64,000 bases of DNA from Macrostomum lignano. Taxonomy: Eukaryota. Of the stretch, positions 1 to 64,000 are shown one piece after another (position 1 is the stretch's first letter; each line of letters begins with the position of its first letter). A program made the position numbers and the translations under genes. The stretch spans positions 930,001 to 994,000 of the forward strand of contig NIVC01000038.1 in assembly GCA_002269645.1 (NCBI GenBank). The letters run 5' to 3'. The notes beneath the pieces are model-generated. The model was not told the origin of the DNA. It searched no databases and saw only the letters and a list, made by a program, of their open reading frames with translations.

Positions 1-13
1 TACTTGTAACTCT

Positions 14-397
14 CAACAATTCCGATTGGTGGAGATATAAAAATGCGAGATGACATTAAAAATAAAATTGAACATATTGCAAAGAAACTTAACGCTACAA
101 TACTCACTGCAGATATTTTGAGTACAGTAATATTACTCTCAAGTCTGTATCCGTTCTCCGTGCATGGGCGCCGCATGCGGTCTTATTTCAGCAATTAGTG
201 GAGCGTTGGCACGTAATCGGCGAATAAATGAGAAAGGGGTTCACACATCAATCATCGGGTACATTTCAAAAGCTATTGAGGACAAGTTCATCTCAGAAGA
301 TGAGTTTAAAACCATCCAAAATCTTTATAATGAAACAAATAGAAAAAATCCAAGCAACTCGAATATTGAGATAAATCAGCTAAGAAATGAAATTTAA
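14..397 (+). pseudogene. Frameshifted remnant of a Maverick/Polinton-associated putative membrane-protein ORF
   Basis: Joining frames gives QQFRLVEI / MRDDIKNKIEHIAKKLNATILTADILSTVILLSSL / GAACGLISAISGALA...GYISKAIEDKFISEDEFK. From memory this resembles a Polinton-like ORF family (FRL..I start, hydrophobic core, ISKALEDG.IS.EEF end). It needs two frameshifts and lies next to the polB fragment. Confidence 0.5.
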
Positions 398-523
398 AAA
401 CATTATGTATCTTCAAGAAAAGCGTAAAAATCGAGAAAGAATTTAGAGAAAACTTAAGTAATTTTTTTAACCCCAATTTTTTTTCAACTGCCTTCCCATT
501 TCTTTACTTAGTACTTTATTTCA

Positions 524-786
524 CTAGGTTGTAAGGTTACAAAAGTTCACAGGGTCCTCGCTTTTACAGAAGAAGCGTGGCTGCGGTCTTATATAGAAAA
601 AAACACCCAATTTAGGACAGAAGCAATCGATAATTTTGATAAAGACCTGTTCAAACTGGCTATAATAACTCCGTCTACGGTAAGAATCTAGAAAACGAAC
701 GAAAAAGGGCAAACCTGAAGCTTGTTAAGTCGTCCGAGTCGGATGTTATTTTAACGAGCTTATCTGCAAAGCCCACTTTTAAAGAG
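524..786 (+). mobile_element. Maverick/Polinton protein-primed family-B DNA polymerase fragment (frameshifted)
   Basis: 524-661 reads LGCKVTKVHRVLAFTEEAWLRSYIEKNTQFRTEAIDNFDKDLFKLA. From 664 the next frame reads NNSVYGKNLENERKRANLKLV...AKPTFK, which matches the pPolB motif K.h.NNS.YGK..EN.RKR. This ORF is not in the supplied track. Confidence 0.85.
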
Positions 787-1075
787 TTGCACCAATTCAA
801 GTCAACTGGCAGTCCCGAGAGAAAGCCGCACACTGCTCGTCGGGATCAAATTCGGACATCTCGCTTCCTGGCCGGACTGAAACGGTCGATTCATGCAGCA
901 TCAGGCACAGCCATGTCCGAGCTGGCCAAGAAGCGGGCAGTCAGTCGGCCAACGATCTCGCGAGCTGTCAATCGAGACCTCGGATGCCGCAGCTTCCCGC
1001 TGAAGGTCCGGCAGCTGCTGACGGCGCAGCAGAAGGTGGCCAGAGTTGACAAGTCCTTAAACAAGTCCATAGTAG
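787..1075 (+). mobile_element. Tc1/mariner-superfamily transposase N-terminal fragment (HTH region), truncated
   Basis: FKSTGSPERKPHTARRDQIRT...MSELAKKRAVSRPTISRAVNRDLGCRSFPLKVRQLLTAQQKVARV fits the paired-like HTH and linker of Tc1/mariner (maT/DD37D-like) transposases. No DDD/E domain follows. Confidence 0.7.
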
Positions 1076-1905
1076 CTATGGGCTATAGTAGCACCCAATA
1101 AGGCACTCATTCCAGGTCTTGAGTCCTGGTCCCAATCTGGGCTGCTCAGGCTATATCCCCTGGTAGGCTAGATAAGCCCCCTAAGCTATAGCGGCGGAGC
1201 CCTAGCTTCCTTGGGCTGATCCGCAGTTAGCTCCCGGCTTCCGGCCTTCCTTCGTTTAACAGCATTTATCCTAAATCGGTGCCGAAACGAAAAATGCGGG
1301 ACATGCACGCAAGGACTTCTAGACTAGAAGCTAGTCTAGAAGTCCTTGCATGCACGCCCAGATTATGCTGCTAATTCTTGTTCTAAGCTTTTAAAAATGT
1401 GTTTGTATTGTATGCATAAGTCGTACTGCCCCCGCAGGGTGCAGGGAGTGCTGCTGCTAACGCGTACTTGCAGACACCTTGTGCCATGAAGTGAGGACTG
1501 CTGGCTTAAGAAAGTTTTGGTATTTTTATTGTCTTTGATGGGCCACTCTCGTTATTAGAGCTTAACTGTTAAATTATTTTATTGAACAGGCTTTTGGTGA
1601 TGGATAAGCTCAGTAGCTCATTCCTAATTATTGTACTTATACATTTCGAATTATAATCGTGGGATTAAAATCTTTCACATGCGGTACGGAACCGCCTTGG
1701 CTACGACATATGTTGCTTTAGATTTGTTTAAAGTGTTATAATAGCCGCGAATTTATGATTTTCCTACAATCTTCGAAATAAAACTTCTTTTTCGATTCAA
1801 CACAGAGATACGGATGTTAATCGAAGGTTCTAGGAATTTGGAAACGCCTTAGCGAGTTCAATTTTTCTTATTTAGGGCCTGCTATATCCTACTTATACAG
1901 GTAAA

Positions 1906-4769
1906 ATGGCCTTATTAATTGGTCCCTCTAGCGTTGGTAAAAGTTTGCTCCTTAAACGACTTACCACAGACGAAAAAGATAAAGAACTAGTTGCGACTGT
2001 ACCATCGGTAAGTTTTTTGCCAATGGCATTTTTAAGTTAAGTTTTGTACTGATAATAGGAGAATTTGTGAAATTTCATGCTTTTGCCTTCAGAATCGTTA
2101 AATTCTAACTTTACCAAAACTAACTTGTGATTAAAAGTAGTTTAAATTTAATAGTGTAGATGACATTATATCATTTTTGTGTTATGGAAATATAAATTAA
2201 GCATAGGATTATGTTGTGTGCGCTAACTTTTGCAGTGAAAAGTTAAACCTAAGTGTCTTGATCAAAAGAAACAATTTGTTCTAAGTAGGTTGAGCTATAG
2301 ATAGAACCCCTAACTTTCTATTATAAGTCAAATGCTCTAATAACTTAGCTATGTTAGAGACTGACTTTTTAGTATTGTATAATTTGAGAAATTTTAAATT
2401 TAAAGTGTTAGTATAACTAAAGCCCAGTTTTATAATTTTGCATCTAACATTTTTTTGTATAATATAATCCACTATACCTACATTAAAATGCTTTTTGATA
2501 GGCATTTGTCTATTTTTATGGAAGCCCTTAATTTGTTTAAAAACATATTTAATTATTTCTTATAAAGCTTTTACTAGGCCTATCCAAATAGAACTTTCCC
2601 CATAATAAAACATGTGTTTTAGCAAATAAATTGGTTAATGCTAGGCTTTAAAGGATTGAAAATTCAAAAAGCATATTTTTTCCAATGTCAAATAGATGTT
2701 TTACTATTAATCTATCATTATATTTGTAAGAATGCCATAAAAAACCAAATTTTTACTTAGGCTTATTTGACCTTATTATATTTAGGTCTATAACAAATTA
2801 TAGACATAAGGCTTTTTTATTAGGCATTTCTTGCTATTATTATAATTTGCCATTATAGGATACTTTTATTATGGGTATAAGAAGCAGAAGTAGATTTATG
2901 GGGGGGGGAGGGCAGCCACCCCCTCAAAATAGCTTGATAGAACATATTGTACCCCACAAAAATTTAAGTTTGTGCTCTTTTAACTTGATGTTTTGCCCTT
3001 TGCATGCATTTTTTGTGCCTTTAGCTTAAAAATTGGTGCCTCTTATACTTGTATTGGCACCCCAAACTTAGGTTGCCCCCAAATTGAAATTCTAGATTTG
3101 CCATTATATAGGGGCATAATAACTGATAAAACCATTATATTTCCATAGTTTTAACTACAACAGCAGTTTTTTATAGACATTTATTGCTATTGTTGGAATT
3201 TGTAATTTATAATTAAAGCAAAAATATGTTTTTTTCCAATTTTCATTGACCCATATTATCAATAAAAGCTATTTTGTTTTATTTTGCAATTTAAAATAAT
3301 AAAAAATTATAATCAATCAATAATTTGTAAAATTAGAACTTGTTAATTTGATAATTATCAGATCAAATTCAAAGAAAAATATTGTAAATACTACATTTTA
3401 TTGTAACGATCTAATGCAAATTTTATTTACCTAAAGATCTTAGGTCCAAAAATTAAGGATCTGCTATGCTTCTGACTTGAATCATATTCCAGTAGTATTA
3501 ATCTGTTCATATGCACCTGTCATATTAACAGATTGGCACAAGCCTGGTTAAAGTGCAAGTCAGTCGAAAAAAGTCTGTCACAATTCGCGAACTTGGAGGC
3601 TCAATGGCACCTGTTTGGCCAGACTATTATAGCGATGTGGCTGCCATCATTGTGAGTTTAGCAGCTTTGTAATTAGACTCTGTTAAAATGATGACAAACT
3701 ATACCCATATCCTCAGTCGCTTGGCCAGCCTCCCAGATCCCCAGTTGCTAGGCCAGCCTCCCAGATCCTCAGTTGCTGGGCTAGCCTCCCAGATCCTCAG
3801 TTGCTGGGCCAGCCTCCCAGACCCTCAGTTGCTGGGCCAGCCTCCCAGATCCTCAGTTGCTGGGCCAGCCTCCCAGATCCTCAGTTGCTGGGCCACCAGC
3901 CCCCAGATCCTTAGTTGATTGGCTACCAGCCTCCCAGATCCTCAGTTGCTGGGCGCTGGGCCACCAGCCTCCCAGATCCTCAGTTGCTTGGCCACCAGCC
4001 CCCCAGATCCTCAGTTGCTTGGCCACCAGCCTCCCAGATCCTCAGTTGCTGGGCCACCAGTCTCCCATATCCTCAGTTGCTGGCCACCAGCCTCCCAGAT
4101 CCTCAGTTGCTGGGCCACCAGCCTCCCATATCCTCAGTTGCTGCACCAGCCTCTCAGATCGTCAGTTGCTGCACCAGCCTCCCAGATCCTCAGTTGCTGC
4201 ACCAGCCTCCCAGATCCTCAGTTGCTGGGCCACCAGCCCCCAGATCCTCAGTTGCTGCGCTAGCGTTGCAGATCCTCAGTTGCTGTGTTACTGTCACCCT
4301 GTTAGATCCACAAGGCAAATAACACTTGTAATGCATTTAAATTCAATATGAGTATAATATGCGTAATAAATAAATATTGTCACCCACACTGCCAACTTAT
4401 CCATGCAGTTTGTAGTTGACGCATCAAACCTGCAGCAGGTTGGTGCTGCCACCATCCAGTTCATTCACCTGTTGAACAGTCCGCAAACTCAGAGCTCCAA
4501 AATTTTGCTGTTGTTTAATAAACTGTGAGTGACCTGACTGTCTCTTCGCTTCATTCATCATATCATTTGTTCACTAAATATGATTCATGTGTGCAATTCA
4601 TTCCAGCGACCTTGTAACATCAGAAGCTGACAAAGGCAAATTTATGCACCTATTCATGCTGGACGATATACTTCGTCACTCCAGACAAGAGGTGTCTGTT
4701 GCCGAAGTTTCCGCTCTTAATAGAACCGGCTTTGCCGCCATGAAAGAGTGGCTTGAACTTTGTGCTTGA
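1906..4769 (+). CDS. ARL16: ADP-ribosylation factor-like protein 16; exons 1906-2007, 3532-3651, 4409-4524, 4607-4769
   Basis: The spliced product is MALLIGPSSVGKSLLLKRL...TVPS/IGTSL...TIRELGGSMAPVWPDYY/FVVDASN...LLFNKLD...EVSALNRTG. It has a P-loop, the ARL16-typical RELGG switch II and NKxD. All introns are GT..AG and the phases are consistent. Confidence 0.93.
2880..3105. mobile_element. Possible degenerate MITE in ARL16 intron 1
   Basis: GC-richer island with gtagatttatgggggggggag at the left and gaaattctagatttgcca at the right, resembling decayed terminal inverted repeats. Confidence 0.25.
3716..4290. repeat. Minisatellite (~24-27 bp, cctcccagatcctcagttgctgggccag) in ARL16 intron 2
   Basis: Tandem copies are directly visible and explain the ORFs at 3688-4351. 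Confidence 0.95.
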
Positions 4770-4805
4770 CTCTATTCAGTTTATTGTGTACTACAAACAT
4801 ATCGC

Positions 4806-5400
4806 TAGTGGACTGCCCAACCTCGCCCAAGCCCCTATGGACTAGCCGACCAATCAGCGATTGCCCTCCTCACTCCCTGCCCGACCTCCATAGACTAGCC
4901 GACCAATCAGCGATTGCCCCGCCTCACTCCCTGCCCAACCCCGCCAAGCCCCTATGGACTAGCCGACCAATCAGCGATTGCCCTCCTCACTTCCTGCCCA
5001 ACCTTCATTGACTAGCCGACCAATCAGCGATCGCCCCGCCTCACTCCCTGCCCAACCCCGCCCAAGCCCCTATGGACTAGCCGACCAATCAGCGATTGCC
5101 CTCCTCACTTCCTGCCCAACCTTCATTGACTAGCCGACCAATCAGCGATCGCCCCGCCTCACTCCCTGCCCAACCCCGCCCAAGCCCCTATGGACTAGCC
5201 GACCAATCAGCGATCGCCCCGCCTCACTCCCTGCCCAACCTCGCCCAAGCCCCTATGGACTAGCCGACCAATCAGCGATTGCCCTCCTCACTCCCTGCCC
5301 AACCTCCATTGACTAGCCGACCAATCAGCGATCGCCCCGCCTCACTCCCTGCCCAACCCCGCCCAAGCCCCTATGGACTAGCCGACCAATCAGCGATTGA
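4806..5400. repeat. Minisatellite (~50-65 bp units) carrying GACCAATCAG and CCCCGCC motifs, between ARL16 and the caspase
   Basis: Ten copies of gactagccgaccaatcagcga. Confidence 0.95.
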
Positions 5401-5755
5401 CCATCTCATCCCTGCACTAAAAGTTAATGTGATCAATGTTTCTATATCTTTTTAATACTATTTGTTCTTTTTATCTGTAATCTTTGTCGCTTTTTTGTAT
5501 GCGACTTTGTTAAGCATTCTATCTTATAACTTTTACGCATTATCAAAACGTGATAGAATATTTATTTGAAGATCAGAAATACTACTTAGTAGATTTTTAT
5601 TGTGCGAGCGTATTTGAACTGTAAATAAAAAAACTTACGATTTTTAATTTTAGCTCACTTTTCATTTTAAAACGTTTAGTTTCTTTAAAGAGAACAATAA
5701 AAACTTTTGCGTCTGTTTAAACGCAATTGTATTTATTGATTGACTTTGCAGCCAA

Positions 5756-8754
5756 ATGGCGGACTCGAGCGATGCCGCGGTGAGGCCAAAAAACGAGAAA
5801 AAACGGCGAACTGAACGCGGGAGATCTGGCGGCTTTTTGTCGCTTTTCGGTTGCGCCAGTTCAAAGAGTTCCTCGCCTCCTCCGATTGCTAAGTCGGAGC
5901 AGAGGACTGAGCAAGTTGCTGCTCCACCTGCTGTCAATCATAACAGCACCGCTGCTCCTGCTGCTGCAGCGGCTGCCCACTCTTCTGCTGGTGCTAAAGA
6001 GTATGCTTATTGTGCTTTGTTTTTTATAGTTTTATGTACTTATTTTCAACCCCTTCTTTTCCACCACCCCACATATCTCTACCCCTCCTGTGCACCCACC
6101 CCACTTATCTCTCTACCCCTCCTGTGCACCCACCCCACTTATCTCTCTACCCCTCCTGTGCACCCACCCAAATTTTCTCTCTACCCCTCCTGTGCACCCA
6201 CCCCACTTATCTCTCTACCCCTCCTGTGCACCCACCCAAATTTTCTCTCTACTCCTCCTGTGCACCCACCCCACTTATCTCTCTACCCCTCCTGTGCACC
6301 CACCCCAATTTTCTCTCTACCCTCCTGTGCACCCACCCCATTCTCTCTATATCTTCTATTGGCCACCGACTTTCCAGAGCGGCAACTGTCAGCGATCAAT
6401 CATTTGACCCGAAGCACGTGTACAACATGAGACACCGGAGCAGAGGCCTGGCTTTGATATTCAACTTTCAACAGTTCCTACCCGAGACCAACCTGTCCTA
6501 TCGACACGGCTCGGATAAGGACCTTAACAATGTAGTGGCCTCGTTCAAGCGGCTGCAGTTTCAGGTGCACAAGTTCAGCAACCTGTATGCTGTTGAGTTT
6601 CTTAGCCAGCTGAAACAAGGTATGGTTTTTAATTTTCGGTTTAAAAAAGAATCTCCATTTTTTCATAAAATAATTTTTGTAGTTTATTACTCTGAAATCT
6701 CACCCTTAAATTCTGAGATCTCACGTTAAGATACTGGAATCTCACCCTAAATATTAAAATCTCACCCTAAGATACTGAAATCTCATCCTAAGCTACTGAT
6801 ATCTCACCCTAAGCTACTGATATCTCACCCTAAGCTACTGATATCTCACCTAAAGATACTGAAATCTCACTCTAAGGTACTGAAATCTCACCATAAGGTA
6901 CTGAAATCTCACCCTAAGATACTGAAATCTCACCCTAAGCTACTGATATCTCACCCTAAGCTACTGATATCTCACCCTAAGATACTGAAATCTCACCCTA
7001 AGATACTGAAATCTCATCCTAACGTACTGAAATCTCACCCTAAGTTACTGAAATCTCATCCTAAGTTACTGAAATCTCATCCTAAGTTACTGAAATCTCA
7101 CCCTAAGATACTGGAATCTCACCTAAGATACTGAAATCTCACCGTAGGATACTGAAATCTCACCGTAGGATACTGAAATCTCACCGTAGGATACTGAAAT
7201 CTCACCGTAGGATACTGAAATCTCACCGTAGGATACTGAAATCTCACCCCAAAATACTGAAAACCACCCTAACGTACTGAAACCTCACCTAAGATACTGA
7301 ATCTCACCCTAAGATACAGAAATCTCACCCTAAGATACAGAAATCTCACCCTTAGATACTGAAATCTCACCCTAACGTCCTGAAATCTTACTCTAAGATA
7401 CTGAAGTCTCACTCTAAATTTGAAGTTTTCATCCGCGAGTTTTCAATCTAGGAAAGAATGCACAAAAATGTTCACAAAGATACTCGAACGACTTTCTCGC
7501 TACTCCTGCCCAGTGTCCGAGGTGAACCACAGCGACCACGACGCTATTGCCATAGTGATCATGTCCCACGGCGAGGAGGGCGTCATCTTTGCCAGCGACG
7601 GAGGCATCCCCCTGGTTGAGGTGTTCGAGCCTATCAGACAATGTCCCTCTCTGGTTGGCAAGCCAAAACTCTTCTTTTTGCAGGCCTGTCGTGGCAGCAA
7701 GTTCGACCCCGGCAAAGAGCAGGTAAGGATTGCTTCAAATTTGAACCTGTAAATCACTTGTGTCATTGAACAACTGGCCACTAAAACTGTTAATCACTTG
7801 TCACTTGATCTGTCATTGAACCTGTCAATCACTTGCTCTTGACCTGCCACTGAACCTGCCAATCACCTGTCACTTGACCTGCCACTGAACCTGCCAATCA
7901 CCTGTCACTTGACCTGTCAATCACCTGTCACTTGTCCTGTCACTGAACCTGCCAATCACCTGTCACTTGACCTGTCAATCACTTGTCACTTGACCTGTCA
8001 CAGGACCTGTCAATCACCTGTCACTTGACCTGTCACTGGACCTGCCAATCACCTGTCAATCACTTGTCACTTGACCTGTCACTGAACCTGCCAATCACTT
8101 GTCACTTGACCTGTCACAGGACCTGTCAATCACCTGTCACTGGACCTGCCAATCACCTGTCAATCACTTGTCACTTGACCTGTCACTGAACCTGCCAATC
8201 ACCTGTCACTTGACCTGTCACTGAACCTGCCAATCACCTGTCACTTGACCTGTCACTGAACCTGTGAATCACTTAACTTTGAACTCATTAAGTGACAGGT
8301 GAAGTGATAGGTAATGAACTCGAAGTCATTACTGTTTTCAAAGTTACATGTAACTCAAAGCTGAAATATTTTACCATAAACCTGTCAGACGGACTCCGGT
8401 GTGGAGGAGACTGAACCCGAGGCCTTCAGACGCGCTTTGGACGCCGCTGACGGCATCAAGACCATCCAGCGGCTGCCGACTGATGCAGACTTCCTCATCT
8501 GCTATTCGGTGGTGCCTGGCTATTTCTCCTGGCGCAATGGCACCCACGGATCCTGGTTTGTGCAGAAACTGACCGAGGTCCTGGCTGAGACAGACTGCTC
8601 CAAGGTTGAGTTCATGCGAGTCATGACTCGGGTTAACCGGGCGGTGGCCTACGAGTTTGAGTCGCACACGAACAATCCTCACCTGGATAGAAAGAAGCAA
8701 GTGCCATCTATTGTGTCCATGCTTACTAAGGAGCTGTACTTTCCATCGAAGTGA
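5756..8754 (+). CDS. Effector caspase (caspase-3/7-like); exons 5756-6000, 6378-6619, 7514-7722, 8389-8754
   Basis: Motifs YNMRHRSRGLALIFN, MSHG, KPKLFFLQACRG, a linker with EQTD/SG and DAAD/G sites, DFLICYSVVPGYFSWRN, GSWFVQ and KQVPSIVSMLTK. Short prodomain. Splice phases 2, 1, 0 are consistent. Confidence 0.95.
6050..6350. repeat. Pyrimidine-rich minisatellite (~34 bp) in caspase intron 1
   Basis: ctctctacccctcctgtgcacccacccc units. Confidence 0.9.
6700..7420. repeat. 22-bp minisatellite (gatactgaaatctcaccctaa) in caspase intron 2
   Basis: About 30 tandem copies are visible. Confidence 0.95.
7780..8275. repeat. Minisatellite (cctgtcaatcacctgtcacttga-type) in caspase intron 3
   Basis: Tandem copies are visible. 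Confidence 0.9.
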
Positions 8755-9579
8755 CTCGCGCTCGTAAAGGCGAAGTTTATGAATAACTAAATATTTTACT
8801 TCAAATTTTAAAGAGAAAAATAAGTGATTTCCTTGATGCTGTTTTGGGACTGTTACGAGTATTAGTGTTGTATGAAATAAGGTTAGATGTGTCTGTTTAA
8901 TTAAATCAGTTTTCTTAACGAGTATTAAATGCTTGTTATTGATTTTAACAAAACCAAATAAAGTTGCTTTCAATTCATTTTAATCGTCTTCTTCTGCATT
9001 CTAAAAAATTGTTTTGTTATTCGATTTTATAGGCTTACTCATCCGCGAAATATCCTACTTATGCTACTTACAGTAATTGCTTTACTGCTCAGTAAGTAGT
9101 GCAGCTCGATTGCGAATACAATTTTGTGCAATAGTAACTTAATTTTTGTACTTATAATTAGATAAGCTTGTTTTGCCATATATTCACTCTATTTGAATAT
9201 TTCAGTTTGACTGGTGACAATGCCTGTGCGGATTACTCGTATTTTACATGCGCTGTGTTTCTATTTTTTACTTTGTGTCAAAATATCAGTCTATTTAATT
9301 ACTTTACTGGTTAAAATTTTTATAACATCATAAATGAACCATTTTTGCGCGATATGCTACTTAAAGTACGTGTGTACACCGATTTTTTATCTTGGTCAAC
9401 AATTACACGAAAATCAATTTTTTGTCAACTTGATTGTCGCAGGCCTGCTATCAAATAATTTAAATACTTTCTCTTTTTATTTAAAAAAATTCTTTTCTAA
9501 TTATTCTGTAAATTATTTAAACGGACGTTGTGTACTTTTACCATTCTGATAGGTGACGAAAATCACCTTTGGAAACATG

Positions 9580-9935
9580 TTTTTCGATACATATCGGCAA
9601 TTGTGTCACTAATAATAATCCGGTTTAGTTTTAATTAAGCAGAGACGGTGCTCAGCACGGTGAGAATCTGCTCTGACAAAGTGGAATGTTGCCATCCGCA
9701 TCAGATTCGAGCAGCTGGACCAGCTCCTCCACTTTGCTGGGGTCTATTAACACCTCATCTAATGCTCATCTAACACCTTCGGATGACGGTTATAGATGTT
9801 ACATATGAGTGTCATATGGGTGTTAGATATGATTGTTAGTTATGGGTGTTAGATATGGATGTTAGGAGTAGTTATGGGTATTAGATATATATGTTACGAG
9901 TAGATTTGGATGTTAGATTTAGGAGTTAGATATGA
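9580..9935 (-). pseudogene. Decayed partial duplicate of the calmodulin-like gene last exon, 3' flank and adjacent intron
   Basis: It shares tttttcgatacatatcggcaattg, aattaagcagagacggtgct, aagtggaatgttgccatcc and cgagcagctggaccagctcctccact with 23983-24150, and then gacggttat plus ttagatatg repeats with 24226-24720. It carries indels and lacks part of the exon. Confidence 0.85.
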
Positions 9936-10261
9936 CTGCTCTTGGTGAAAAAAACAGGTGGGTGATAATCATCGTAATTCAGCAGACCCCATAAAAAAGC
10001 AGCATTCCCAGCATCTATTATAAGCGCATGCGGATGCCGATATTCTAGGCTATCACCTGTAAGCTTCATAGCTGCCCTGAGCAGCATATAGTCCCTATAA
10101 ATTATTTAAATAAATGGCCAGAGGGGATCCATGAGCCCACCAGAGATTCAGAGGCTTAGTCTGGGAAAAAAATTGCAAATTTATTTAAAAGCCTGGCAGA
10201 GCAACTGCACAGGTCTCCATCTCCAAGCTCAGTTATTCCCAGCAGCCGCTGTCAGCTTCAA

Positions 10262-11204
10262 ATGGATTCTCCTAGCAACGGAGTTTTCCTGTGATTTTTC
10301 GCTGCCATTCTCATAGTAGATGTGGCGAGTCAGTCTTCGGTCAGCCAGCACAGGCAGACAGATTCAAAGTGTCTGAACTTGTCGCTCTCGGTGTGGCAGC
10401 TGCCGCGACCCTCCGCCTCCCTGCTCGACTGCTTCGTGTCGAGTCGGTCGTTCCGTCTCGGCAGCGTCGGCGTGGTGCAGCGGAACAAGCGAGACGCCTC
10501 CTGCGCGCTGTTCCGCTTCGGTGAGGTGTGCCGCCTGCTCAACATGACCAGCTCGTCTACACCGACTGAGGCAGTGGCCACTGAGAGCACCTCATGGGTG
10601 GTGGACTCGGAGTACGACGCGATCGCTGCGAACGAGCACTTCAGCGCTGTGTGGGTCGGAGACAGGGGACCGGCGCTGGAGAACCTGGTGTGCGGCTCCG
10701 AGGGACAGAAGAACCCCATGAGGTCCAGCGGTGTCTCGTGGACGAACGAAGGCGCTCGCATGGACGGAGTCTCGTCTCGGCTGTGGGTGGACGACCCCAC
10801 AGGTCTGGACTTCACGGCGTCCTACACCTGGGTGCTGCACCTGAAGAGAACACCGGGTGATCAATGTTTCATGGAGCTGTCTGCAGATGCCGCAGCAGGA
10901 GGTGGCCCAGCCGATCATTTCTGGGGGTACAGCAGCGTTCCTGGTTTGAAGCGCTGTTTGCACCTGTTTCCAGGTGCACCCATGGCTTACCAAACAGTTC
11001 GTCATTGTTGGATTGTCGTTTAACAGATCGGCGCCCAGGTGCAAGTTCTTCTTCGAGACTGCGTTTGTGCCGGAGACTTTCAACAAAACGCAAACCGTTG
11101 TGTTCAACCAAACCGGTGCTGGCCGGTGCTATAATTCAGAAAGATTTTTTTCGTTTCAAAAATTGACAACTTGTTTCACAAGTGTTATTGTTTTGCGATT
11201 TTAA
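10262..11204 (+). pseudogene. Disrupted single-exon gene for a secreted protein (Cys-containing N-terminal region plus possible concanavalin A/LamG-like domain)
   Basis: An in-frame ATG at 10262 gives MDSPSNGVFL*FFAAILIVDVAS, a signal peptide broken by TGA at 10292. GC-rich coding sequence continues to 10978. Removing one C at 10979-10981 extends it as GAPWLTKQFVIVGLSFNRSAPRCKFFFE to a stop at 11204. The domain call is inference. Confidence 0.6.
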
Positions 11205-11875
11205 TGAAAGTTGCTTAAGGAACATGTTAACAGTAAGCATTTTTGTACGAGTAGCTATATAATGAATATCTAATTCGAAAAAAAAATCGTGACCTTACTT
11301 TGAGATGCTGGTCTTATCGTCAAACATTCAGTCTTCTGTTTCTGTTTCTGTCTCATGAACCGTTCGGCAAACTTTTGCCTTATCACAACCGTCTGCAAGA
11401 TGTATCAGCGTGTCTACCAACAATTTTCAGCCGCTTTTCCTGAGCTCTTATGATAGTCAAAATCTGATAACCAACTGGAACTGTTCCTTCAACTGCTGCT
11501 GCATTTTCTGCAACGTCAAAAGGGTTCGTCTCAATTGCAATAAAAAGTAGCAGTAAACCACACATCTTTTCTTTTACATTCAGCAACCTTGCAATGTCCT
11601 TTGGGTGCTCACCTCTGCCGAGTGCTTCGATCACAAGCCAATGGTATTCGTTCAAAAGCCTAGCATATGGTCTACTTTTCTTGGGCTCCTCCGCGGCAGT
11701 TGCAAAAATAAGCTACATGGACCAAATTGATGCTTGCTGGACCAAATTAGATGCCGCTGTGCCAGCCTTGCTACCATAGACAAAAGCTCTGTTACACTGG
11801 CAAAAATATCTTGCATTGAATTCAATGCGCGTAAACCTAAATGGACTGCATAAAGCTATACTGGTGAAATCGTTA

Positions 11876-12400
11876 AGATGTCAAGGCTAATGGGGAATTG
11901 CTTGGATGTCAAGGCTTATGGGGAGTTGCTGGGATGTCAAGGCTTATGGGGAATTGCTTGGATGTCAAGGCTTATGGGGAATTTCTATGATGTCAAGGCT
12001 TATGGGGAATTGCTTGGATGTCAAGGCTTATGGGGAATTTCTATGATGTCAAGGCTTATGGGGAATTGCTGGGATGTCAAGGCTTATGGGGAATTTCTAT
12101 GATGTCAAGGCTTATGGGGAATTGCTTGGATGTCAAGGCTTATGGGGAATTTCTATGATGTCAAGGCTTATGGGGAATTGCTGGGATGTCAAGGCTTATG
12201 GGGAGTTGCTGGGATGTCAAGGCTTATGGGGAATTGCTTGGATGTCAAGGCTTATGGGGAATTTCTATGATGTCAAGGCTTATGGGGAATTGCTGGGATG
12301 TCCAGGCTTATGGGGAATGGCTGGGATGTCAAGGCTTATATGGGGAATTTCTATGATGTCAAGGCTTATGGGGAATTGTTGAGATGTCAAGGCTTACTGG
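11876..12400. repeat. 28-29 bp minisatellite (gatgtcaaggcttatggggaattgctgg)
   Basis: Tandem copies. Related units recur at 15460-16460. Confidence 0.95.
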
Positions 12401-13390
12401 AAGCATGGGTGTATTCTTTAATCTAAATATACTAAATCTCTAAGGTTTGTTTGTATGAATGTCCATAACGCTCTAGAGATCGCAATTCTCGTCCTCTCCT
12501 CTTAATACTAAAACTGGTGCGATGATTGTGTGTGTGTTGCGATTTTTCTCCTAGACAACTGGCAAGTCAGCGTCGAAACTTATATGGGAAAACAGAAAAT
12601 TTTCCGGATCAGGCTTTAGGCTATTTTAATTTTTAATTTTCACATTTTAACATCCCTAAAAAAGCAGAAAACTGCTTTTTTAACCCCCAATAACCTTCTT
12701 TGGCCACTCTGCCTGGGGCTGCAGCCAGTTTGTAAAAATAGCCACCCCAACCTCCGCCCGCGGGCCGCTGTGTATTGAGGGGTGGTGGGTGCGCGTGTTC
12801 TGGGTTCAATGCAAATAAAACCCCCCGCGTGTTGGGGGGTTGAGTTAAATTTAATGCTTCCCCCAGAACGGGGGTTGGGCTTGGGCTGAGTGTACATAGC
12901 AGTTGTACAGTGTAAATAGATAGACTGTGTCGAGATTCATTTGGTTTTATTATTGGCAGCCCTGTGTATGTTTGGCAGTGAAATTCAATGAATAAACTTG
13001 CGAGCTTCTCTAGCAAGCAGTCGGGAAATCGGTAAATTTCAAACGCTAACTGTTCCTCGAGTTTTAAACTTTGAGAGGAGAGACTTATATTGCTGGAAAG
13101 ATCTTGCAGCGCTGAGTTCGGGGATATAAGTTGTATGCTTTAAATATGAAAAGAAAAAGCACCGCATTTAAAAAACTATTTCCATACTTTTAACTTTCTG
13201 CAAAAATTGTAATCAGTTTTGCGAGACGTAATAGATAAAGTTGGGGGGAGGGTTCAACTTCTCACTGCTGCTGTGTATTGGAGGGTTGATTTAGATTGAC
13301 TGACTGACTGTGAAATCAGTTGCGCAATGAATTGATTCAATTAGTTCAATATTTTTATCAGTGCCTTTTAACACGAACCTGTGCGTAGTT

Positions 13391-13420
13391 CTAACCCTAA
13401 CCCTAACCCTAACCCTAACC
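13391..13420. repeat. Interstitial telomeric repeat (CCCTAA)n, about 5 copies
   Basis: ctaaccctaaccctaaccctaaccctaacc. Confidence 0.9.
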
Positions 13421-13499
13421 AATGAATCCGGAGAGTTGAGTTGTTTGACGGAAAAAATTCGATTGAGTCCAGTTTAGCGGAGACGATTTCAATGTTTTA

Positions 13500-14780
13500 A
13501 TTTTGACGAAAAGGATTTCTGTTTCGTGGAGAGGATTTCGATGGTGTTCAGTTTCGTGGAAAGGATTTCGATGATGTTCAGTTTCACGGAGAGGATTTCG
13601 ATGATGTTCAGCTTCACGGAGAGGATTTCTGTTTCGCGGAGATAATTTATGATTGATTTCTGTTTTATGGAGACCATTTTGATGGATTTAAGTTTCAAGG
13701 AGAGGATTTCGAAGGAGTCCAGTTTCACGGAGAGGATTTCGATGGTTTTCAGTTGCACGGACAGGATTTTTCTGCTTCGCGGAGAGGATCTTGATGGATT
13801 TGGCATCTTCAATCAGTCAGAGAAGAGAGTAAAGAGAAGAATGAAAAGAGAAGAGAGATGAGATGATAGAAAACAGAGTAGAAATGAATGGAGAGATTAG
13901 ACATGACAGATGGGAGAGAAGAGGGGAGTAAGGCGGGAACGAAGGAAGAGAAAAGAGAAGAGGAGAGAGGAGATGAAGGGAGAGGATATGAGAGAGGAGA
14001 TATGAGATAGCAGAGAGGAGACAGGAGAGAAAAGAAAGGAGGGATAAGAGAGGAAAAGAGAGGAAAGAGAGAAGAGAGGTGAGAGGTGAGAGGAGAGAGA
14101 TGAAAGATCAGAGATCAGAGATTCAAGAGAAGAAAGTAGTGAGGAGAAAGAAGAGGGTAAAGATGAGAGTGCAGAGAGGAGAGAAACGAGAGGAGACAGG
14201 TGATAGAAAAGAGTGTAAAAAAACAGGATATAAGAAAGGAGAGGGTGAGAGTGAGAGCATATAGGAAAGTGTAAAAGGGGAGAGAGAATAGATAAGTGAG
14301 TAGAGAAGAGATATGAGAGAGGAGAGAGGAGAGATTAGAGAAGAGATGAGGGGAGATAAGAGGAGAGAAGAGGGAATGGAGAGGAGAAAAAAGAGAGGAG
14401 AGGAGACAGGTGATGCAGTAGAAAGGGAAGAAAGATGTTAGATAAGAAAGGAGAGGGTGAGAGCGTATAAGAGATACGAGTAATGAAAGCAGAGAGAAGA
14501 GAGAAAAGGGAAGAGAGAAAGTAGAGCGGAGACGATAGATAAGTGAGTAGAGATGAGATATGAGAGGGGAGAGATAAGAGAGAAGATATGAGAGTAGACA
14601 GGAGAGGGTACAGACGAAAGGCGAGGGAGAAGAGATAAATAAGGGAGTAGAGATGAGATATGAGAGAGAAGAGATAAGCGAGAAGAGTAGGAATAGAGGA
14701 GAGAGAGAAGCGAGAGAAGGGAGAGAGGAGGGAGAAGAGATATGAAAGATCAGAGATGAGAGAGATGAAAGTGTAGAGAT
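13500..14780. repeat. Degenerate ~33-bp repeat (gaggatttcgatgatgttcagtttcacgga) followed by a ~1 kb purine-rich low-complexity tract
   Basis: Directly visible. Confidence 0.85.
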
Positions 14781-15159
14781 GAGTAATTAGTAAGGAGAAA
14801 GAAGAGAGTAAAAATAAAAATCAGAGCGCAGGGCGCAAGATATGAGAGATGGGAGTTGATAGATTGTAGAGGATTTGGAGATGATTTGGAAGATGGGATT
14901 CAATTCATTAAATTTCAGCTGATAGGAGTTCTTCCCCTTCAGAATTCCGGTGATGGGAGTTCTTCCCCTTTCTCCTCCAGAGGAGGAGTTGGCCTCGTAT
15001 ATACTAAAAATGAAAATCTTGCTTGTTTGTTTGTTTGTACGCAATCGATTAGAGAAAAAATGGCTGGACCGATTTTCATGAGACTTGCACTGTTCGATCA
15101 GAAATTTTCCCGTGACGGTACATGCATCTTGGCTAAGAAATTGCTCCATGTAAATGTAA

Positions 15160-16960
15160 ACAAGCATAGAAGCGTCATGTAAAAATCATAAAAGCGTCAT
15201 TTAAAAAATCATAGTTGCGTCATGTAAAAATCATAGAAGCGTCATGCAAACAATAATAGAAGCGTCATGGTAAAATCATAGAAGCGTCATGCAAACAATC
15301 ATAGAAGCCTCATATAAAAACTAATGAAAGTGTCATTTAAAAAATTAAGAAGAATAATGGAAGAATAAAAGAAGCGTCATGTAAAAATCAAAAGAAGCGC
15401 CATGTCAGACATGAAAGGTGTCATATAAAAATTAAATGAAGCTATAGTACAGTGCTGTGCTGGGGAGAATTACTGAGACGTCAAGGCTCACAGAGAATAA
15501 CTGAGATTACAGGTGGGGGGGGGGGGTTTCTGAGATGTCAAAGCAAAAGTCAGAAGCTACTTCAAAGTTCATGTACTTTACTCAATTTTTATTACATTCA
15601 TTGTTGGCTCGCCACAGGGGGGGGGGGGCGCTGATAGAAGCAGAGTCATGTAAAAAATAAAAGTAGCACTATGTATACATATAAGAAAAGTCATGTCGAA
15701 GTTAAAAGATTCATTTGGGAATTGCTACAATGTCAAAGCTTGGAGGGAATCGTTACAGTGCTGTGATTCTTAAAGAAGGAATCACTAAAATTTCAAGGCT
15801 TAGGGGAGAAGAATTGCTGAGATTTCAAGGCTTTAGGTTGGATTAAAGTTAGGTTTAGGTCAGGTGTGGGTTGAGGGTTATATTTTATCGGGTTTCAAGG
15901 TTAACAGGGGATTTTTTTAGATTTCAAGATTTATGGGGGGCATCGCTGACATGTCAAGGCTTACGGGGGGAATAGCTGAGATGTCAAGGCTCACGGGGGT
16001 ATAAATGAGATTTCAAGGCTAAAGTCAGAAGCTACATGTAGTTTAATGAAAACTTTTTATTACATTTTTTGTTGGCTCCTCAGGGCTCACTGATAGAAAA
16101 AGCATAATGTAAAAAATAAAAGAAGCTTCATGTCGAATTTAAGAGATTCATTTGGGAATCCCTACGATGTCGAGGCTTGCAGGGAATCGCTATAACGCTG
16201 TAGTAGTGCTATAATGACTCAGAATTACTGAAATTTCAATGCTTTAGGGTTAGGTTAGGGTTAGGGTTAGGGTTAGGCTAGGGTTAGGGCTAGGGTTAGG
16301 GTTAGGCTAGGGTTAGGGTTAGGGTTAGGCTAGGGTTAGGGTTAGAAGGTTGACAGATTTTTTTAGACTTCAAGGCTTATTTGGGGCATCGCTGAGATGT
16401 CAAGGGGGGGAGTTGATTTGTTAAAGCTTGTGGGGGGAATTACTGACATTTCAAGGCTTACAAGGGACTTCTGAGGTATATTGCAAAGAGATGCTACATG
16501 TAGTTTATTACAAAACTTGTACTGTATTTTTGGCTCCCTAACGCTAAGATACTAAGCTAAAAAATAATACTAGCTCTTCACAAACTTATGCAGATGTCAG
16601 GCTGTAGGGTTAGTGTTAGGGTTGGTATTAGGGTTTAGGTTTAGGGTTAGGTTCAGGGTTATTGCGTTAAGATTCGGGTTAGGGTTAGGGTTAGGGTAGC
16701 TTATAACTTGGCTCATTTAGCTTATTAAAAATGTTTATCATGGAAGCATCATGCAAAAATAATGGAAGCGTCATGCAAAAACAATGGAAGCGTCATGCCA
16801 AAAATCATAGAAGCATCGATCATGCAAAAACTCATGGACAAAATATTGAATTTAGGGTTTTGGTTAGGGTTAGAATTTTGACAGGAGATTTTTTAAGATT
16901 TCAAGGCTACATGTAGCTTATTAAAAATACGTGTATTGCATTTCTTTGGCTCCCCAACGG
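15160..16960. repeat. Composite higher-order satellite with embedded (TTAGGG/TTAGGC)n tracts (16244-16345, 16606-16700)
   Basis: The block gctacatgtag...ttggctc recurs near 15555, 16030, 16495 and 16905. agaagcgtcatg units occur at 15160-15420 and 16720-16830. Confidence 0.8.
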
Positions 16961-17379
16961 GGGGCGTAGATTGCTAGTATTAGCTATATTTTCATTTTCC
17001 TTTTTGCACTCCCCGAACGGGCTGGATTTCTAGTATTTACTAAACTTCAGCCGCAAAAAGTGTATACATCGTTACATTCTGTCTTGGCCTTGAAATTTGG
17101 AAGAAGCATTTTTGAGTTTGAATTGAACTCAAAATTGTTCAAAATGGAAGATCAATTGGTGCACTAAAAATTTTAACTGTTAAAACAAATGATGCTTTAG
17201 TAAAATCCAGTGAAACTGAGTTTGTGTATTTTAATTGGCGACGGAGACAGCAACAGACTGGCTCGCAGCTGAAGGTACAACAAAGGTCAAACAAATTACG
17301 CACTTGTTTAAATGAAACATCTGGACCCCACATACAGGAGACCCAAAAGAGCGGAGCGCTGCAATAGCCTCAAGTAAAT

Positions 17380-18990
17380 TACAGAGATTTATCACGCTGT
17401 GACAGTACATTACAGAGATTTATCACGCTGTGACAGTACATTACAGAGATTTATCACGCTGTGACAGTACATTACAGAGATTTATCACGCTGTGACAGTA
17501 CATTACAGAAGTTTATCATGCTGTTACAGTACATTACAGAAGTTTATCATGCTGTTACAAGTACATTACAGAAGTTTATCATGCTGTTACAGTACATTAC
17601 AGAAGTTTATCGTGCTGTTACAAGTACATTACAGAAGTTTATCATGCTGTTACAGTACATTACAAAAGTTTATCATGCTGTTACAAGTACATTACAGAAG
17701 TTTATCATGCTGTTACAGTACATTACAGAAGTTTATCATGCTGTTACAGTACATTACAGAAGTTTATCATGCTGTTACAGTACATTACAGAAGTTTATCA
17801 TGCTGTTACAGTACATTACAGAAGTTTATCATGCTGTTACAAGTACATTACAGAAGTTTATCATGCTGTTACAGTACATTACAGAAGTTTATCGTGCTGT
17901 TACAAGTACATTACAGAAGTTTATCATGCTGTTACAGTACATTACAGAAGTTTATCATGCTGGAACAGTACATTACAGAAGTTTATCATGCTGGAACAGT
18001 ACATTACAGAAGTTTATCATGCTGTTACAAGTACATTACAGAAGTTTATCATGCTGTTACAGTACATTACAGAAGTTTATCATGCTGTTACAGTACATTA
18101 CAGAGATTTATCACGCTGTGACAGTACATTACAGAAGTTTATCATGCTGTTACAGTACATTACAGAAGTTTATCATGCTGTTACAGTACATTACAGAAGT
18201 TTATCATGCTGTTACAGTACATTACAGAAGTTTATCATGCTGGAACAGTACATTACAGAAGTTTATCATGCTGTTACAAGTACATTACAGAAGTTTATCA
18301 TGCTGTTACAGTACATTACAGAAGTTTATCATGCTGTTACAGTACATTACAGAGATTTATCACGCTGTGACAGTACATTACAGAAGTTTATCATGCTGTT
18401 ACAGTACATTACAGAAGTTTATCATGCTGTTACAGTACATTACAGAAGTTTATCATGCTGTTAAAGTACATTACAGAAGTTTATCATGCTGTTACAGTAC
18501 ATTACAGAAGTTTATCATGCTGTTACAGTACATTACAGAAGTTTATCATGCTGTTACAGTACATTACAGAAGTTTATCATGCTGTTAAAGTACATTACAG
18601 AAGTTTATCATGCTGTTACAGTACATTACAGAAGTTTATCATGCCTTGACAGTACATTTCAGAAGTTTATCATGCCTTGACAGTACATTTCAGAAGTTTA
18701 TCACGCTGTTACAGTACATTATCATGCTGTTACAGTAAATTACAGGGATTTATCATGCTGTTACAGTAAATTACAGAGATTTATCATGCCGTGACAATAA
18801 ATTACAGAGTTTTATCATGCCGTGACAGTGAATTACAGAGATTTATCATGCTGGGAGAATACAATACAGAAATCTATCATGCTGTTACAGTAAATTACAG
18901 AAAATTATCATGCTGTGACAATACATTACAGAAATTTATCATGCTGTTACAATACATTACAGAAATTTATCATGCTGGGACAGTACATTA
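17380..18990. repeat. 29-30 bp minisatellite (acagtacattacagaagtttatcatgctgtt)
   Basis: More than 50 tandem copies, which explain the ORFs at 17461-18994. Confidence 0.97.
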
Positions 18991-19236
18991 CTGAGATCTA
19001 TCATGTCAAGCGTGAAGTATTGCTATAGAAACAGTCAACAGAGGGTTACCAATTGCTCACAGGCTGAGCAGCAAAGATGCGATGCTCCTGCAATTCCCTA
19101 CTAATATACGCTGCTGAAATAAAATCAAGGATGAGCTTCAAACATTGAGCTCAGAGAGCCATTTGCAATGAATTGAAACTGAAGCCAGTGACCGATCCAA
19201 ACCGCTATGCAGAGAGCTGCCGATTCGAACTCAGGA

Positions 19237-21571
19237 CTATTCTTCAGTGTCCGAGTCGTCATCATTTCTCCTGCACTTCTGCACCAGAATATAGATGAAC
19301 TCAAGCAGCTCAAATGTGCTCACGACGCTGATGCCGAGCCAGAGTCCCAGAGTTCCTCCAATCTGCGGGATATGGAGAAAGCATGCAGTACTCAAATTTT
19401 TGAGCAGATGTCAAAACAGCTGCTGCCCTGTTGCTAGGGAAGAAACTGGGCAGAAGCTCAGTGCGGCCAAAGGAACCGTAGCGGGATGTCAGTGCGGGAT
19501 GTCTGAAATGCGGGAATATTGCAACCGGATGCAGCTCTCACCTCTGACAGGGCCTCAGTCCAGTGGTACTTGTACTTCTCTTCGTAAGCATCCGCCGCAG
19601 GACTCTGCAAGCTGATGCTGACTGCTGCCAGCTCTTTGGCCAGTTCGCTACGAGAAACGCAAGACGTTGCAGATTCAATAATTTTTTTTTTATAATCTTT
19701 ACCCAAGAGTCGGTCAATAAAATTAAATTTTCTTAAAAAATTGAAACGGCAATAGTCGCTCCCACGGGCTAGCAAATACAGCTGAATTTCCTGCCTGGTT
19801 TTGGTGCTGTTCCTAAATATGTGATGCTCTTTGCCATCCTCGGGCAGGAACTCGACTCCATGTCTGACTTGCGGCACCATCAGGTTCTCCCAGATCTCTT
19901 GAATGGCGCTGAACGGGGGCCACCTGCGGCTCTGCTGCCAAGGCCGTTGCTGAGTGAACTGGCACCACATCCGGTGCTGGAACTCCTTCGCCAGCTCCTC
20001 GCTTTGCCTCTGTGCGTGCTCAAACCAGTGATCATGGCAGTCAATTCTCTTGAGCACAGCATCCGATGGGGTGATCCACTCCTGTGGTGGAGCGAAGTAG
20101 CAAAGGTCGCTCGTATTTACCGAGAACGGGAGCAGGTGCGAATAGCAGCCGCAGTTGCTGTGCAGGATGCTCTGCTGTGCCTCGACTACGAAATCGGAGA
20201 CGGACTTTGAGTAGGCCTTGGTGACCACGTTCAGCGAGGCGTTGGAGAAGTGCCTGACATAGTTGATGGTTTCGATTGGAGGCTCGGAGCATCTGCGGCT
20301 CGGCTTCGACATGAGTCGGTTGTGGACCGGCCTGAGTTTGATGGAGGTGCTGGTGGCTGAGGCCACGTCCACGAACTCGGTCTCTGCGGTTTTGCATGGG
20401 TTTGGCATGGGTTGTGAGACTGGTTTGGCATGGGTTGTGCGTGGGCTATGAGACTGGTTTGCCATGGGCTGTGAGACTGGTTTGCCATGGGTTGTGCATG
20501 GGTTGTGAGACTGGTTTGGCATGGGTTGTGAGACTTTCGTGGAATGAAGCAGTTTCAACTAAAACATTAAAACTTATTAAAGGTTTATCTAAATATAAGA
20601 AAAAAGATTACTATATTGACACTAAATTAAGCAACTAATTTATTAAGTTTTGGGCTACTTTTTGCTGCAAAAAACTAATTCGCGGGTAGCGAAGCAAAAT
20701 TACGCACCGCTCATCGGGAAGCTTTTCTCCTCGTGAATGAAGATGCGCAATCCAGCGGACTGCGGCTCGTTGCTCTGCAGCAACCGGTTGACGGCTTTGC
20801 TGCGTAAGAACTTGCGAGTGATGCAGCCGTCGGGCAGTGCTCCATTTGGGTAAATTTCATACAAGTCGGGATACTTCTCGTTGCTATCGGTGAAGAGCAC
20901 CATGTCCAGCTCGGCTCCCCTGCCCCAGGACCGCTGGACGACTGCCGTGGGTCCGGGTGGAACGTGTAGCAGTTCCAGAACCGGCTGGTCTGGACAAGCG
21001 AGAAGTTCTTGTGACTGCACGGCTCGCTGTTGTAGCGGCAGCTCAGCAGCATGGTCTCGTCGAGCTGGGAGATGTTTCTGGTGTCGCCCGATACCCACAT
21101 CACGTCCAGGACCTTCTTGCACACCTTCTCAAGTCGGTTATCATAGCTTTCATCCGATTCTTGCGGGCGCTTCTGGGTGTCCTCCTTGAACCAGTTGTCG
21201 AAGTTGCCCCAGAAGATTTCAAAGTAGTCAAACACCTCAAACTTAAACTCATTCTTAGAGTGGAATTCAAGGAAATTTATAATAGACAGCAGAGATGCAG
21301 AAGCGGGCTTGAAGTTGCAAATTGTGACGTCGGGAAACTGGGCTCGTTCGCTCCTCAGCTTCAGCTGCGACTCAACGGAGCGCTCGGTGAATTTCTGCAC
21401 CAACTTGGCCAAGTGGACGCTGCAGCCGATCAGGGCAGCTACGAACAGAAGCAGCCAGAAGAGCCGTCGAGCTGAGCCTCTGGACAGGAAGATGTGCAGC
21501 AAGCCGTGGGTTCTCGTGATGCCAGCCACCTCCTGGGCGGCACCGGTCACCGTGCGGAGTCGGGCTCGCAT
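19237..21571 (-). CDS. DEG/ENaC-family cation channel; exons 21571-20708 (one frameshift near 20917-20926), 20383-19542, 19362-19237
   Basis: It has the N-terminal THG motif, TM1 (RLFWLLLFVAALIG), FPDVTICN, SCRYNSEPC, CYTF, GLRIFIHE, CGC, RRWP and TM2 LSE/IGGTLGLWLGISVVSTFELLEF. Splice phases are consistent. One added base gives about 610 aa. Confidence 0.9.
20395..20535. repeat. Short minisatellite (gttgtgagactggtttggcatgg) in ENaC intron 1
   Basis: Tandem copies are visible. Confidence 0.85.
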
Positions 21572-22248
21572 TTTCCTCTTCAGCTAATTGTAACTTCAGC
21601 TTGTAGATTTCTCAAAGCAGTTGCTAACGAGTTTTTTGCTAGTGCCCAGAGAATACCGAGCGCTCAAGCCGAGTACTCTTTCGCCCGGCAGTCCTGTTGC
21701 AACAGTGCGAGCTGCGTCCGATCGCTGCCCGAGACTAAATCCCTCCCGCGACTTTCGTACTTTGCTACATTGGCAAGCTCAGAACGCAGATCAAACACAT
21801 TGCAAAAACACAGAACCATTTTTTATAATCTGTGGCTTTACACCCAGGGAATACGCAGCTTAAATTGTTACTATGGTTTATTTACCATACTAACAACGCT
21901 TCAGTCAAAGATTGATTGTTTAACGATGATTGAAAATTTTGCCATAGACAATTTATTTTATATGTATTGTACTCTAAACGTTCAATGCATGAAAAACATT
22001 GGGAATAGAAAATCATAGAAAAGCTACGCATTTTAACACATGCGCTAACATATACATGGATGAACAAAACAAAAAGCATAGATGAACTAAATACGCATTT
22101 TAACACAAACTGTGCGTTAACAAATTTAGCGTGGAAAAACGTAAAATACGCATTTTTACACACATTTAAACAAATTAAGAGCACAGAAAAAACATAGAAG
22201 ACATTTTAAAATGTGTGTAGTGAAGCATTAAAAGCAATTAGCTAGTTG

Positions 22249-22708
22249 TTATGACACATCAGCTTTACCATGTTGGAACATCCGTTCTCGCGTAGTTTTA
22301 GGAAGCGAATAGATTTCAATGCGATCCAGGTCGCCAACCGTCAGAGGAGCGTCATCTGATATATCCGGTAGGGGTGTATCCAGAACCGAACAGTCATCCA
22401 TCGTGGGATCTTCTAAGAAACGGATGAACTCCGCTAGATCAGCGTCGCCAGCGTGGTCGGTTGCACTCAGCAGAGAAAGGAAATCCATTTCGCTTGAAGA
22501 CTCTCCGTTAAGAGAATCAGTAGGCAGATTTTTTCCAATTTATTAGATGCATTTTAGTGGTTGATGTTAAAGCAAGCAAGCTTATATCAAGCCGCAGTCC
22601 CCTGCATTTCTCTACTCTATACTCACTCGATAGTCTATGGTACAGTTGGAATCGCTCCATAGCGCTTCCTATGGCAGTGTCGATGTCGTTGTCGATGTCT
22701 ATGGCCAA
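22249..22708 (-). mobile_element. Possible Crypton-like (DUF3504-type) transposon 5' fragment
   Basis: An acidic N-terminus followed by DLDRIEIYSLPKTTRE resembles the segment preceding DUF3504 tyrosine-recombinase domains (from memory). It is flanked by 42-bp direct repeats. No catalytic domain is present. Confidence 0.3.
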
Positions 22709-23059
22709 AACCTGCGCAGTCTAGGACGTTTCTGATTCGCTGAGACATTGTTAAACAATCGGCGTTAAACGACGCTTCAGCGTTAAACAATGCTTCTAGT
22801 CGAGTATGCTAAACGATAGTGACAATAAGTCTATACATACGGTACTATCGTTAAACAATAAGCAAAGATCACGAGTGGCGTATTTTGCTTATTGTTTACC
22901 TCTAGTACCGTATGTATAATCTCCCATTGTTACTTATGGTTTATCATACTAACAACGCTTCAGTCAAAGATTGATTGTTTAACGATTGTCTCACTCATAT
23001 TGAATATTGTCGACAATTATGTCCAAAGCCACTAACTCGTCCCTTCGCCAGTCCGGGCA

Positions 23060-23335
23060 ATTTAATCATCAGAAACCATTAGACAACTCTCTAATCATAG
23101 TCTCGGTCGAAGATGCTTCTGAAGCTGTTCAGTCCAAGGACTGGGGGGTCGCCACACACACCCTCAATTACCCCAGTTAAACGCTGGTACCCATTTTACA
23201 GCTGGGTAAACTGAAGCAATGCAGAGTTAAGTGTCTTGCTCAAGGACACAAATTGTTCCAGGGGGGATCCGGAATCGAACCCCCGATCTTCCAGTCGTGA
23301 GTCCAACGCTCTGACCGCTGCAGGGCTGCAATCCC
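23060..23335 (-). mobile_element. tRNA-derived CORE-SINE (MIR-like)
   Basis: The minus-strand head has an A-box-like gcagcggtcagagcg and a B-box ggttcgattcc. The plus strand cccattttacagctgggtaaactgaagcaatgcagagttaagtgtcttgctcaaggacaca matches the antisense MIR/CORE domain. Confidence 0.75.
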
Positions 23336-24033
23336 ACTGTGGCCTTAAGAATTATCAAATAATTCGATTATTTGATTTCCGTTGTTCTTTCCATCCAGGA
23401 TGATAAAACGCCGTCGAATGACACATGTACCATTTTAACAAATGCCAGTTGGACAAACGTCAGCCATTTTTTAAACAACCTTTCTAAACTATCCTTATAT
23501 TCTCGCTGGATATATGGGTTTAAAAAACTCACAATGTCTCTGTCTCTATCTATGGCATAAGCTGATGCTACAATGATCGTTTTCTTTTAAGCTCGCACTA
23601 CCATAGCTATAGCTGATGTTCTTAATCGCACACACAAATTATCTAGATTTACACAGATTTGATTGCCAAATGTCCAACGAGTGGACTAGTTATACAGGAC
23701 AGTTTATTGATGAAAAATAATATAATCAAACTTTTGCATTAAGTTTAATTTATTCCGCAAAATACTACTTAAAGTAAAAAGTCATTGCGTCTCTATTTAT
23801 TCAAAAAAATCAATAAAATATTAATCGTTTTTTTCTACATGATTGTCGGCTTGAAAGCGACAAAAAAATGAAAGTTGCATGTTCAGAATGATTTTTCAAA
23901 TAGTAGCAGTAGAATAACTGGACTTTTGAATACGACCAGGTAATCATTAAATATATTGAGGTAAAGGTTTCTAGAAAGTGCTTTTTCGATACATATCGGC
24001 AATTGTTTTCATTATATTCTGGTTTAGTTATAA

Positions 24034-26206
24034 TTAAGCAGAGACGGTGCTGCGGCTGCTGAGCACGGTGACAATCTGCTCAAGTGGAATGTTGCCATCC
24101 TCGTCAGGTTCGAGCAGCTGGACCAGCTCCTCCACTTCGCTGGGGTCCATTCTGTCGCCCAGACTCACCATGATGTAGCGGAGCTTGTCCACGTGTAGCT
24201 TGCCAGTGTCCTGCTCATCGAATACCTGCGGGTGACGGTTATGGGTGTTAGTTATAGACGTTAGATATGGGTGTTAGATATGGATGTTAGATATGTGTGT
24301 TAGATATGGATGTTAGATATGTGTGTTTATAATGGGTGTTAGATATGTGTGTTAGATATGGCTTTTACATAACAATGTTAGATATGGGTGCTAAATATGT
24401 GTGTTAGATGTAGGTTATGGATATATTCATGTATGTGTTAGATATGGATGTTAAGTATGGGTGTTACATATGAGTGTTAGAATGGGTGCTAGATATGTAT
24501 GTTAGATATGAATTTTAGATATATGGGTGTTAGATTCAAGTGTTAGATATGGGTATTTTATATGAGTGTTATATGTAGGTGTTACATATGGGTGTTATAT
24601 ATAAACGTTAGATTTGTTTTTTAGATACATGTGTGTATGAGTGTTAGATATGGGTTTTGGATATGGGTGTTAGATATGGGTGTTAGATACAGGTGTTAGA
24701 TATGCATGCTAGATATGTGTTGTTAGAAATGCACATATTTGTGTTGATAATATTCTCATAATTTGACTGTTAGACATGGAATGTTAAATTTGTTAATTTA
24801 TTTACCTGTACCTAGGGTTGTACCTAGTTATACTTTCTAATAATCCATAAATCAATAAGCCATCAAGCATTAGTCCCTCTCAGCCTTGTCAATATCTCAA
24901 TTCCCCGCTGTCACAGCAGTGCAAGAGTCCCAATGCAATTAAAAACAGTTGACGGACCAATAATTCCTGGAGTAATAATGGACTTTCCGCACTCACTTCT
25001 TTAACTACATGTATAGTTGATATTGTTATTGGTCCTTCTCTAGCAACCATTAGTTTTATAACTCCGTTCGAGTATCTCAATCAAAACTGACTGAGCAATT
25101 AGGAGTTAATTGAAGCTTAAAAGATAAGCCGGTTTCATTATTCTGATGGCCTCTTGCACGAAATTCGAAATTCAAGTCTTTCCTGCCTCTCAAAGTGAGT
25201 CTTAGAAATTCCAGAGTTACTTGAAGTAGTCCACTGCGGCAAATGATACGAATTATCTAACAGGGAAATCTCCGTGTCTAAGACTCTAAGAGGTATGCTT
25301 CGGTGTCTAACTCATTTTGAATTTCTAACAGGTGAATTGTAACTGCCTAACAGGTGAACTCTGTGAGCGTTTAACAGGTGAAGTCATCCTGAGTGTCTAA
25401 CAGGTGACTCATCCTGAGTGTCTAACAGGTGACTCATCCTGAGTGTCTAACAGGTGACTCATCCTGAGTGTCTAACAGGTGACTCATTCTGAGTGTCTGA
25501 CAGGTGACTCATCCTGAGTGTCTGACAGGTGACTCATCCTGAGTGTCTGACAGGTGACTCATCCTGAGTGTCTAACAGGTGACTATTCTGAGTGTCTAAC
25601 AGGTGACTCATTCTGAGTGTCTAACAAGTGACACATCCGGAGTGTCTAACAGGTGACTCATTCTGAGTGTCTAACAGGTGACTCATTCTGAGTGTCTAAC
25701 AGGTGACTCATTCTGAGTGTCTAACAAGTGACACATCCGGAGTGTCTAACAGGTGACTCATCCTGAGTGTCTAACAGGTGACTCATTCTGAGTGTCTAAC
25801 AAGTGACGCATCCTGAGTGTCTAACAGGTGACTCATTCTGAGTGTCTAACAGGTGACTCATTCTGAGTGTCTAACAGGTGACTCATCCTGAGTGTCTAGC
25901 GCGTCACTACCAGCCGCTCACCTTTAGAGCCTCCCGAATCTGTGTCCCAGACTCTCCTTCGTTCATCTTCTTCATCATGAGGATGGTGAACTCGGCAAAG
26001 TCCAGCTCTCCGTTGCCGTCAACGTCCACCTGCCTGATGAGGCGCTGCACCTCGTCCTCCGAAGGATTCTGGCCCAGCGACCGCATCACGTCGCCGAGCT
26101 CGTTCGCCGAGATGGTGCCGCCGCCGTCGCGGTCGAACAGCAGGAAGGCCTCGCGCAGTTCTGCGATTTCATCTTCGGACAGATCGAATTCGGCCTCCGA
26201 TTTCAT
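24034..26206 (-). CDS. Calmodulin-like four-EF-hand protein, 158 aa; exons 26206-25922, 24225-24034
   Basis: [41 protein letters not shown]...[13 protein letters not shown]...[41 protein letters not shown]. Phase-0 GT..AG intron. Confidence 0.92.
24240..24720. repeat. Degenerate ~14-bp repeat (gttagatatgggt) in the calmodulin-like intron
   Basis: Directly visible. Confidence 0.85.
25370..25898. repeat. 25-bp minisatellite (aacaggtgactcatcctgagtgtct) in the calmodulin-like intron
   Basis: About 20 tandem copies. Confidence 0.95.
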
Positions 26207-26634
26207 GCCTGACTGGGGAAGGTCAATCTCTACAGGTGGATTATAGTTGGAGTCGCTAATCCCCCAGCAACCGGAGGTTATATAACTGACTTACAGAGCC
26301 AATCAGCTTCTGGGCGAGAGAAATAAGGGAAGACAGCGAACAAAGAGGATATGGGTATGGAGTAGGAGGGGGGTGTTGATACAGATGTACTGCCAACTCA
26401 GACTCACGGATCCCAGTTTGCAAACAGACACCACCCACAGGCTTCAGGCCTTGCGGGGCTGCCAGTTCTTTCTCGATCGTGTGGAATTTCTCATGCTCCA
26501 TTCAGCTACTGGTTTCGTGTGTCTCTCATTTCTGTGATGCACTCTGGCAGTCGTCGCCTGAGTTCACCTCTCCCAGATCCTTATTTATCTACTCTCACTC
26601 TGCTCGTGAGGCACGACAGACAGTCTCTCTGTCG

Positions 26635-27200
26635 ACTACTATGTCTACCTCACTATCTACCTGTCTGTCTACCTCTCTATCTACCTGTCTGTCTACCTCT
26701 CTATCTACCTGTCTTTCTACCTCTCTATCTACCTGTCTGTCTACCTCTCTATCTACCTGTCTGTCTACCTCACTATCAACCTGTCTGTCTACCTCACTAT
26801 CAACCTGTCTGTCTACCTCTCTATCTACCTGTCTGTCTACCTCTCTATCTACCTGTCTGTTTAATTTTCTATCCACCTGTCTGTCTATCTCTTTATCTAC
26901 CTGTCTGTCTACCTCTCTATCTACCTGTCCGTCTACCTCTCTATCTACCTGTCTGTCTACCTCCTTATCTACCTGTCTGTCTACCTCTCTATCTACCTGT
27001 CTGTCTACCTCTCTATCTACCTGTCTTTCGACCTCTCTATCTACCTGTCTTTCTACATCTCTGTCTACCTGTCTGTCTACTCCTCTATCTACCTGTCTTT
27101 CGACCTCTCTATCTATCCATCTCTATCTCTATCTATCTACCCGTCTGTCTATCTCTCTATCTACCAATTTTTGACTGCTCTATCTACCTAACTGCCTGAC
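26635..27200. repeat. 24-bp minisatellite (ctctctatctacctgtctgtctac)
   Basis: Tandem copies are visible. Confidence 0.93.
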
Positions 27201-27834
27201 TGTCTACCCTAAAAATTAAGGTGGAAGTCTGGCCGTGCACAGTGCGTGCAGTATCGAAGCAGCATGACAAGTATCAAAAAGTTGCAAAACGGAAGCACAG
27301 GAAACGAGAGTACACACGGGTAGATGAGGTGTCGAAAAGTCGAAGCTTTTAGCAGAACGACTGTTTTATTGTGTCGTTTTTATGATTCTTGGTCCTTCCC
27401 CCTCTTCTCCCAGAATTTGCATCGCAAGCATCCCCACCACTGCGCCAGTGGCTTCATCTGCAGTTTAATATCCCGATTTCATATACTTCAGCTCTCTCCC
27501 CAGCTTTCTTGTTCCTTCCTTCCTCCCATCCCAACCGGGAGATTTGGTTGGGAAAATTTCTGCTAAATGCAGATCCCAGCGCGAGGGGAACAATGAGAGA
27601 ATTGAGGAGGCTTGCAGTTTCGTTGGGTCTGGGGGGGGGGAGAATTCAGAGTTCGCCTCATCAGTCCGATAGGACGCAGGTTGTGACAAATGCTAAGCCT
27701 AGAGCAGACCGCACATAGTTCTCCCGCCTTTAATCTGGCTCGATCGATTGAGTAGACTGACGCGTGACTTTGGAGCATGAATCTTTTATTTAAAGTAAAA
27801 AAATTGCTTAAATATAAAGACTGAGTAGGGTGAG

Positions 27835-28885
27835 TATCAGGTGAGGATTAGGGTGAGGATTAAGTGAAGATTAGGTGAGGATTAAGGTGATGATTAGGTG
27901 AGGATTAGAGTGAGGATTAGGTAAAGATTAGTTGAGGATTAAAGTGAGGATTAGGTGAGGATTAAGTGAGGATTAGGTGAGGATTAAGGTGAGGATTAGG
28001 GTGAGGATTAAGTGAGGATTAGGTGAGGATTAAGGTGAGGATTAGGGTGAGGATTAAGTGAAGATTAGGTGAGGATTAAGGTGATGATTAGGTGAGGATT
28101 AGAGTGAAGATTAGGTAAAGATTAGGTGAGGATTAAAGTGAGGATTAGGTGAGGATTAAGTGAGGATTAGGTGAGGATTAAGGTGAGGATTAGGGTAAGG
28201 ATTAAGTGAGGATTAGGTGAGGATTAGGTGAGGATTAAGGTGAGGATTAGGTGAGGATTAGGTGAGGATTAGGTGAGGATTAAGATGAGGATTAGGTGAG
28301 GATTAGAGTGAGGATTAGGTAAAGATTAGGTGAGGATTAGGTGAGGATTAGGTAAGGATTAAGTGAGGATTAGGTAAAGATTAGGTGAGGATTAGGTGAG
28401 GATTAGGTGAGGATTAAGATGAGGATTAGGTGAGGATTAGAGTGAGGATTAGGTAAAGATTAGGTGAGGATTAAGGTGAGGATTAGGTGAGGATTAGGTG
28501 AGGATTAGGTGAGGATTAAGGTGAGGATTAGGTGAGGATTAGGTGAGGATTAATGTGAGGATTAGGGTAAGGATTAGGTGAGGATTAAGATGAGGATTAG
28601 GTGAGGATTAGAGTGAGGATTAGGTAAAGATTAGGTGAGGATTAGGTGAGGATTAGGTGAGGATTAGAGTGAGGATTAGGTAAAGATTAGGTGAGGATTA
28701 GGTGAGGATTAGGTGAGGATTAAGATGAGGATTAGGTGAGGATTAGAGTGAGGATTAGGTAAAGATTAGGTGAGGATTAGGGTGAGGATTAGGGTGTGGA
28801 TTAGGGTGAGGATTAGGGTGAGGATTAGAGAGGGGATTAGGTGAGGATTAGGGTGAAGATTAGAGAGGGGATTAGGTGAAAACTA
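27835..28885. repeat. 11-12 bp minisatellite (gtgaggattag)
   Basis: About 1 kb tandem array. Confidence 0.95.
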
Positions 28886-29147
28886 GGTGAGCTTTAAATT
28901 GCTGATTGATTTTAATGCTGCCACTCGCACAATCAGCTCAGGACTTGAGTAAAGCTAAAAGCTTAGAGATAGTTCTCCCTCTTTATTAACAGTTTCAAAA
29001 GTTTTGTCTGTGGCACTAATTGAACCCTAATGCGGTTAAAAAGCTGCTGCATAATTTGAGAGGAATGTTAGTTGCTCTGTCAGTCAACAGTTGCTAACCG
29101 CTGTCTCAATTGCTTGTAGGAATCTCAGGTCAGCTCGAAGCGACACC

Positions 29148-32102
29148 ATGGCATCCTCTCATGTAAGCCGGTAGTTCTTTAGCATTAAAACTGTTATAGT
29201 TTCATGCTCATGCTATGACGATTCCCTCATAACCCCGTATCCTCTGCAGCCGAAATCCCTAATGACGGTGCAAGTTGGTCAAGCTGGGATACAAATTGGA
29301 CATGCGGTGTGGGAGCTGTTCTGTCTGGAGCACAACATATCGGCAGATGGCACCCCGAAACTGCACTGCGGCGATCTCGGCAATGTGGAGTCTGTGTTTG
29401 TGCCCACACCGAAGGGGCGCTACTTTCCCAGGAGCCTGTTTGTGGACACAGACCCCGCTTGCGTTGGTGAGATGAGATGGGGTCTCAGGGTGAGAGTAGA
29501 TAGGGTCTGAGGGTGATAATAGTAGATAGGGTCTGAGGGTGAGAGTAGATAGGGTCTGAGGGTGATGATAGTAGATAGGGTCTGAGGGTGAGAGTAGATA
29601 GGGTCTGAGGGTGATGATAGTAGATAGGGTCTGAGGGTGAGAGTAGATAGGGTCTGAGGGTGATGATAGTAGATAGGGTCTGAGGGTGAGAGTAGATAGG
29701 GTCTGAGGATGAGAGTAGATAGGGTCTGAGGGTGAGAGTAGATAGGGTCTGAGGATGAGAGTAGATAGGGTCTGAGGGTGAGAGTAGATCGGGTCTGAGG
29801 GTGAGAGTACAATGGTTGAGTCCCTGGTAAGAGAAATTGGCTAAACGGTTCTCCGTAAATCATGAAGCAGGTAAATCCCAGCCAGGAAGTTCATAGCAAA
29901 CTTTAATCGCAAAAAGTTCACCCGCCCTGAAACCGCCACCAGACGAGATGCGCTCAGGACCCTACAAGCAGCTGTTCAGCTCCCGACAGCTGCTCTCAGA
30001 CCAGGTGGACGCGGCCAGCAACTACACTACTGGTCGCTATGGTTACGCCAAGCGGCTGGTGCCGGACACGCTCGAACGACTGCGCTGGATGACTGAGAAG
30101 GCGGACTCGAAGCCGACGCTCTGTCTGGTGCACAGCGCCTGCGGCGGCACCGGCAGCGGCTTCGCCGTGGCCTGCCTCGCCAGGATGGCCGACGAACTGG
30201 GCATCGAGCCGCAGAACATCATCGATCTGTGCGTTGTGCCCGGCGTCTCCGCCGGCCAGAGCTCCTGCGAGCTGCTCAACACCGCCCTGTACCTGGACGA
30301 GTCGCAGGACCTGACCAGGCAGACCGTCTGCGTCTCCAACTCGGCGATGTTCCGCCTGTGCAACTCGCAGCTGCAGTCGCAGGGGGCGGCCACCTTCGCA
30401 CACGCCAACCGCGCCCTGGCAGCCGCCTTCAGCAACCTCACCGCCACGGAGCGCCTGCCCGGCTCCAGCGTCGGCCTGTCCGGCATCCTGGACAGCCTGC
30501 TGCCGTTCCGTCACCTGCGCTACACCCTGCTGGCCTGCGCTCCTTTCCTCACCACCGAGAACGCCAGGACAGAGCGTCCAACCGCCAAGTCCGCCACCGC
30601 GGCCGTGTTGGAGCTGTCCAGCCAGTTCCTCGACGTTGACCTCCGTCAGGGTCGCCACGCTGCCGGCTTCCTGTTGTACCGCGGCGACGCCAGTCTGGGC
30701 GAGGCGCAGAAACTGGCGGCGGAGCTGACCGCCCGAGGCCGAGTGCAGTTCCAGGACTGGGCGCCTACCGGCTTCCGCACCGGCGTTGTGACGCCTCCGC
30801 CAGTTGCTCCGCCTGGCAGCGGCTTCGCAGACGTCCCAATCTCCGCGACGCTGCTTGCCAGCCACTCTGGCATCTCCGACATCTTCGCCAAGCTGGCCGC
30901 GAGTTCCAGGAAGCTGCAAGACCGCGACATGTTCGTGCACAACTACGAAGGCGCGATTGTGTCTCTGCTGAACAAAACGGTGGAGGGGAGCAACGCCGGG
31001 ATGAATTTAGGGGCAGGCGGACCGGGGACCAACACGGACTCGGACTCGCAGAAACCAACCAGCCTGGACTCGGCCTCGGCCGATAACAACAGCGTGCGAA
31101 TGTGGATGAACCCGCCGGCGGCTCAGGCTGCGCTGGCTTCGGGCGGTGGTCGCGGTGAGCTGCAGAACTACCGGCGCAGGCGACTGACGTCCAGAGAGCC
31201 CGGCAGCCACGCCACCCAGAAGCCGCAGCAGCAGCAGCAAGAACAGCAGCAAGACGAGGAGGAGCCTCAGGTGTCGCGTACCTGCGCACTAAGCGACGTC
31301 TTCGGCGTTCGAGTCCGCCTATCATCGGCCATCGACTACCTGCAGCGTGTGTCGATCAGCTACGCCGCCGACAGTCAAACCGACGCAGGTGACGCCGCCG
31401 ATGTCGATGCTGCCGCAGTTGGCGACGAAAATGACGTCATCGGGGCGACTAACGGCGAGGAGGACGGCAAGGAGGACGAGGAGGAGACGGAGGGCGCCGA
31501 CGAGGAGGATGGAGAGGAGGGCAAGCAGCGAGTGGATAACAAGCTGCACGTGACCATCAATGATGTCGGCGGGATCGGCAGAGATCGGGAAAATGTCGAC
31601 TCCAATCGGTAAGAGGTCGTGGGCACCCCATGGCGCAATGCCTTTCGGCGAAATCGGTCCCGCAACCACCTCTGAGGCCAGATGCATTTACATGTAGCTT
31701 CTTACTCTGATGCAAAAACACAGGTCCGTTAGCGGCCAGTCTGCCCAGTCTGACTCAAAGCAACAACAGCAACAGCAGCAGCAGCAACAAGCGGACGGGA
31801 ACTCAGTCAGCGCAGAAGAGGAGCCGCAGGTTGAACCATCTCAGCAAAGCGAGCAGGCGGATCTCTCAGCCAGCAAAGACCCCAACGATCCTCCGGCGAA
31901 CAACGCCAACCAGCAGGGCGAGTTGCCTGTCCCAAGCAGTCGTTGGTGTCTCCGACGTCGCAGCAAGTCTCGCCGACCAGGCGAAGCCGCCGCCACCGCC
32001 GCCGCTGCCGCCGCCACTGCAGCAGCCGCTGGAAAACACCCCGCAATTGCTGAAGCCGAGAAAATTCTGATGAAGTACCAACGGAGTCTAGGCGGCCAAT
32101 GA
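29148..32102 (+). CDS. Highly divergent alpha-tubulin-like protein, 758 aa; exons 29148-29162, 29250-29466, 29943-31608, 31724-32102
   Basis: VQVGQAGIQIGHAVWELFCLEH, FPRSLFVD, VDEMRSGPYKQLF, DAASNY, HSACGGTGSG, LLYRGD, QFQDWAPTGFR and MFVHNY align in order with alpha-tubulin. Splice phases 0, 1, 2 are consistent. The TAA at 31610 overlaps a GTAAGA donor at 31609. Confidence 0.88.
29475..29805. repeat. Minisatellite (gagagtagatagggtctgagggt) in tubulin intron 2
   Basis: Tandem copies are visible. Confidence 0.9.
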
Positions 32103-32384
32103 CGCGATCACGTCGTGTTGGCGTTTTAAACTGACGAATTGTTAATTTCTGGTCAAAAAATTAGTGCAAAAACTAATATGACTTTTGTCTAATGGTTTTT
32201 AGTTTCGCCCAGACTGACCGAACGCAGCTATATTGCGCTGCCAACAGAGAAAATATATGAACAGCTGATACATTTCTTTGAAAGCGTTTGAGAATTTGAA
32301 ATAGTTCAATTTTGTTGCTTTAGAAATTTGCCGCGTTCTTCGCCGTTTAAGTTATCATCTCCACTGATCCCACTGCATCTCTGC

Positions 32385-32870
32385 CCACCTCACCCTATAT
32401 CTGCTCACATCACTTGACCTCTGCTTACCTCACCTCACCTCTGCTCACCTCACCTCACCTCTGCCCACCTCACTTCATATCTGCTCACCTCACTTCACAT
32501 CTGCTCACCTCACTTCATCTCTTCTCACCTCACCTCACCTCTGCTCACCTCATCTCACATCTGCTCACCTCACCTCACATCTGCTCACCTCACCTCACAT
32601 CTGCTCACCTCTTCTCACCTCTTCTCACCTCATCTCACATCTGCTCACCTCACCTCACCTCTGCTCACCTCACCTCACCTCACCTCTGCTCACCTCATCT
32701 CACCTCTTCTCACCTCACCTCACCTCTTCTCACCTCACCTCACCTCTTCTCACCTCACCTCACCTCTTTTCACCTCACCTCACCTCTTCTCACCTCACTT
32801 CAGACTTGCTCACCTTGCCTCTCTACTCGCATCTACTAACCTCGCTTCACATCTTTACTCACATCTCTAC
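32385..32870. repeat. (CTCAC)n-based simple repeat
   Basis: Directly visible. Confidence 0.9.
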
Positions 32871-33449
32871 TCTGTGCTCATCTCACATAGTCTCTATTTA
32901 TCTTACTATTTATCTCACTATTTATCTCACTATTTATCTCCCTGACAGGGTTGCAGCTCATTAAACCAAGTTAACCATATCCAAGTTAGAAGTTTAACAA
33001 TGCTCTTAATTAACGATAACTCATAAGAAACCAAATATATAAAGTTTATATTTTTATTTTTATTCAGCTCTCGTCAATAAATAAAAAAATGAAAAAAGGA
33101 AACACGAAAAATCTACGTTAAAAAGTTAATTGAACAGGTATTTAAGAGGGAACAAGATTGAGGGCGGACACAGTTTAAATAACTATATAATAAATGTGGA
33201 GGCCCTGAAAAGTTTAATTAGTTCATAATGTACTTTAATTTAGTTTTAAACATTTTATTATTTGAAGCATGCCGCATCAGGAGCTGCGTCGATCTCATTT
33301 CGAAAAGCAAACAGAGACAAAGGAAAAAAGACAGTGAGCAAACGAAATGTGTCATCATTATTCAAATGGGAACCAACGATTGAATGCAGAGAAAACAAGC
33401 TGCATCTTGCATTTGTGACCGAATTGGGGCTGCTTAAATTTAATCGAGC

Positions 33450-33690
33450 TTAACCGAGAGCCAATGTACACTGAGGGGTGGTGGGGCAGGGGTCGAGAGA
33501 GACCCAGTGTACACTGAGGAGTGGATGGGCAGGGGTTGAGAGAGAGCCAGTGTACACTGAGGAGTGAATGGGCAGGGGTTGAGAGAGAGCCAGTGTACAC
33601 TGAGGGGTGGATAGGCAGGGGTTGAGAGAGAGCCAGTGTACACTGAGGGGTGGTAGGGCAGGGGTTGAGAGGGAAAGAGAGCCAGTGTAC
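33450..33690. repeat. ~38-bp minisatellite (gagagagccagtgtacactgagggg...)
   Basis: About 6 copies. Confidence 0.85.
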
Positions 33691-34196
33691 ACTTGAGGGA
33701 TTGGTGGGACAAGGGCTGACGGAGAGCAAGATTGCATAAATTATTCGCTAAACTTAACTGACTAAACCACAACAGAGAGAATTGATAAGTCAGAGCAATA
33801 AAGCCAAACGTCTCTCAATAACTTGCAACACCTTTTAAGTGTCAGAAGGCGCAGAAAAGTTAAAGAACAAATAATAAAGTCATTGGTTTTTTACTGTAAT
33901 TTGCGCGCTTACAGAAAAATATTCAATAATAACTTTAGAGAAAAAGAACCTTGGAGTGAAATCGCAGCTGTCAAGAGGATTATCTAAGGTTAAGTTGATT
34001 TTTACTCGATTAATTCTATATTTTACAAGAAACAGTGCAATAACATGTTGATATTAGGGGCAACGCAGACAAAGCACAGAACATAGAGACGTCATAATAA
34101 TAGCCCGCGGTTTCCCAGATTAGAATGAAAAATACAATTCTGTCATACGCTTTGCAGAAGGTATATTTGAATACAAGCTTCCAGTGAGGCTCTGGC

Positions 34197-37100
34197 TCAG
34201 TGCTTGTCCTCTCTGATTGTGTCCAGTTGTCTGGACGAGCCAGGAGCTGTAGGTGGCTGCTGATTGCTCTGCTCGGCAGCCGCATCAGAGGACTTCTCAC
34301 CGTCTGCGGCTGTCGACTCAACTGCGGCTGCTCGTTCGGCTTCTTCTGGAGAGTGGCAAGCAGTAAGTAGTATTGAAAAGTAGTAAAAACGCTAACACCG
34401 GCAGAATGAGGTGTGGGAAATGAGGTCAAGAGCAATTAGGCAGTGACTTTTTTATTTAAACGGTATTTTTAAGCTTACTAATATTTAATATAACATAAAA
34501 TTTGATGACGTTTGTTATTATTAGTTAATTACCAACTTTCCGGAAAATTTAACACTCAGATATTACGGTATAATTAACAGAATTGATATTTAATAAAAAT
34601 TGATATTTTAGTTGCATTATTGACTATATTGACTATTGTTATAATTTCGCAAAGGGTCACTAAAATAACAAATTAAAATATTCATCGAACCTGTCGGTAT
34701 AGTAGTACGTAAACTAGACTAAAATTTTATTTAAGCAAAAATTTTTTTGTTTTGTAAAGTGAAAATTTTGCTGAGTAACTTGATAAAATTATATTAGCTG
34801 GGTAACTGAATTGATAATTATGCATAATTTAAATATCAACTAAATAAGCATTAACTCACCGATATCAGCTTTCTCTTTCCACAGGGCCCGATTCGTCTTC
34901 AGGTGCTCGTTCCAGGGCCTGTGCAGAACAAAGGCTCCTTCGGCTGTGGGTTTTAAATTATCGGAAGGAAAATCTATTGTAGTCAGATAAAACAATTTTT
35001 TGATGCAAAACTTTCAGGTAATAAAACACGTGCTTAAAAGTTTCAAACAACAAATCAATAACTTCTTTAGACCTCTTCACTTGCAACCATTACAACGAAA
35101 AACATAAAGGGCCGTAAATTACTAGTGCAGAGTAAAACAAAAAATACTTCAATACTCCAACGCGTGTGCCAATTAACACTCCTCAGTCGTCTTTTCTTTG
35201 CATTACCTTGCCACTTTCTAAGCGGTTTCGCTGCGTTAGCGGCTAAATTGTGAGGAGAGATGGGCGAGTTTATATAGAAATTTTTATAAACTGATTAAGT
35301 CAATTAACTACAATATTTTTATACAATTTCGGTTGAAATATTAAAAGAGAAATACCTAAATAAGTACGGAATATACACGTAGCTTTCTTTAGTTAAATAG
35401 AGTTAAAGTTCAAGTTAAATTAAGCACAAAATAAGACTTAAGACAGCTTAGAGTAAAAAAAACAGGGCACTTGAGAGGGTAGCTTGAGACGACGAGCAAA
35501 ATTGTGGGAGTGCGATGGCATGGGTAGTTCCACCGACCAATTAGATTCAAGCTAGGGTTAGGGAGTCCGATGGGTAGTTCCACCGACCAATTAGATTCAA
35601 GCTAGGGTTAGGGAGTCCGATGGGTAGTTCCACCGACCAATTAGATTCAAGCTAGGGTTAGGGAGTCCGATGGGTAGTTCCACCGACCAATTAGATTCAA
35701 GCTAGGGTTAGGGAGTCCGATGGGTAGTTCCACCGACCAATTAGATTCAAGCTAGGGTTAGGGAGTCCGATGGGTAGTTCCACCGACCAAATTAGATTCA
35801 AGCTAGGGTTAGGGAGTCCGATGAGTAGTTCCACCGACCAATGAACTTCAAGCTACATGTAGGGTTAGAAACGGACATAAGTAGTTCCATTTTTCAAGCC
35901 ATTAGAATTAGAGCTTGGATAAATTAGATGGTTAGCATTGTCAACAAATTAAATTAACGGGCAAGATTTTTGTTGCATTTATAACACGCTGAATAACTCA
36001 GTCGAATCATCCTCATTACCGGAACTCCACATGCCAACTGAAATCAAGTGGCAGAAAAATCCACATTTGTCACAAGTCACAAAAATGGAAACTATTATGA
36101 ATGGCAGCGTGGATCTCCAATCTTACCTCCGCCCTCATCGACCGGGTTTCGAGTCCCGTGCTGTCTCTGCTGTTCGAATAGTGGCATCAGAATCTTTTCG
36201 AGCATGTCGCCGAGAACTCCAAAACTGGGCTCCATGATGAAGTCGATGAAACCTGAATCGGATTAGTTAACATGCCAGAGTATGGGCGCATGATCGGAGG
36301 GCGTGTTACGTGCCATAGGTAATAAATGTGTATTCCTGAAAACTTACCAACTTGTGACTGTGCCACCATGGTGGTGCTCCGGTCGCACAGCGGGGAGCAC
36401 GGCAGGTCCAGCGCCTTCTCTCGGTCCCCCTGAGTTCATGGCATTGATGAATGAAATGATTATAAGATCATTGATAAATTTTCAAGATTGATGAATCGAT
36501 AAAATTGATGTATTAATAAGATTGATGAAATATTAATGGATTGATAAGATTGGTAAGATTGATATATTGATAAGATTGATGAAATCGATAGATTGATAGA
36601 TTGATAAGATTGATGAAATTGATGGATTAATAAGCTTGATAAAATTAATGGATTGATAAAATTGATAAATTGATAAGGCTGATAATATTAGCAAGATTGA
36701 TAAGTGATACATCGATTAAAATTGCAGCATATAAGACTTTTCGACCGATAAGATAGATTGATTGACAAGAGAATTGGTTAATCAGACGATCACAAACCTG
36801 TCTGAAAAACTCCTCCAGCAGCGACATGGTCCATCTTTGGTGCAGGTCGAACCGCTTTCCGGGATGACTGATGTCGGCGCAGTGCAGCATGAGGGCCAGC
36901 GCCTTCTCCTTGTCGATGCTGACATTGTGTTAGTGAGGGAGGGATATATAGGGAGATTGAGATTCTGCCGCACAATATTCATTCACTCATTTTGATTGAG
37001 CAACATAGATTCAAACAAACTTTCCCTTCTATTTTAATTCACGAAAGTTTACACTACTAACTAGCTAGAAGAGTAGTATAGAGCATGATAGTGGCTATTC

Positions 37101-40100
37101 GTACGGTTAGTCTTTGAAACCAGAAATTCAGATTAAAAACTATTTTTGAATGTTAAAAATATTTTGCAAAACTAGGAAAATTTTGGCGTGAAAAACTATA
37201 ACCTTTAGACTTAAATAATTTCGACAAAAGTTTGTTTTAACCCAACCGTTTTTTAACTAAAGCAATGAAGCTCTGACCACTCAAACGAATAACCGCTATG
37301 AGAAAGCATCTTTCAAAAAAGTTTTTGCGATGTTTTGATAAAACAAAAACTAATTTGCACTTTTATTGCAATTAATTTGATTAAAAATTGAGATTTTATC
37401 ATTGTTTTGCACTAAATACTAATTATTAGTCGAAGTAGTAGTAAATTACATTTCAAGTTGATTAGTACAAAAAAGTACACTCAAAATTCGGATGTAAAAA
37501 TGTAACAAGAAAAAAGTGAAAGAATGAGGCTAGACTAACTTTTCTACTATAATAAAATAGAAAAGACCCAGAATGTGATAGTAGGCCCTCAATAAATTAG
37601 TAGGATTGATCAGGCTGAGAAGAGAAAGAAAATAATTTACAAGAGTGCAACTAATTTACAGGCTATCTATTAGAGTTTTTATTCATTGAAATTCTAAAAT
37701 TTAGTTTACTAATATTTTTTTAAATTAAATGCTTTACTTTGTATAGCGATATAAAAAATCAATTTTTGTTACTTTTGATTTTTAATTTGCAATTCTGTTT
37801 TTTTCAAACGAATTCTAGCTGTTTAACGTACAGTAAATTATAGTGAATTGTAAGTGCACAAACGAAAACAAATTAAAATCGAGCAGCCAATTGATTACTA
37901 ATGATAAGTTGTACAATATTAGTTAGTGCCGTGAGTGTTAATTATGATTTATCTATTATAACAAAGCTATAAAACAATTTTCTCAGCTTGCCCGCAAGGG
38001 AAGGCGGTGAGAACTGTTCTCCTGGGTCTGGACTCATTGCTGCCATTGCCGAAAAACAGCCACTCTTGGTCTGGCGCCCTAAATTTGTTATAACGAAAAA
38101 AACGTAGTAATCCGGAAATTTCATTGGCATGCAAAACCCAATCCACGCAAAATTTAAAAACGTGCAAATCCAATGCATAACCGCCATTAGTTTAAGCAAA
38201 ATCATTTCAGAGCGGTACTTTTAAAAATAAAACTTGCATTCCAAACAAGCTGTTAGCAATTTTTTGGTTTAAATATACGTGTATAATACTGTATATATAT
38301 AGTGTTTATACGTACAAACAAATGTGCTAGAAATGTTCTGTTCATCTAACAGTGAAAAATGGAGTGCATTCGGCTAGCGTATATTGTCAGTCATAGTTAG
38401 TGGTTCCAATTGGAACAGTCCATGCCGTCGACTAAAAATCAAGACTCTCTCGTAAAAACAACTGGTTAAAATGTTATTTTTGTCGATCGATTTAAAACCC
38501 GCGTAATTTTTTTCGGTATAAAATATTTATAAATTCAAATAACTGATTATATAAGCTCACATTATACTTCTTGCCAAAAATGATACAATACGACTTAGGG
38601 GTCAGGAAAGTCACTAGAGAGGTAGATGAGTAACCTGAGAGTCTGATGAGTCACTGGAGGGTCAAATGACTAACAGATGAGTCAGCTGCATTTCAAGGGT
38701 CAGAAAAGTCATTTGAGGATGGGATAAGGCACTTGAATGTTTTGCTCATTATCGCATAAAATAACTAAACTCTCTCCGATATGCGCTCGTACACTCGTTT
38801 CCAGAAAATGCGGATAAAACCGTAACGGAAACATAAAACCATGCATTTAGTCAGCAATAAACAACAAAACAGCTTGGAGCAATCTTATTCAGACCATGTT
38901 GCGTTGCAGTTGAAGCCTGGCGCAGAGTGATCAGCTGGTGATGATTCTGGCTGCTGCTGATGAAGCCTTGAGTATTCAGTAATAATCTGATACTTTACAA
39001 ACTTTACACTATGCACTTTATTATTGATAAAAATATCGCTGAAAATACTATCAACAGTAATCAAGCAGGCTTAATTCAGTGGGAACAATCTAAACGGATA
39101 TCATTCTCATGCCAGAGGAAAAATATCATTTTGAAAATAAACTTAATATCTTAAAAATAAAATATTAGAATAAATTTAATTTACTCACTTTTCCGGCATG
39201 CTGAGCAGCTGTTTCATGTTCTTGATCTGCTGGAAGTGCAGGCTCATGTCAGTGTTCAGCACCATGTCAATGACGAGGGCGCGGAACTCCCTGCGTGCCA
39301 AGAGTGAAGACAAGATTTGTCTGAGATGTTCTGGGATGTTAGACAGAACCCTGATCTGTTAGACAGAACCCTGATCTGTAAGACAGAACCCTGATCTGTT
39401 AGACAGAACCCTGATCTGTTAGACAGAACCCTGATCTGTAAGACAGAACCCTGATCTGTTAGACAGAACCCTGATCTGTAAGACAGAACCCTGATCTGTT
39501 AGACAGAACCCTGATCTGTAAGACAGAACCCTGATCTGTTAGACAGAACCCTGATCTGTAAGACAGAACCCTGATCTGTTAGACAGAACCCTGATCTGTT
39601 AGACAGAACCCTGATCTGTTAGACAGAACCCTGATCTGTAAGACAGAACCCTGATCTGTTAGACAGAACCCTGATCTGTTAGACAGAACCCTGATCTGTT
39701 AGACAGAACCCTGATCTGTAAGACAGAACCCTGATCTGTTAGACAGAACCCTGATCTGTAAGACAGAACCCTGATCTGTTAGACAGAACCCTGATCTGTT
39801 AGACAGAACCCTGATCTGTTAGACAGAACCCTGATCTGTAAGACAGAACCCTGATCTGTTAGACAGAACCCTGATCTGTTAGACAGAACCCTGATCTGTT
39901 AGACAGAACCCTGATCTGTTAGACAGAACCCTGATCTGTTAGACAGAACCCTGATCTGTTAGACAGAACCCTGATCTGTTAGACAGAACCCTGATCTGTT
40001 AGACAGAACAGTATACTGTTAGACAAGATCCCTAATCCGTCAAACTGTAAGTAGATGAAGCTCAAGCCTTCCAAGCAGCCTCTCACTTGTACTCCTCTCT

Positions 40101-43100
40101 AGACAGGCCGCTGATGATGTTGAACTCGTCCAGCTTCATGAGCCTGAAGACGGCGCTGGCGTGGTGATTCTCCAGCACGCCTTTGTCATTGTACAGCAGG
40201 GCGAGCTCTGAGGCGGTGTTCACGTGAAAGTTATTGGTGGTTCCCGTGTGCTCGTAGTCGTGAATGATGGCGGCAAAAATGGTAGCGAAGATCTCCAGGT
40301 CTGTCAGCCAGTTCTGTTGGATCAAAGTGAGTTATTTGGTATAGTTGATGTCAGATTTTCTGTTTACAACGCCTCAATAATATAAACCCCCTATGTTTAT
40401 AGGTTTTTTAGCTCATAAATAAATGTGACAAGCTGGTTATCAAACTGATCACAAGGACAAAAAGTTTTCTGCTAAAGATGTTAAACAATAGGTCAATCTG
40501 AATGATTTCTTTGTCAAATGGATTTAAGACTGCTGTCCTGATGGTTGAACAAATTTTCAAATTTTAACAATCAATTATTGTTGGTATAGACTAACGAACG
40601 AGAATTTGACAAAAGAGATGAAAGGGGATGACAAGAAATCAGAGTAGATGGCTGTAGATGAGAGGAGAGATCAGAAGGGATGAGATGAGATAAGATAAAA
40701 GTAGATGAGAGGAGATGGGGAAGGTGGGGGAGACGAGGGGAGATAAAAGGAGATGAGGGGAGATTAAAATAAGATGAAAGAAACTGAGAGGAAGAGAAGA
40801 GAGGAAGAGATGAGAGAAGAAGACATGAGATGAGTGGAGATGACAGCAGATGACAGGAGATGAGTGGAGATGAGAGGAGATGAGAGGAGATGAGGGGAGA
40901 TGAGAGGAAATGAGAGGAGATGAGAGGAGATGAGGGGAGATGAGAGGAGATGAGAGGAGATGAGGGGAGATGAGAGGAAATGAGAGGAGATGAGAGGAGA
41001 TGAGGGGAGATGAGAGGAGATGAGAGGAGATAAGGGGAGATGACAGGAGATGAGTGGAGATGAGAGGAGATGAGAGGAGATGAGGGGAGATGAGAGGAAA
41101 TGAGAGGAGATGAGAGGAGATGAGGGGAGATGAGAGGAGATGAGGGGAGATGAGTGGAGATGAGAGGAGATGAGAGGAGATGAGGGGAGATGAGAGGAGA
41201 TGAGAGGAGATAAGGGGAGATGAGTGGAGATGAGAGGAGATAAGGGGAGATGAGTGGAGATGAGTGGAGATGAGAGGAGATAAGGGGAGATGAGTGGAGA
41301 TGAGGGGAGATGAGAGGAGATGAGGGGAGATGAGAGGAGATGAGAGGAGATAAGGGGAGATGACAGGAGATGAGTGGAGATGAGAGGAGATGAGAGGAGA
41401 TGAGGGGAGATGAGAGGAAATGAGAGGAGATGAGAGGAGATGAGGGGAGATGAGAGGAGATGAGAGGAAATGAGTGGAGATGAGTGGAGATGAGAGGAGA
41501 TGAGAGGAGATGAGGGGAGATGAGAGGAGATGAGAGGAGATAAGGGGAGATGAGTGGAGATGAGAGGAGATGAGGGGAGATGAGTGGAGATGAGTGGAGA
41601 TGAGAGGAGATAAGGGGAGATGAGTGGAGATGAGGGGAGATGAGAGGAGATGAGGGGAGATGAGAGGAGATGAGAGGAGATAAGGGGAGATGACAGGAGA
41701 TGAGTGGAGATGAGAGGAGATGAGAGGAGATGAGGGGAGATGAGAGGAAATGAGAGGAGATGAGAGGAGATGAGGGGAGATGAGAGGAGATGAGAGGAGA
41801 TAAGGGGAGATGAGTGGAGATGAGAGGAGATGAGAGGAGATGAGGGGAGATGAGAGGAGATGAGAGGAGATAAGGGGAGATGAGTGGAGATGAGAGGAGA
41901 TGAGAGGAGATGAGGGGAGATGAGAGGAGATGAGAGGAGATAAGGGGAGATGAGTGGAGATGAGAGGAGATAAGGGGAGATGAGTGGAGATGAGTGGAGA
42001 TGAAAGGAGATGAGGGGAGATGAGAGGAGATGAGAGGAGATGAGGGGAGATGAGAGGAAATGAGAGGAGATGAGGGGAGATGAGAGGAAATGAGAGGAGA
42101 TGAGAGGAGATGAGGGGAGATGAGTGGAGATGAGAGGAGATAAGGGGAGATGAGTGGAGATGAGAGGAGATAAGGGGAGATGAGTGGAGATGAGTGGAGA
42201 TGAAAGGAGATGAGGGGAGATGAGAGGAGATGACAGGAGATGAGTGGAGATGAGAGGAAATGAGGGGAGATGAGTGGAGATGAGTGGAGATGAGTGGAGA
42301 TGAGAGGAGATGAGTGGAGATGAGTGGAGATGAGAGGAGATGAGTGGAGATGAGAGGAAATGAGGGGAGATGAGTGGAGATGAGTGGAGATGAGTGGAGA
42401 TGAGAGGAGATGAGTGGAGATGAGTGGAGATGAGGGGAGATGAGTGGAGATGAGAGAAGGGAACGCAGAAGATAAAACGCCAGATGAAGAGGAGATCCAA
42501 GAGAAAACTGCAGCCCAGAGAGGACGGCCTTCCCAGGAACGCAGCCCAACCCATCCGCATCAGCGAAGTCGGACATGCAATCCGCCGCTGTTAGCAGCTC
42601 ATCGCAGCTTCTCCAGCCTCCCGCCTCATCTCCGCTAAAATCTGTGGCGGCGCAGCGCAGCGTGAAGCGAAGCTCTATCATCAAAGAGGCTGCGAGCGAA
42701 ATGCAATCTACATGAATTTCTCATCAATCTACCTGACACTTTCTTAAATTGCATTCAGGGTTGCTGGGCTAGCAAGGCCGCTCATTTTTTTGGCGTCAGA
42801 CCTCCCGGCCCGAATAATGAGTTTTCCGAGTTTCGGATTTTTTGGCTATTAGGCTCTTCTCGAGTTTCTGATTAAGTCTGTTGACTCTCGGCTGGAAACT
42901 GAAAATTACAGCGGCTAAGCGTTTCGGTGTCCATTTCGTCAGCTTGCAATTTTCGTAATCTGTCCTTCTTCCAGATTTTCACTCTTCCATATTGTCACTC
43001 TTCCATCCCGTCACTCTTCCATATTGTCACTCTTCCATATTGTCACTCTTCCATCCCGTCACTCTTCCACCTCGTCACTCTTCCATCCCCTCACTCTTCC

Positions 43101-46100
43101 ATCCCGTCACTCTTCTATCCCGTCACTCTTCCATCCCGTCACTCTTCCATCGCGTCACTCTTCCACCCGTCACTCTTCCATCCCGTCACTCTTCCATCCC
43201 GTCACTCTTCCACCTCGTCACTCTTCCATCCCCTCACTCTTCCATCCCGTCACTCTTCTATCCCGTCACTCTTCCATCCCGTCACTCTTCCATCCCGTCA
43301 CTCTTCCACCCGTCACTCTTCCATCCCGTCACTCTTCCATCCCGTCACTCTTCCACCTCGTCACTCTTCCATCCCCTCACTCTTCCATCCCGTCACTCTT
43401 CTATCCCGTCACTCTTCCATCCCGTCACTCTTCCATCCCGTCACTCTTCCATCTCGTCACTCTTCCACCTCGTCACTCTTCCATCCCCTCACTCTTCCAT
43501 CCCGTCACTCTTCTATCCCGTCACTCTTCCATCCCGTCACTCTTCTATCCCGTCACTCTTTCATTCTGTGACTCTCCCATATTATTCCTCAGCCTCAACT
43601 CACCACCAGCTTGGAGGAGCTCATGATGAAGTGGCAGGTCTGGGCCACGTCCGCCCCGTGGACCAGGTTGTGGTACGGGTTGCTAAACCTGCTGTAGCCT
43701 TCCTCGCATTTGGTGAGGAAATTCTCCAACACGTTTGTGTTGATCTGCGGGTTTTATAGATAAAATTGTAGCTTTTAGAGTGTGAAAGTGGGAAAGAATG
43801 ATCTTGAAAGAGTGACAAATTGACCATGAGAGAGTGATCTAGTGGCGGAATGACCATGAGAGAGTGACAAAGAGATGGAATGACCATGAGAGAGTGACAA
43901 AGTGACGGAGTGACCATGAGAGAGTGACAAAGTGACGGAGTGACCATGAGAGAGTGACAAAGTTACGGAGTGATGAGAGAGTGACAAAGTGAAGGAGTGA
44001 CCATGAGAGAGTGACAAAGTGAAGGAGTGACCATGAAAGAGTGACAAAATGAAGGAGTGACCATGAGAGAGTGACAAAGTGAAAGAGTGATCAAGAGAGA
44101 GTGACAAAGTGACGGAGTGACCATGAGAGAGTGACAAAGTGACGGAGTGACCATGAGAGAGTGACAAAGTGACGGAGTGACCATGAGAGAGTGACAAAGA
44201 GACAGAGTGACCATGAGAGAGTGACAAAGTTACGGGGGGGGGACCATGAGAGAGTGACAAAGTTACGGAGTGACCATGAGAGTGTGACAAAGTTACGGAG
44301 TGACCATGAGAGTGTGACAAAGTGACTGAGTGATGGTTAGAAAGTAAAAAGTAATAAATTCAAGGCTATAAAGAAGGAGGATAACTTTCTTCACAGATTT
44401 ATCGAGTCAGCTCACCTTGAACTTGTTAATAAGGTCGTATTTGTGCAGCAACTCGAAACCAACAAACTTAAGAGCATGATTGTCCGAGGCCTCATTGAGC
44501 TCAAAAATATTGAAGCACCAATCGTCCAAACCGGCCTAAAAAAGGATAGCGGATGAAGTAGTGCTAAAAATCATTGTTTTTTTTTTAAAATTGACATGTT
44601 AATGTAGTTAATAATAGACAGCTGTTTTTAGATTGCTGTACCTTCAACAGCACGAGGACATTTTGCGGCACGTTGATGTTGCTTGAGCTTGACAGTCTGC
44701 GGTAGATTCTGTTGAAGATATTGGTAGATTAGGGAACTGTTCGTGTCGACTAGTATAGTATGTGTAGTAGCTAGACTGGTGAAATCTGGACCACAGCGTG
44801 TACGCTTGAAGATAATATTTTATCAAAGCATATTTGAGGGGAATAGGGAGGCAGAGAGAGGGTGAACGAGAGGGAGAGAGATAGGGAGAGAGGGATTGGG
44901 AGATGGGGAGAGACAAAGAGGGAAATGGGGATAAAGGATGGGCAGAGAGGGAGACAGAGATGGGGAGAGAGGGAGACAGAGATGGGGAGAGAGGGAGACA
45001 GAGATGGGGAGAGAGGGAGACAGAGATGGGGAGAGAGGGAGACAGAGATGGGGAGGGAGGGAGACAGAGATGGGGAGAGAGGGAGACAGTCATGGGGAGA
45101 GAGGGAGACAGAGATGGGGAGAGAGGGAGACAGAGATGGGGAGAGAGGGAGACAGAGATGGAGAGAGAGGGAGACAGAGATGGGGAGGGAGGGAGACAGA
45201 GATGGGGAGAGAGGGAGACAGTCATGGGGAGAGAGGGAGACAGAGATGGGGAGAGAGGGAGACAGAGATGGGGAGAGAGGGAAACAGAGATGGGGAGAGA
45301 GGGAGACAGAGATGGGGAGAGAGGGAGACAGAGATGGGGAGAGGGGGAGACAGAGATGAGGAGAGAGGGAGACAGAGATGGGGAGAGAGGGAGACAGAGA
45401 TGAGGAGGGAGGGAGACAGAGATGGGGAGAGAGGGAGACAGAGATGAGGAGGGAGGGAGACAGAGATGAGGAGGGAGGGAGACAGAGATGAGGAGGGAGG
45501 GAGACAGAGATGGGGAGAGAGGGAGACAGAGATGGGGAGAGAGGGAGACAGAGATGGGGAGAGAGGGAGACAGAGATGGGGAGAGGGGGAAACAGAGATG
45601 GAGAGAGAGGGAGAGAGATAGAGGGAGAGACGGGAAAGAGAGAGGGTGAGAAGAAGTGGACTGGGAGGCACCGCAGGCGCACCTCTCCACCATGATGCCG
45701 GCCCTGATGGCATTGGCGACGCTGCGGAACTTGGGCTTTTCCCGGTGTTGCTTGAGCGAAGTCTGAGACCGCGTGAAGGTGCTCGCCAGCCAGTCACGCA
45801 CCTCGTTGGGCACCTCGCCGGAGGGCACTTCGGGCAGTTCGTCCTCTTCGTTGCACAGGCGCCTGCATATTTAGCGATATAAATAATCGATAATTTACTT
45901 CGAAAATTTGAATTACCGCGAAAAATGAGAAAAATTAAACAAAAATTTACAAAAATTATTTACCACTGAGGCAAAAACTACAGATCTAGAATTAATTCGT
46001 TAACGCGCTACTGAGCGCAAGGCAAGTCAACTACCGGTAAGCAAAAATATTTTTGAAATTTTGTTTAAATTTTGTACGTTTTTCAAGTCAAACATTTTAG

Positions 46101-49100
46101 CGAGTTTTTGTAATTCACAAAGAAACACGCAAACAAATAATTAACTAAGATTAGAAAACCAGTTTCAACTGAAGCGATGGGTGAAATAAGGAAAAATGCG
46201 TTTTGTTATATGCAGCTCGCTTTGATGACTGTTTGAAATTTGAATTCCCGCGCTAAACCCGTTGCCATGGTGATCAGTCTGATCTCCGTATTCTAGTTGC
46301 TAAGGCTGGTTAATTAGAAAATATATCAGCGGCACAAATTGTTAATCAGCTACCAAAGACGCGCGGATAAATTAAATATTTTATAGCAAGAATTTGTGAG
46401 GCTTTGGTGATATTTAAATAAAATATTTGTTTAAGCTACCAGTTAAGAAGTTCAAATTATTGGGATCACAGCTATCGCTTTCTAGTTTCATAGAAAAAAA
46501 TTACTCTGTCACTGCGGTGACAGCTGCTCCTCGGCCGCTGGACTCCCTTCGAGTGACAGACAGGCTGCCCTCGGGGCTCAAGTCTGCCGCCGAATTCCGG
46601 CCCGTGTCACGTGGCGCCCTTGATGGCGGGCAGGTGTTTGTTTGGGAAATTTGACACACTGTGTACTTTGGAAAGCGAAAAAAACTAGATTTTAACTTCA
46701 TCGTGCTGCGGCAGGTTGCAAGCTGAATCATAGAACAAGTACATATTGATGAGCGCGAAACGTCAATATCTTTTAATACATTCACCGAAAGTATGCCATC
46801 AATGCGTAACACAAAGTTAGCACGAATGCTAGCCCCTCTCTTCTCTCCTTTCTTCCCACCTCTCTTATACCCTCCCCGTACCCTCTTATACACCCTCTCT
46901 TCTACCCTCAACCCTCTCTTCTACCCCCTTCTCTTCTACCCCTTCTCTTCTACCCCTTCTCTTCTACCCCTTCTCTTCTACCCCCTTCTCTTCTACCCCC
47001 TTCTCTTCTACCCCCTTCTCTTCTACCCCCTTGCTCTTCTAACCCCTTGCTCTTCTACCCTCTTCTCTTCCACCCCCTTCTCTTTTATCCCCCTTCTCAT
47101 CTACCTTCTCGTTTTATAAGCATTTTCTTCGACTCTACATTTCTTTCACCCTCTGTGGACCCTCTCTCCAACCACAGCTCCTCCAGCTTTCACAGCATAT
47201 CGCCAAAATTCTCATAACTTATTTCCTAACTAATTAGCTTGGCGGTTCACTTTTTTATAATTAATAATTACTGATGATGATAAAATCGATGACCTCAGCA
47301 GCTTCATACCCAGTTGGAAGTCACATAAAATTACCAGAAAAAGATGCTTTTATAATGCCACATCTGTATGATGCCCATCCCACATTCTTCTGAGACCGAA
47401 ATTCAATGAATTACTGCTAGGCTTTGATGCAGGCAACCCTTAGAAACATCCATAATGAAATGAAGGCTGATTTACAGGAGAACCAAGTCAGGTTACGGGC
47501 TGCTGTGCCAAACTAGCATGCTAGAGAACTGCTCCACTTACTGACTGGGTATCGATTTAGTGATACTGCCTGAGCTCATCCTTTTTGCATTGTGTCTGTC
47601 TCAGTGTCTCAGTGTCTCACAGTCTGTCTCGGTGTCTGTCCCAGTGTCTCAGTGTCTCACAGTCTGTCTCAGTGTCTGTCCCAGTGTCTCAGTGTCTCAC
47701 AGTCTGTCTCAGTGTCTGTCCCAGTGTCTCAGTGTCTCACAGTCTGTCTCAGTGTCTGTCCCAGTGTATCAGTGTCTCAGTGTCTGTCTCAGTGTCTGTC
47801 TCAGTGTCTGTCTCAGTGTCTGTCTTAGTGTCTGTCTCAGTGCATCAGTGTCTCAGTGTCTGTCTCAGTGTCTGTCTCGTGTCTGTCTCGTGTCTGTCCC
47901 AGTGCATCAGTGTCTCAGTGTCTGTCTTAGTGTCTGTCTCAGTGTCTGTCTCGTGTCTGTCCCAGTGCATCAGTGTCTCAGTGTCTGTCTCAGTGTCTGT
48001 CTCGTGTCTGTCCCAGTGCATCAGTGTCTCAGTGTCTGTCTCAGTGTCTGTCTCAGTGTCTGTCTCAGTGTCTGTCTCGTGTCTGTCCCAGTGCATCAGT
48101 GTCTCAGTGTCTGTCTCAGTGTCTGTCTCGTGTCTGTCTCGTGTCTGTCCCAGTGCCTGTCCCAGTGCCTGTCCCAGTGCCTGTCCCAGTGCCTGTCCCA
48201 GTGCCTGTCCCAGTGCCTGTCCCAGTGCCTGTCCCAGTGCCTGTAAATGTCGATATTGTCGCAACCATACCAGGTAATTCTGTTGAATTATTTATTAAAA
48301 AAAACAATTAGTAGGCACAGATAATTCCAGTCTCACCTGGTCTCATCAAGGTAGACAGACTCCAGCACCTGAGCGGCATAAGTCAAATTCTTGATGAGTG
48401 CATCTTTTGATATCCCGTCGCTTGCAACCAGTTTAGCAATTTTTCTTAGCCTGAAAATTTGCAGAAACGGAGCTTTGTTATAATCGAATTGCAAAAATAA
48501 AATTTTTAAATATCAATCAAAAATAACAAATGCTTCGCCAACCCGCCCCAGCCTCATGCTCCAATCTCCATCTAATTTCCTGTTATGCATGGATTATCAT
48601 CCTTCCACCATCATACAGACTTTAGAATCCGCCTCAGATTAGCCTTGGAGAGTCACTCTCGCTAAGATCACTAATAAGGCTGTCAGCCTGACGGGCGGGA
48701 GGCTGGGCAGGAAGGCAGGGAGATTAGCGGGATGCAAGCCAGTCTTCAAACTTTCTTAGCTACGAAGAATTAATAGTCACTTGGGTTGGGAGCTTGTCAA
48801 GGAGTCCCACAGCCAGAACTTGTGGTCTCTCTCACTCACGAACTCACGAACTCACGAACTCACGAACTCACGAACTCACGAACTCACGAACTCACAAACT
48901 CACGAACTCACGAACTCACAAACTCACAAACTCACAAACTCACGAACTCACGAACTCACAAACTCACAAACTCACAAACTCACAAACTCACAAACTCACA
49001 AACTCACAAACTCACAAACTCACGAACTCACGAACTCACAAACTCACGAACTCACAAACTCACACTCTCATAAATTTGTGCATTAAAATGAAGTTGTCTG

Positions 49101-52100
49101 AAGCCCGCTTGTTAATCCAGGTTTTGCTTCTACTAACTCAGTGTGGTCTCCTTGGTCATACAGGACAGGCCACAGGGGATTGGCACTTTAAAAAAAGCTC
49201 CAGATGCGACTGCCCGGCAGGGGGTCATCAAACTGATCCCCGAGGCCGTCAAACTTGATCCTGATCAGCCGTGTATAGAAAGTTAGACCGACAAAATGGT
49301 CACAGGCAGAAAACGAAGGAGTTCGAGAGCTTCCCAGCGGGATAGGGGAGGCTCTTAATCGAGCCGATAGGCAGATCTACTTGACATTTTGTGATAGCGA
49401 CTGCCTCGCCTTGATTTGGACTTATTTGATCATCAGTTGAGGTGCAGCCACTTGCTCAATAGTTTATCAATTGGCCCCTGATGAGCCGCTTAACTATGCA
49501 GCTCTTTACTGCTCTGTCTTTATTCCTGTCTCTCTCCTGTCTGCCTTCCTGTCTCTCACTTCCTGTCTGTCTGACTGTCTCTCTCCTGTCTGCCTTCCTG
49601 TCTCTCACTTCCTGTCTGTCTGACTGTCTCTCTCTTGTCTGCCTTCCTGTCTCTCACTTCCTGTCTGTCTGACTGTCTCTCTCCTGTCTGCCTTCCTGTC
49701 TCTCACTTCCTGTCTGTCTGACTGTCTCTCTCTTGTCTGCCTTCCCGTCTCTCACTTCCTGTCTGTCTGACTGTCTCTCTCTTGTCTGCCTTCCTGTCTC
49801 TCACTTCCTGTCTGTCTGACTGTCTCTCTCCTTGTCTGCCTTCCTGTCTCTCACTTCCTGTCTGTCTTCATGTCTGTCTTTCTGTCTGTCTTCCTGTCTG
49901 TCTTCCTATCTGACTTCCTGTCTGTCTTCATGTTCGTCTTCCTGTCTGTCATCATGTCCGTCTTTCTGTCTGTCTTTCTGTCTGTCTTCATTTCCGTCTT
50001 CCTGTCTGTCTTCCTGTCTGTCTTCATGTTCGTCTTCCTGTCTGTCATCATGTCTACCTTCCTGTCTCTCTCCTTGTCTACCTTCCTGTCTGTCTCCCTG
50101 TCTGTCTGATTGTCTGTCTTTCTGTCTGTCTTCCGTCTCTCTTGACTGTCTATCTTCCCTTCTCTCTTCCTGTCTCTCTGTCTCTTTCTCTGTCTCTCCG
50201 TTTCTCCTCGTCTTTGAGTCTCCCCGCCAATCATGTTGCTTGACCTTAAAAATATTTTGTAATCAACTTTAATCCACCTATCTGCAGATTGTAAGGCCAT
50301 AAAAATCCCAGGATCACACTGTTGGGAATCTGCACTTCAGCTGAAATGCACTCAAGTTTATTTTTCAGCTTGCGGAGAGAGAGATGGCACCGTGTATGAA
50401 TCTAATGGAAAAATAATTAAGCCGCAATAAAATAAAAAAGTTTGTTGAGCTCACCGAATCGAGCAGGAGTAGCTGGCCTCGGCTTCGCCAGGGGCGGGCA
50501 TCCTGTCCGGGTCCAGGTCTGGGTCCGAGCTTATGGCGGCCTCCGCCTGCGGAACACTCCGGTTCAAAGCTCGGTTCGGGCTCGCGAAGTCAGCCTCTGA
50601 AGGTGTGAGGTGTTGGACTGCGTCAGTCAGTCAGTCAGTCAGTCAGTCAGTCAGTCAGTCAGTCAGTCAGTCAGTCAGTCAGTCAGTCAGTCAGTCAGTC
50701 AGTCAGTCAGTCAGTCAGTCAGTCAGTCAGTCAGTCAGTCAGTCAGTCAGTCAGTCAGTCAGTCAGTCAGTCAGTCAGTCAGTCAGTCAGTCAGTCAGTC
50801 AGTCAGTCAGTCAGTCAGTCAGTCAGTCAGTCAGTCAGTCAGTCAGTCAGTCAGTCAGTCAGTCAGTCAGTCAGTCAGTCAGTCAGTCAGTCAGTCAGTC
50901 AGTCAGTCAGTCAGTCAGTCAGTCAGTCAGTCAGTCAGTCAGTCAGTCAGTCAGTCAGTCAGTCAGTCAGTCAGTCAGTCAGTCAGTCAGTCAGTCAGTC
51001 AGTCAGTCAGTCAGTCAGTCAGTCAGTCAGTCAGTCAGTCAGTCAGTCAGTCAGTCAGTCAGTCAGTCAGTCAGTCAGTCAGTCAGTCAGTCAGTCAGTC
51101 AGTCAGTCAGTCAGTCAGTCAGTCAGTCAGTCAGTCAGTCAGTCAGTCAGTCAGTCAGTCAGTCAGTCAGTCAGTCAGTCAGTCAGTCAGTCAGTCAGTC
51201 AGTCAGTCAGTCAGTCAGTCAGTCAGTCAGTCAGTCAGTCAGTCAGTCGACCTCAGTCTGCACAAAAATACGAATAAAATCTATCCCTAATTCCTTTAGA
51301 CCTCACTCAGCTATCCCACATCCCGCAACCCTCCTCATCGCGTTTTTTCAGCTTCATCGGGCGCGGGACGCTTGTCTCCTCAGAGCAAAGTAGCTGATGC
51401 TATCTGAATTATTAGATTTTCTAGCTGAGGAACTTCTCAGTTGGGGGATGCGAGGAAATGAGGGACTATGGATTTCGAATTGTTCCGATGGTGGGCTGCC
51501 CTATGTGCCTGCACTTTTACTGCCCGGGGTAAACAGCTAAGTTTTTGGGAAAACTTGTGAGTCATTTTCTCGGCTATGGTGTCCACGGGTGTATGTCTTT
51601 GTTCTAAAGTGTGTCTTTGGTCTAGTGTGTGTGTGTGATTGGTCTAAAGTGTGTGTGTTTGGTCTAAAGTGTGTGTCTTTAGTCTAAAATGTGTCTTTGG
51701 CCTAAAGTGTCTGTAGTCTAAAGTGCGTGTCTTTGGTCTAAAGTGTGTGTCTTTAGTCTAAAGTGTGTGTCTTTAGTCTAAAGTGCGTGTCTTTATTCTA
51801 AAGTGTGCCTTTGGTCTAAAGTGTGCCTTTGGTCTAAAGTGTGCCTTTGGTCTAAAGTGTGTCTTCTTGGTGTAAGTTTCTTTAGTCTAAAGTGTGTCTT
51901 TGTCTAAAGTGTGTCTTGTTGGTCTAAAGTATATCTTTAGTCTAAAGTGTGCCTTTGGTCTAAAGTGTGCCATTTGTCTAAAATGTATGTCTTCGGTCTA
52001 AAGTGTGTCTTTGGTCTAAAGTGCGTGTCTTTGGTCTAAAGTGCGTGTCTTTGGTCTAAAGTGCGTTTCTTTGGTCTAAAGTGCGTGTCTTTGGTCTAAA

Positions 52101-55100
52101 GTGCGTGTCTTTGGTCTAAAGTGCGTGTCTTTGGTCTAAAGTGCGTGTCTTTGGTCTAAAGTGCGTGTCTTTGGTCTAAAGTGCGTGTCTTTGGTCTAAA
52201 GTGCGTGTCTTTGGTCTAAAGTGCGTGTCTTTGGTCTAAAGTGCGTGTCTTTGGTCTAAAGTGCGTGTCTTTGGTCTAAAGTGTGTGTCTTTGGTCTAAA
52301 GTGTGTGTTTTTGGTCTAAAGTGCGTGTCTTTGGTCTAAAGTGTGTGTCTTTGGTCTAAAGTGTGTGTTTTTGGTCTAAAGTGCGTCTTTGGTTTAAAGT
52401 GTGTGTCTTTGGTCTAAAGTGTGTGTTTTTGGTCTAAAGTGCGTCTTTGGTTTAAAGTGTGTGTCTTTGGTCTAAAGTGTGCCTTTGGTCTAAAGTGTGC
52501 CATTTGTCTAAAATGTATGTCTTCGGTCTAAAGTGCGTGTCTTTGGTCTAAAGTGCGTGTCTTTGGTCTAAAGTGTGTGTCTTTGGTCTAAAGTGCGTGT
52601 CTTTGGTCTAAAGTGTGTGTCTTTGGTCTAAAGTGCGTGTCTTTGGTCTAAAGTGCGTGTCTTTGGTCTAAAGTGCGTGTCTTTGGTCTAAAGTGCGTGT
52701 CTTTGGTCTAAAGTGTGTCTTTGGTCTAAAGTGCGTGTCTTTGGTCTAAAGTGCGTCTTTGGTTTAAAGTGTGTGTCTTTGGTCTAAAGTGTGTCTTTGG
52801 TCTAAAGTGTGTTTTGGTTTATAGTGTGTCTTCTTGGTCTAAAGTGTATTTACGCTCTAAAATGTGTCTTTGGCTTAAAGTTTGTGTTTTTGGTCCAAGT
52901 GTGTTAGTAGTGTATAACGTGCCTTTCGTTCACCAAAGTAAGTATCTAATCTAGAAGTGTGTCGAGCGAGGTTAATCAATTGAATTCCAGCAGTTTTGAG
53001 CCGAATTCTGACAGGATCAGTGAGATACCGGAGAGTGCAGACCAAGCAAAGAGCATTGAAAATCGAAAACCTATATTGTTGCCAATGCGGGTCTACTCAC
53101 ATTCTTAAAGTTGACTCGTGAAATGCTGATCTCAAAAAAAATCCAGAACATATCCAGTCGAACTTTGAGTTGAGTGTTTTGATTTTTGTGTGTACTGTTC
53201 GATGAATCGAACACTTCTTGCTTGAGTTTGGTGGAGGGTTTTTCTAGCAAAAAATCACATCTCTAGGATGAGGCCGGTGCAGTATCTGTTTTAAGCTACA
53301 CCCGTTCCTCGTCACAACCAATACCGAAAGCAAACCAATGGGAAGCCGTTCAATGGGAGTTTTTTCTGGGACACTTCCTGTTTGACTGATTCATAACAAA
53401 AACAAATAATGAAATAGCTAATGAAGAATAAATAGAAATAATTAGAACTACAAAATAGTTATTTTGTAGCATACTTAACCCAGAATATTTAAGCGGCAGT
53501 GAAGTTCCTTGAAACTCTTATTAAAAGACAGAATTCCAAGAAAAAATTTTTGAAGGATCACAGACATTCCTGGAAATATTTTATTGAAGGGCCACAGTCA
53601 TTCCTGGAAAGACATTTTTGAACTGCCACAGTCATTCCTGGAAAGACATTTTTGAAACATTCCTGGAAAGGCATTTTTGAAGGGCCGCAGACATTCCTGG
53701 AAACATTTTATTGAATGGCCGCAGACATTCCTGGAAAGGCATTTTTGAAGGGCCACAGACATTCCTGGAAAGGCATTTTTGAAGGGCCGCAGACATTCCT
53801 GGAAAGGCCTTTTTGAAGACCGCAGACATTCCTGGAAAGGCCTTTTTAGAAGGGCCGCAGACATTCCTAGAGACCAGAATATTTTAGCGACTGTTGTGGA
53901 TAATCAGTGATTTCACAGCCATGAATTTTTTTTAAAAATCTAAAAATTTTAAGGTCATTGAAATTCCCGGAAGCACCACGGACGTTCCAGAAAAGCACAT
54001 TTCTACAAAACATTTTGACTGAGCACATATTAGTTGGATGAAGTATATAAAAAAGCAAAAAAATGCGTCAGTTAGATTGATAAAAGGGCCATGCATTTTT
54101 TCTGTACTGACCTTATCAACCTCGATGTTAAAGGGGTTGACAGCCGAAAATATATTTAATATTTCTCCGATTTTCGGGACAGAAAATCGAAACGTTTGTA
54201 GCGATCCCGGTCTGGTTAGCTTCGGGCTGTTTCGAAAAATCGATATTTTTACAAAATTAAACATCGAGTTCTTTACTTATAGTAGACACACACAAATCTA
54301 GGACATTGTTATCTAAATTGTTATTTACAAAATTATTTTTTTCATTTATCGATAAAATGGAAACCTTTGCAGGATAAAATTAATGACCCTTCAATAAATG
54401 GCCCTTCAATAAAAAAATTAATTATTTTTATCAAACAATTTGACTTTTGAACACATAAAAGCGCATAAAATCGCAAAAGTGCTCACTTGCCGACTCAACC
54501 AGAATTTGAGGTCTGTGACATCTCGCATTCTCATCCATGGCTCAATCAGAAATATCCTTCCTTTGAGCTTGCTGTTTGAGTTTTAACAGATAGTCAAGAC
54601 TTTACTTTTCTGTCAAAAATTGCAACCTCTCTGCATAGCAACGAATACAGTGATAAATACACTGCACTGTCTCAACTGCTTGGATCTAAAAATGCACCAA
54701 TGGCAGGGCAGGGATCTGCTTGGGTTAGCGATCGGCCAATGGCTGCCTCAGTTTCGTTACATTCGTTCTTCACTTCACTTGCATGTGGGGATGAAGTGTG
54801 CAGAGAGGCGGCGGATGAACCATTCAAAGGTGGAGATGGGGGCGGGGAGGACGGAGAGCAAGGCTGAGGACGAGAATAGGAGACATTGCGGAGGAGTAGA
54901 CGAGAGGGAGATGGCAGCAGCGAGAGGAGAGAGATGGCAGAAGAGAGAGGAGAGAGATGGCAGAAGAGAGAGGAGAGAGATGGCAGCAGAGAGGAGAGAG
55001 ATGGCAGAAGAGAGAGGAGAGAGATGGCAGAAGAGAGAGGAGAGAGATGGCAGCAGAGAGGAGAGAGATGGCAGAAGAGAGAGGAGAGAGATGGCAGAAG

Positions 55101-57978
55101 AGAGAGGAGAGAGATGGCAGCAGAGAGGAGAGAGATGGCAGAAGAGAGAGGAGAGAGATGGCAGAAGAGAGAGGAGAGAGATGGCAGCAGAGAGGAGAGA
55201 GATGGCAGAAGAGAGAGGAGAGAGATGGCAGCAGAGAGGAGAGAGATGGCAGCAGAGAGTAGAGAGATGGCAGCAGCGAGAGGAGAGAGATGGCAGAAGA
55301 GAGAGGAGAGAGATGGCAGAAGAGAGAGGAGAGAGATGACAGCAGAGAGAGGTGAGAGATGGCAGCAGAGAGAGGAGAGATGACAGCAGAGAGAGGTGAG
55401 AGATGGCAGCAGAGAGAGGTGAGAGATGGCAGCAGAGAGAGGTGAGAGATGGCGGCAGAGAGAGGTGAGAGATGGCAGCAGAGAGAGGTGAGAGATGGCA
55501 GCAGAGAGAGGTGAGATGACAGCAGAGAGAGGTGAGATGGCAGCAGAGAGAGGAGAGATGGCAGAAGAGAGAGGTGAGATGGCAGCAGAGAGAGGAGAGA
55601 GATGGCAGCAGAGAGAGGAGAGATGGCAGAAGAGAGAGGAGAGAGATGGCAGCAGAGAGAGTAGAGAGATGGCAGCAGAGAGAGTAGAGAGATGGAAGCA
55701 GAGAGAGGAGAGAGATGGCAGCAGAGAGAGGAGAGAGATGGCAGCAGAGAGAGGAGAGATGGCAGCAGAGAGGAGAGAGATGGCAGCAGAGAGGAGAGAG
55801 ATGGCAGCAGAGAGGAGAGAGATGGCAGCAGAGAGGAGAGAGATGGCAGCAGAGAGGAGAGAGATGGCAGCAGAGAGGAGAGAGATGGCAGCAGAGAGGA
55901 GAGAGATGGCAGCAGAGAGGAGAGAGATGGCAGCAGAGAGGAGAGAGATGGCAGCAGAGAGGAGAGAGATGGCAGCAGAGAGGAGAGAGATGGCAGCAGA
56001 GAGGAGAGAGATGGCAGCAGAGAGGAGAGAGATGGCAGCAGAGAGGAGAGAGATGGCAGCAGAGAGGAGAGAGATGGCAGAAGGGAGAGAAGAGACGACA
56101 AGAGTTTAGGGGCAGCAATAATGTATAAAAGGGATTTTCACTCGGCACAATCCTGCACACTTTTTCCCAGCCATCACAAATAAACTTGTAAGCTGAAAAA
56201 AATTGATTTTCGTTCAAAGCTGAGCCGGCAATCAGCGAGAATCCATCAAAGCAAGAGGCAAATCAAATGGTCAATTCGGAGCCGAATGAAAGATGGGAGA
56301 GAGAAAAGGAAAGAAAAAATAAATCTGAATGAATTTTGGCACCGGAGCGGCAGCACCCCAGTCAGCAGCTCTGGGAGGGTGCTGGGGAACTGGCGGTGCC
56401 CTACATTTCACTCCACATTTCATGGATTGCAATGTCTTAAAGCCTTATGTCGAGTGACGCGTGGAGAGAGAGGGGGCGAAGAGAGGGCGGAGGGCGGAGA
56501 GAGGGCGGATATGGGTGGAGGATTTCCGGAGAAAAGGGCGGAGAGAGGGGGCGGCGGAGAGAGGGGCGGAGAGAGATGGGCGGAGAGAGGGCGGAGAGAG
56601 GGCGGGGAAAGGGCGGAGAGAGGGGCGGAGAGAGGGCGGAGGAAGAGGGCGGAGCGAGGGTCGGAGAGAGATAGGTGGAGAGAGAGGCGAAGAGAGGGGC
56701 GAGAGAGGGGCGGAAAGAGGGGCGGAGAGAGGGGCGGAGAGAGGGGCGGAGAGAGGGGCGGAAAGAGGGGCGGAGAGAGGGGCGGAGAGGGGGCGGAGAC
56801 AGGGGCGGAGACAGGGGCGGAGAGAGGGGCGGAGAGAGGGGCGGAGAGAGATGGGCGGAGAGAGGGGCGGAGAGAGATGGGCGGAGAGAGAGGCGGAGAG
56901 AGGGGCGGAGAGAGAGGCGGAGAGAGGGGCGGAAAGAGGGGCGGAGAGAGGGGCGGAGAGAGGGGCGGAGAGATGGGCGGAGACAGGGGCGGAGAGAGGG
57001 GCGGAGAGAGGGGCGGAGAGAGGGGCGGAGAGAGGGGCGGAGAGAGGGGCGGAGAGAGGGGCGGAGAGAGGGGCGGAGAGAGGGCGGAGGAAGAGGGCGG
57101 AGCGAGGGTCGGAGAGAGATAGGTGGAGAGAGAGGCGAAGAGAGGGGCGAGAGAGGGGCGGAAAGAGGGGCGGAGAGAGGGGCGGAGAGAGGGGCGGAGA
57201 GAGGGGCGGAAAGAGGGGCGGAGAGAGGGGCGGAGAGGGGGCGGAGACAGGGGCGGAGAGAGGGGCGGAGAGAGGGGCGGAGACAGGGGCGGAGAGAGAT
57301 GGGCGGAGAGAGGGGCGGAGAGAGATGGGCGGAGAGAGAGGCGGAGAGAGGGGCGGAGAGAGGGGCGGAGAGAGGGGCGGAAAGAGGGGCGGAGAGAGGG
57401 GCGGAGAGAGGGGCGGAGAGATGGGCGGAGACAGGGGCGGAGAGAGGGGCGGAGAGAGGGGCGGAGAGAGGGGCGGAGAGAGGGGCGGAGAGAGGGGCGG
57501 AGAGAGGGGCGGAGAGAGGGGCGGAGACAGGGGCGGAGAGAGAGGCGGAAAGAGGGGCGAAGAGAGGGGCGGAGAGGGGGGCGGAGAGAGGGGCGGAGAG
57601 AGGGGCGAAGAAAGGGGCGGAGAGAGGGGCGGAGAGAGGGCGGAGAGAGGGGCGGAGAAAGGGGCGGAGAGAGGGGCGGAAAGAGGGGCGGAGAGAGAAG
57701 CGGAGAGAGGGGCGGAGAGAGGGGCGGAGAGAGGGCGGAGGGAGGGGCGGAGAGAGGGGCGGAGAGAGGGGGCGGCGGAGAGAGGGGCGGCTATAGCAGA
57801 TAAAGGGATGCGAATAACACTGGAGCAGGCATAAAGAGGATTGAGTTTGTTAGGCGGCAGCGCATTCTGCAGGTATAAAAACGGGCAGGTAAAAAGCCCG
57901 CCTAAACAACAGGCAGTGAATGCTTTCTGTTCTAGCAAGCAGACAGCGGATTAAAAGACAGAAAATAATATTTTTTTC

Positions 57979-58046
<68 letters not shown>

Positions 58047-61000
58047 AGACAGACAGCGTTTGAATTTGCGCCATAAGCGAGGCATCAATTGACAATTTGA
58101 GCAATTTTGAGTTGCTACGCCAGAGAGTGCATCTGCACTTCCGCTCTTTAGGGAATTCGAGCTGCTCAGCTCAGTACGACGGGATGTTTGGAGTGAATGG
58201 CACAGGAAATTTTAAAAAAAGCCTGGCTTGCTTTAAAACGTCAGCTGGCATTGCTGGGTGGTGGAGGCGGCTTTGTTTTTTTGCACGGAGCGATTTCATG
58301 AAGTTGAGAAAGAAGCTGATGATGGGAAGCCATGCGCCCCCCAGACTCTCTATTGTTCTGCCAGTTGCATTCAAAAAAAATTTTCTGATCCCTGCATTCT
58401 CGCTTTTATGATGGACCGATGGGTGAAAATGGGGATGTTTGTCGGGAGCACAGAACTGAAGGCAAACTTTTAGTAGCATGATGATGGGATGATGGAGAAT
58501 GGTTGGGTTAAGAGAGGAGCGAAGTTCCAACTAAAGTTGAGTACAGTAAAGTAGAGAGTATCTTAGTAAGAAATTTAAAAAAGATTTAGATTACAGTAGA
58601 GTAGACTTCAGTAGAGTAGAGTGGTGTAAAGTAGAGCAGAGGGCAGTAGAGTAGAGAGTAGAGGGCAGTAGACTAGAGAGTAGAGGGCAGTAGACTAGAG
58701 AGTAGAGGGCAGTAGACTAGAGATTAGAGGGCAGTAGAGTAAAGAGTAGAGGGCAGTAGACTAGAGAGTAGAGGGCAGTAGACTAGAGAGTAGAGGGCAG
58801 TAGACTAGAGAGTAGAGGGCAGTAGACTAGAGAGTAGAGGGCAGTAGACTAGAGAGTAGAGGGCTGTAGAGAGTAGAGGACAGTAGACTAGAGAGTAGAG
58901 GGCAGTAGACTAGAGAGTAGAGGGCTGTAGAGAGTAGAGGGCAGTAGACTAGAGAGTAGAGGGCTGTAGAGAGTAGAGGGCAGTAGACTAGAGAGTAGAG
59001 GGCAGTAGACTAGAGAGTAGAGGGCAGTAGACTAGAGAGTAGAGGGCAGTAGACTAGAGAGTAGAGGGCAGTAGAGTAGAGAGTAGAGGGCAGTAGAGTA
59101 GAGAGTAGAGGGCAGTAGACTAGAGAGTAGAGGGCAGTAGAGTAGAGAGTAGAGGGCAGTAGACTAGAGAGTAGAGGGCAGTAGACTAGAGAGTAGAGGG
59201 CAGTAGACTAGAGAGTAGAGGGCAGTAGAGTAGAGAGTAGAGGGCAGTAGAGTAGAGAGTAGAGGGCAGTAGAGTAGAGAGTAGAGGGCAGTAGAGTAGA
59301 GAGTAGAGGGCAGTAGACTAGAGAGTAGAGGGCAGTAGAGTAGAGAGTAGAGGGCAGTAGACTAGAGAGTAGAGGGCAGTAGACTAGAGAGTAGAGGGCA
59401 GTAGACTAGAGAGTAGAGGGCAGTAGAGTAGAGAGTAGAGGGCAGTAGAGTAGAGAGTAGAGGGCAGTAGAGTAGAGAGTAGAGGGCAGTAGACTAGAGA
59501 GTAGAGGGCAGTAGAGTAGAGAGTAGAGGGCAGTAGAGAGTAGAGGGCAGTAGAGAGTAGAGGGCAGTAGACTAGAGATAAGAGGGCAGTAGACTAGAGA
59601 GTAGAGGGCAGTAGAGAGTAGAGGGCAGTAGACTAGAGAGTAGAGGGCAGTAGACTAGAGAGTAGAGGGCAGTAGAGAGTAGAGGGCAGTAGACTAGAGA
59701 GTAGAGGGCAGTAGAGTAGAGAGTAGAGGGCAGTAGACTAGAGAGTAGAGGGCTGTAGAGAGTAGAGGACAGTAGAGAGTAGAGGGCCGTAGTAGAAAGT
59801 AGAGTAGAGGGTAGCCGTGGGCAGGAGTCAACAGCAGATTTCAGTCAGTCAGTGGGCATTTTCATCACAGTTCCAGTTGAAGGTCAAAGTGAACTGACAG
59901 AGTGCTTCAGTGCACTGTTGTCATCAGTAGTTGCAAATGCGCAGAGCGCAGGCCAAGTTTAAACAGAAACGAACTTGTGATAAACGGAGGGAGGTTTTTG
60001 TTTAGCTGAAACCCTTGCCAAGTTATACCGAGAATACTTAAGCGAAGGTTATTTTCTAATTAGCCGGTAGCTGGAACATTTGTGTATTAGAATTTATTCT
60101 TTTTTTTTATAGCAGGATATGAGGAAGAACCTGCACTGCAGTTTCGCGAAGCCAAGCGTATGAAGGAAGTCCCGCCTTTGTCAGATGGCGGCTGGTAAAT
60201 TTGTTTTGTAAAATAGGGAAATTATCCAGTAGAAGGGATTAATCCTGTGATTGGACCACGCCCTTGCTTAATCCTGGATCTCCGTAGAGAATATTATTAT
60301 TAACTGATTACAAATCGGGAGTTACTCCAGCCGATAGCGCAAAATAAGTTTAGATTTTATAATATCTAGACACTCATAGATAGAAGGCCGTCTGGGTATC
60401 TAGAAGAGTGTCTGAGTATCTCCAAGGGTTTCTGGGTATCTAGAAAACCGTCTGGGTATATAGAGAAGTGTCTATTATCTATAATTATGTCTAGGTATCT
60501 AGAAGAGTGTCTGGGTATATAGATGAGTTTCTGGGTATCTAGATGAGTGTCTGGGTATCTAGATGAGTGTCTGGGTATCTAGAATGGTATCTTGCCATCA
60601 AAATGATACCTATATATCTAGAAGGGTCTATAGGTATTTAGAAAAGTGTCTGGGTATCTAGTCGAGTGTCTGGGTATCTAGACGAGTTTTTGGGTATCAA
60701 GAGGAGTCTCTGGGTATCTAGAATGGTATCTTGCTATCAAAATGATACCCATATATCTAGAAGCGTCTATAGGTATTTAGAAAAGAGTCCGGGTATATAG
60801 ACGAGTGTCTAGGTATCTAGACGAGTTTCTGGGTATCTAGACGAGTGTCTGGGTATCTAGACGAGCTTTTGGGTATCAAGAGGAGTCTCTAGGTATCCAC
60901 AAGGGTATCTGGATATTTAGTAAGGTTGGTGGGTATTTAAAAAGGTGTATGGGTACCGAGGAGGGTGTGAGGTTATCCAGAAGTCTGTCTGGGTAGCTAA

Positions 61001-61835
61001 AAATGTGTCTGGGTATTTAGAGGAATGTTTGGGATCTGGGTATCCAGAAGGGTGTCTGGGTATCCAGAAGGGTGTCTGGGTATCCAGAAGGGTGTCTGGG
61101 TATCCAGAAGGGTGTCTGGGTATCCAGAAGGGTGTCTGGGTATCCAGAAGGGTGTCTGGGTATCCAGAAGGGTGTCTGGGTATCCAGAAGGGTGTCTGGG
61201 TATCCAGAAGGGTGTCTGGGTATCCAGAAGGGTGTCTTGGTATCCAGAAGGGTGTCTATGTGTCTAGAAGGGTGTCTGGGTATCCAGAAGGGTGTCTTGG
61301 TATCCAGAAGGGTGTCTATGTGTCTAGAAGGGTGTCTGGGTATCCAGAAGGGTGTCTGGGTATCCAGAAGGGTGTCTGGGTATCCAGAAGGGTGTCTGGG
61401 TATCCAGAAGGGTGTCTGGGCATCCAGAAGGGTGTCTGGGTATCCAGAAGGGTGTCTTGGTATCCAGAAGGGTGTCTGGGTATCCAGAAGGGTGTCTGGG
61501 TGTCTAGAAGGGTGTCTGAGGCCCTTGAAATGAGATTAGAAGCATCTGTAACAGCACCAGTGATTTCATACGAGGCAATCAATGCTGCATTTACCTTCGC
61601 CAACTCTTCGACTCGTGCCGTTCATTGGGGCAGCGGCGGCTCCACCCGCCGAGATGCCGGCCACTCGGGGCAGATTGATTTGCTTCTTGGCCTCCCGGCC
61701 TGGCGTGAGCTGTCTGGGCGCTGGCTGCACCTGCAGGATCCGAGCTGCCTGACCGGGCGATGCGGCTGCCCCGGCGCTGCGCTGTTGTGCGGGTGGGCGA
61801 TTGGATGAGCGATTGACAGCTGGTGAACTTATCAT
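34197..61835 (-). CDS. PDE1: Ca2+/calmodulin-dependent cyclic nucleotide phosphodiesterase 1, ~631 aa; exons 61835-61595, 50596-50455, 48450-48337, 45862-45683, 44708-44642, 44535-44416, 43744-43604, 40313-40087, 39290-39189, 36918-36798, 36429-36348, 36252-36127, 34943-34860, 34345-34197
   Basis: It has the PDE1 N-terminal/CaM-binding segments (NLTYAAQVLESVYLDET; EVRDWLASTF; KPKFRSVANAIRAGIMVERIYRR) and the catalytic motifs YHNLVHGADV, HDYEHTGTTNNF, LENHH, TDMS, HCADISHP, EEFFRQGDRE and SQVGFIDFI. All junctions are GT..AG and in frame. The first exon (61835-61595) rests on phase compatibility only and is less certain. Confidence 0.93.
35515..35850. repeat. 50-bp minisatellite containing tagggttaggg and ccaat, in a PDE1 intron
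   Basis: gatgggtagttccaccgaccaattagattcaagctagggttagggagtcc, about 6 copies. Confidence 0.93.
36460..36780. repeat. Degenerate (gattgataa)n repeat in a PDE1 intron
   Basis: Directly visible. Confidence 0.8.
39340..40010. repeat. 20-bp minisatellite (agacagaaccctgatctgtt/a)
   Basis: About 33 near-perfect copies differing at one T/A position. Confidence 0.97.
40670..42450. repeat. 10-bp minisatellite (tgagaggaga variants), ~1.8 kb
   Basis: Directly visible and explains the 681-aa and 598-aa ORFs. Confidence 0.97.
42980..43560. repeat. 16-bp minisatellite (gtcactcttccatccc)
   Basis: Directly visible. Confidence 0.95.
43810..44330. repeat. 30-bp minisatellite (tgaccatgagagagtgacaaagtgacggag)
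   Basis: Directly visible. Confidence 0.93.
44860..45640. repeat. 22-bp purine-rich minisatellite (gagggagacagagatggggaga)
   Basis: Directly visible. Confidence 0.95.
46850..47100. repeat. Pyrimidine-rich repeat (cttctcttctacccc)
   Basis: Directly visible. Confidence 0.85.
47590..48243. repeat. (cagtgtctgtct)-based minisatellite ending in (gtcccagtgcct)n
   Basis: Directly visible. Confidence 0.92.
48832..49068. repeat. 8-bp repeat (aactcacg/aactcaca), about 30 copies
   Basis: Directly visible. It reads GTGAGTT on the PDE1 sense strand. Confidence 0.95.
49510..50200. repeat. Pyrimidine-rich 44-bp minisatellite grading into ctgtct low-complexity sequence
   Basis: Directly visible. Confidence 0.9.
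50622..51248. repeat. Perfect (AGTC)n microsatellite, ~156 copies
   Basis: Uninterrupted ~627-bp tetranucleotide run. Confidence 0.99.
51600..52900. repeat. 19-21 bp minisatellite (ttggtctaaagtgcgtgtct)
   Basis: Directly visible. Confidence 0.95.
53560..53870. repeat. ~34-bp minisatellite (cagacattcctggaaaggcatttttgaagggccg)
   Basis: Directly visible. Confidence 0.9.
54900..56095. repeat. 21-23 bp purine-rich minisatellite (gagaggagagagatggcagca)
   Basis: Directly visible. Confidence 0.95.
56455..57790. repeat. 12-bp G-rich minisatellite (ggggcggagaga) with a ~448-bp internal duplication
   Basis: The marker sequence cgagggtcggagagagataggtggagagagaggcgaag occurs at ~56655 and ~57103. Confidence 0.93.
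57985..58042. repeat. (GA)n microsatellite
   Basis: Directly visible. Confidence 0.97.
58600..59800. repeat. 22-bp minisatellite (agtagagggcagtagactagag)
   Basis: Directly visible. Confidence 0.95.
60380..61520. repeat. 20-bp minisatellite (tatccagaagggtgtctggg) with a divergence gradient
   Basis: Degenerate over 60380-61030 and near-perfect over 61040-61520. Confidence 0.93.
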
Positions 61836-61949
61836 AGTAGGGGGCTGGTTAGCTTAGTAGTTGTGGGCGAGCGCGGGAATAAGGAGGAGTGGCGCTTTTG
61901 TGACTCCGGCGCCACTATGACACAACTGAATTTGCGTCAGAACGACAGC

Positions 61950-62430
61950 TGATGTGGCGCCAAAGTAATATCTGATGTGGCGCCACAATGCCATGAAAGA
62001 TTGGCACCACAGTGACACACAGGAGTTGGCGCCACAGTGACACACAGGAGTTGGCGCCACAGTGACACACAGGAGTTGGCGCCACAGTGACACACAGGAG
62101 TTGGCGCCACAGTGACACACAGGAGTTGGCGCCACAGTGACACACAGGATGTGGCGCCACAATGCCATGAAAGATTAGTGTCACAATGACATTAAAGATT
62201 GGCGCCACAGTGACACACAGGATTTGGCGCCACAATGACATTAAAGATCGGCGCCACAATGCCATGAGAGATTGGCGCGACAATGACATTAAAGATTGGC
62301 GCCACAATGACATGAGAGATTGGCGCCACAATGACATTAAAGATTGGCGCCACAATGACATTAAAGATTGGCGCCACAATGACATTAAAGATTGGCGCCA
62401 CAGTGACATCTGATGTGGCGCCACAATGAC
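61950..62430. repeat. 24-25 bp minisatellites built on TGGCGCCAC
   Basis: ttggcgccacagtgacacacaggag, then attggcgccacaatgacattaaag. Confidence 0.93.
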
Positions 62431-62851
62431 ACTCAAGACGCGCTATTTTCCTGCTTTCTAATTTCTAGTAACTATCTGTATAAATACTCACGAAGCCGCA
62501 GCTGAAGCCTCGCGGATGCAGGAGTGCAGGATTTCAGCAAGGAGATTTTGGGAAATGGTGGGGGGGAAGCAGGAAAAATGAAGAGCAGGAAATTAGTAGC
62601 GCTACGCTACTAGGGGAAGAGGAAGCCTTTGTAAAACTGAAAGGCATTGTGTAGCAGCACGCCCGGGTTTCGTATTATAATTAATAAGGCTCGGAGGCTC
62701 AAGCTCAGACAGTGAAAGAGAAACCAACTCATAACTCTCAGTTATGTCACCACAGCGGTGTTAGATATATTGAGGAGGATCCTTTCTGCGTGTGCAACAA
62801 GCTTTCACCTGCTTGACTGAGTCAATATCTTTTTCAATGCCTTTGAATTCA

Positions 62852-63265
62852 TCTGGCGCCACTATAAGGAACTTCGTCTGGCGCCACTATAAGGACCTTC
62901 ATCTGGCGCCACTATAAGGACCTTCATCTGGCGCCACTATAAGGACCTTCACCTGGTGCCACTATAAGGACCTTCATCTGGCGCCACTATAAGGACCTTC
63001 ACCTGGCGCCACTATAAGGACCTTCATCTGGCGCCACTATAAGGACCTTCATCTGGCGCCACTATAAGGACCTTCATCTGGCGCCACTATAAGGACCTTC
63101 ATCTGGCGCCACTATAAGGACCTTCGTCTGACGTCAATATAAGGACCTTCGTCTGGCGCCACTATAAGGACCTTCGTCTGGCGTCACTATAAGGACCTTC
63201 GTCGGGCGTCACTATAAGGACCTTCACCTGGCGCCACTATAAGGACCTTCATCTGGCGCCACTCA
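62852..63265. repeat. 25-bp minisatellite (ctggcgccactataaggaccttcat)
   Basis: About 16 copies. Confidence 0.95.
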
Positions 63266-64000
63266 AGAATCTTAAAATCTCAGCTACCTAATAAGAAATT
63301 TTCCTGCTACTAAAAGTAAAATTACATGAATTTTCTGTTTACAAACCCATCAACAGATAAGTGTTTCTGTATAACAAAAATAGTTGTACAGTACAAGATG
63401 ATGTGTATTATTTTTAAAGCGAGAACTTACCGGTTAGATGAATTATTTACTTCTGACCTACTGGGCAACAGGCAAAATGCTGTATAAGTTCTTTCTCGAT
63501 ATTATTTTTTCTAACTGTTAGTCTGTCATGCAGAACTGAAGAGCAACTGATTTTTGCATAAAGTAGTGTCGTCACTCGCTCCAAACCTCAAGCTCATGCA
63601 CCCCAGCTGTTGGCGGTGAGTAACTTTACAAACCTACACAAGTCGTTACCAGCTTAAGAGCTGTGGCCGGGGTCTGTCACACACACTGACGACCAATCGG
63701 GTTGCAGTACAGAGTGTAGGCTTAAATACTTTAACAGAATTTCTTTTGCGTAGGGTGTTTGTTGAGCTACCATAATAAGTTCTGCACACACAGACAGGCA
63801 TGCACTGAGAAAGAATTGGAATATATTGATTTGCATTGGTTGGAATCGTACATTAGCCAACGAGACAGAACTCTGACTGACTGACTGCTCAGTCCCAAAA
63901 CAGCCACTTGGAAATGGTCAAAATCAATGTACGTTGATTAAATTGTAGAAAAGCACAAACTGTTAGGGTGGGAGTTCAAAATCTACTTTAAATTGGTGTT

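What the first reader, a model, noticed from the sequence alone, without database searches (positions are those of the whole stretch)
30953..31363. Tubulin helix H12 displaced by a ~115-residue insertion
After MFVHNYEG (alpha AFVHWYVGEG) the chain enters a G/S/Q/E-rich segment with an RRRRR patch. It then resumes LSSAIDYLQRVSISY, which matches H12 FSEAREDMAALEKDY in exact hydrophobic spacing (F/L, A, M/L, L/V, Y). The H11-H12 loop faces the outer surface where kinesin, dynein and MAPs bind, so a large disordered loop here could block or recruit motors. I know of no such insertion in described tubulins.
Basis: partly seen in the sequence, partly recalled or inferred. Interest (0 to 1): 0.7.

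Follow-up and report, generated by a model that had tools for sequence, protein, structure and literature searches.

The report
Divergent flatworm alpha-tubulin with surface-loop insertion
A flatworm (Macrostomum lignano) gene encodes a very divergent alpha-tubulin-like protein with about 120 extra, probably floppy, residues inserted just before the last structural helix; that is the outer surface where motor proteins dock, and such a variant has not been described and has no known function.

Summary
Window 29148-32102 (+) is a four-exon gene whose 758-aa product is identical to an uncharacterised Macrostomum lignano "tubulin domain-containing protein". Residues 1-414 are an alpha-type tubulin core, about 32% identical to canonical alpha-tubulins, and all sequence homology stops at MFVHNYEG.

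Residues 415-536 (30953-31318) are a low-complexity segment predicted to be disordered. They are coding:
- GC3 periodicity continues through them.
- All 6 differences from a second genomic copy are synonymous.
- RNA-seq-derived GenBank models include them.

LSSAIDYLQRVSISY (537-551) is predicted helical, and I think it is probably H12 (about 0.65-0.7). The evidence is indirect:
- A 46%-identical paralogue in the same species has a roughly 31-aa insert at the same site.
- AlphaFold2, given no H12 information, models the paralogue's following helix at pLDDT 83-87. Foldseek alignment lengths and RMSD imply that this helix occupies the H12 position.
- That helix's best match in this protein is 537-551.

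For this protein itself, docking could not be read because no coordinates were returned. The canonical H12 profile does not pick the segment.

No orthologue was found outside M. lignano. The catalytic residue E254 and R402 are both replaced. Any effect on motors is untested.

Verdict: a new variant of a known kind, of moderate interest.

The parts
29148..29162 (+). Exon 1 (M1-H5) of the divergent alpha-tubulin-like gene
   Evidence: This is the only GT/AG-consistent, stop-free exon combination. The resulting 758-aa product is 100% identical to UniRef A0A1I8J262 of Macrostomum lignano.
29250..29466 (+). Exon 2 (aa 6-77 plus the first base of codon 78), encoding the T1 loop GQAG, H1 and the H1-S2 loop
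   Evidence: The paralogue gene has an intron at the same position.
29943..31608 (+). Exon 3 (aa 78-632 plus two bases of codon 633): the rest of the tubulin core, the insert, the H12 candidate and the acidic stretch, all in one uninterrupted exon
   Evidence: GC3 is 0.86 in the core and 0.77 in the insert, against a flat 0.4-0.5 in the introns.
30473..30484 (+). T7 loop/H8 positions equivalent to alpha-tubulin D251 and E254, here G255 and G258, so the catalytic glutamate is lost
   Evidence: Pairwise mapping onto a canonical alpha-tubulin. The HMMER alignments agree.
30953..31318 (+). Insert of 122 aa (A415-R536) between H11' and the H12 candidate; low complexity and predicted disordered
   Evidence: - No homology to any tubulin beyond residue 414.
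- AF2 pLDDT is 27-46.
- Against the second genomic copy there are 6 synonymous and 0 nonsynonymous differences (neutral P = 2e-4).
- The insert is identical in all six annotated copies.
31172..31183 (+). RRRR patch (R488-R491) followed by LTS, a basophilic-kinase-like or NLS-like motif inside the insert
   Evidence: Read directly from the sequence. The motif interpretation is inference only.
31319..31369 (+). H12 candidate helix.
   Evidence: - AF2 models a helix with pLDDT 51-72 between disordered flanks.
- It is the best window on the buried H12 positions (P = 0.008).
- It is the best match in this tail to the paralogue's H12 15-mer (score 22, P = 0.036).
31364..31528 (+). Acidic stretch (aa 552-606, 42% D+E), placed where the tubulin C-terminal tail would start
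   Evidence: Composition. Across aa 552-632 there are 5 nonsynonymous and 0 synonymous differences between the two copies.
31724..32102 (+). Exon 4 (aa 633-758 plus the stop): polyQ, poly-A, a basic patch and the C-terminal helix
   Evidence: The GT donor lies at 31609 and the AG acceptor before 31724. The frame continues to the stop at 32100-32102.
32040..32087 (+). C-terminal amphipathic helix (aa 739-754, IAEAEKILMKYQRSL region), shared with the long isoform of the paralogue
   Evidence: - AF2 models a helix at pLDDT about 71.
- A Smith-Waterman alignment of the last 40 aa against P0275 scores 29, versus 15.5 +/- 3.1 in shuffles (P = 0.0015).
- MAFFT also aligns the two segments.

Best explanation
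The window carries a transcribed, selectively maintained gene of Macrostomum lignano for a lineage-restricted, highly divergent alpha-tubulin-like protein.

Shown:
- The globular core (aa 1-414) keeps the alpha-type fold, the S9-S10 loop and most GTP-binding residues.
- The core has lost the T7/H8 catalytic pair D251/E254 and the motor-site residue R402.

Inferred, with moderate support:
- After H11' the chain leaves the body as a disordered loop of about 120 residues.
- It returns as an amphipathic helix (537-553), which most likely fills the H12 groove.
- It then leaves again as an acidic stretch and a further tail of about 150 residues that ends in a conserved helix.

Speculative:
- If the protein pairs with beta-tubulin and enters a lattice, the loop and tail would both project from the outer surface at the kinesin/dynein/MAP site, like a built-in projection domain.
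- The missing E254 would stop it from triggering GTP hydrolysis in the neighbouring beta subunit, which would favour stable polymers.
For: Gene and identity:
- The exon model is 100% identical to A0A1I8J262.
- Pfam finds Tubulin (1.4e-32) and Tubulin_C (3e-15).
- The best PDB matches are all alpha-tubulins (E about 1e-70), and every alignment ends at residue 414.

The insert is coding:
- GC3 is 0.77 in the insert against flat introns, and the only strong-consensus (GT[AG]AG) donor in the segment is paired only with acceptors lacking a polypyrimidine tract.
- Differences from the homeologous copy L003 are 6 synonymous and 0 nonsynonymous in the insert, and 11 and 3 in the core.
- The GenBank BOX15_Mlig033756 models contain the insert. 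Those models derive from RNA-seq-guided assembly (PMC5730564).

Disorder and helix: AF2 gives pLDDT 27-46 for 423-535 and a helix at 537-553 with pLDDT up to 72.

Paralogue (P0126, Mlig018576, 46% identical):
- It has a G/S-rich insert of about 31 aa at the same junction, followed by IVGLLKEASDHLEGLAQVYS.
- With an alignment that held no canonical H12 sequences, AF2 models that helix at pLDDT 83-87.
- All top Foldseek alignments to alpha-tubulin have 459-471 columns at 2.8-3.5 A. This equals the core, a gap of about 31 residues, and H12.
- Its 15-mer matches P0001 best at 537-551.
- The paralogue's long isoform has both this helix and the C-terminal motif. The motif is therefore a separate element and not H12.

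Key residues are mapped.

Rarity: H12 lies 8 residues after the H11' motif in 289 of 297 scorable tubulins. The exceptions are false motif matches, duplications and one truncated fragment; a few further low-scoring sequences with long tails lack a clear H12 (a fusion among them), and none shows an insertion at this junction.
Against: - The full canonical H12 profile does not select 537-551 (rank 139 of 320). HMMER and BLAST see nothing after residue 414.
- Docking of 537-553 in this protein could not be verified. No coordinates or PAE were returned, and Foldseek alignments stop at H11'.
- Its pLDDT of 51-72 is compatible with a free amphipathic helix.
- For the paralogue, the H12 placement is deduced from alignment length and RMSD, not from a residue map.
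- The tails of P0001 and P0126 show no significant overall similarity (Smith-Waterman 40, versus 46 +/- 7 in shuffles).
- No orthologue from another species is available to test conservation of the insert.
- There are no expression or localisation data.
- There is no evidence on polymerisation or on a beta-tubulin partner.
Confidence: 0.62

Rival explanations
1. H12 has been lost or has degenerated. Everything after residue 414 is then one long, mostly disordered C-terminal extension. Helices 537-553 and 739-754 would be unrelated amphipathic elements, for example partner-binding motifs, and the H12 groove would be empty or remodelled.
For: - There is no profile or BLAST similarity to H12.
- The hydrophobic pattern is generic.
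- pLDDT at 537-553 is only 51-72.
- Other flatworm alpha-tubulins carry long C-terminal extensions, such as the 534-aa Dugesia ryukyuensis A7M6D9 and the 704-aa P0168.
Against: - The paralogue's equivalent helix is modelled at pLDDT 83-87, and Foldseek places it at the H12 site.
- Those flatworm tubulins with long tails keep a canonical H12 directly after H11'.
- An acidic stretch follows 551, as it does after a normal H12.
- A tubulin core without H12 would expose a large hydrophobic groove.
Confidence: 0.22
2. The true H12 equivalent is the C-terminal helix 739-754 (IAEAEKILMKYQRSL). The insertion would then be about 325 residues long.
For: - It fits the same hydrophobic pattern.
- It scores slightly better than 537 on the 15-column canonical H12 core (-1.5 against -3.9).
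- Its IAEAEK resembles the canonical FSEARE.
- Its pLDDT is about 71.
- It is conserved in the long isoform of the paralogue.
Against: In the paralogue the H12 site is already filled by 490-509, and the long isoform P0275 also carries the C-terminal motif. The motif is therefore an extra element. No acidic tail follows it.
Confidence: 0.06
3. The insert is an annotation artefact, namely a retained intron or an unspliced model, and the mature protein has H12 close to H11'.
For: Read-level RNA-seq was not inspected here. One GTGAG lies at 31155.
Against: - Any in-frame excision would still have to join H11' to 537.
- The candidate acceptors lack polypyrimidine tracts.
- GC3 periodicity is in frame.
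- All six inter-copy differences are third-position synonymous changes.
- The transcript-derived GenBank models include the insert.
- The paralogue has an insert at the same site within a single exon.
Confidence: 0.03
4. The protein is a non-polymerising tubulin-fold protein, with a new non-microtubule function or a role as a cap or sequestering subunit. In that case the position of the loop on the 'microtubule outer surface' is irrelevant.
For: - It is only 32% identical to alpha-tubulins, which are normally more than 70% identical to each other.
- D251, E254, R402 and W407 are replaced, and N101 and T179 are changed.
- It is restricted to one lineage.
Against: - The fold, the GTP-site residues and the alpha-type S9-S10 loop are retained.
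- The core is under purifying selection (11 synonymous, 3 nonsynonymous).
- Human E254A and E254N alpha-tubulins still form microtubules, as shown by PDB entries 7sj9 and 7sja listed.
Confidence: 0.35

Closest known systems
Canonical alpha-tubulin (e.g. TUBA1A/B; PDB 1jff, 3j8x)
   Same: - It has the Tubulin/FtsZ GTPase and Tubulin_C domains.
- Its best hits are all alpha-tubulins.
- It has the alpha-type S9-S10 loop.
- GQAG, (C)GGTGSG, D69, D98, E183, N206 and N228 are kept, and Y224 is replaced by F.

   Different: - Identity is only about 32%.
- D251 and E254 are both G, R402 is D and W407 is N.
- About 120 aa are inserted between H11' and the H12 candidate.
- The acidic residues of H12 are not conserved.
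- About 200 aa follow H12, and there is no terminal EEY.

M. lignano paralogue Mlig018576 (P0126/P0273/P0275)
   Same: - It is 46% identical over the core.
- It shares an intron position.
- It also lacks D251, E254 and R402.
- It has an insert at the same H11'/H12 junction that begins with a similar G/S-rich stretch.
- It has a long tail, and its long isoform shares the C-terminal motif.

   Different: - Its insert is only about 31 aa.
- Its H12 is closer to canonical (LLKEASDHLEGLAQVY).
- It has no comparable acidic stretch directly after H12.

Flatworm alpha-tubulins with long C-terminal extensions (Dugesia ryukyuensis A7M6D9, 534 aa; P0168, 704 aa, source unknown)
   Same: They are divergent alpha-tubulins that carry long, low-complexity C-terminal extensions.
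   Different: They keep FVHWYVGEGMEEGEF..LEKDYEE directly contiguous, with no insertion before H12.
Catalytically dead human alpha-tubulin mutants E254A/E254N (PDB 7sj9, 7sja)
   Same: The same position lacks the glutamate: G in this protein and N in the paralogue. Both entries are listed.
   Different: Those are engineered point mutants of an otherwise canonical tubulin. That they give hyperstable microtubules is from my own knowledge of the literature and was not tested here.

Membership tests
Tubulin/FtsZ superfamily | Tubulin GTPase domain (PF00091) plus the tubulin C-terminal domain (PF03953) | tested here: met
   PF00091 scores 114 bits (cut-off 33) over aa 9-218. PF03953 scores 56.9 bits (cut-off 26.6) over aa 269-395. 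The AF2 core has pLDDT 80-95, and Foldseek top hits are tubulins at 2.2-2.8 A.
Alpha-tubulin | Closer to alpha than to beta or other tubulin classes | tested here: met
   All 60 listed PDB hits are alpha chains. Database alpha hits score 230-247 bits, while beta hits score at most 162 bits.
Alpha-tubulin | Alpha-specific extended S9-S10 loop (residues about 361-368) | tested here: met
   Residues 355-375 of the reference align without a gap.
Alpha-tubulin | Nucleotide-binding signature residues (T1 GQAG, T4 GGGTGSG, N206, Y224, N228) | tested here: met
   One search shows GQAG, CGGTGSG (the first G is C), N210, F229 (a conservative change from Y224) and N233. N101 is S, T179 is Q and E71 is D.
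Alpha-tubulin | Catalytic T7/H8 residues D251 and E254, which activate GTP hydrolysis in the adjoining beta subunit | tested here: not met
   Both positions are glycine, G255 and G258.
Alpha-tubulin | H12 directly after H11' (VGEGMEEGEF...LEKDYEE), followed by a short acidic tail ending in Y or F | tested here: not met
   Homology stops at residue 414. The H12 candidate lies 122 residues downstream. The acidic stretch is followed by about 150 more residues that end in GGQ.
Alpha-tubulin | Forms a heterodimer with beta-tubulin and polymerises into microtubules | not testable with these tools
   This needs biochemistry, in vivo tagging, or at least an AF2-multimer run. No multimer tool was available.
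   For this protein, a helix is predicted at pLDDT 51-72 but its placement could not be read. For the paralogue, the helix has pLDDT 83-87, and Foldseek alignments of 459-471 columns at about 3 A imply H12 placement.

The most novel reading that the evidence does not exclude
Macrostomum has evolved a genetically encoded 'self-decorated' tubulin. This alpha-like subunit would still pair with beta-tubulin and build GTP-locked, hyperstable microtubules, because E254 is absent. The motor-binding ridge of those microtubules would be masked, or given a new specificity, by an internal loop of about 120 aa and a tail of about 200 aa. The polymer could serve a specialised structure such as the cortical microtubules or bristles of the aflagellate sperm.
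Probability: 0.15. Interest if true: 0.8.

Novelty: new variant of a known kind. Interest (0 to 1): 0.5.

Why it matters
The ridge formed by H11', H12 and the C-terminal tail is the docking site for kinesins, dynein and many MAPs. It is among the most conserved protein surfaces in eukaryotes. Known variation there comes from short tails and post-translational modifications, not from large loops encoded in the gene.

A natural tubulin with a constrained loop of about 120 residues at that point, and without the catalytic E254 or R402, would be useful in three ways:
- It would be a natural experiment on how much the outer surface can be remodelled.
- It could be a route to stable microtubules that exclude motors.
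- It would show that H12 can be tethered by a long linker.

M. lignano has RNAi and transgenesis (PMC5730564), so the idea can be tested directly. If the protein turns out not to polymerise, it would instead be an example of a tubulin fold recruited to a new role.

Tried and rejected
- **HMMER with a 106-sequence canonical profile, filters off:** no second domain for H12.
- **Full-length H12 position-specific scoring of the tail:** the best hit is the acidic stretch, because of composition, and not 537.
- **Smith-Waterman alignment of the P0001 and P0126 tails:** not significant.
- **AIVSLLNKTVEG (415-426) as a shortened H12 directly after H11':** rejected. AF2 models it at pLDDT below 50. When Foldseek forces it onto H12, the RMSD rises from 2.2-2.8 A to 8-10 A.
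- **MAFFT with full-length canonical sequences (A2):** it mis-aligned canonical H12 onto the acidic stretch 594-629. I therefore did not use A2 for structure prediction and used homologues cut after H11' instead.
- **Two truncated alignments for the paralogue (A5, A6):** discarded because MAFFT pushed the last 10 residues onto the paralogue's C-terminus. Adding P0001 as a bridge fixed this, giving A7.
- **Orthologue searches:** two word-indexed searches, one profile search and one exhaustive HMMER search of 1.84 billion representatives found nothing closer than canonical alpha-tubulins, apart from the M. lignano paralogue.
- **Expression data:** the gene IDs do not occur in the paper library or in the supplements of two M. 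lignano papers.
- **Literature search for H11-H12 loop insertions:** it returned only papers on MAP binding and on the R402H mutation.
- **Apparent H11'/H12 insertions in other retrieved tubulins** (P0311, P0371, P0256, P0164): these are duplications or fusions in gene models.
Full report
**What is in the window.** The finding lies inside a four-exon gene on the + strand, with exons at 29148-29162, 29250-29466, 29943-31608 and 31724-32102. This is the only combination of GT/AG sites that gives a stop-free frame. Its 758-aa product is 100% identical to UniRef A0A1I8J262, "Tubulin domain-containing protein" of the free-living flatworm Macrostomum lignano. Five more copies, 98-99% identical, are annotated in that genome. 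Three of them are GenBank BOX15_Mlig033756g1-3.

**The tubulin core.** Pfam finds the Tubulin GTPase domain (aa 9-218, 1.4e-32) and Tubulin_C (aa 269-395, 3e-15). Every one of the 60 listed PDB matches is an alpha-tubulin (E about 1e-70), and every alignment ends at query residue 414-415...MFVHNYEG. A profile of 106 canonical homologues, run with all HMMER filters off, also matches only 9-414.

**Check of the observation.**
- The coordinates are exact. 30953 starts codon A415, and 31319-31363 encode L537-Y551, LSSAIDYLQRVSISY.
- The intervening 122 residues are rich in S, Q, A and G, and net neutral.
- They contain RRRR (four arginines, not five) at 31172-31183.
A loose version occurs in 49% of shuffled tails and a stricter one in 14%. 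Two other real windows, at 530 and 741, also satisfy it.
- On the five buried positions of a canonical H12 profile, 537 is the best window in the tail (P about 0.008, chosen post hoc). On the full profile it ranks 139 of 320, because the exposed acidic residues of H12 are not conserved.
- Sequence alone therefore cannot decide the matter.

**Is the segment exonic?** Four independent lines say yes.
- GC at third codon positions is 0.77 in the insert and 0.86 in the core. The three introns are flat at 0.4-0.5. The only strong donor-like site, GTGAG at 31155, has no acceptor with a polypyrimidine tract.
- I compared exon 3 with a second genomic copy (L003, encoding P0123). The insert has 6 differences, and all are synonymous third-position changes in this frame. 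The probability of no nonsynonymous change among six under neutrality is 2e-4. The core has 11 synonymous and 3 nonsynonymous differences. The acidic stretch after the candidate helix has 0 synonymous and 5 nonsynonymous (Fisher P = 0.002 against the insert).
- The GenBank BOX15 models that contain the insert come from an RNA-seq-guided transcriptome assembly built with StringTie, TACO and the de novo assembly MLRNA150904 (PMC5730564).
- The paralogue described below has its insert at the same site inside a single exon.

Read-level RNA-seq was not available to me.

**Relatives.**
- An exhaustive HMMER search of 1.84 billion representative proteins found one relative closer than canonical alpha-tubulins. 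It is P0126 (E = 1.6e-117, 46% identical over the core), which is M. lignano BOX15_Mlig018576.
- Three word-indexed searches added nothing from any other species.
- This is therefore a two-member subfamily seen so far only in M. lignano. These databases may simply lack other macrostomids.
- The two genes share an intron position, after aa 77 of this protein.
- After CFLRSYET (equivalent to MFVHNYEG) the paralogue has a G/S-rich segment of about 31 residues. The start of that segment aligns with the start of this protein's insert. It is followed by IVGLLKEASDHLEGLAQVYS.
- That helix is the top-scoring window in the paralogue's tail in all three H12 profile variants, though it is not significant on its own (P = 0.07-0.22).
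- Its 15-mer finds its best ungapped match in this protein's 344-residue tail at exactly 537-551 (score 22, shuffle P = 0.036).

**Structure prediction.** I removed H12 from the evidence so that the alignment could not dictate its position. Each alignment held the query plus canonical alpha-tubulins cut directly after H11'. The paralogue's alignment also held P0001 as a bridge row. MAFFT places P0001's residues about 445-463, which are part of the insert and not its H12 candidate, opposite the paralogue's helix.

For this protein:
- The core is confident, with pLDDT 80-95.
- Residues 423-535 are at pLDDT 27-46, so predicted disordered.
- Three helices appear in the tail: 409-426 (pLDDT below 50), 537-553 (10-residue block means 51, 72 and 58) and 739-754 (about 71).
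- Foldseek against the PDB returns alpha-tubulins in two classes. One class has 410-416 columns at 2.2-2.8 A. The other has 437-444 columns at 8-10 A.
- The helix that directly follows H11' is therefore not at the H12 position.
- Foldseek cannot bridge a 122-residue gap, and the tool gives neither coordinates nor PAE. Whether 537-553 is docked in this model remains unknown.

For the paralogue:
- Helix 490-509 has pLDDT 83-87, between flanks at 30-43.
- All 50 top Foldseek alignments to alpha-tubulin have 459-471 columns at 2.8-3.5 A, with TM-score (normalised to the target) of 0.88-0.91.
- That length equals the core of about 410 columns, a gap of about 31, and about 20 residues of H12.
- I take this as good, though indirect, evidence that the paralogue's post-insert helix fills the H12 groove.

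**The C-terminal helix as a rival.** Residues 739-754 (IAEAEKILMKYQRSL) also fit the H12 pattern. However, the paralogue's long isoform (P0275) carries a similar motif at its own C-terminus, and its last exon is present in the genomic locus. A Smith-Waterman alignment of the last 40 residues scores 29, against 15.5 +/- 3.1 in shuffles (P = 0.0015). P0275 carries this motif in addition to helix 490-509. The motif is therefore a separate conserved element. This makes 537-553 the more economical H12 equivalent here.

**What kind of tubulin is this?** I mapped the sequence onto a canonical alpha-tubulin.
- Kept: GQAG, D69, D98, S140, (C)GGTGSG, E183, N206, N228 and the alpha-type S9-S10 loop. Y224 is replaced by F.
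- Changed: D251 and E254 are both G (N and N in the paralogue), R402 is D, W407 is N, N101 is S and T179 is Q.
- From established knowledge: E254 is the residue through which alpha-tubulin activates GTP hydrolysis in the beta subunit of the neighbouring dimer. R402 and the acidic face of H12 are central to dynein and kinesin binding. Human E254A and E254N tubulins still polymerise (PDB 7sj9 and 7sja appear).
- The protein therefore probably still binds GTP. If it is incorporated into a lattice, it could not trigger hydrolysis, and its motor-binding ridge is rewritten quite apart from the insert.

**How it most likely works.**
- Shown: the gene is intact, transcribed according to the annotation source, and under purifying selection in both the core and the insert. 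The insert is predicted to be disordered. A helix follows it.
- Inferred (about 0.65-0.7): that helix is H12, tethered by a long loop.
- Speculative: in a heterodimer or lattice, the loop and the roughly 200-aa tail would form a brush over the outer ridge, excluding or recruiting binding partners. The RRRRLTS motif could be a regulatory phosphorylation site. Polymers would be stable.
- It is equally open (about 0.35) that the protein does not polymerise and has another role.

**Comparison with known tubulins, and novelty.**
- Among 385 retrieved tubulins, 289 of the 297 with a scorable H12 have it 8 residues after the H11' motif. The exceptions are duplicated or fused gene models.
- Flatworm alpha-tubulins with long tails, such as the 534-aa Dugesia ryukyuensis protein, keep H12 contiguous with H11'.
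- A literature search for H11-H12 loop insertions found none.
- The protein itself is already in public databases, but only as "hypothetical" or "tubulin domain-containing".
- I rate the feature a new variant of a known kind. It passes the alpha-tubulin tests for fold, class and nucleotide site. It fails those for catalytic E254, a contiguous H12 and the canonical tail.

**Verdict.** The exonic, constrained and disordered nature of the insert is well supported. The H12 assignment is likely but not directly verified for this protein. The proposed consequence for motors is untested. Interest is moderate (0.5): the feature is an unusual remodelling of a very conserved surface in a tractable model animal, but it is known from one species and rests on prediction.

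Noticed in passing
window 30473-30484 (G255, G258); paralogue P0273 N256, N259: Both divergent alpha-like paralogues lack the T7/H8 residues D251 and E254 that alpha-tubulin uses to activate GTP hydrolysis in beta-tubulin. R402 is also replaced, by D406 here and S408 in the paralogue. The GTP-binding residues are largely kept.
   Followed up: partly
window 32040-32087 (aa 739-754); P0275 C-terminus; L001 10404-10769: A C-terminal amphipathic motif, G..P......K.hh.KY, lies at the same distance from the C-terminus in this protein and in the long isoform of the paralogue (P about 0.0015). This suggests a conserved terminal element of unknown role. The transcript-based model of the paralogue (P0126) ends differently from the older model (P0275).
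   Followed up: partly
window 31364-31608 (aa 552-632): The acidic stretch after the H12 candidate has 5 nonsynonymous and 0 synonymous differences between the two genomic copies. This is the opposite of the insert (0 and 6), so this stretch is relaxed or changing fast.
   Followed up: partly
window 29466-29809 (intron 2 of the tubulin gene): A minisatellite with a 23/49-bp unit (about 7-14 copies, 89-96% matches) fills most of intron 2. Its first copy starts at the splice donor.
   Followed up: no
whole window, e.g. 17373-19005, 40615-42456, 50622-51248, 54904-57790: The window is dominated by minisatellite and microsatellite arrays (62 TRF rows with score of 200 or more). Examples are a 31-bp unit in 53 copies, a 30-bp unit in 62 copies, and (GTCA)n in 157 copies. 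Many of the long 'ORFs' are read-throughs of these repeats.
   Followed up: no
window 20711-21571 (- strand), possibly continuing into 19458-20558: An ORF matches Pfam ASC, the amiloride-sensitive sodium channel (DEG/ENaC) family, at E = 2e-26. It is probably an exon of a neighbouring channel gene on the opposite strand.
   Followed up: no
L003 8421-9027 (- strand); L001 13850-15995: The neighbours of the other copies differ. A cyclic-nucleotide phosphodiesterase gene lies downstream of the homeologous tubulin copy, and a syntaxin/SNARE gene lies downstream of the paralogue.
   Followed up: no
aa 645-655 (window about 31758-31790): The polyQ run in exon 4 varies in length between copies: 10 Q here and 5 Q in the other five annotated copies.
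   Followed up: no

Follow-up and report, generated by a model that had tools for sequence, protein, structure and literature searches.

The gene Mlig033756 of Macrostomum lignano encodes a very divergent alpha-tubulin in which glycine occupies the positions of both D251 and E254. It lies in a window of 64,000 nucleotides, the whole stretch of DNA analysed here. The gene is an intron-containing duplicate of an alpha-tubulin gene, is transcribed and is under strong purifying selection. Judging from the established mechanism of the tubulin GTPase, its product would be unable to activate GTP hydrolysis. The protein is a natural counterpart of engineered 'hydrolysis-dead' tubulins, though it also departs from alpha-tubulin over most of its remaining surfaces for microtubule contact.

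To our knowledge, E254 of alpha-tubulin is regarded as a universally conserved catalytic residue. Here, an animal genome retains alpha-tubulin-derived genes that lack it and are under purifying selection. The two old paralogues in Macrostomum, together with a conserved Gln254 subfamily in trematodes and tapeworms, are natural test cases for the use that a cell makes of a subunit unable to activate hydrolysis, and for which tubulin surfaces serve which job. As RNAi and transgenesis exist for M. lignano, the question is directly testable.

Gene structure and alpha-tubulin fold of Mlig033756

Mlig033756 is a four-exon gene (29148-32102, + strand) with a product of 758 amino acids. The spliced model was identical, residue for residue, to the database protein P0121. 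Its features are as follows.

29148..29162, + strand: exon 1 of 4, encoding MASSH, with donor GTAAGC (splice model, product P0121)
29250..29466, + strand: exon 2 of 4, residues 6-78, with S1, the T1 loop, H1 and T2
29277-29288, + strand: T1 loop GQAG, in exon 2
29467..29942, + strand: intron, mainly a 23/49-bp minisatellite
29943..31608, + strand: exon 3 of 4, residues 78-633
30140..30160, + strand: T4 nucleotide-binding signature CGGTGSG, with alpha G142 changed to Cys
30332..30346, + strand: T6 loop, VSNSA as against VDNEA, with N206 retained and D205 and E207 both Ser
30455..30508, + strand: T7 loop and helix H8, LPGSSVGLSGILDSLLPF, with the D251 and E254 positions both Gly in alignments and in the AF2 model
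30986..31291, + strand: disordered insert of about 100 amino acids, residues 426-527, between H11' (FVHNYEG) and the H12-like helix
31292..31369, + strand: H12-like helix, ...VRVRLSSAIDYLQRVSISY..., residues 528-553, AF2 pLDDT up to 82
31609..31723, + strand: intron, phase 2, 115 bp, with donor CG/GTAAGA and acceptor ACACAG/G
31724..32102, + strand: exon 4 of 4, with the stop codon at 32100-32102
32040-32090, + strand: C-terminal helix, residues 739-755, AF2 pLDDT about 74

Exon 3 (GC3 = 0.86) runs from the remainder of the tubulin GTPase domain through Tubulin_C, the disordered insert and the H12-like helix into the first part of the tail. Exon 4 contributes the acidic, Gln-rich tail, a basic patch RWCLRRRSKSRR, a poly-Ala run and the C-terminal helix. 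The segment reported originally, 29948-30520, lies inside exon 3. Its first boundary had to be corrected: 29948 marks M80, an internal Met in a mechanical open reading frame, and the phase-1 intron ahead of the exon puts the true exon start at 29943. The tubulin domain begins in the earlier exons, 29148-29162 and 29250-29466, and the frame continues to 31608 and then to the stop codon at 32100-32102. The N-terminal extension of an 835-amino-acid UniRef model (P0275) is an antisense translation of an EF-hand exon, and that model was set aside as an artefact. In databases the gene is labelled merely as a hypothetical tubulin-domain protein. It was unmentioned in the literature searched, including the supplements of PMC5816591, PMC5730564, PMC12896417 and PMC7336406.

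Exon 2 ends in a phase-1 donor, G/GTGAGA, within codon D78, which corresponds to alpha-tubulin codon 76. The intron that follows measured 476, 563 and 753 bp in three genomic copies; Tandem Repeats Finder placed its minisatellite at 29466-29809, and the repeat unit opens with a 5' splice-site sequence. The codon-76 phase-1 intron is common to Mlig033756, its Macrostomum paralogue Mlig018576 and an alpha-like gene of Hymenolepis. We take it to be an old alpha-tubulin intron, so that it indicates descent by gene duplication and is uninformative about subfamily. Intron positions were rejected as subfamily markers, since this was the sole intron shared.

The original prediction had called the protein alpha-like, and this was borne out by sequence and by fold. 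Both Pfam domains scored above their gathering thresholds (PF00091, Tubulin, 114 bits against a cut-off of 33, E 1.1e-32; PF03953, Tubulin_C, 57 bits against 26.6, E 2.3e-15). The best 60 PDB sequence matches were all alpha-tubulin (E 3e-70 to 6e-65), as were the best 50 Foldseek matches, with TM 0.86-0.90 and rmsd of about 2 A; the pLDDT of the tubulin body exceeded 90 in the AF2 model. Identity to alpha-tubulins was about 31%. The protein resembles canonical alpha-tubulin (PDB 6E88_A, 5MJS_E, 3J8X_A) in fold, Pfam domains and most GTP-pocket residues, and shares with it alpha-specific motifs around H2 and S9 as well as the codon-76 intron. It differs in having Cys for G142 and in lacking K40 and the EEY tail: position 40 is Cys, leaving no K40 acetylation site, and the product ends ...KYQRSLGGQ, without Glu-Glu-Tyr.

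Catalytic positions and the GTP pocket

In the translated protein, ...ERLPGSSVGLSGILDSLLPFRHLRY..., G255 (GGC, 30473-30475) stands at the alpha-tubulin D251 position and G258 (GGC, 30482-30484) at the E254 position. The prediction that both residues are Gly, with the E254 equivalent at 30482-30484, was thus exact to the base in codons and alignments. Gly/Gly was found opposite D251/E254 in four independent alignments, made with HMMER against PDB alpha-tubulins, with MAFFT together with 65-70 alpha-tubulins, and as a profile alignment covering 416 tubulin domains. Upstream of the pair, one residue is missing at alpha L248, and this is the single gap. Helix H8 comprises residues 256-261 in the AlphaFold2 model, with G258 in its first turn, as E254 is in alpha-tubulin. 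D251 was D in 64 of the 65 sequences of the comparison set and E254 was E in 62, which places Gly/Gly beyond ordinary variation. Position 254 was non-acidic in every alignment and model. The nearest acid, D261 (alpha position 257), lies one helical turn further on; it was considered as a substitute and rejected, since the paralogue has Ser there.

Two further changes that had been read from the sequence were also found as described: GGGTGSG is CGGTGSG, with C144 encoded by TGC at 30140-30142, and VDNEA is VSNSA at 30332-30346. The tubulin signature, which we take to be PROSITE PS00227, [SAG]-G-G-T-G-[SA]-G, is broken at its first residue only, the protein reading C-G-G-T-G-S-G with Cys first and the next six residues intact. 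Among the non-exchangeable GTP residues checked (Q11, D69, E71, N101, S140, G143-G148, E183, N206, Y224 and N228), the majority were retained. Kept are GQAG, D69, GGTGSG (except for G142C), E183, N206 and N228; E71 is changed to Asp, N101 to Ser and Y224 to Phe; the T5 loop has been remodelled. On these residues, the GTP pocket appears to be largely kept.

The GTPase site of a beta-tubulin is completed by E254, the catalytic residue of the alpha-tubulin above it. Since E254 is absent here, the Mlig033756 product would be unable to stimulate GTP hydrolysis on any partner. Engineered human alpha-tubulins carrying E254A, E254N or E254Q are hydrolysis-dead and form stable GTP microtubules without catastrophe, while mutation of E254 is lethal in yeast and gives non-dynamic GTP microtubules in vitro (PMC7018511, PMC11893814). 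The proposed loss of GTPase-activating function is sound in the light of these mutants, which lack the catalytic glutamate as Mlig033756 (G254) does. The engineered N254 and Q254 are, respectively, the residues of the Macrostomum paralogue and of the neodermatan relatives described below. The engineered tubulins differ from the normal protein in one residue and polymerise normally, whereas roughly 70% of positions differ in the Mlig033756 product, including most polymer contacts.

Rebuilt surfaces and possible modes of action

The original prediction implied a near-normal alpha-tubulin with two substitutions. This did not hold: of 127 positions with an invariance of at least 95% among alpha-tubulins, 60 were altered. 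Identity to the alpha consensus was 0.25 in T7, 0.22 in H8, 0.14 in H8-S7, 0.06 in H10, 0.10 in H11 and 0.29 in the M-loop, segments that are 0.66-0.95 conserved among alpha-tubulins. Divergence is greatest on the longitudinal face (T7, H8, H10), in the lateral M-loop and over the outer surface formed by H11/H12. On the nucleotide side, the intradimer contact elements were partly altered (T5 loop, P222, R402D and W407N). In the AF2 model, H12 is displaced by the disordered insert (pLDDT < 50 across residues 426-531) and followed by an added tail of about 200 amino acids. The H12-like helix is non-acidic (pI 8.3), and it still seems docked on the body in the models of both paralogues.

The paralogue, Mlig018576 (P0122, P0276, P0278), is 45% identical to the Mlig033756 product. 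It was found by an exhaustive representative search with the exon-3 translation as query; word-indexed searches did not bring up these M. lignano proteins, and a family-specific two-sequence profile gave no matches. Mlig018576 has the same architecture, with a tubulin body, insert, docked H12, disordered tail and C-terminal helix. Its insert, in the same place, is shorter (about 24 amino acids, Gly/Ser-rich), and its H12-equivalent helix (489-508) has pLDDT 89-94. Both activating residues are lost in both proteins, as Gly/Gly in Mlig033756 and Asn/Asn in Mlig018576. The paralogue differs in having no T7 deletion, an intact GGGTGSG, VTNSA as its T6 loop and, besides the shared codon-76 intron, an extra intron at alpha codon 263. 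Purifying selection acts on its tubulin domain (omega 0.12, p = 2.5e-5); the tail evolves freely, with an omega of about 2 that is not significant. Pfam recognised no known domain in the 332-amino-acid tail of Mlig033756. Both tails conserve a basic Cys/Trp patch and the C-terminal helix, and the motif K(I/M)(L/V)xKY(Q/N) is common to the Mlig033756 product and the paralogue isoform P0278. Identity between the two proteins was 0.63-0.70 in T1, T2, T4 and H7 and lowest, at 0.10-0.29, in T7, H8, H10, H11 and the M-loop, with 0.43 in the H8-S7 linker. Among the longitudinal contact elements, the H10-S9 loop stayed well conserved, with identities of 0.62 to the consensus and 0.77 between paralogues.

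Because the minus-end-facing face, M-loop and H11/H12 surface are rebuilt and poorly conserved between paralogues, and H12 is pushed out, the protein is probably not a regular lattice subunit. Most likely, as far as sequence can tell, it no longer serves as a regular repeating unit of the lattice, and its entry into the microtubule lattice at all is doubtful. We tentatively prefer a reading in which the Mlig033756 product is a hydrolysis-inert tubulin module that would remain GTP-bound and would use its conserved nucleotide side to pair with beta-tubulin or a partner resembling it. The module may act off the lattice or at microtubule ends, there as a terminator on the side that faces the minus end; the long, acidic, Gln-rich tail, with its basic patch and conserved C-terminal helix, might serve as an adaptor. 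The changes in the T5 loop, P222, R402 and W407 on the nucleotide side make pairing with ordinary beta-tubulin itself uncertain. Three observations run counter to action at ends or off the lattice. Engineered E254 mutants polymerise well, so that loss of E254 alone is no bar to lattice entry; the H10-S9 longitudinal contact loop is well kept; and rapid surface divergence could reflect co-evolution with a specialised partner and not loss of contact.

A possible but rather unlikely alternative follows the stabilised lattice sites of the original prediction: as a specialised alpha isotype, the protein would dimerise with beta-tubulin and co-polymerise throughout the lattice. Interdimer contacts would then stay GTP-bound, giving hyperstable, non-dynamic microtubules, for example in sperm cortical or epidermal arrays. 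The behaviour of the E254A, E254N and E254Q human tubulins, which polymerise without catastrophe, is consistent with this, as are the occurrence of N254 in the paralogue and Q254 in the neodermatan subfamily, the strong purifying selection on the tubulin domain, the retained H10-S9 loop and largely kept GTP pocket, and the apparent docking of H12 on the body. Against it, H8, H10, the M-loop and H11 are nearly all replaced and unconserved between paralogues, and almost half of the alpha-invariant positions (60/127) are altered. A loop of about 100 amino acids and a tail of about 200 would sit on the would-be outer surface beside a non-acidic H12, and K40 and the C-terminal EEY are absent.

A role outside the microtubule system, to which we would give about one chance in four, would make the protein a tubulin-fold GTP-binding scaffold without beta-tubulin binding, possibly a homo-dimer or a dimer with the paralogue, that acts through its tail motifs. 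Such a role would fit the alteration of both longitudinal faces at alpha-invariant contacts (T5 loop, W407N and R402D on one; T7, H8 and H10 on the other) and the tail features common to the paralogues (basic Cys/Trp patch, C-terminal helix). Retention of alpha-specific motifs around the nucleotide argues against it, the strong constraint on the entire domain (omega 0.07) is in keeping with a conserved protein partner, and Pfam recognised no known domain in the tail.

Neodermatan relatives, selection and family assignment

An alpha-like subfamily of parasitic flatworms (Neodermata) resembles the Macrostomum proteins in its loss of E254, replaced by a conserved Q, and in the loss, in most members, of D251 (S). 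Its members are Opisthorchis felineus CRM22_002247 and proteins of Calicophoron, Fasciolopsis, Sparganum, Echinococcus, Schistocephalus and Hymenolepis. The subfamily and the Macrostomum proteins have in common the rare residues T70, P116 (in trematodes only) and R338-G339, the last confined to these two groups among 416 domains. A neighbour-joining tree grouped them at 26% bootstrap, where long-branch attraction is likely. The Mlig033756 product scored 243 bits against a profile of the neodermatan subfamily and 282 bits against canonical alpha. The subfamily is less diverged (45-48% identical to canonical alpha, as against about 31% for Mlig033756) and, unlike Mlig033756, keeps H8 QTNLVPFPRL, has a normal H12 and carries no large insert. 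Its T7/H8 motif, GP(L/V)TASLxQLQTNLVPFPRL(H/R)YLQ, was not found in the Mlig033756 product, which reads PGSSVGLSGILDSLLPFRHLRYTL and shares just the surrounding P, F and Y. That the Macrostomum pair and the neodermatan Ser251/Gln254 proteins belong to a single old class of alpha-tubulins, specific to flatworms and GTPase-dead by nature, which builds or terminates the permanently stable arrays typical of these animals (for example sperm cortical, or tegument/epidermal), seems improbable. If true, the class would be a natural version of the engineered E254Q/E254N 'GTP-cap mimic' tubulins.

The 758-codon frame was intact in three genomic copies. Comparison of the tubulin domain with the duplicated copies gave 14 synonymous and 3 non-synonymous changes (dN/dS, omega, 0.07; p = 1.6e-6), and omega for the tail was 0.25-0.30. 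All three amino-acid differences lie in the M-loop (T283A, N285S) and H10 (A345S). The GenBank models of the gene derive from a StringTie/TACO RNA-seq assembly (PMC5730564). An unexpressed gene with dN/dS near 1 would have spoken against the original prediction; the RNA-seq origin of the models and the low dN/dS show the opposite. A decaying duplicate (pseudogene) or annotation artefact, to which the high divergence (about 31% identity to alpha-tubulins) and the finding of no orthologue outside Macrostomum in an exhaustive library search might point, is effectively refuted by the intact frame, the low omega, the likewise constrained 45%-identical paralogue, the RNA-seq-based gene models and the confident AF2 fold, and is very improbable.

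Membership of another tubulin family (gamma, delta, epsilon or zeta) is very unlikely. The segment VGLSGILDSLLPF may bear a superficial likeness to gamma-tubulin T7/H8, which presumably also has Gly at the 254 position; the gamma-like reading of T7 was rejected on the sequence and fold match rankings, the best 60 and best 50 of which were all alpha chains. The protein also carries the alpha-specific motifs VDEMRSGPYKQLF and VQFQDWAPTGFRTG, and the neighbour-joining tree places it among alpha-like sequences, apart from beta.

The tubulin-like gene and its neighbourhood

The window is repeat-rich eukaryotic DNA (~42% GC), with a GC peak of 64.5% in a single block at 30-32 kb. The ORF at 29948-31612 (+), which contains the interval of the original prediction, is in reality an internal exon of a tubulin-like gene, Mlig033756. 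Its exons, placed by splice-site inspection, and the neighbouring features are as follows.

Features of the window
about 6430-6729, + strand, caspase p20 exon
19458-21571, - strand, DEG/ENaC (ASC) channel exon
25907-26206, - strand, exon with an EF-hand pair (Pfam EF-hand_7, 6.5e-16), from a gene resembling calmodulin or troponin C
29148-29162, + strand, Mlig033756 exon 1
29250-29466, + strand, Mlig033756 exon 2
29943-31608, + strand, Mlig033756 exon 3
31724-32102, + strand, Mlig033756 exon 4
34200-45828, - strand, PDE1-type phosphodiesterase

The spliced product of 758 amino acids does not differ from database protein P0121. NCBI holds copies of the gene as BOX15_Mlig033756 g1, g2 and g3, and the exons of g3 (L004) are identical throughout to those of the window. 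The 835-aa UniRef model P0275 was rejected as an annotation artefact, since its N-terminus is an antisense translation of the EF-hand exon (ORF 25878-26246, +).

The intron at 29467-29942 consists mostly of a 23/49-bp minisatellite (29466-29809), every unit of which starts with a copy of the 5' splice site, GGTGAGA, so that the genuine donor is followed by many cryptic ones. Its length is 476, 563 or 753 bp among the genomic copies, including L001 and L003. Upstream, an 11-bp microsatellite, GGTGAGGATTA, is repeated ~93 times at 27829-28891; the array ends ~260 bp before the start codon and thus takes up a large part of the putative promoter. In each of the three copies, the phosphodiesterase gene is found downstream of the tubulin-like one; long tandem arrays fill its introns. 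GC3 is 0.86 in the tubulin-like exon (29945-31000), in a genome of ~42% GC, and 0.88, 0.70 and 0.49 in the PDE1, ENaC and caspase exons respectively; its elevation could reflect codon bias tied to expression, or else biased gene conversion.

Loss of D251 and E254 in an alpha-derived tubulin

The window protein is a member of the tubulin superfamily that derives from alpha-tubulin, in keeping with the alpha-like assignment originally proposed. Pfam detected Tubulin (1.1e-32) and Tubulin_C (2.3e-15), and the best 60 PDB sequence matches were all alpha-tubulins (E 3e-70 to 6e-65). An AlphaFold2 model had a pLDDT above 90 across most of residues 10-400, and its best 50 Foldseek matches were likewise all alpha chains (TM 0.86-0.90 on the target, rmsd ~2 A). 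These matches effectively exclude a gamma, delta or epsilon tubulin.

The predicted departures from the alpha consensus were all found in the DNA. The signature reads CGGTGSG from 30140, with TGC in place of the first Gly codon, and VSNSA is encoded at 30332-30346; D251 and E254 are both replaced by Gly (GGC at 30473-30475 and 30482-30484). The same register of the T7/H8 segment, LPGSSVGLSGILDSLLPF, was returned by HMMER against solved alpha-tubulins, by several MAFFT alignments and by a profile alignment of 416 tubulin domains, the sole indel being a one-residue deletion at alpha L248. H8 spans residues 256-261 in the AlphaFold2 model, which places G258 in its first turn, like E254. Among comparison alpha-tubulins, D251 was present in 64 of 65 and E254 in 62 of 65.

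The GTPase site of a beta subunit becomes complete only with E254 from the alpha subunit above it. In yeast E254A is lethal, and human E254A, E254N and E254Q tubulins form GTP-containing microtubules without catastrophe (PMC7018511, PMC11893814). The window protein is therefore unable to act as the activator of GTP hydrolysis. It resembles the engineered GTPase-dead alphas functionally in this one respect only. Several features that define a working alpha-tubulin are missing: both catalytic residues, a strict match to the signature, the usual tail, K40 and the acidic character of H12. That it is a lattice-stabilising alpha isotype, as originally suggested, is rather unlikely.

The gene is present in duplicate in the M. 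lignano assembly. Between the window copy and g1 (L001), the tubulin domain carries 14 synonymous and three non-synonymous differences (dS 0.045, dN 0.003, omega 0.07, binomial p = 1.6e-6), and the M. lignano paralogue Mlig018576 shows constraint in its tubulin domain too (omega 0.12, p = 2.5e-5), these estimates being based on 17 and 18 substitutions. The tail of the window protein gave an omega of 0.25-0.30 against g1. The reading frame is intact in every copy. The GenBank annotation of this assembly was built from a genome-guided StringTie/TACO RNA-seq assembly and a de novo transcriptome (PMC5730564), so the gene models imply transcription. Together, these observations effectively exclude a pseudogene. 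The literature searched did not mention Mlig033756 and gave no information on its tissue or stage of expression. In the duplicated copies of the paralogue (L002, L008), the tail shows six non-synonymous and one synonymous difference (omega ~2, not significant).

Conserved and rebuilt surfaces in the Macrostomum pair

When 1.84 billion representative proteins were scanned exhaustively with HMMER, Mlig018576 was the only relative closer than ordinary alpha-tubulins (45% identity and 314 bits, vs at most 186 bits for single-copy alpha-tubulins). Its T7/H8 segment, FPGTMMCNIANICSNVLPF, aligns without gaps and has Asn at both 251 and 254. Both genes have a phase-1 intron in alpha codon 76; they therefore arose by gene duplication, not retroposition.

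The window protein departs from the alpha set at 60 of the 127 positions where that set is at least 95% invariant. The nucleotide pocket is largely intact: G10-Q11-A12-G13, D69, S140, G143-G148, E183, N186, N206 and N228 are retained, E71 and Y224 are conservatively replaced by Asp and Phe, and N101 is Ser. Identity to the alpha consensus is highest in S8 (0.64), S1-T1-H1 (0.63) and the H10-S9 loop (0.62), and lowest in H10 (0.06), H11 (0.10), H8-S7 (0.14) and T5 (0.14), followed by H8 (0.22), T7 (0.25) and the M-loop (0.29), segments conserved at 0.66-0.95 in ordinary alpha-tubulins. Most of these are again the least conserved between the paralogues (0.10-0.29), with the exception of H8-S7 (0.43) and T5 (0.36); T1, T2, T4 and H7 score 0.63-0.70. 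The amino-acid differences between copies of the window gene (n=3) all fall in the M-loop and H10.

Pocket and core are thus constrained. The activating face, the lateral loop and the exterior have been freed from constraint or rebuilt, and differ from one paralogue to the other. Such a pattern would be expected if the subunit still folds, binds GTP and perhaps keeps a partner on the nucleotide side, with no need for stacking or lateral bonding in a repeating lattice. This pattern tentatively favours a terminal or off-lattice role in which the tail would serve as an adaptor. However, the H10-S9 loop is well retained, several nucleotide-side contact residues are altered too, and co-evolution with a specialised partner could explain the surface divergence. 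Complete departure of the protein from the microtubule system is rather unlikely, to the same degree as the lattice-stabilising isotype.

In the AlphaFold2 model, ~100 residues after FVHNYEG are disordered and are followed by a helix at 528-553 (pLDDT up to 82), whose sequence corresponds to the paralogue H12 and, less closely, to the canonical one; the paralogue insert is ~24 residues and its H12 has a pLDDT of 89-94. The H12-like helix of the window protein is non-acidic (pI 8.3), and beyond it lie an acidic Gln-rich stretch (pI 4.3), a basic Cys/Trp patch, poly-Ala and a C-terminal helix. K40 and a terminal EEY are absent, and a Pfam search of the tail found no domain. The tails of the two paralogues are unalignable apart from the Cys/Trp patch (RWCLRRRSKSRR in the window protein, RRCRNWTRRAKR in P0276/P0278) and the C-terminal helix (AEKILMKYQRSL and VKRMVQKYNEMF respectively), both encoded within 31950-32099 in the window; these may act as interaction motifs or as a nuclear-localisation-like signal.

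Flatworm relatives lacking E254

Loss of E254 is not unique to the window protein, as other divergent alpha-like proteins also lack it. In the sample examined, all named proteins without both acids were from flatworms. A trematode and tapeworm subfamily (Opisthorchis, Calicophoron, Fasciolopsis, Sparganum, Echinococcus, Schistocephalus and Hymenolepis) has the conserved T7/H8 motif GP(L/V)TASLxQLQTNLVPFPRL(H/R)YLQ, giving S251 and Q254. The Macrostomum proteins share with it the rare T70, P116 and R338-G339, the last absent from every other of 416 tubulin domains. Neighbour-joining grouped them with only 26% bootstrap, and the subfamily was not preferred in profile scores (243 bits vs 282 for canonical alpha). 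It is a long shot that flatworms at large possess a class of naturally GTPase-dead alpha-tubulins used in permanently stable arrays. The alpha-like proteins of these parasitic flatworms comprise P0282, P0290, P0291, P0294, P0232, P0372, P0375 and P0380, with loci L005 and L006. The subfamily is 45-48% identical to canonical alpha-tubulin, and its Hymenolepis member retains D251. Additional divergent alpha-like proteins occur in Paragonimus, Calicophoron and Protopolystoma.
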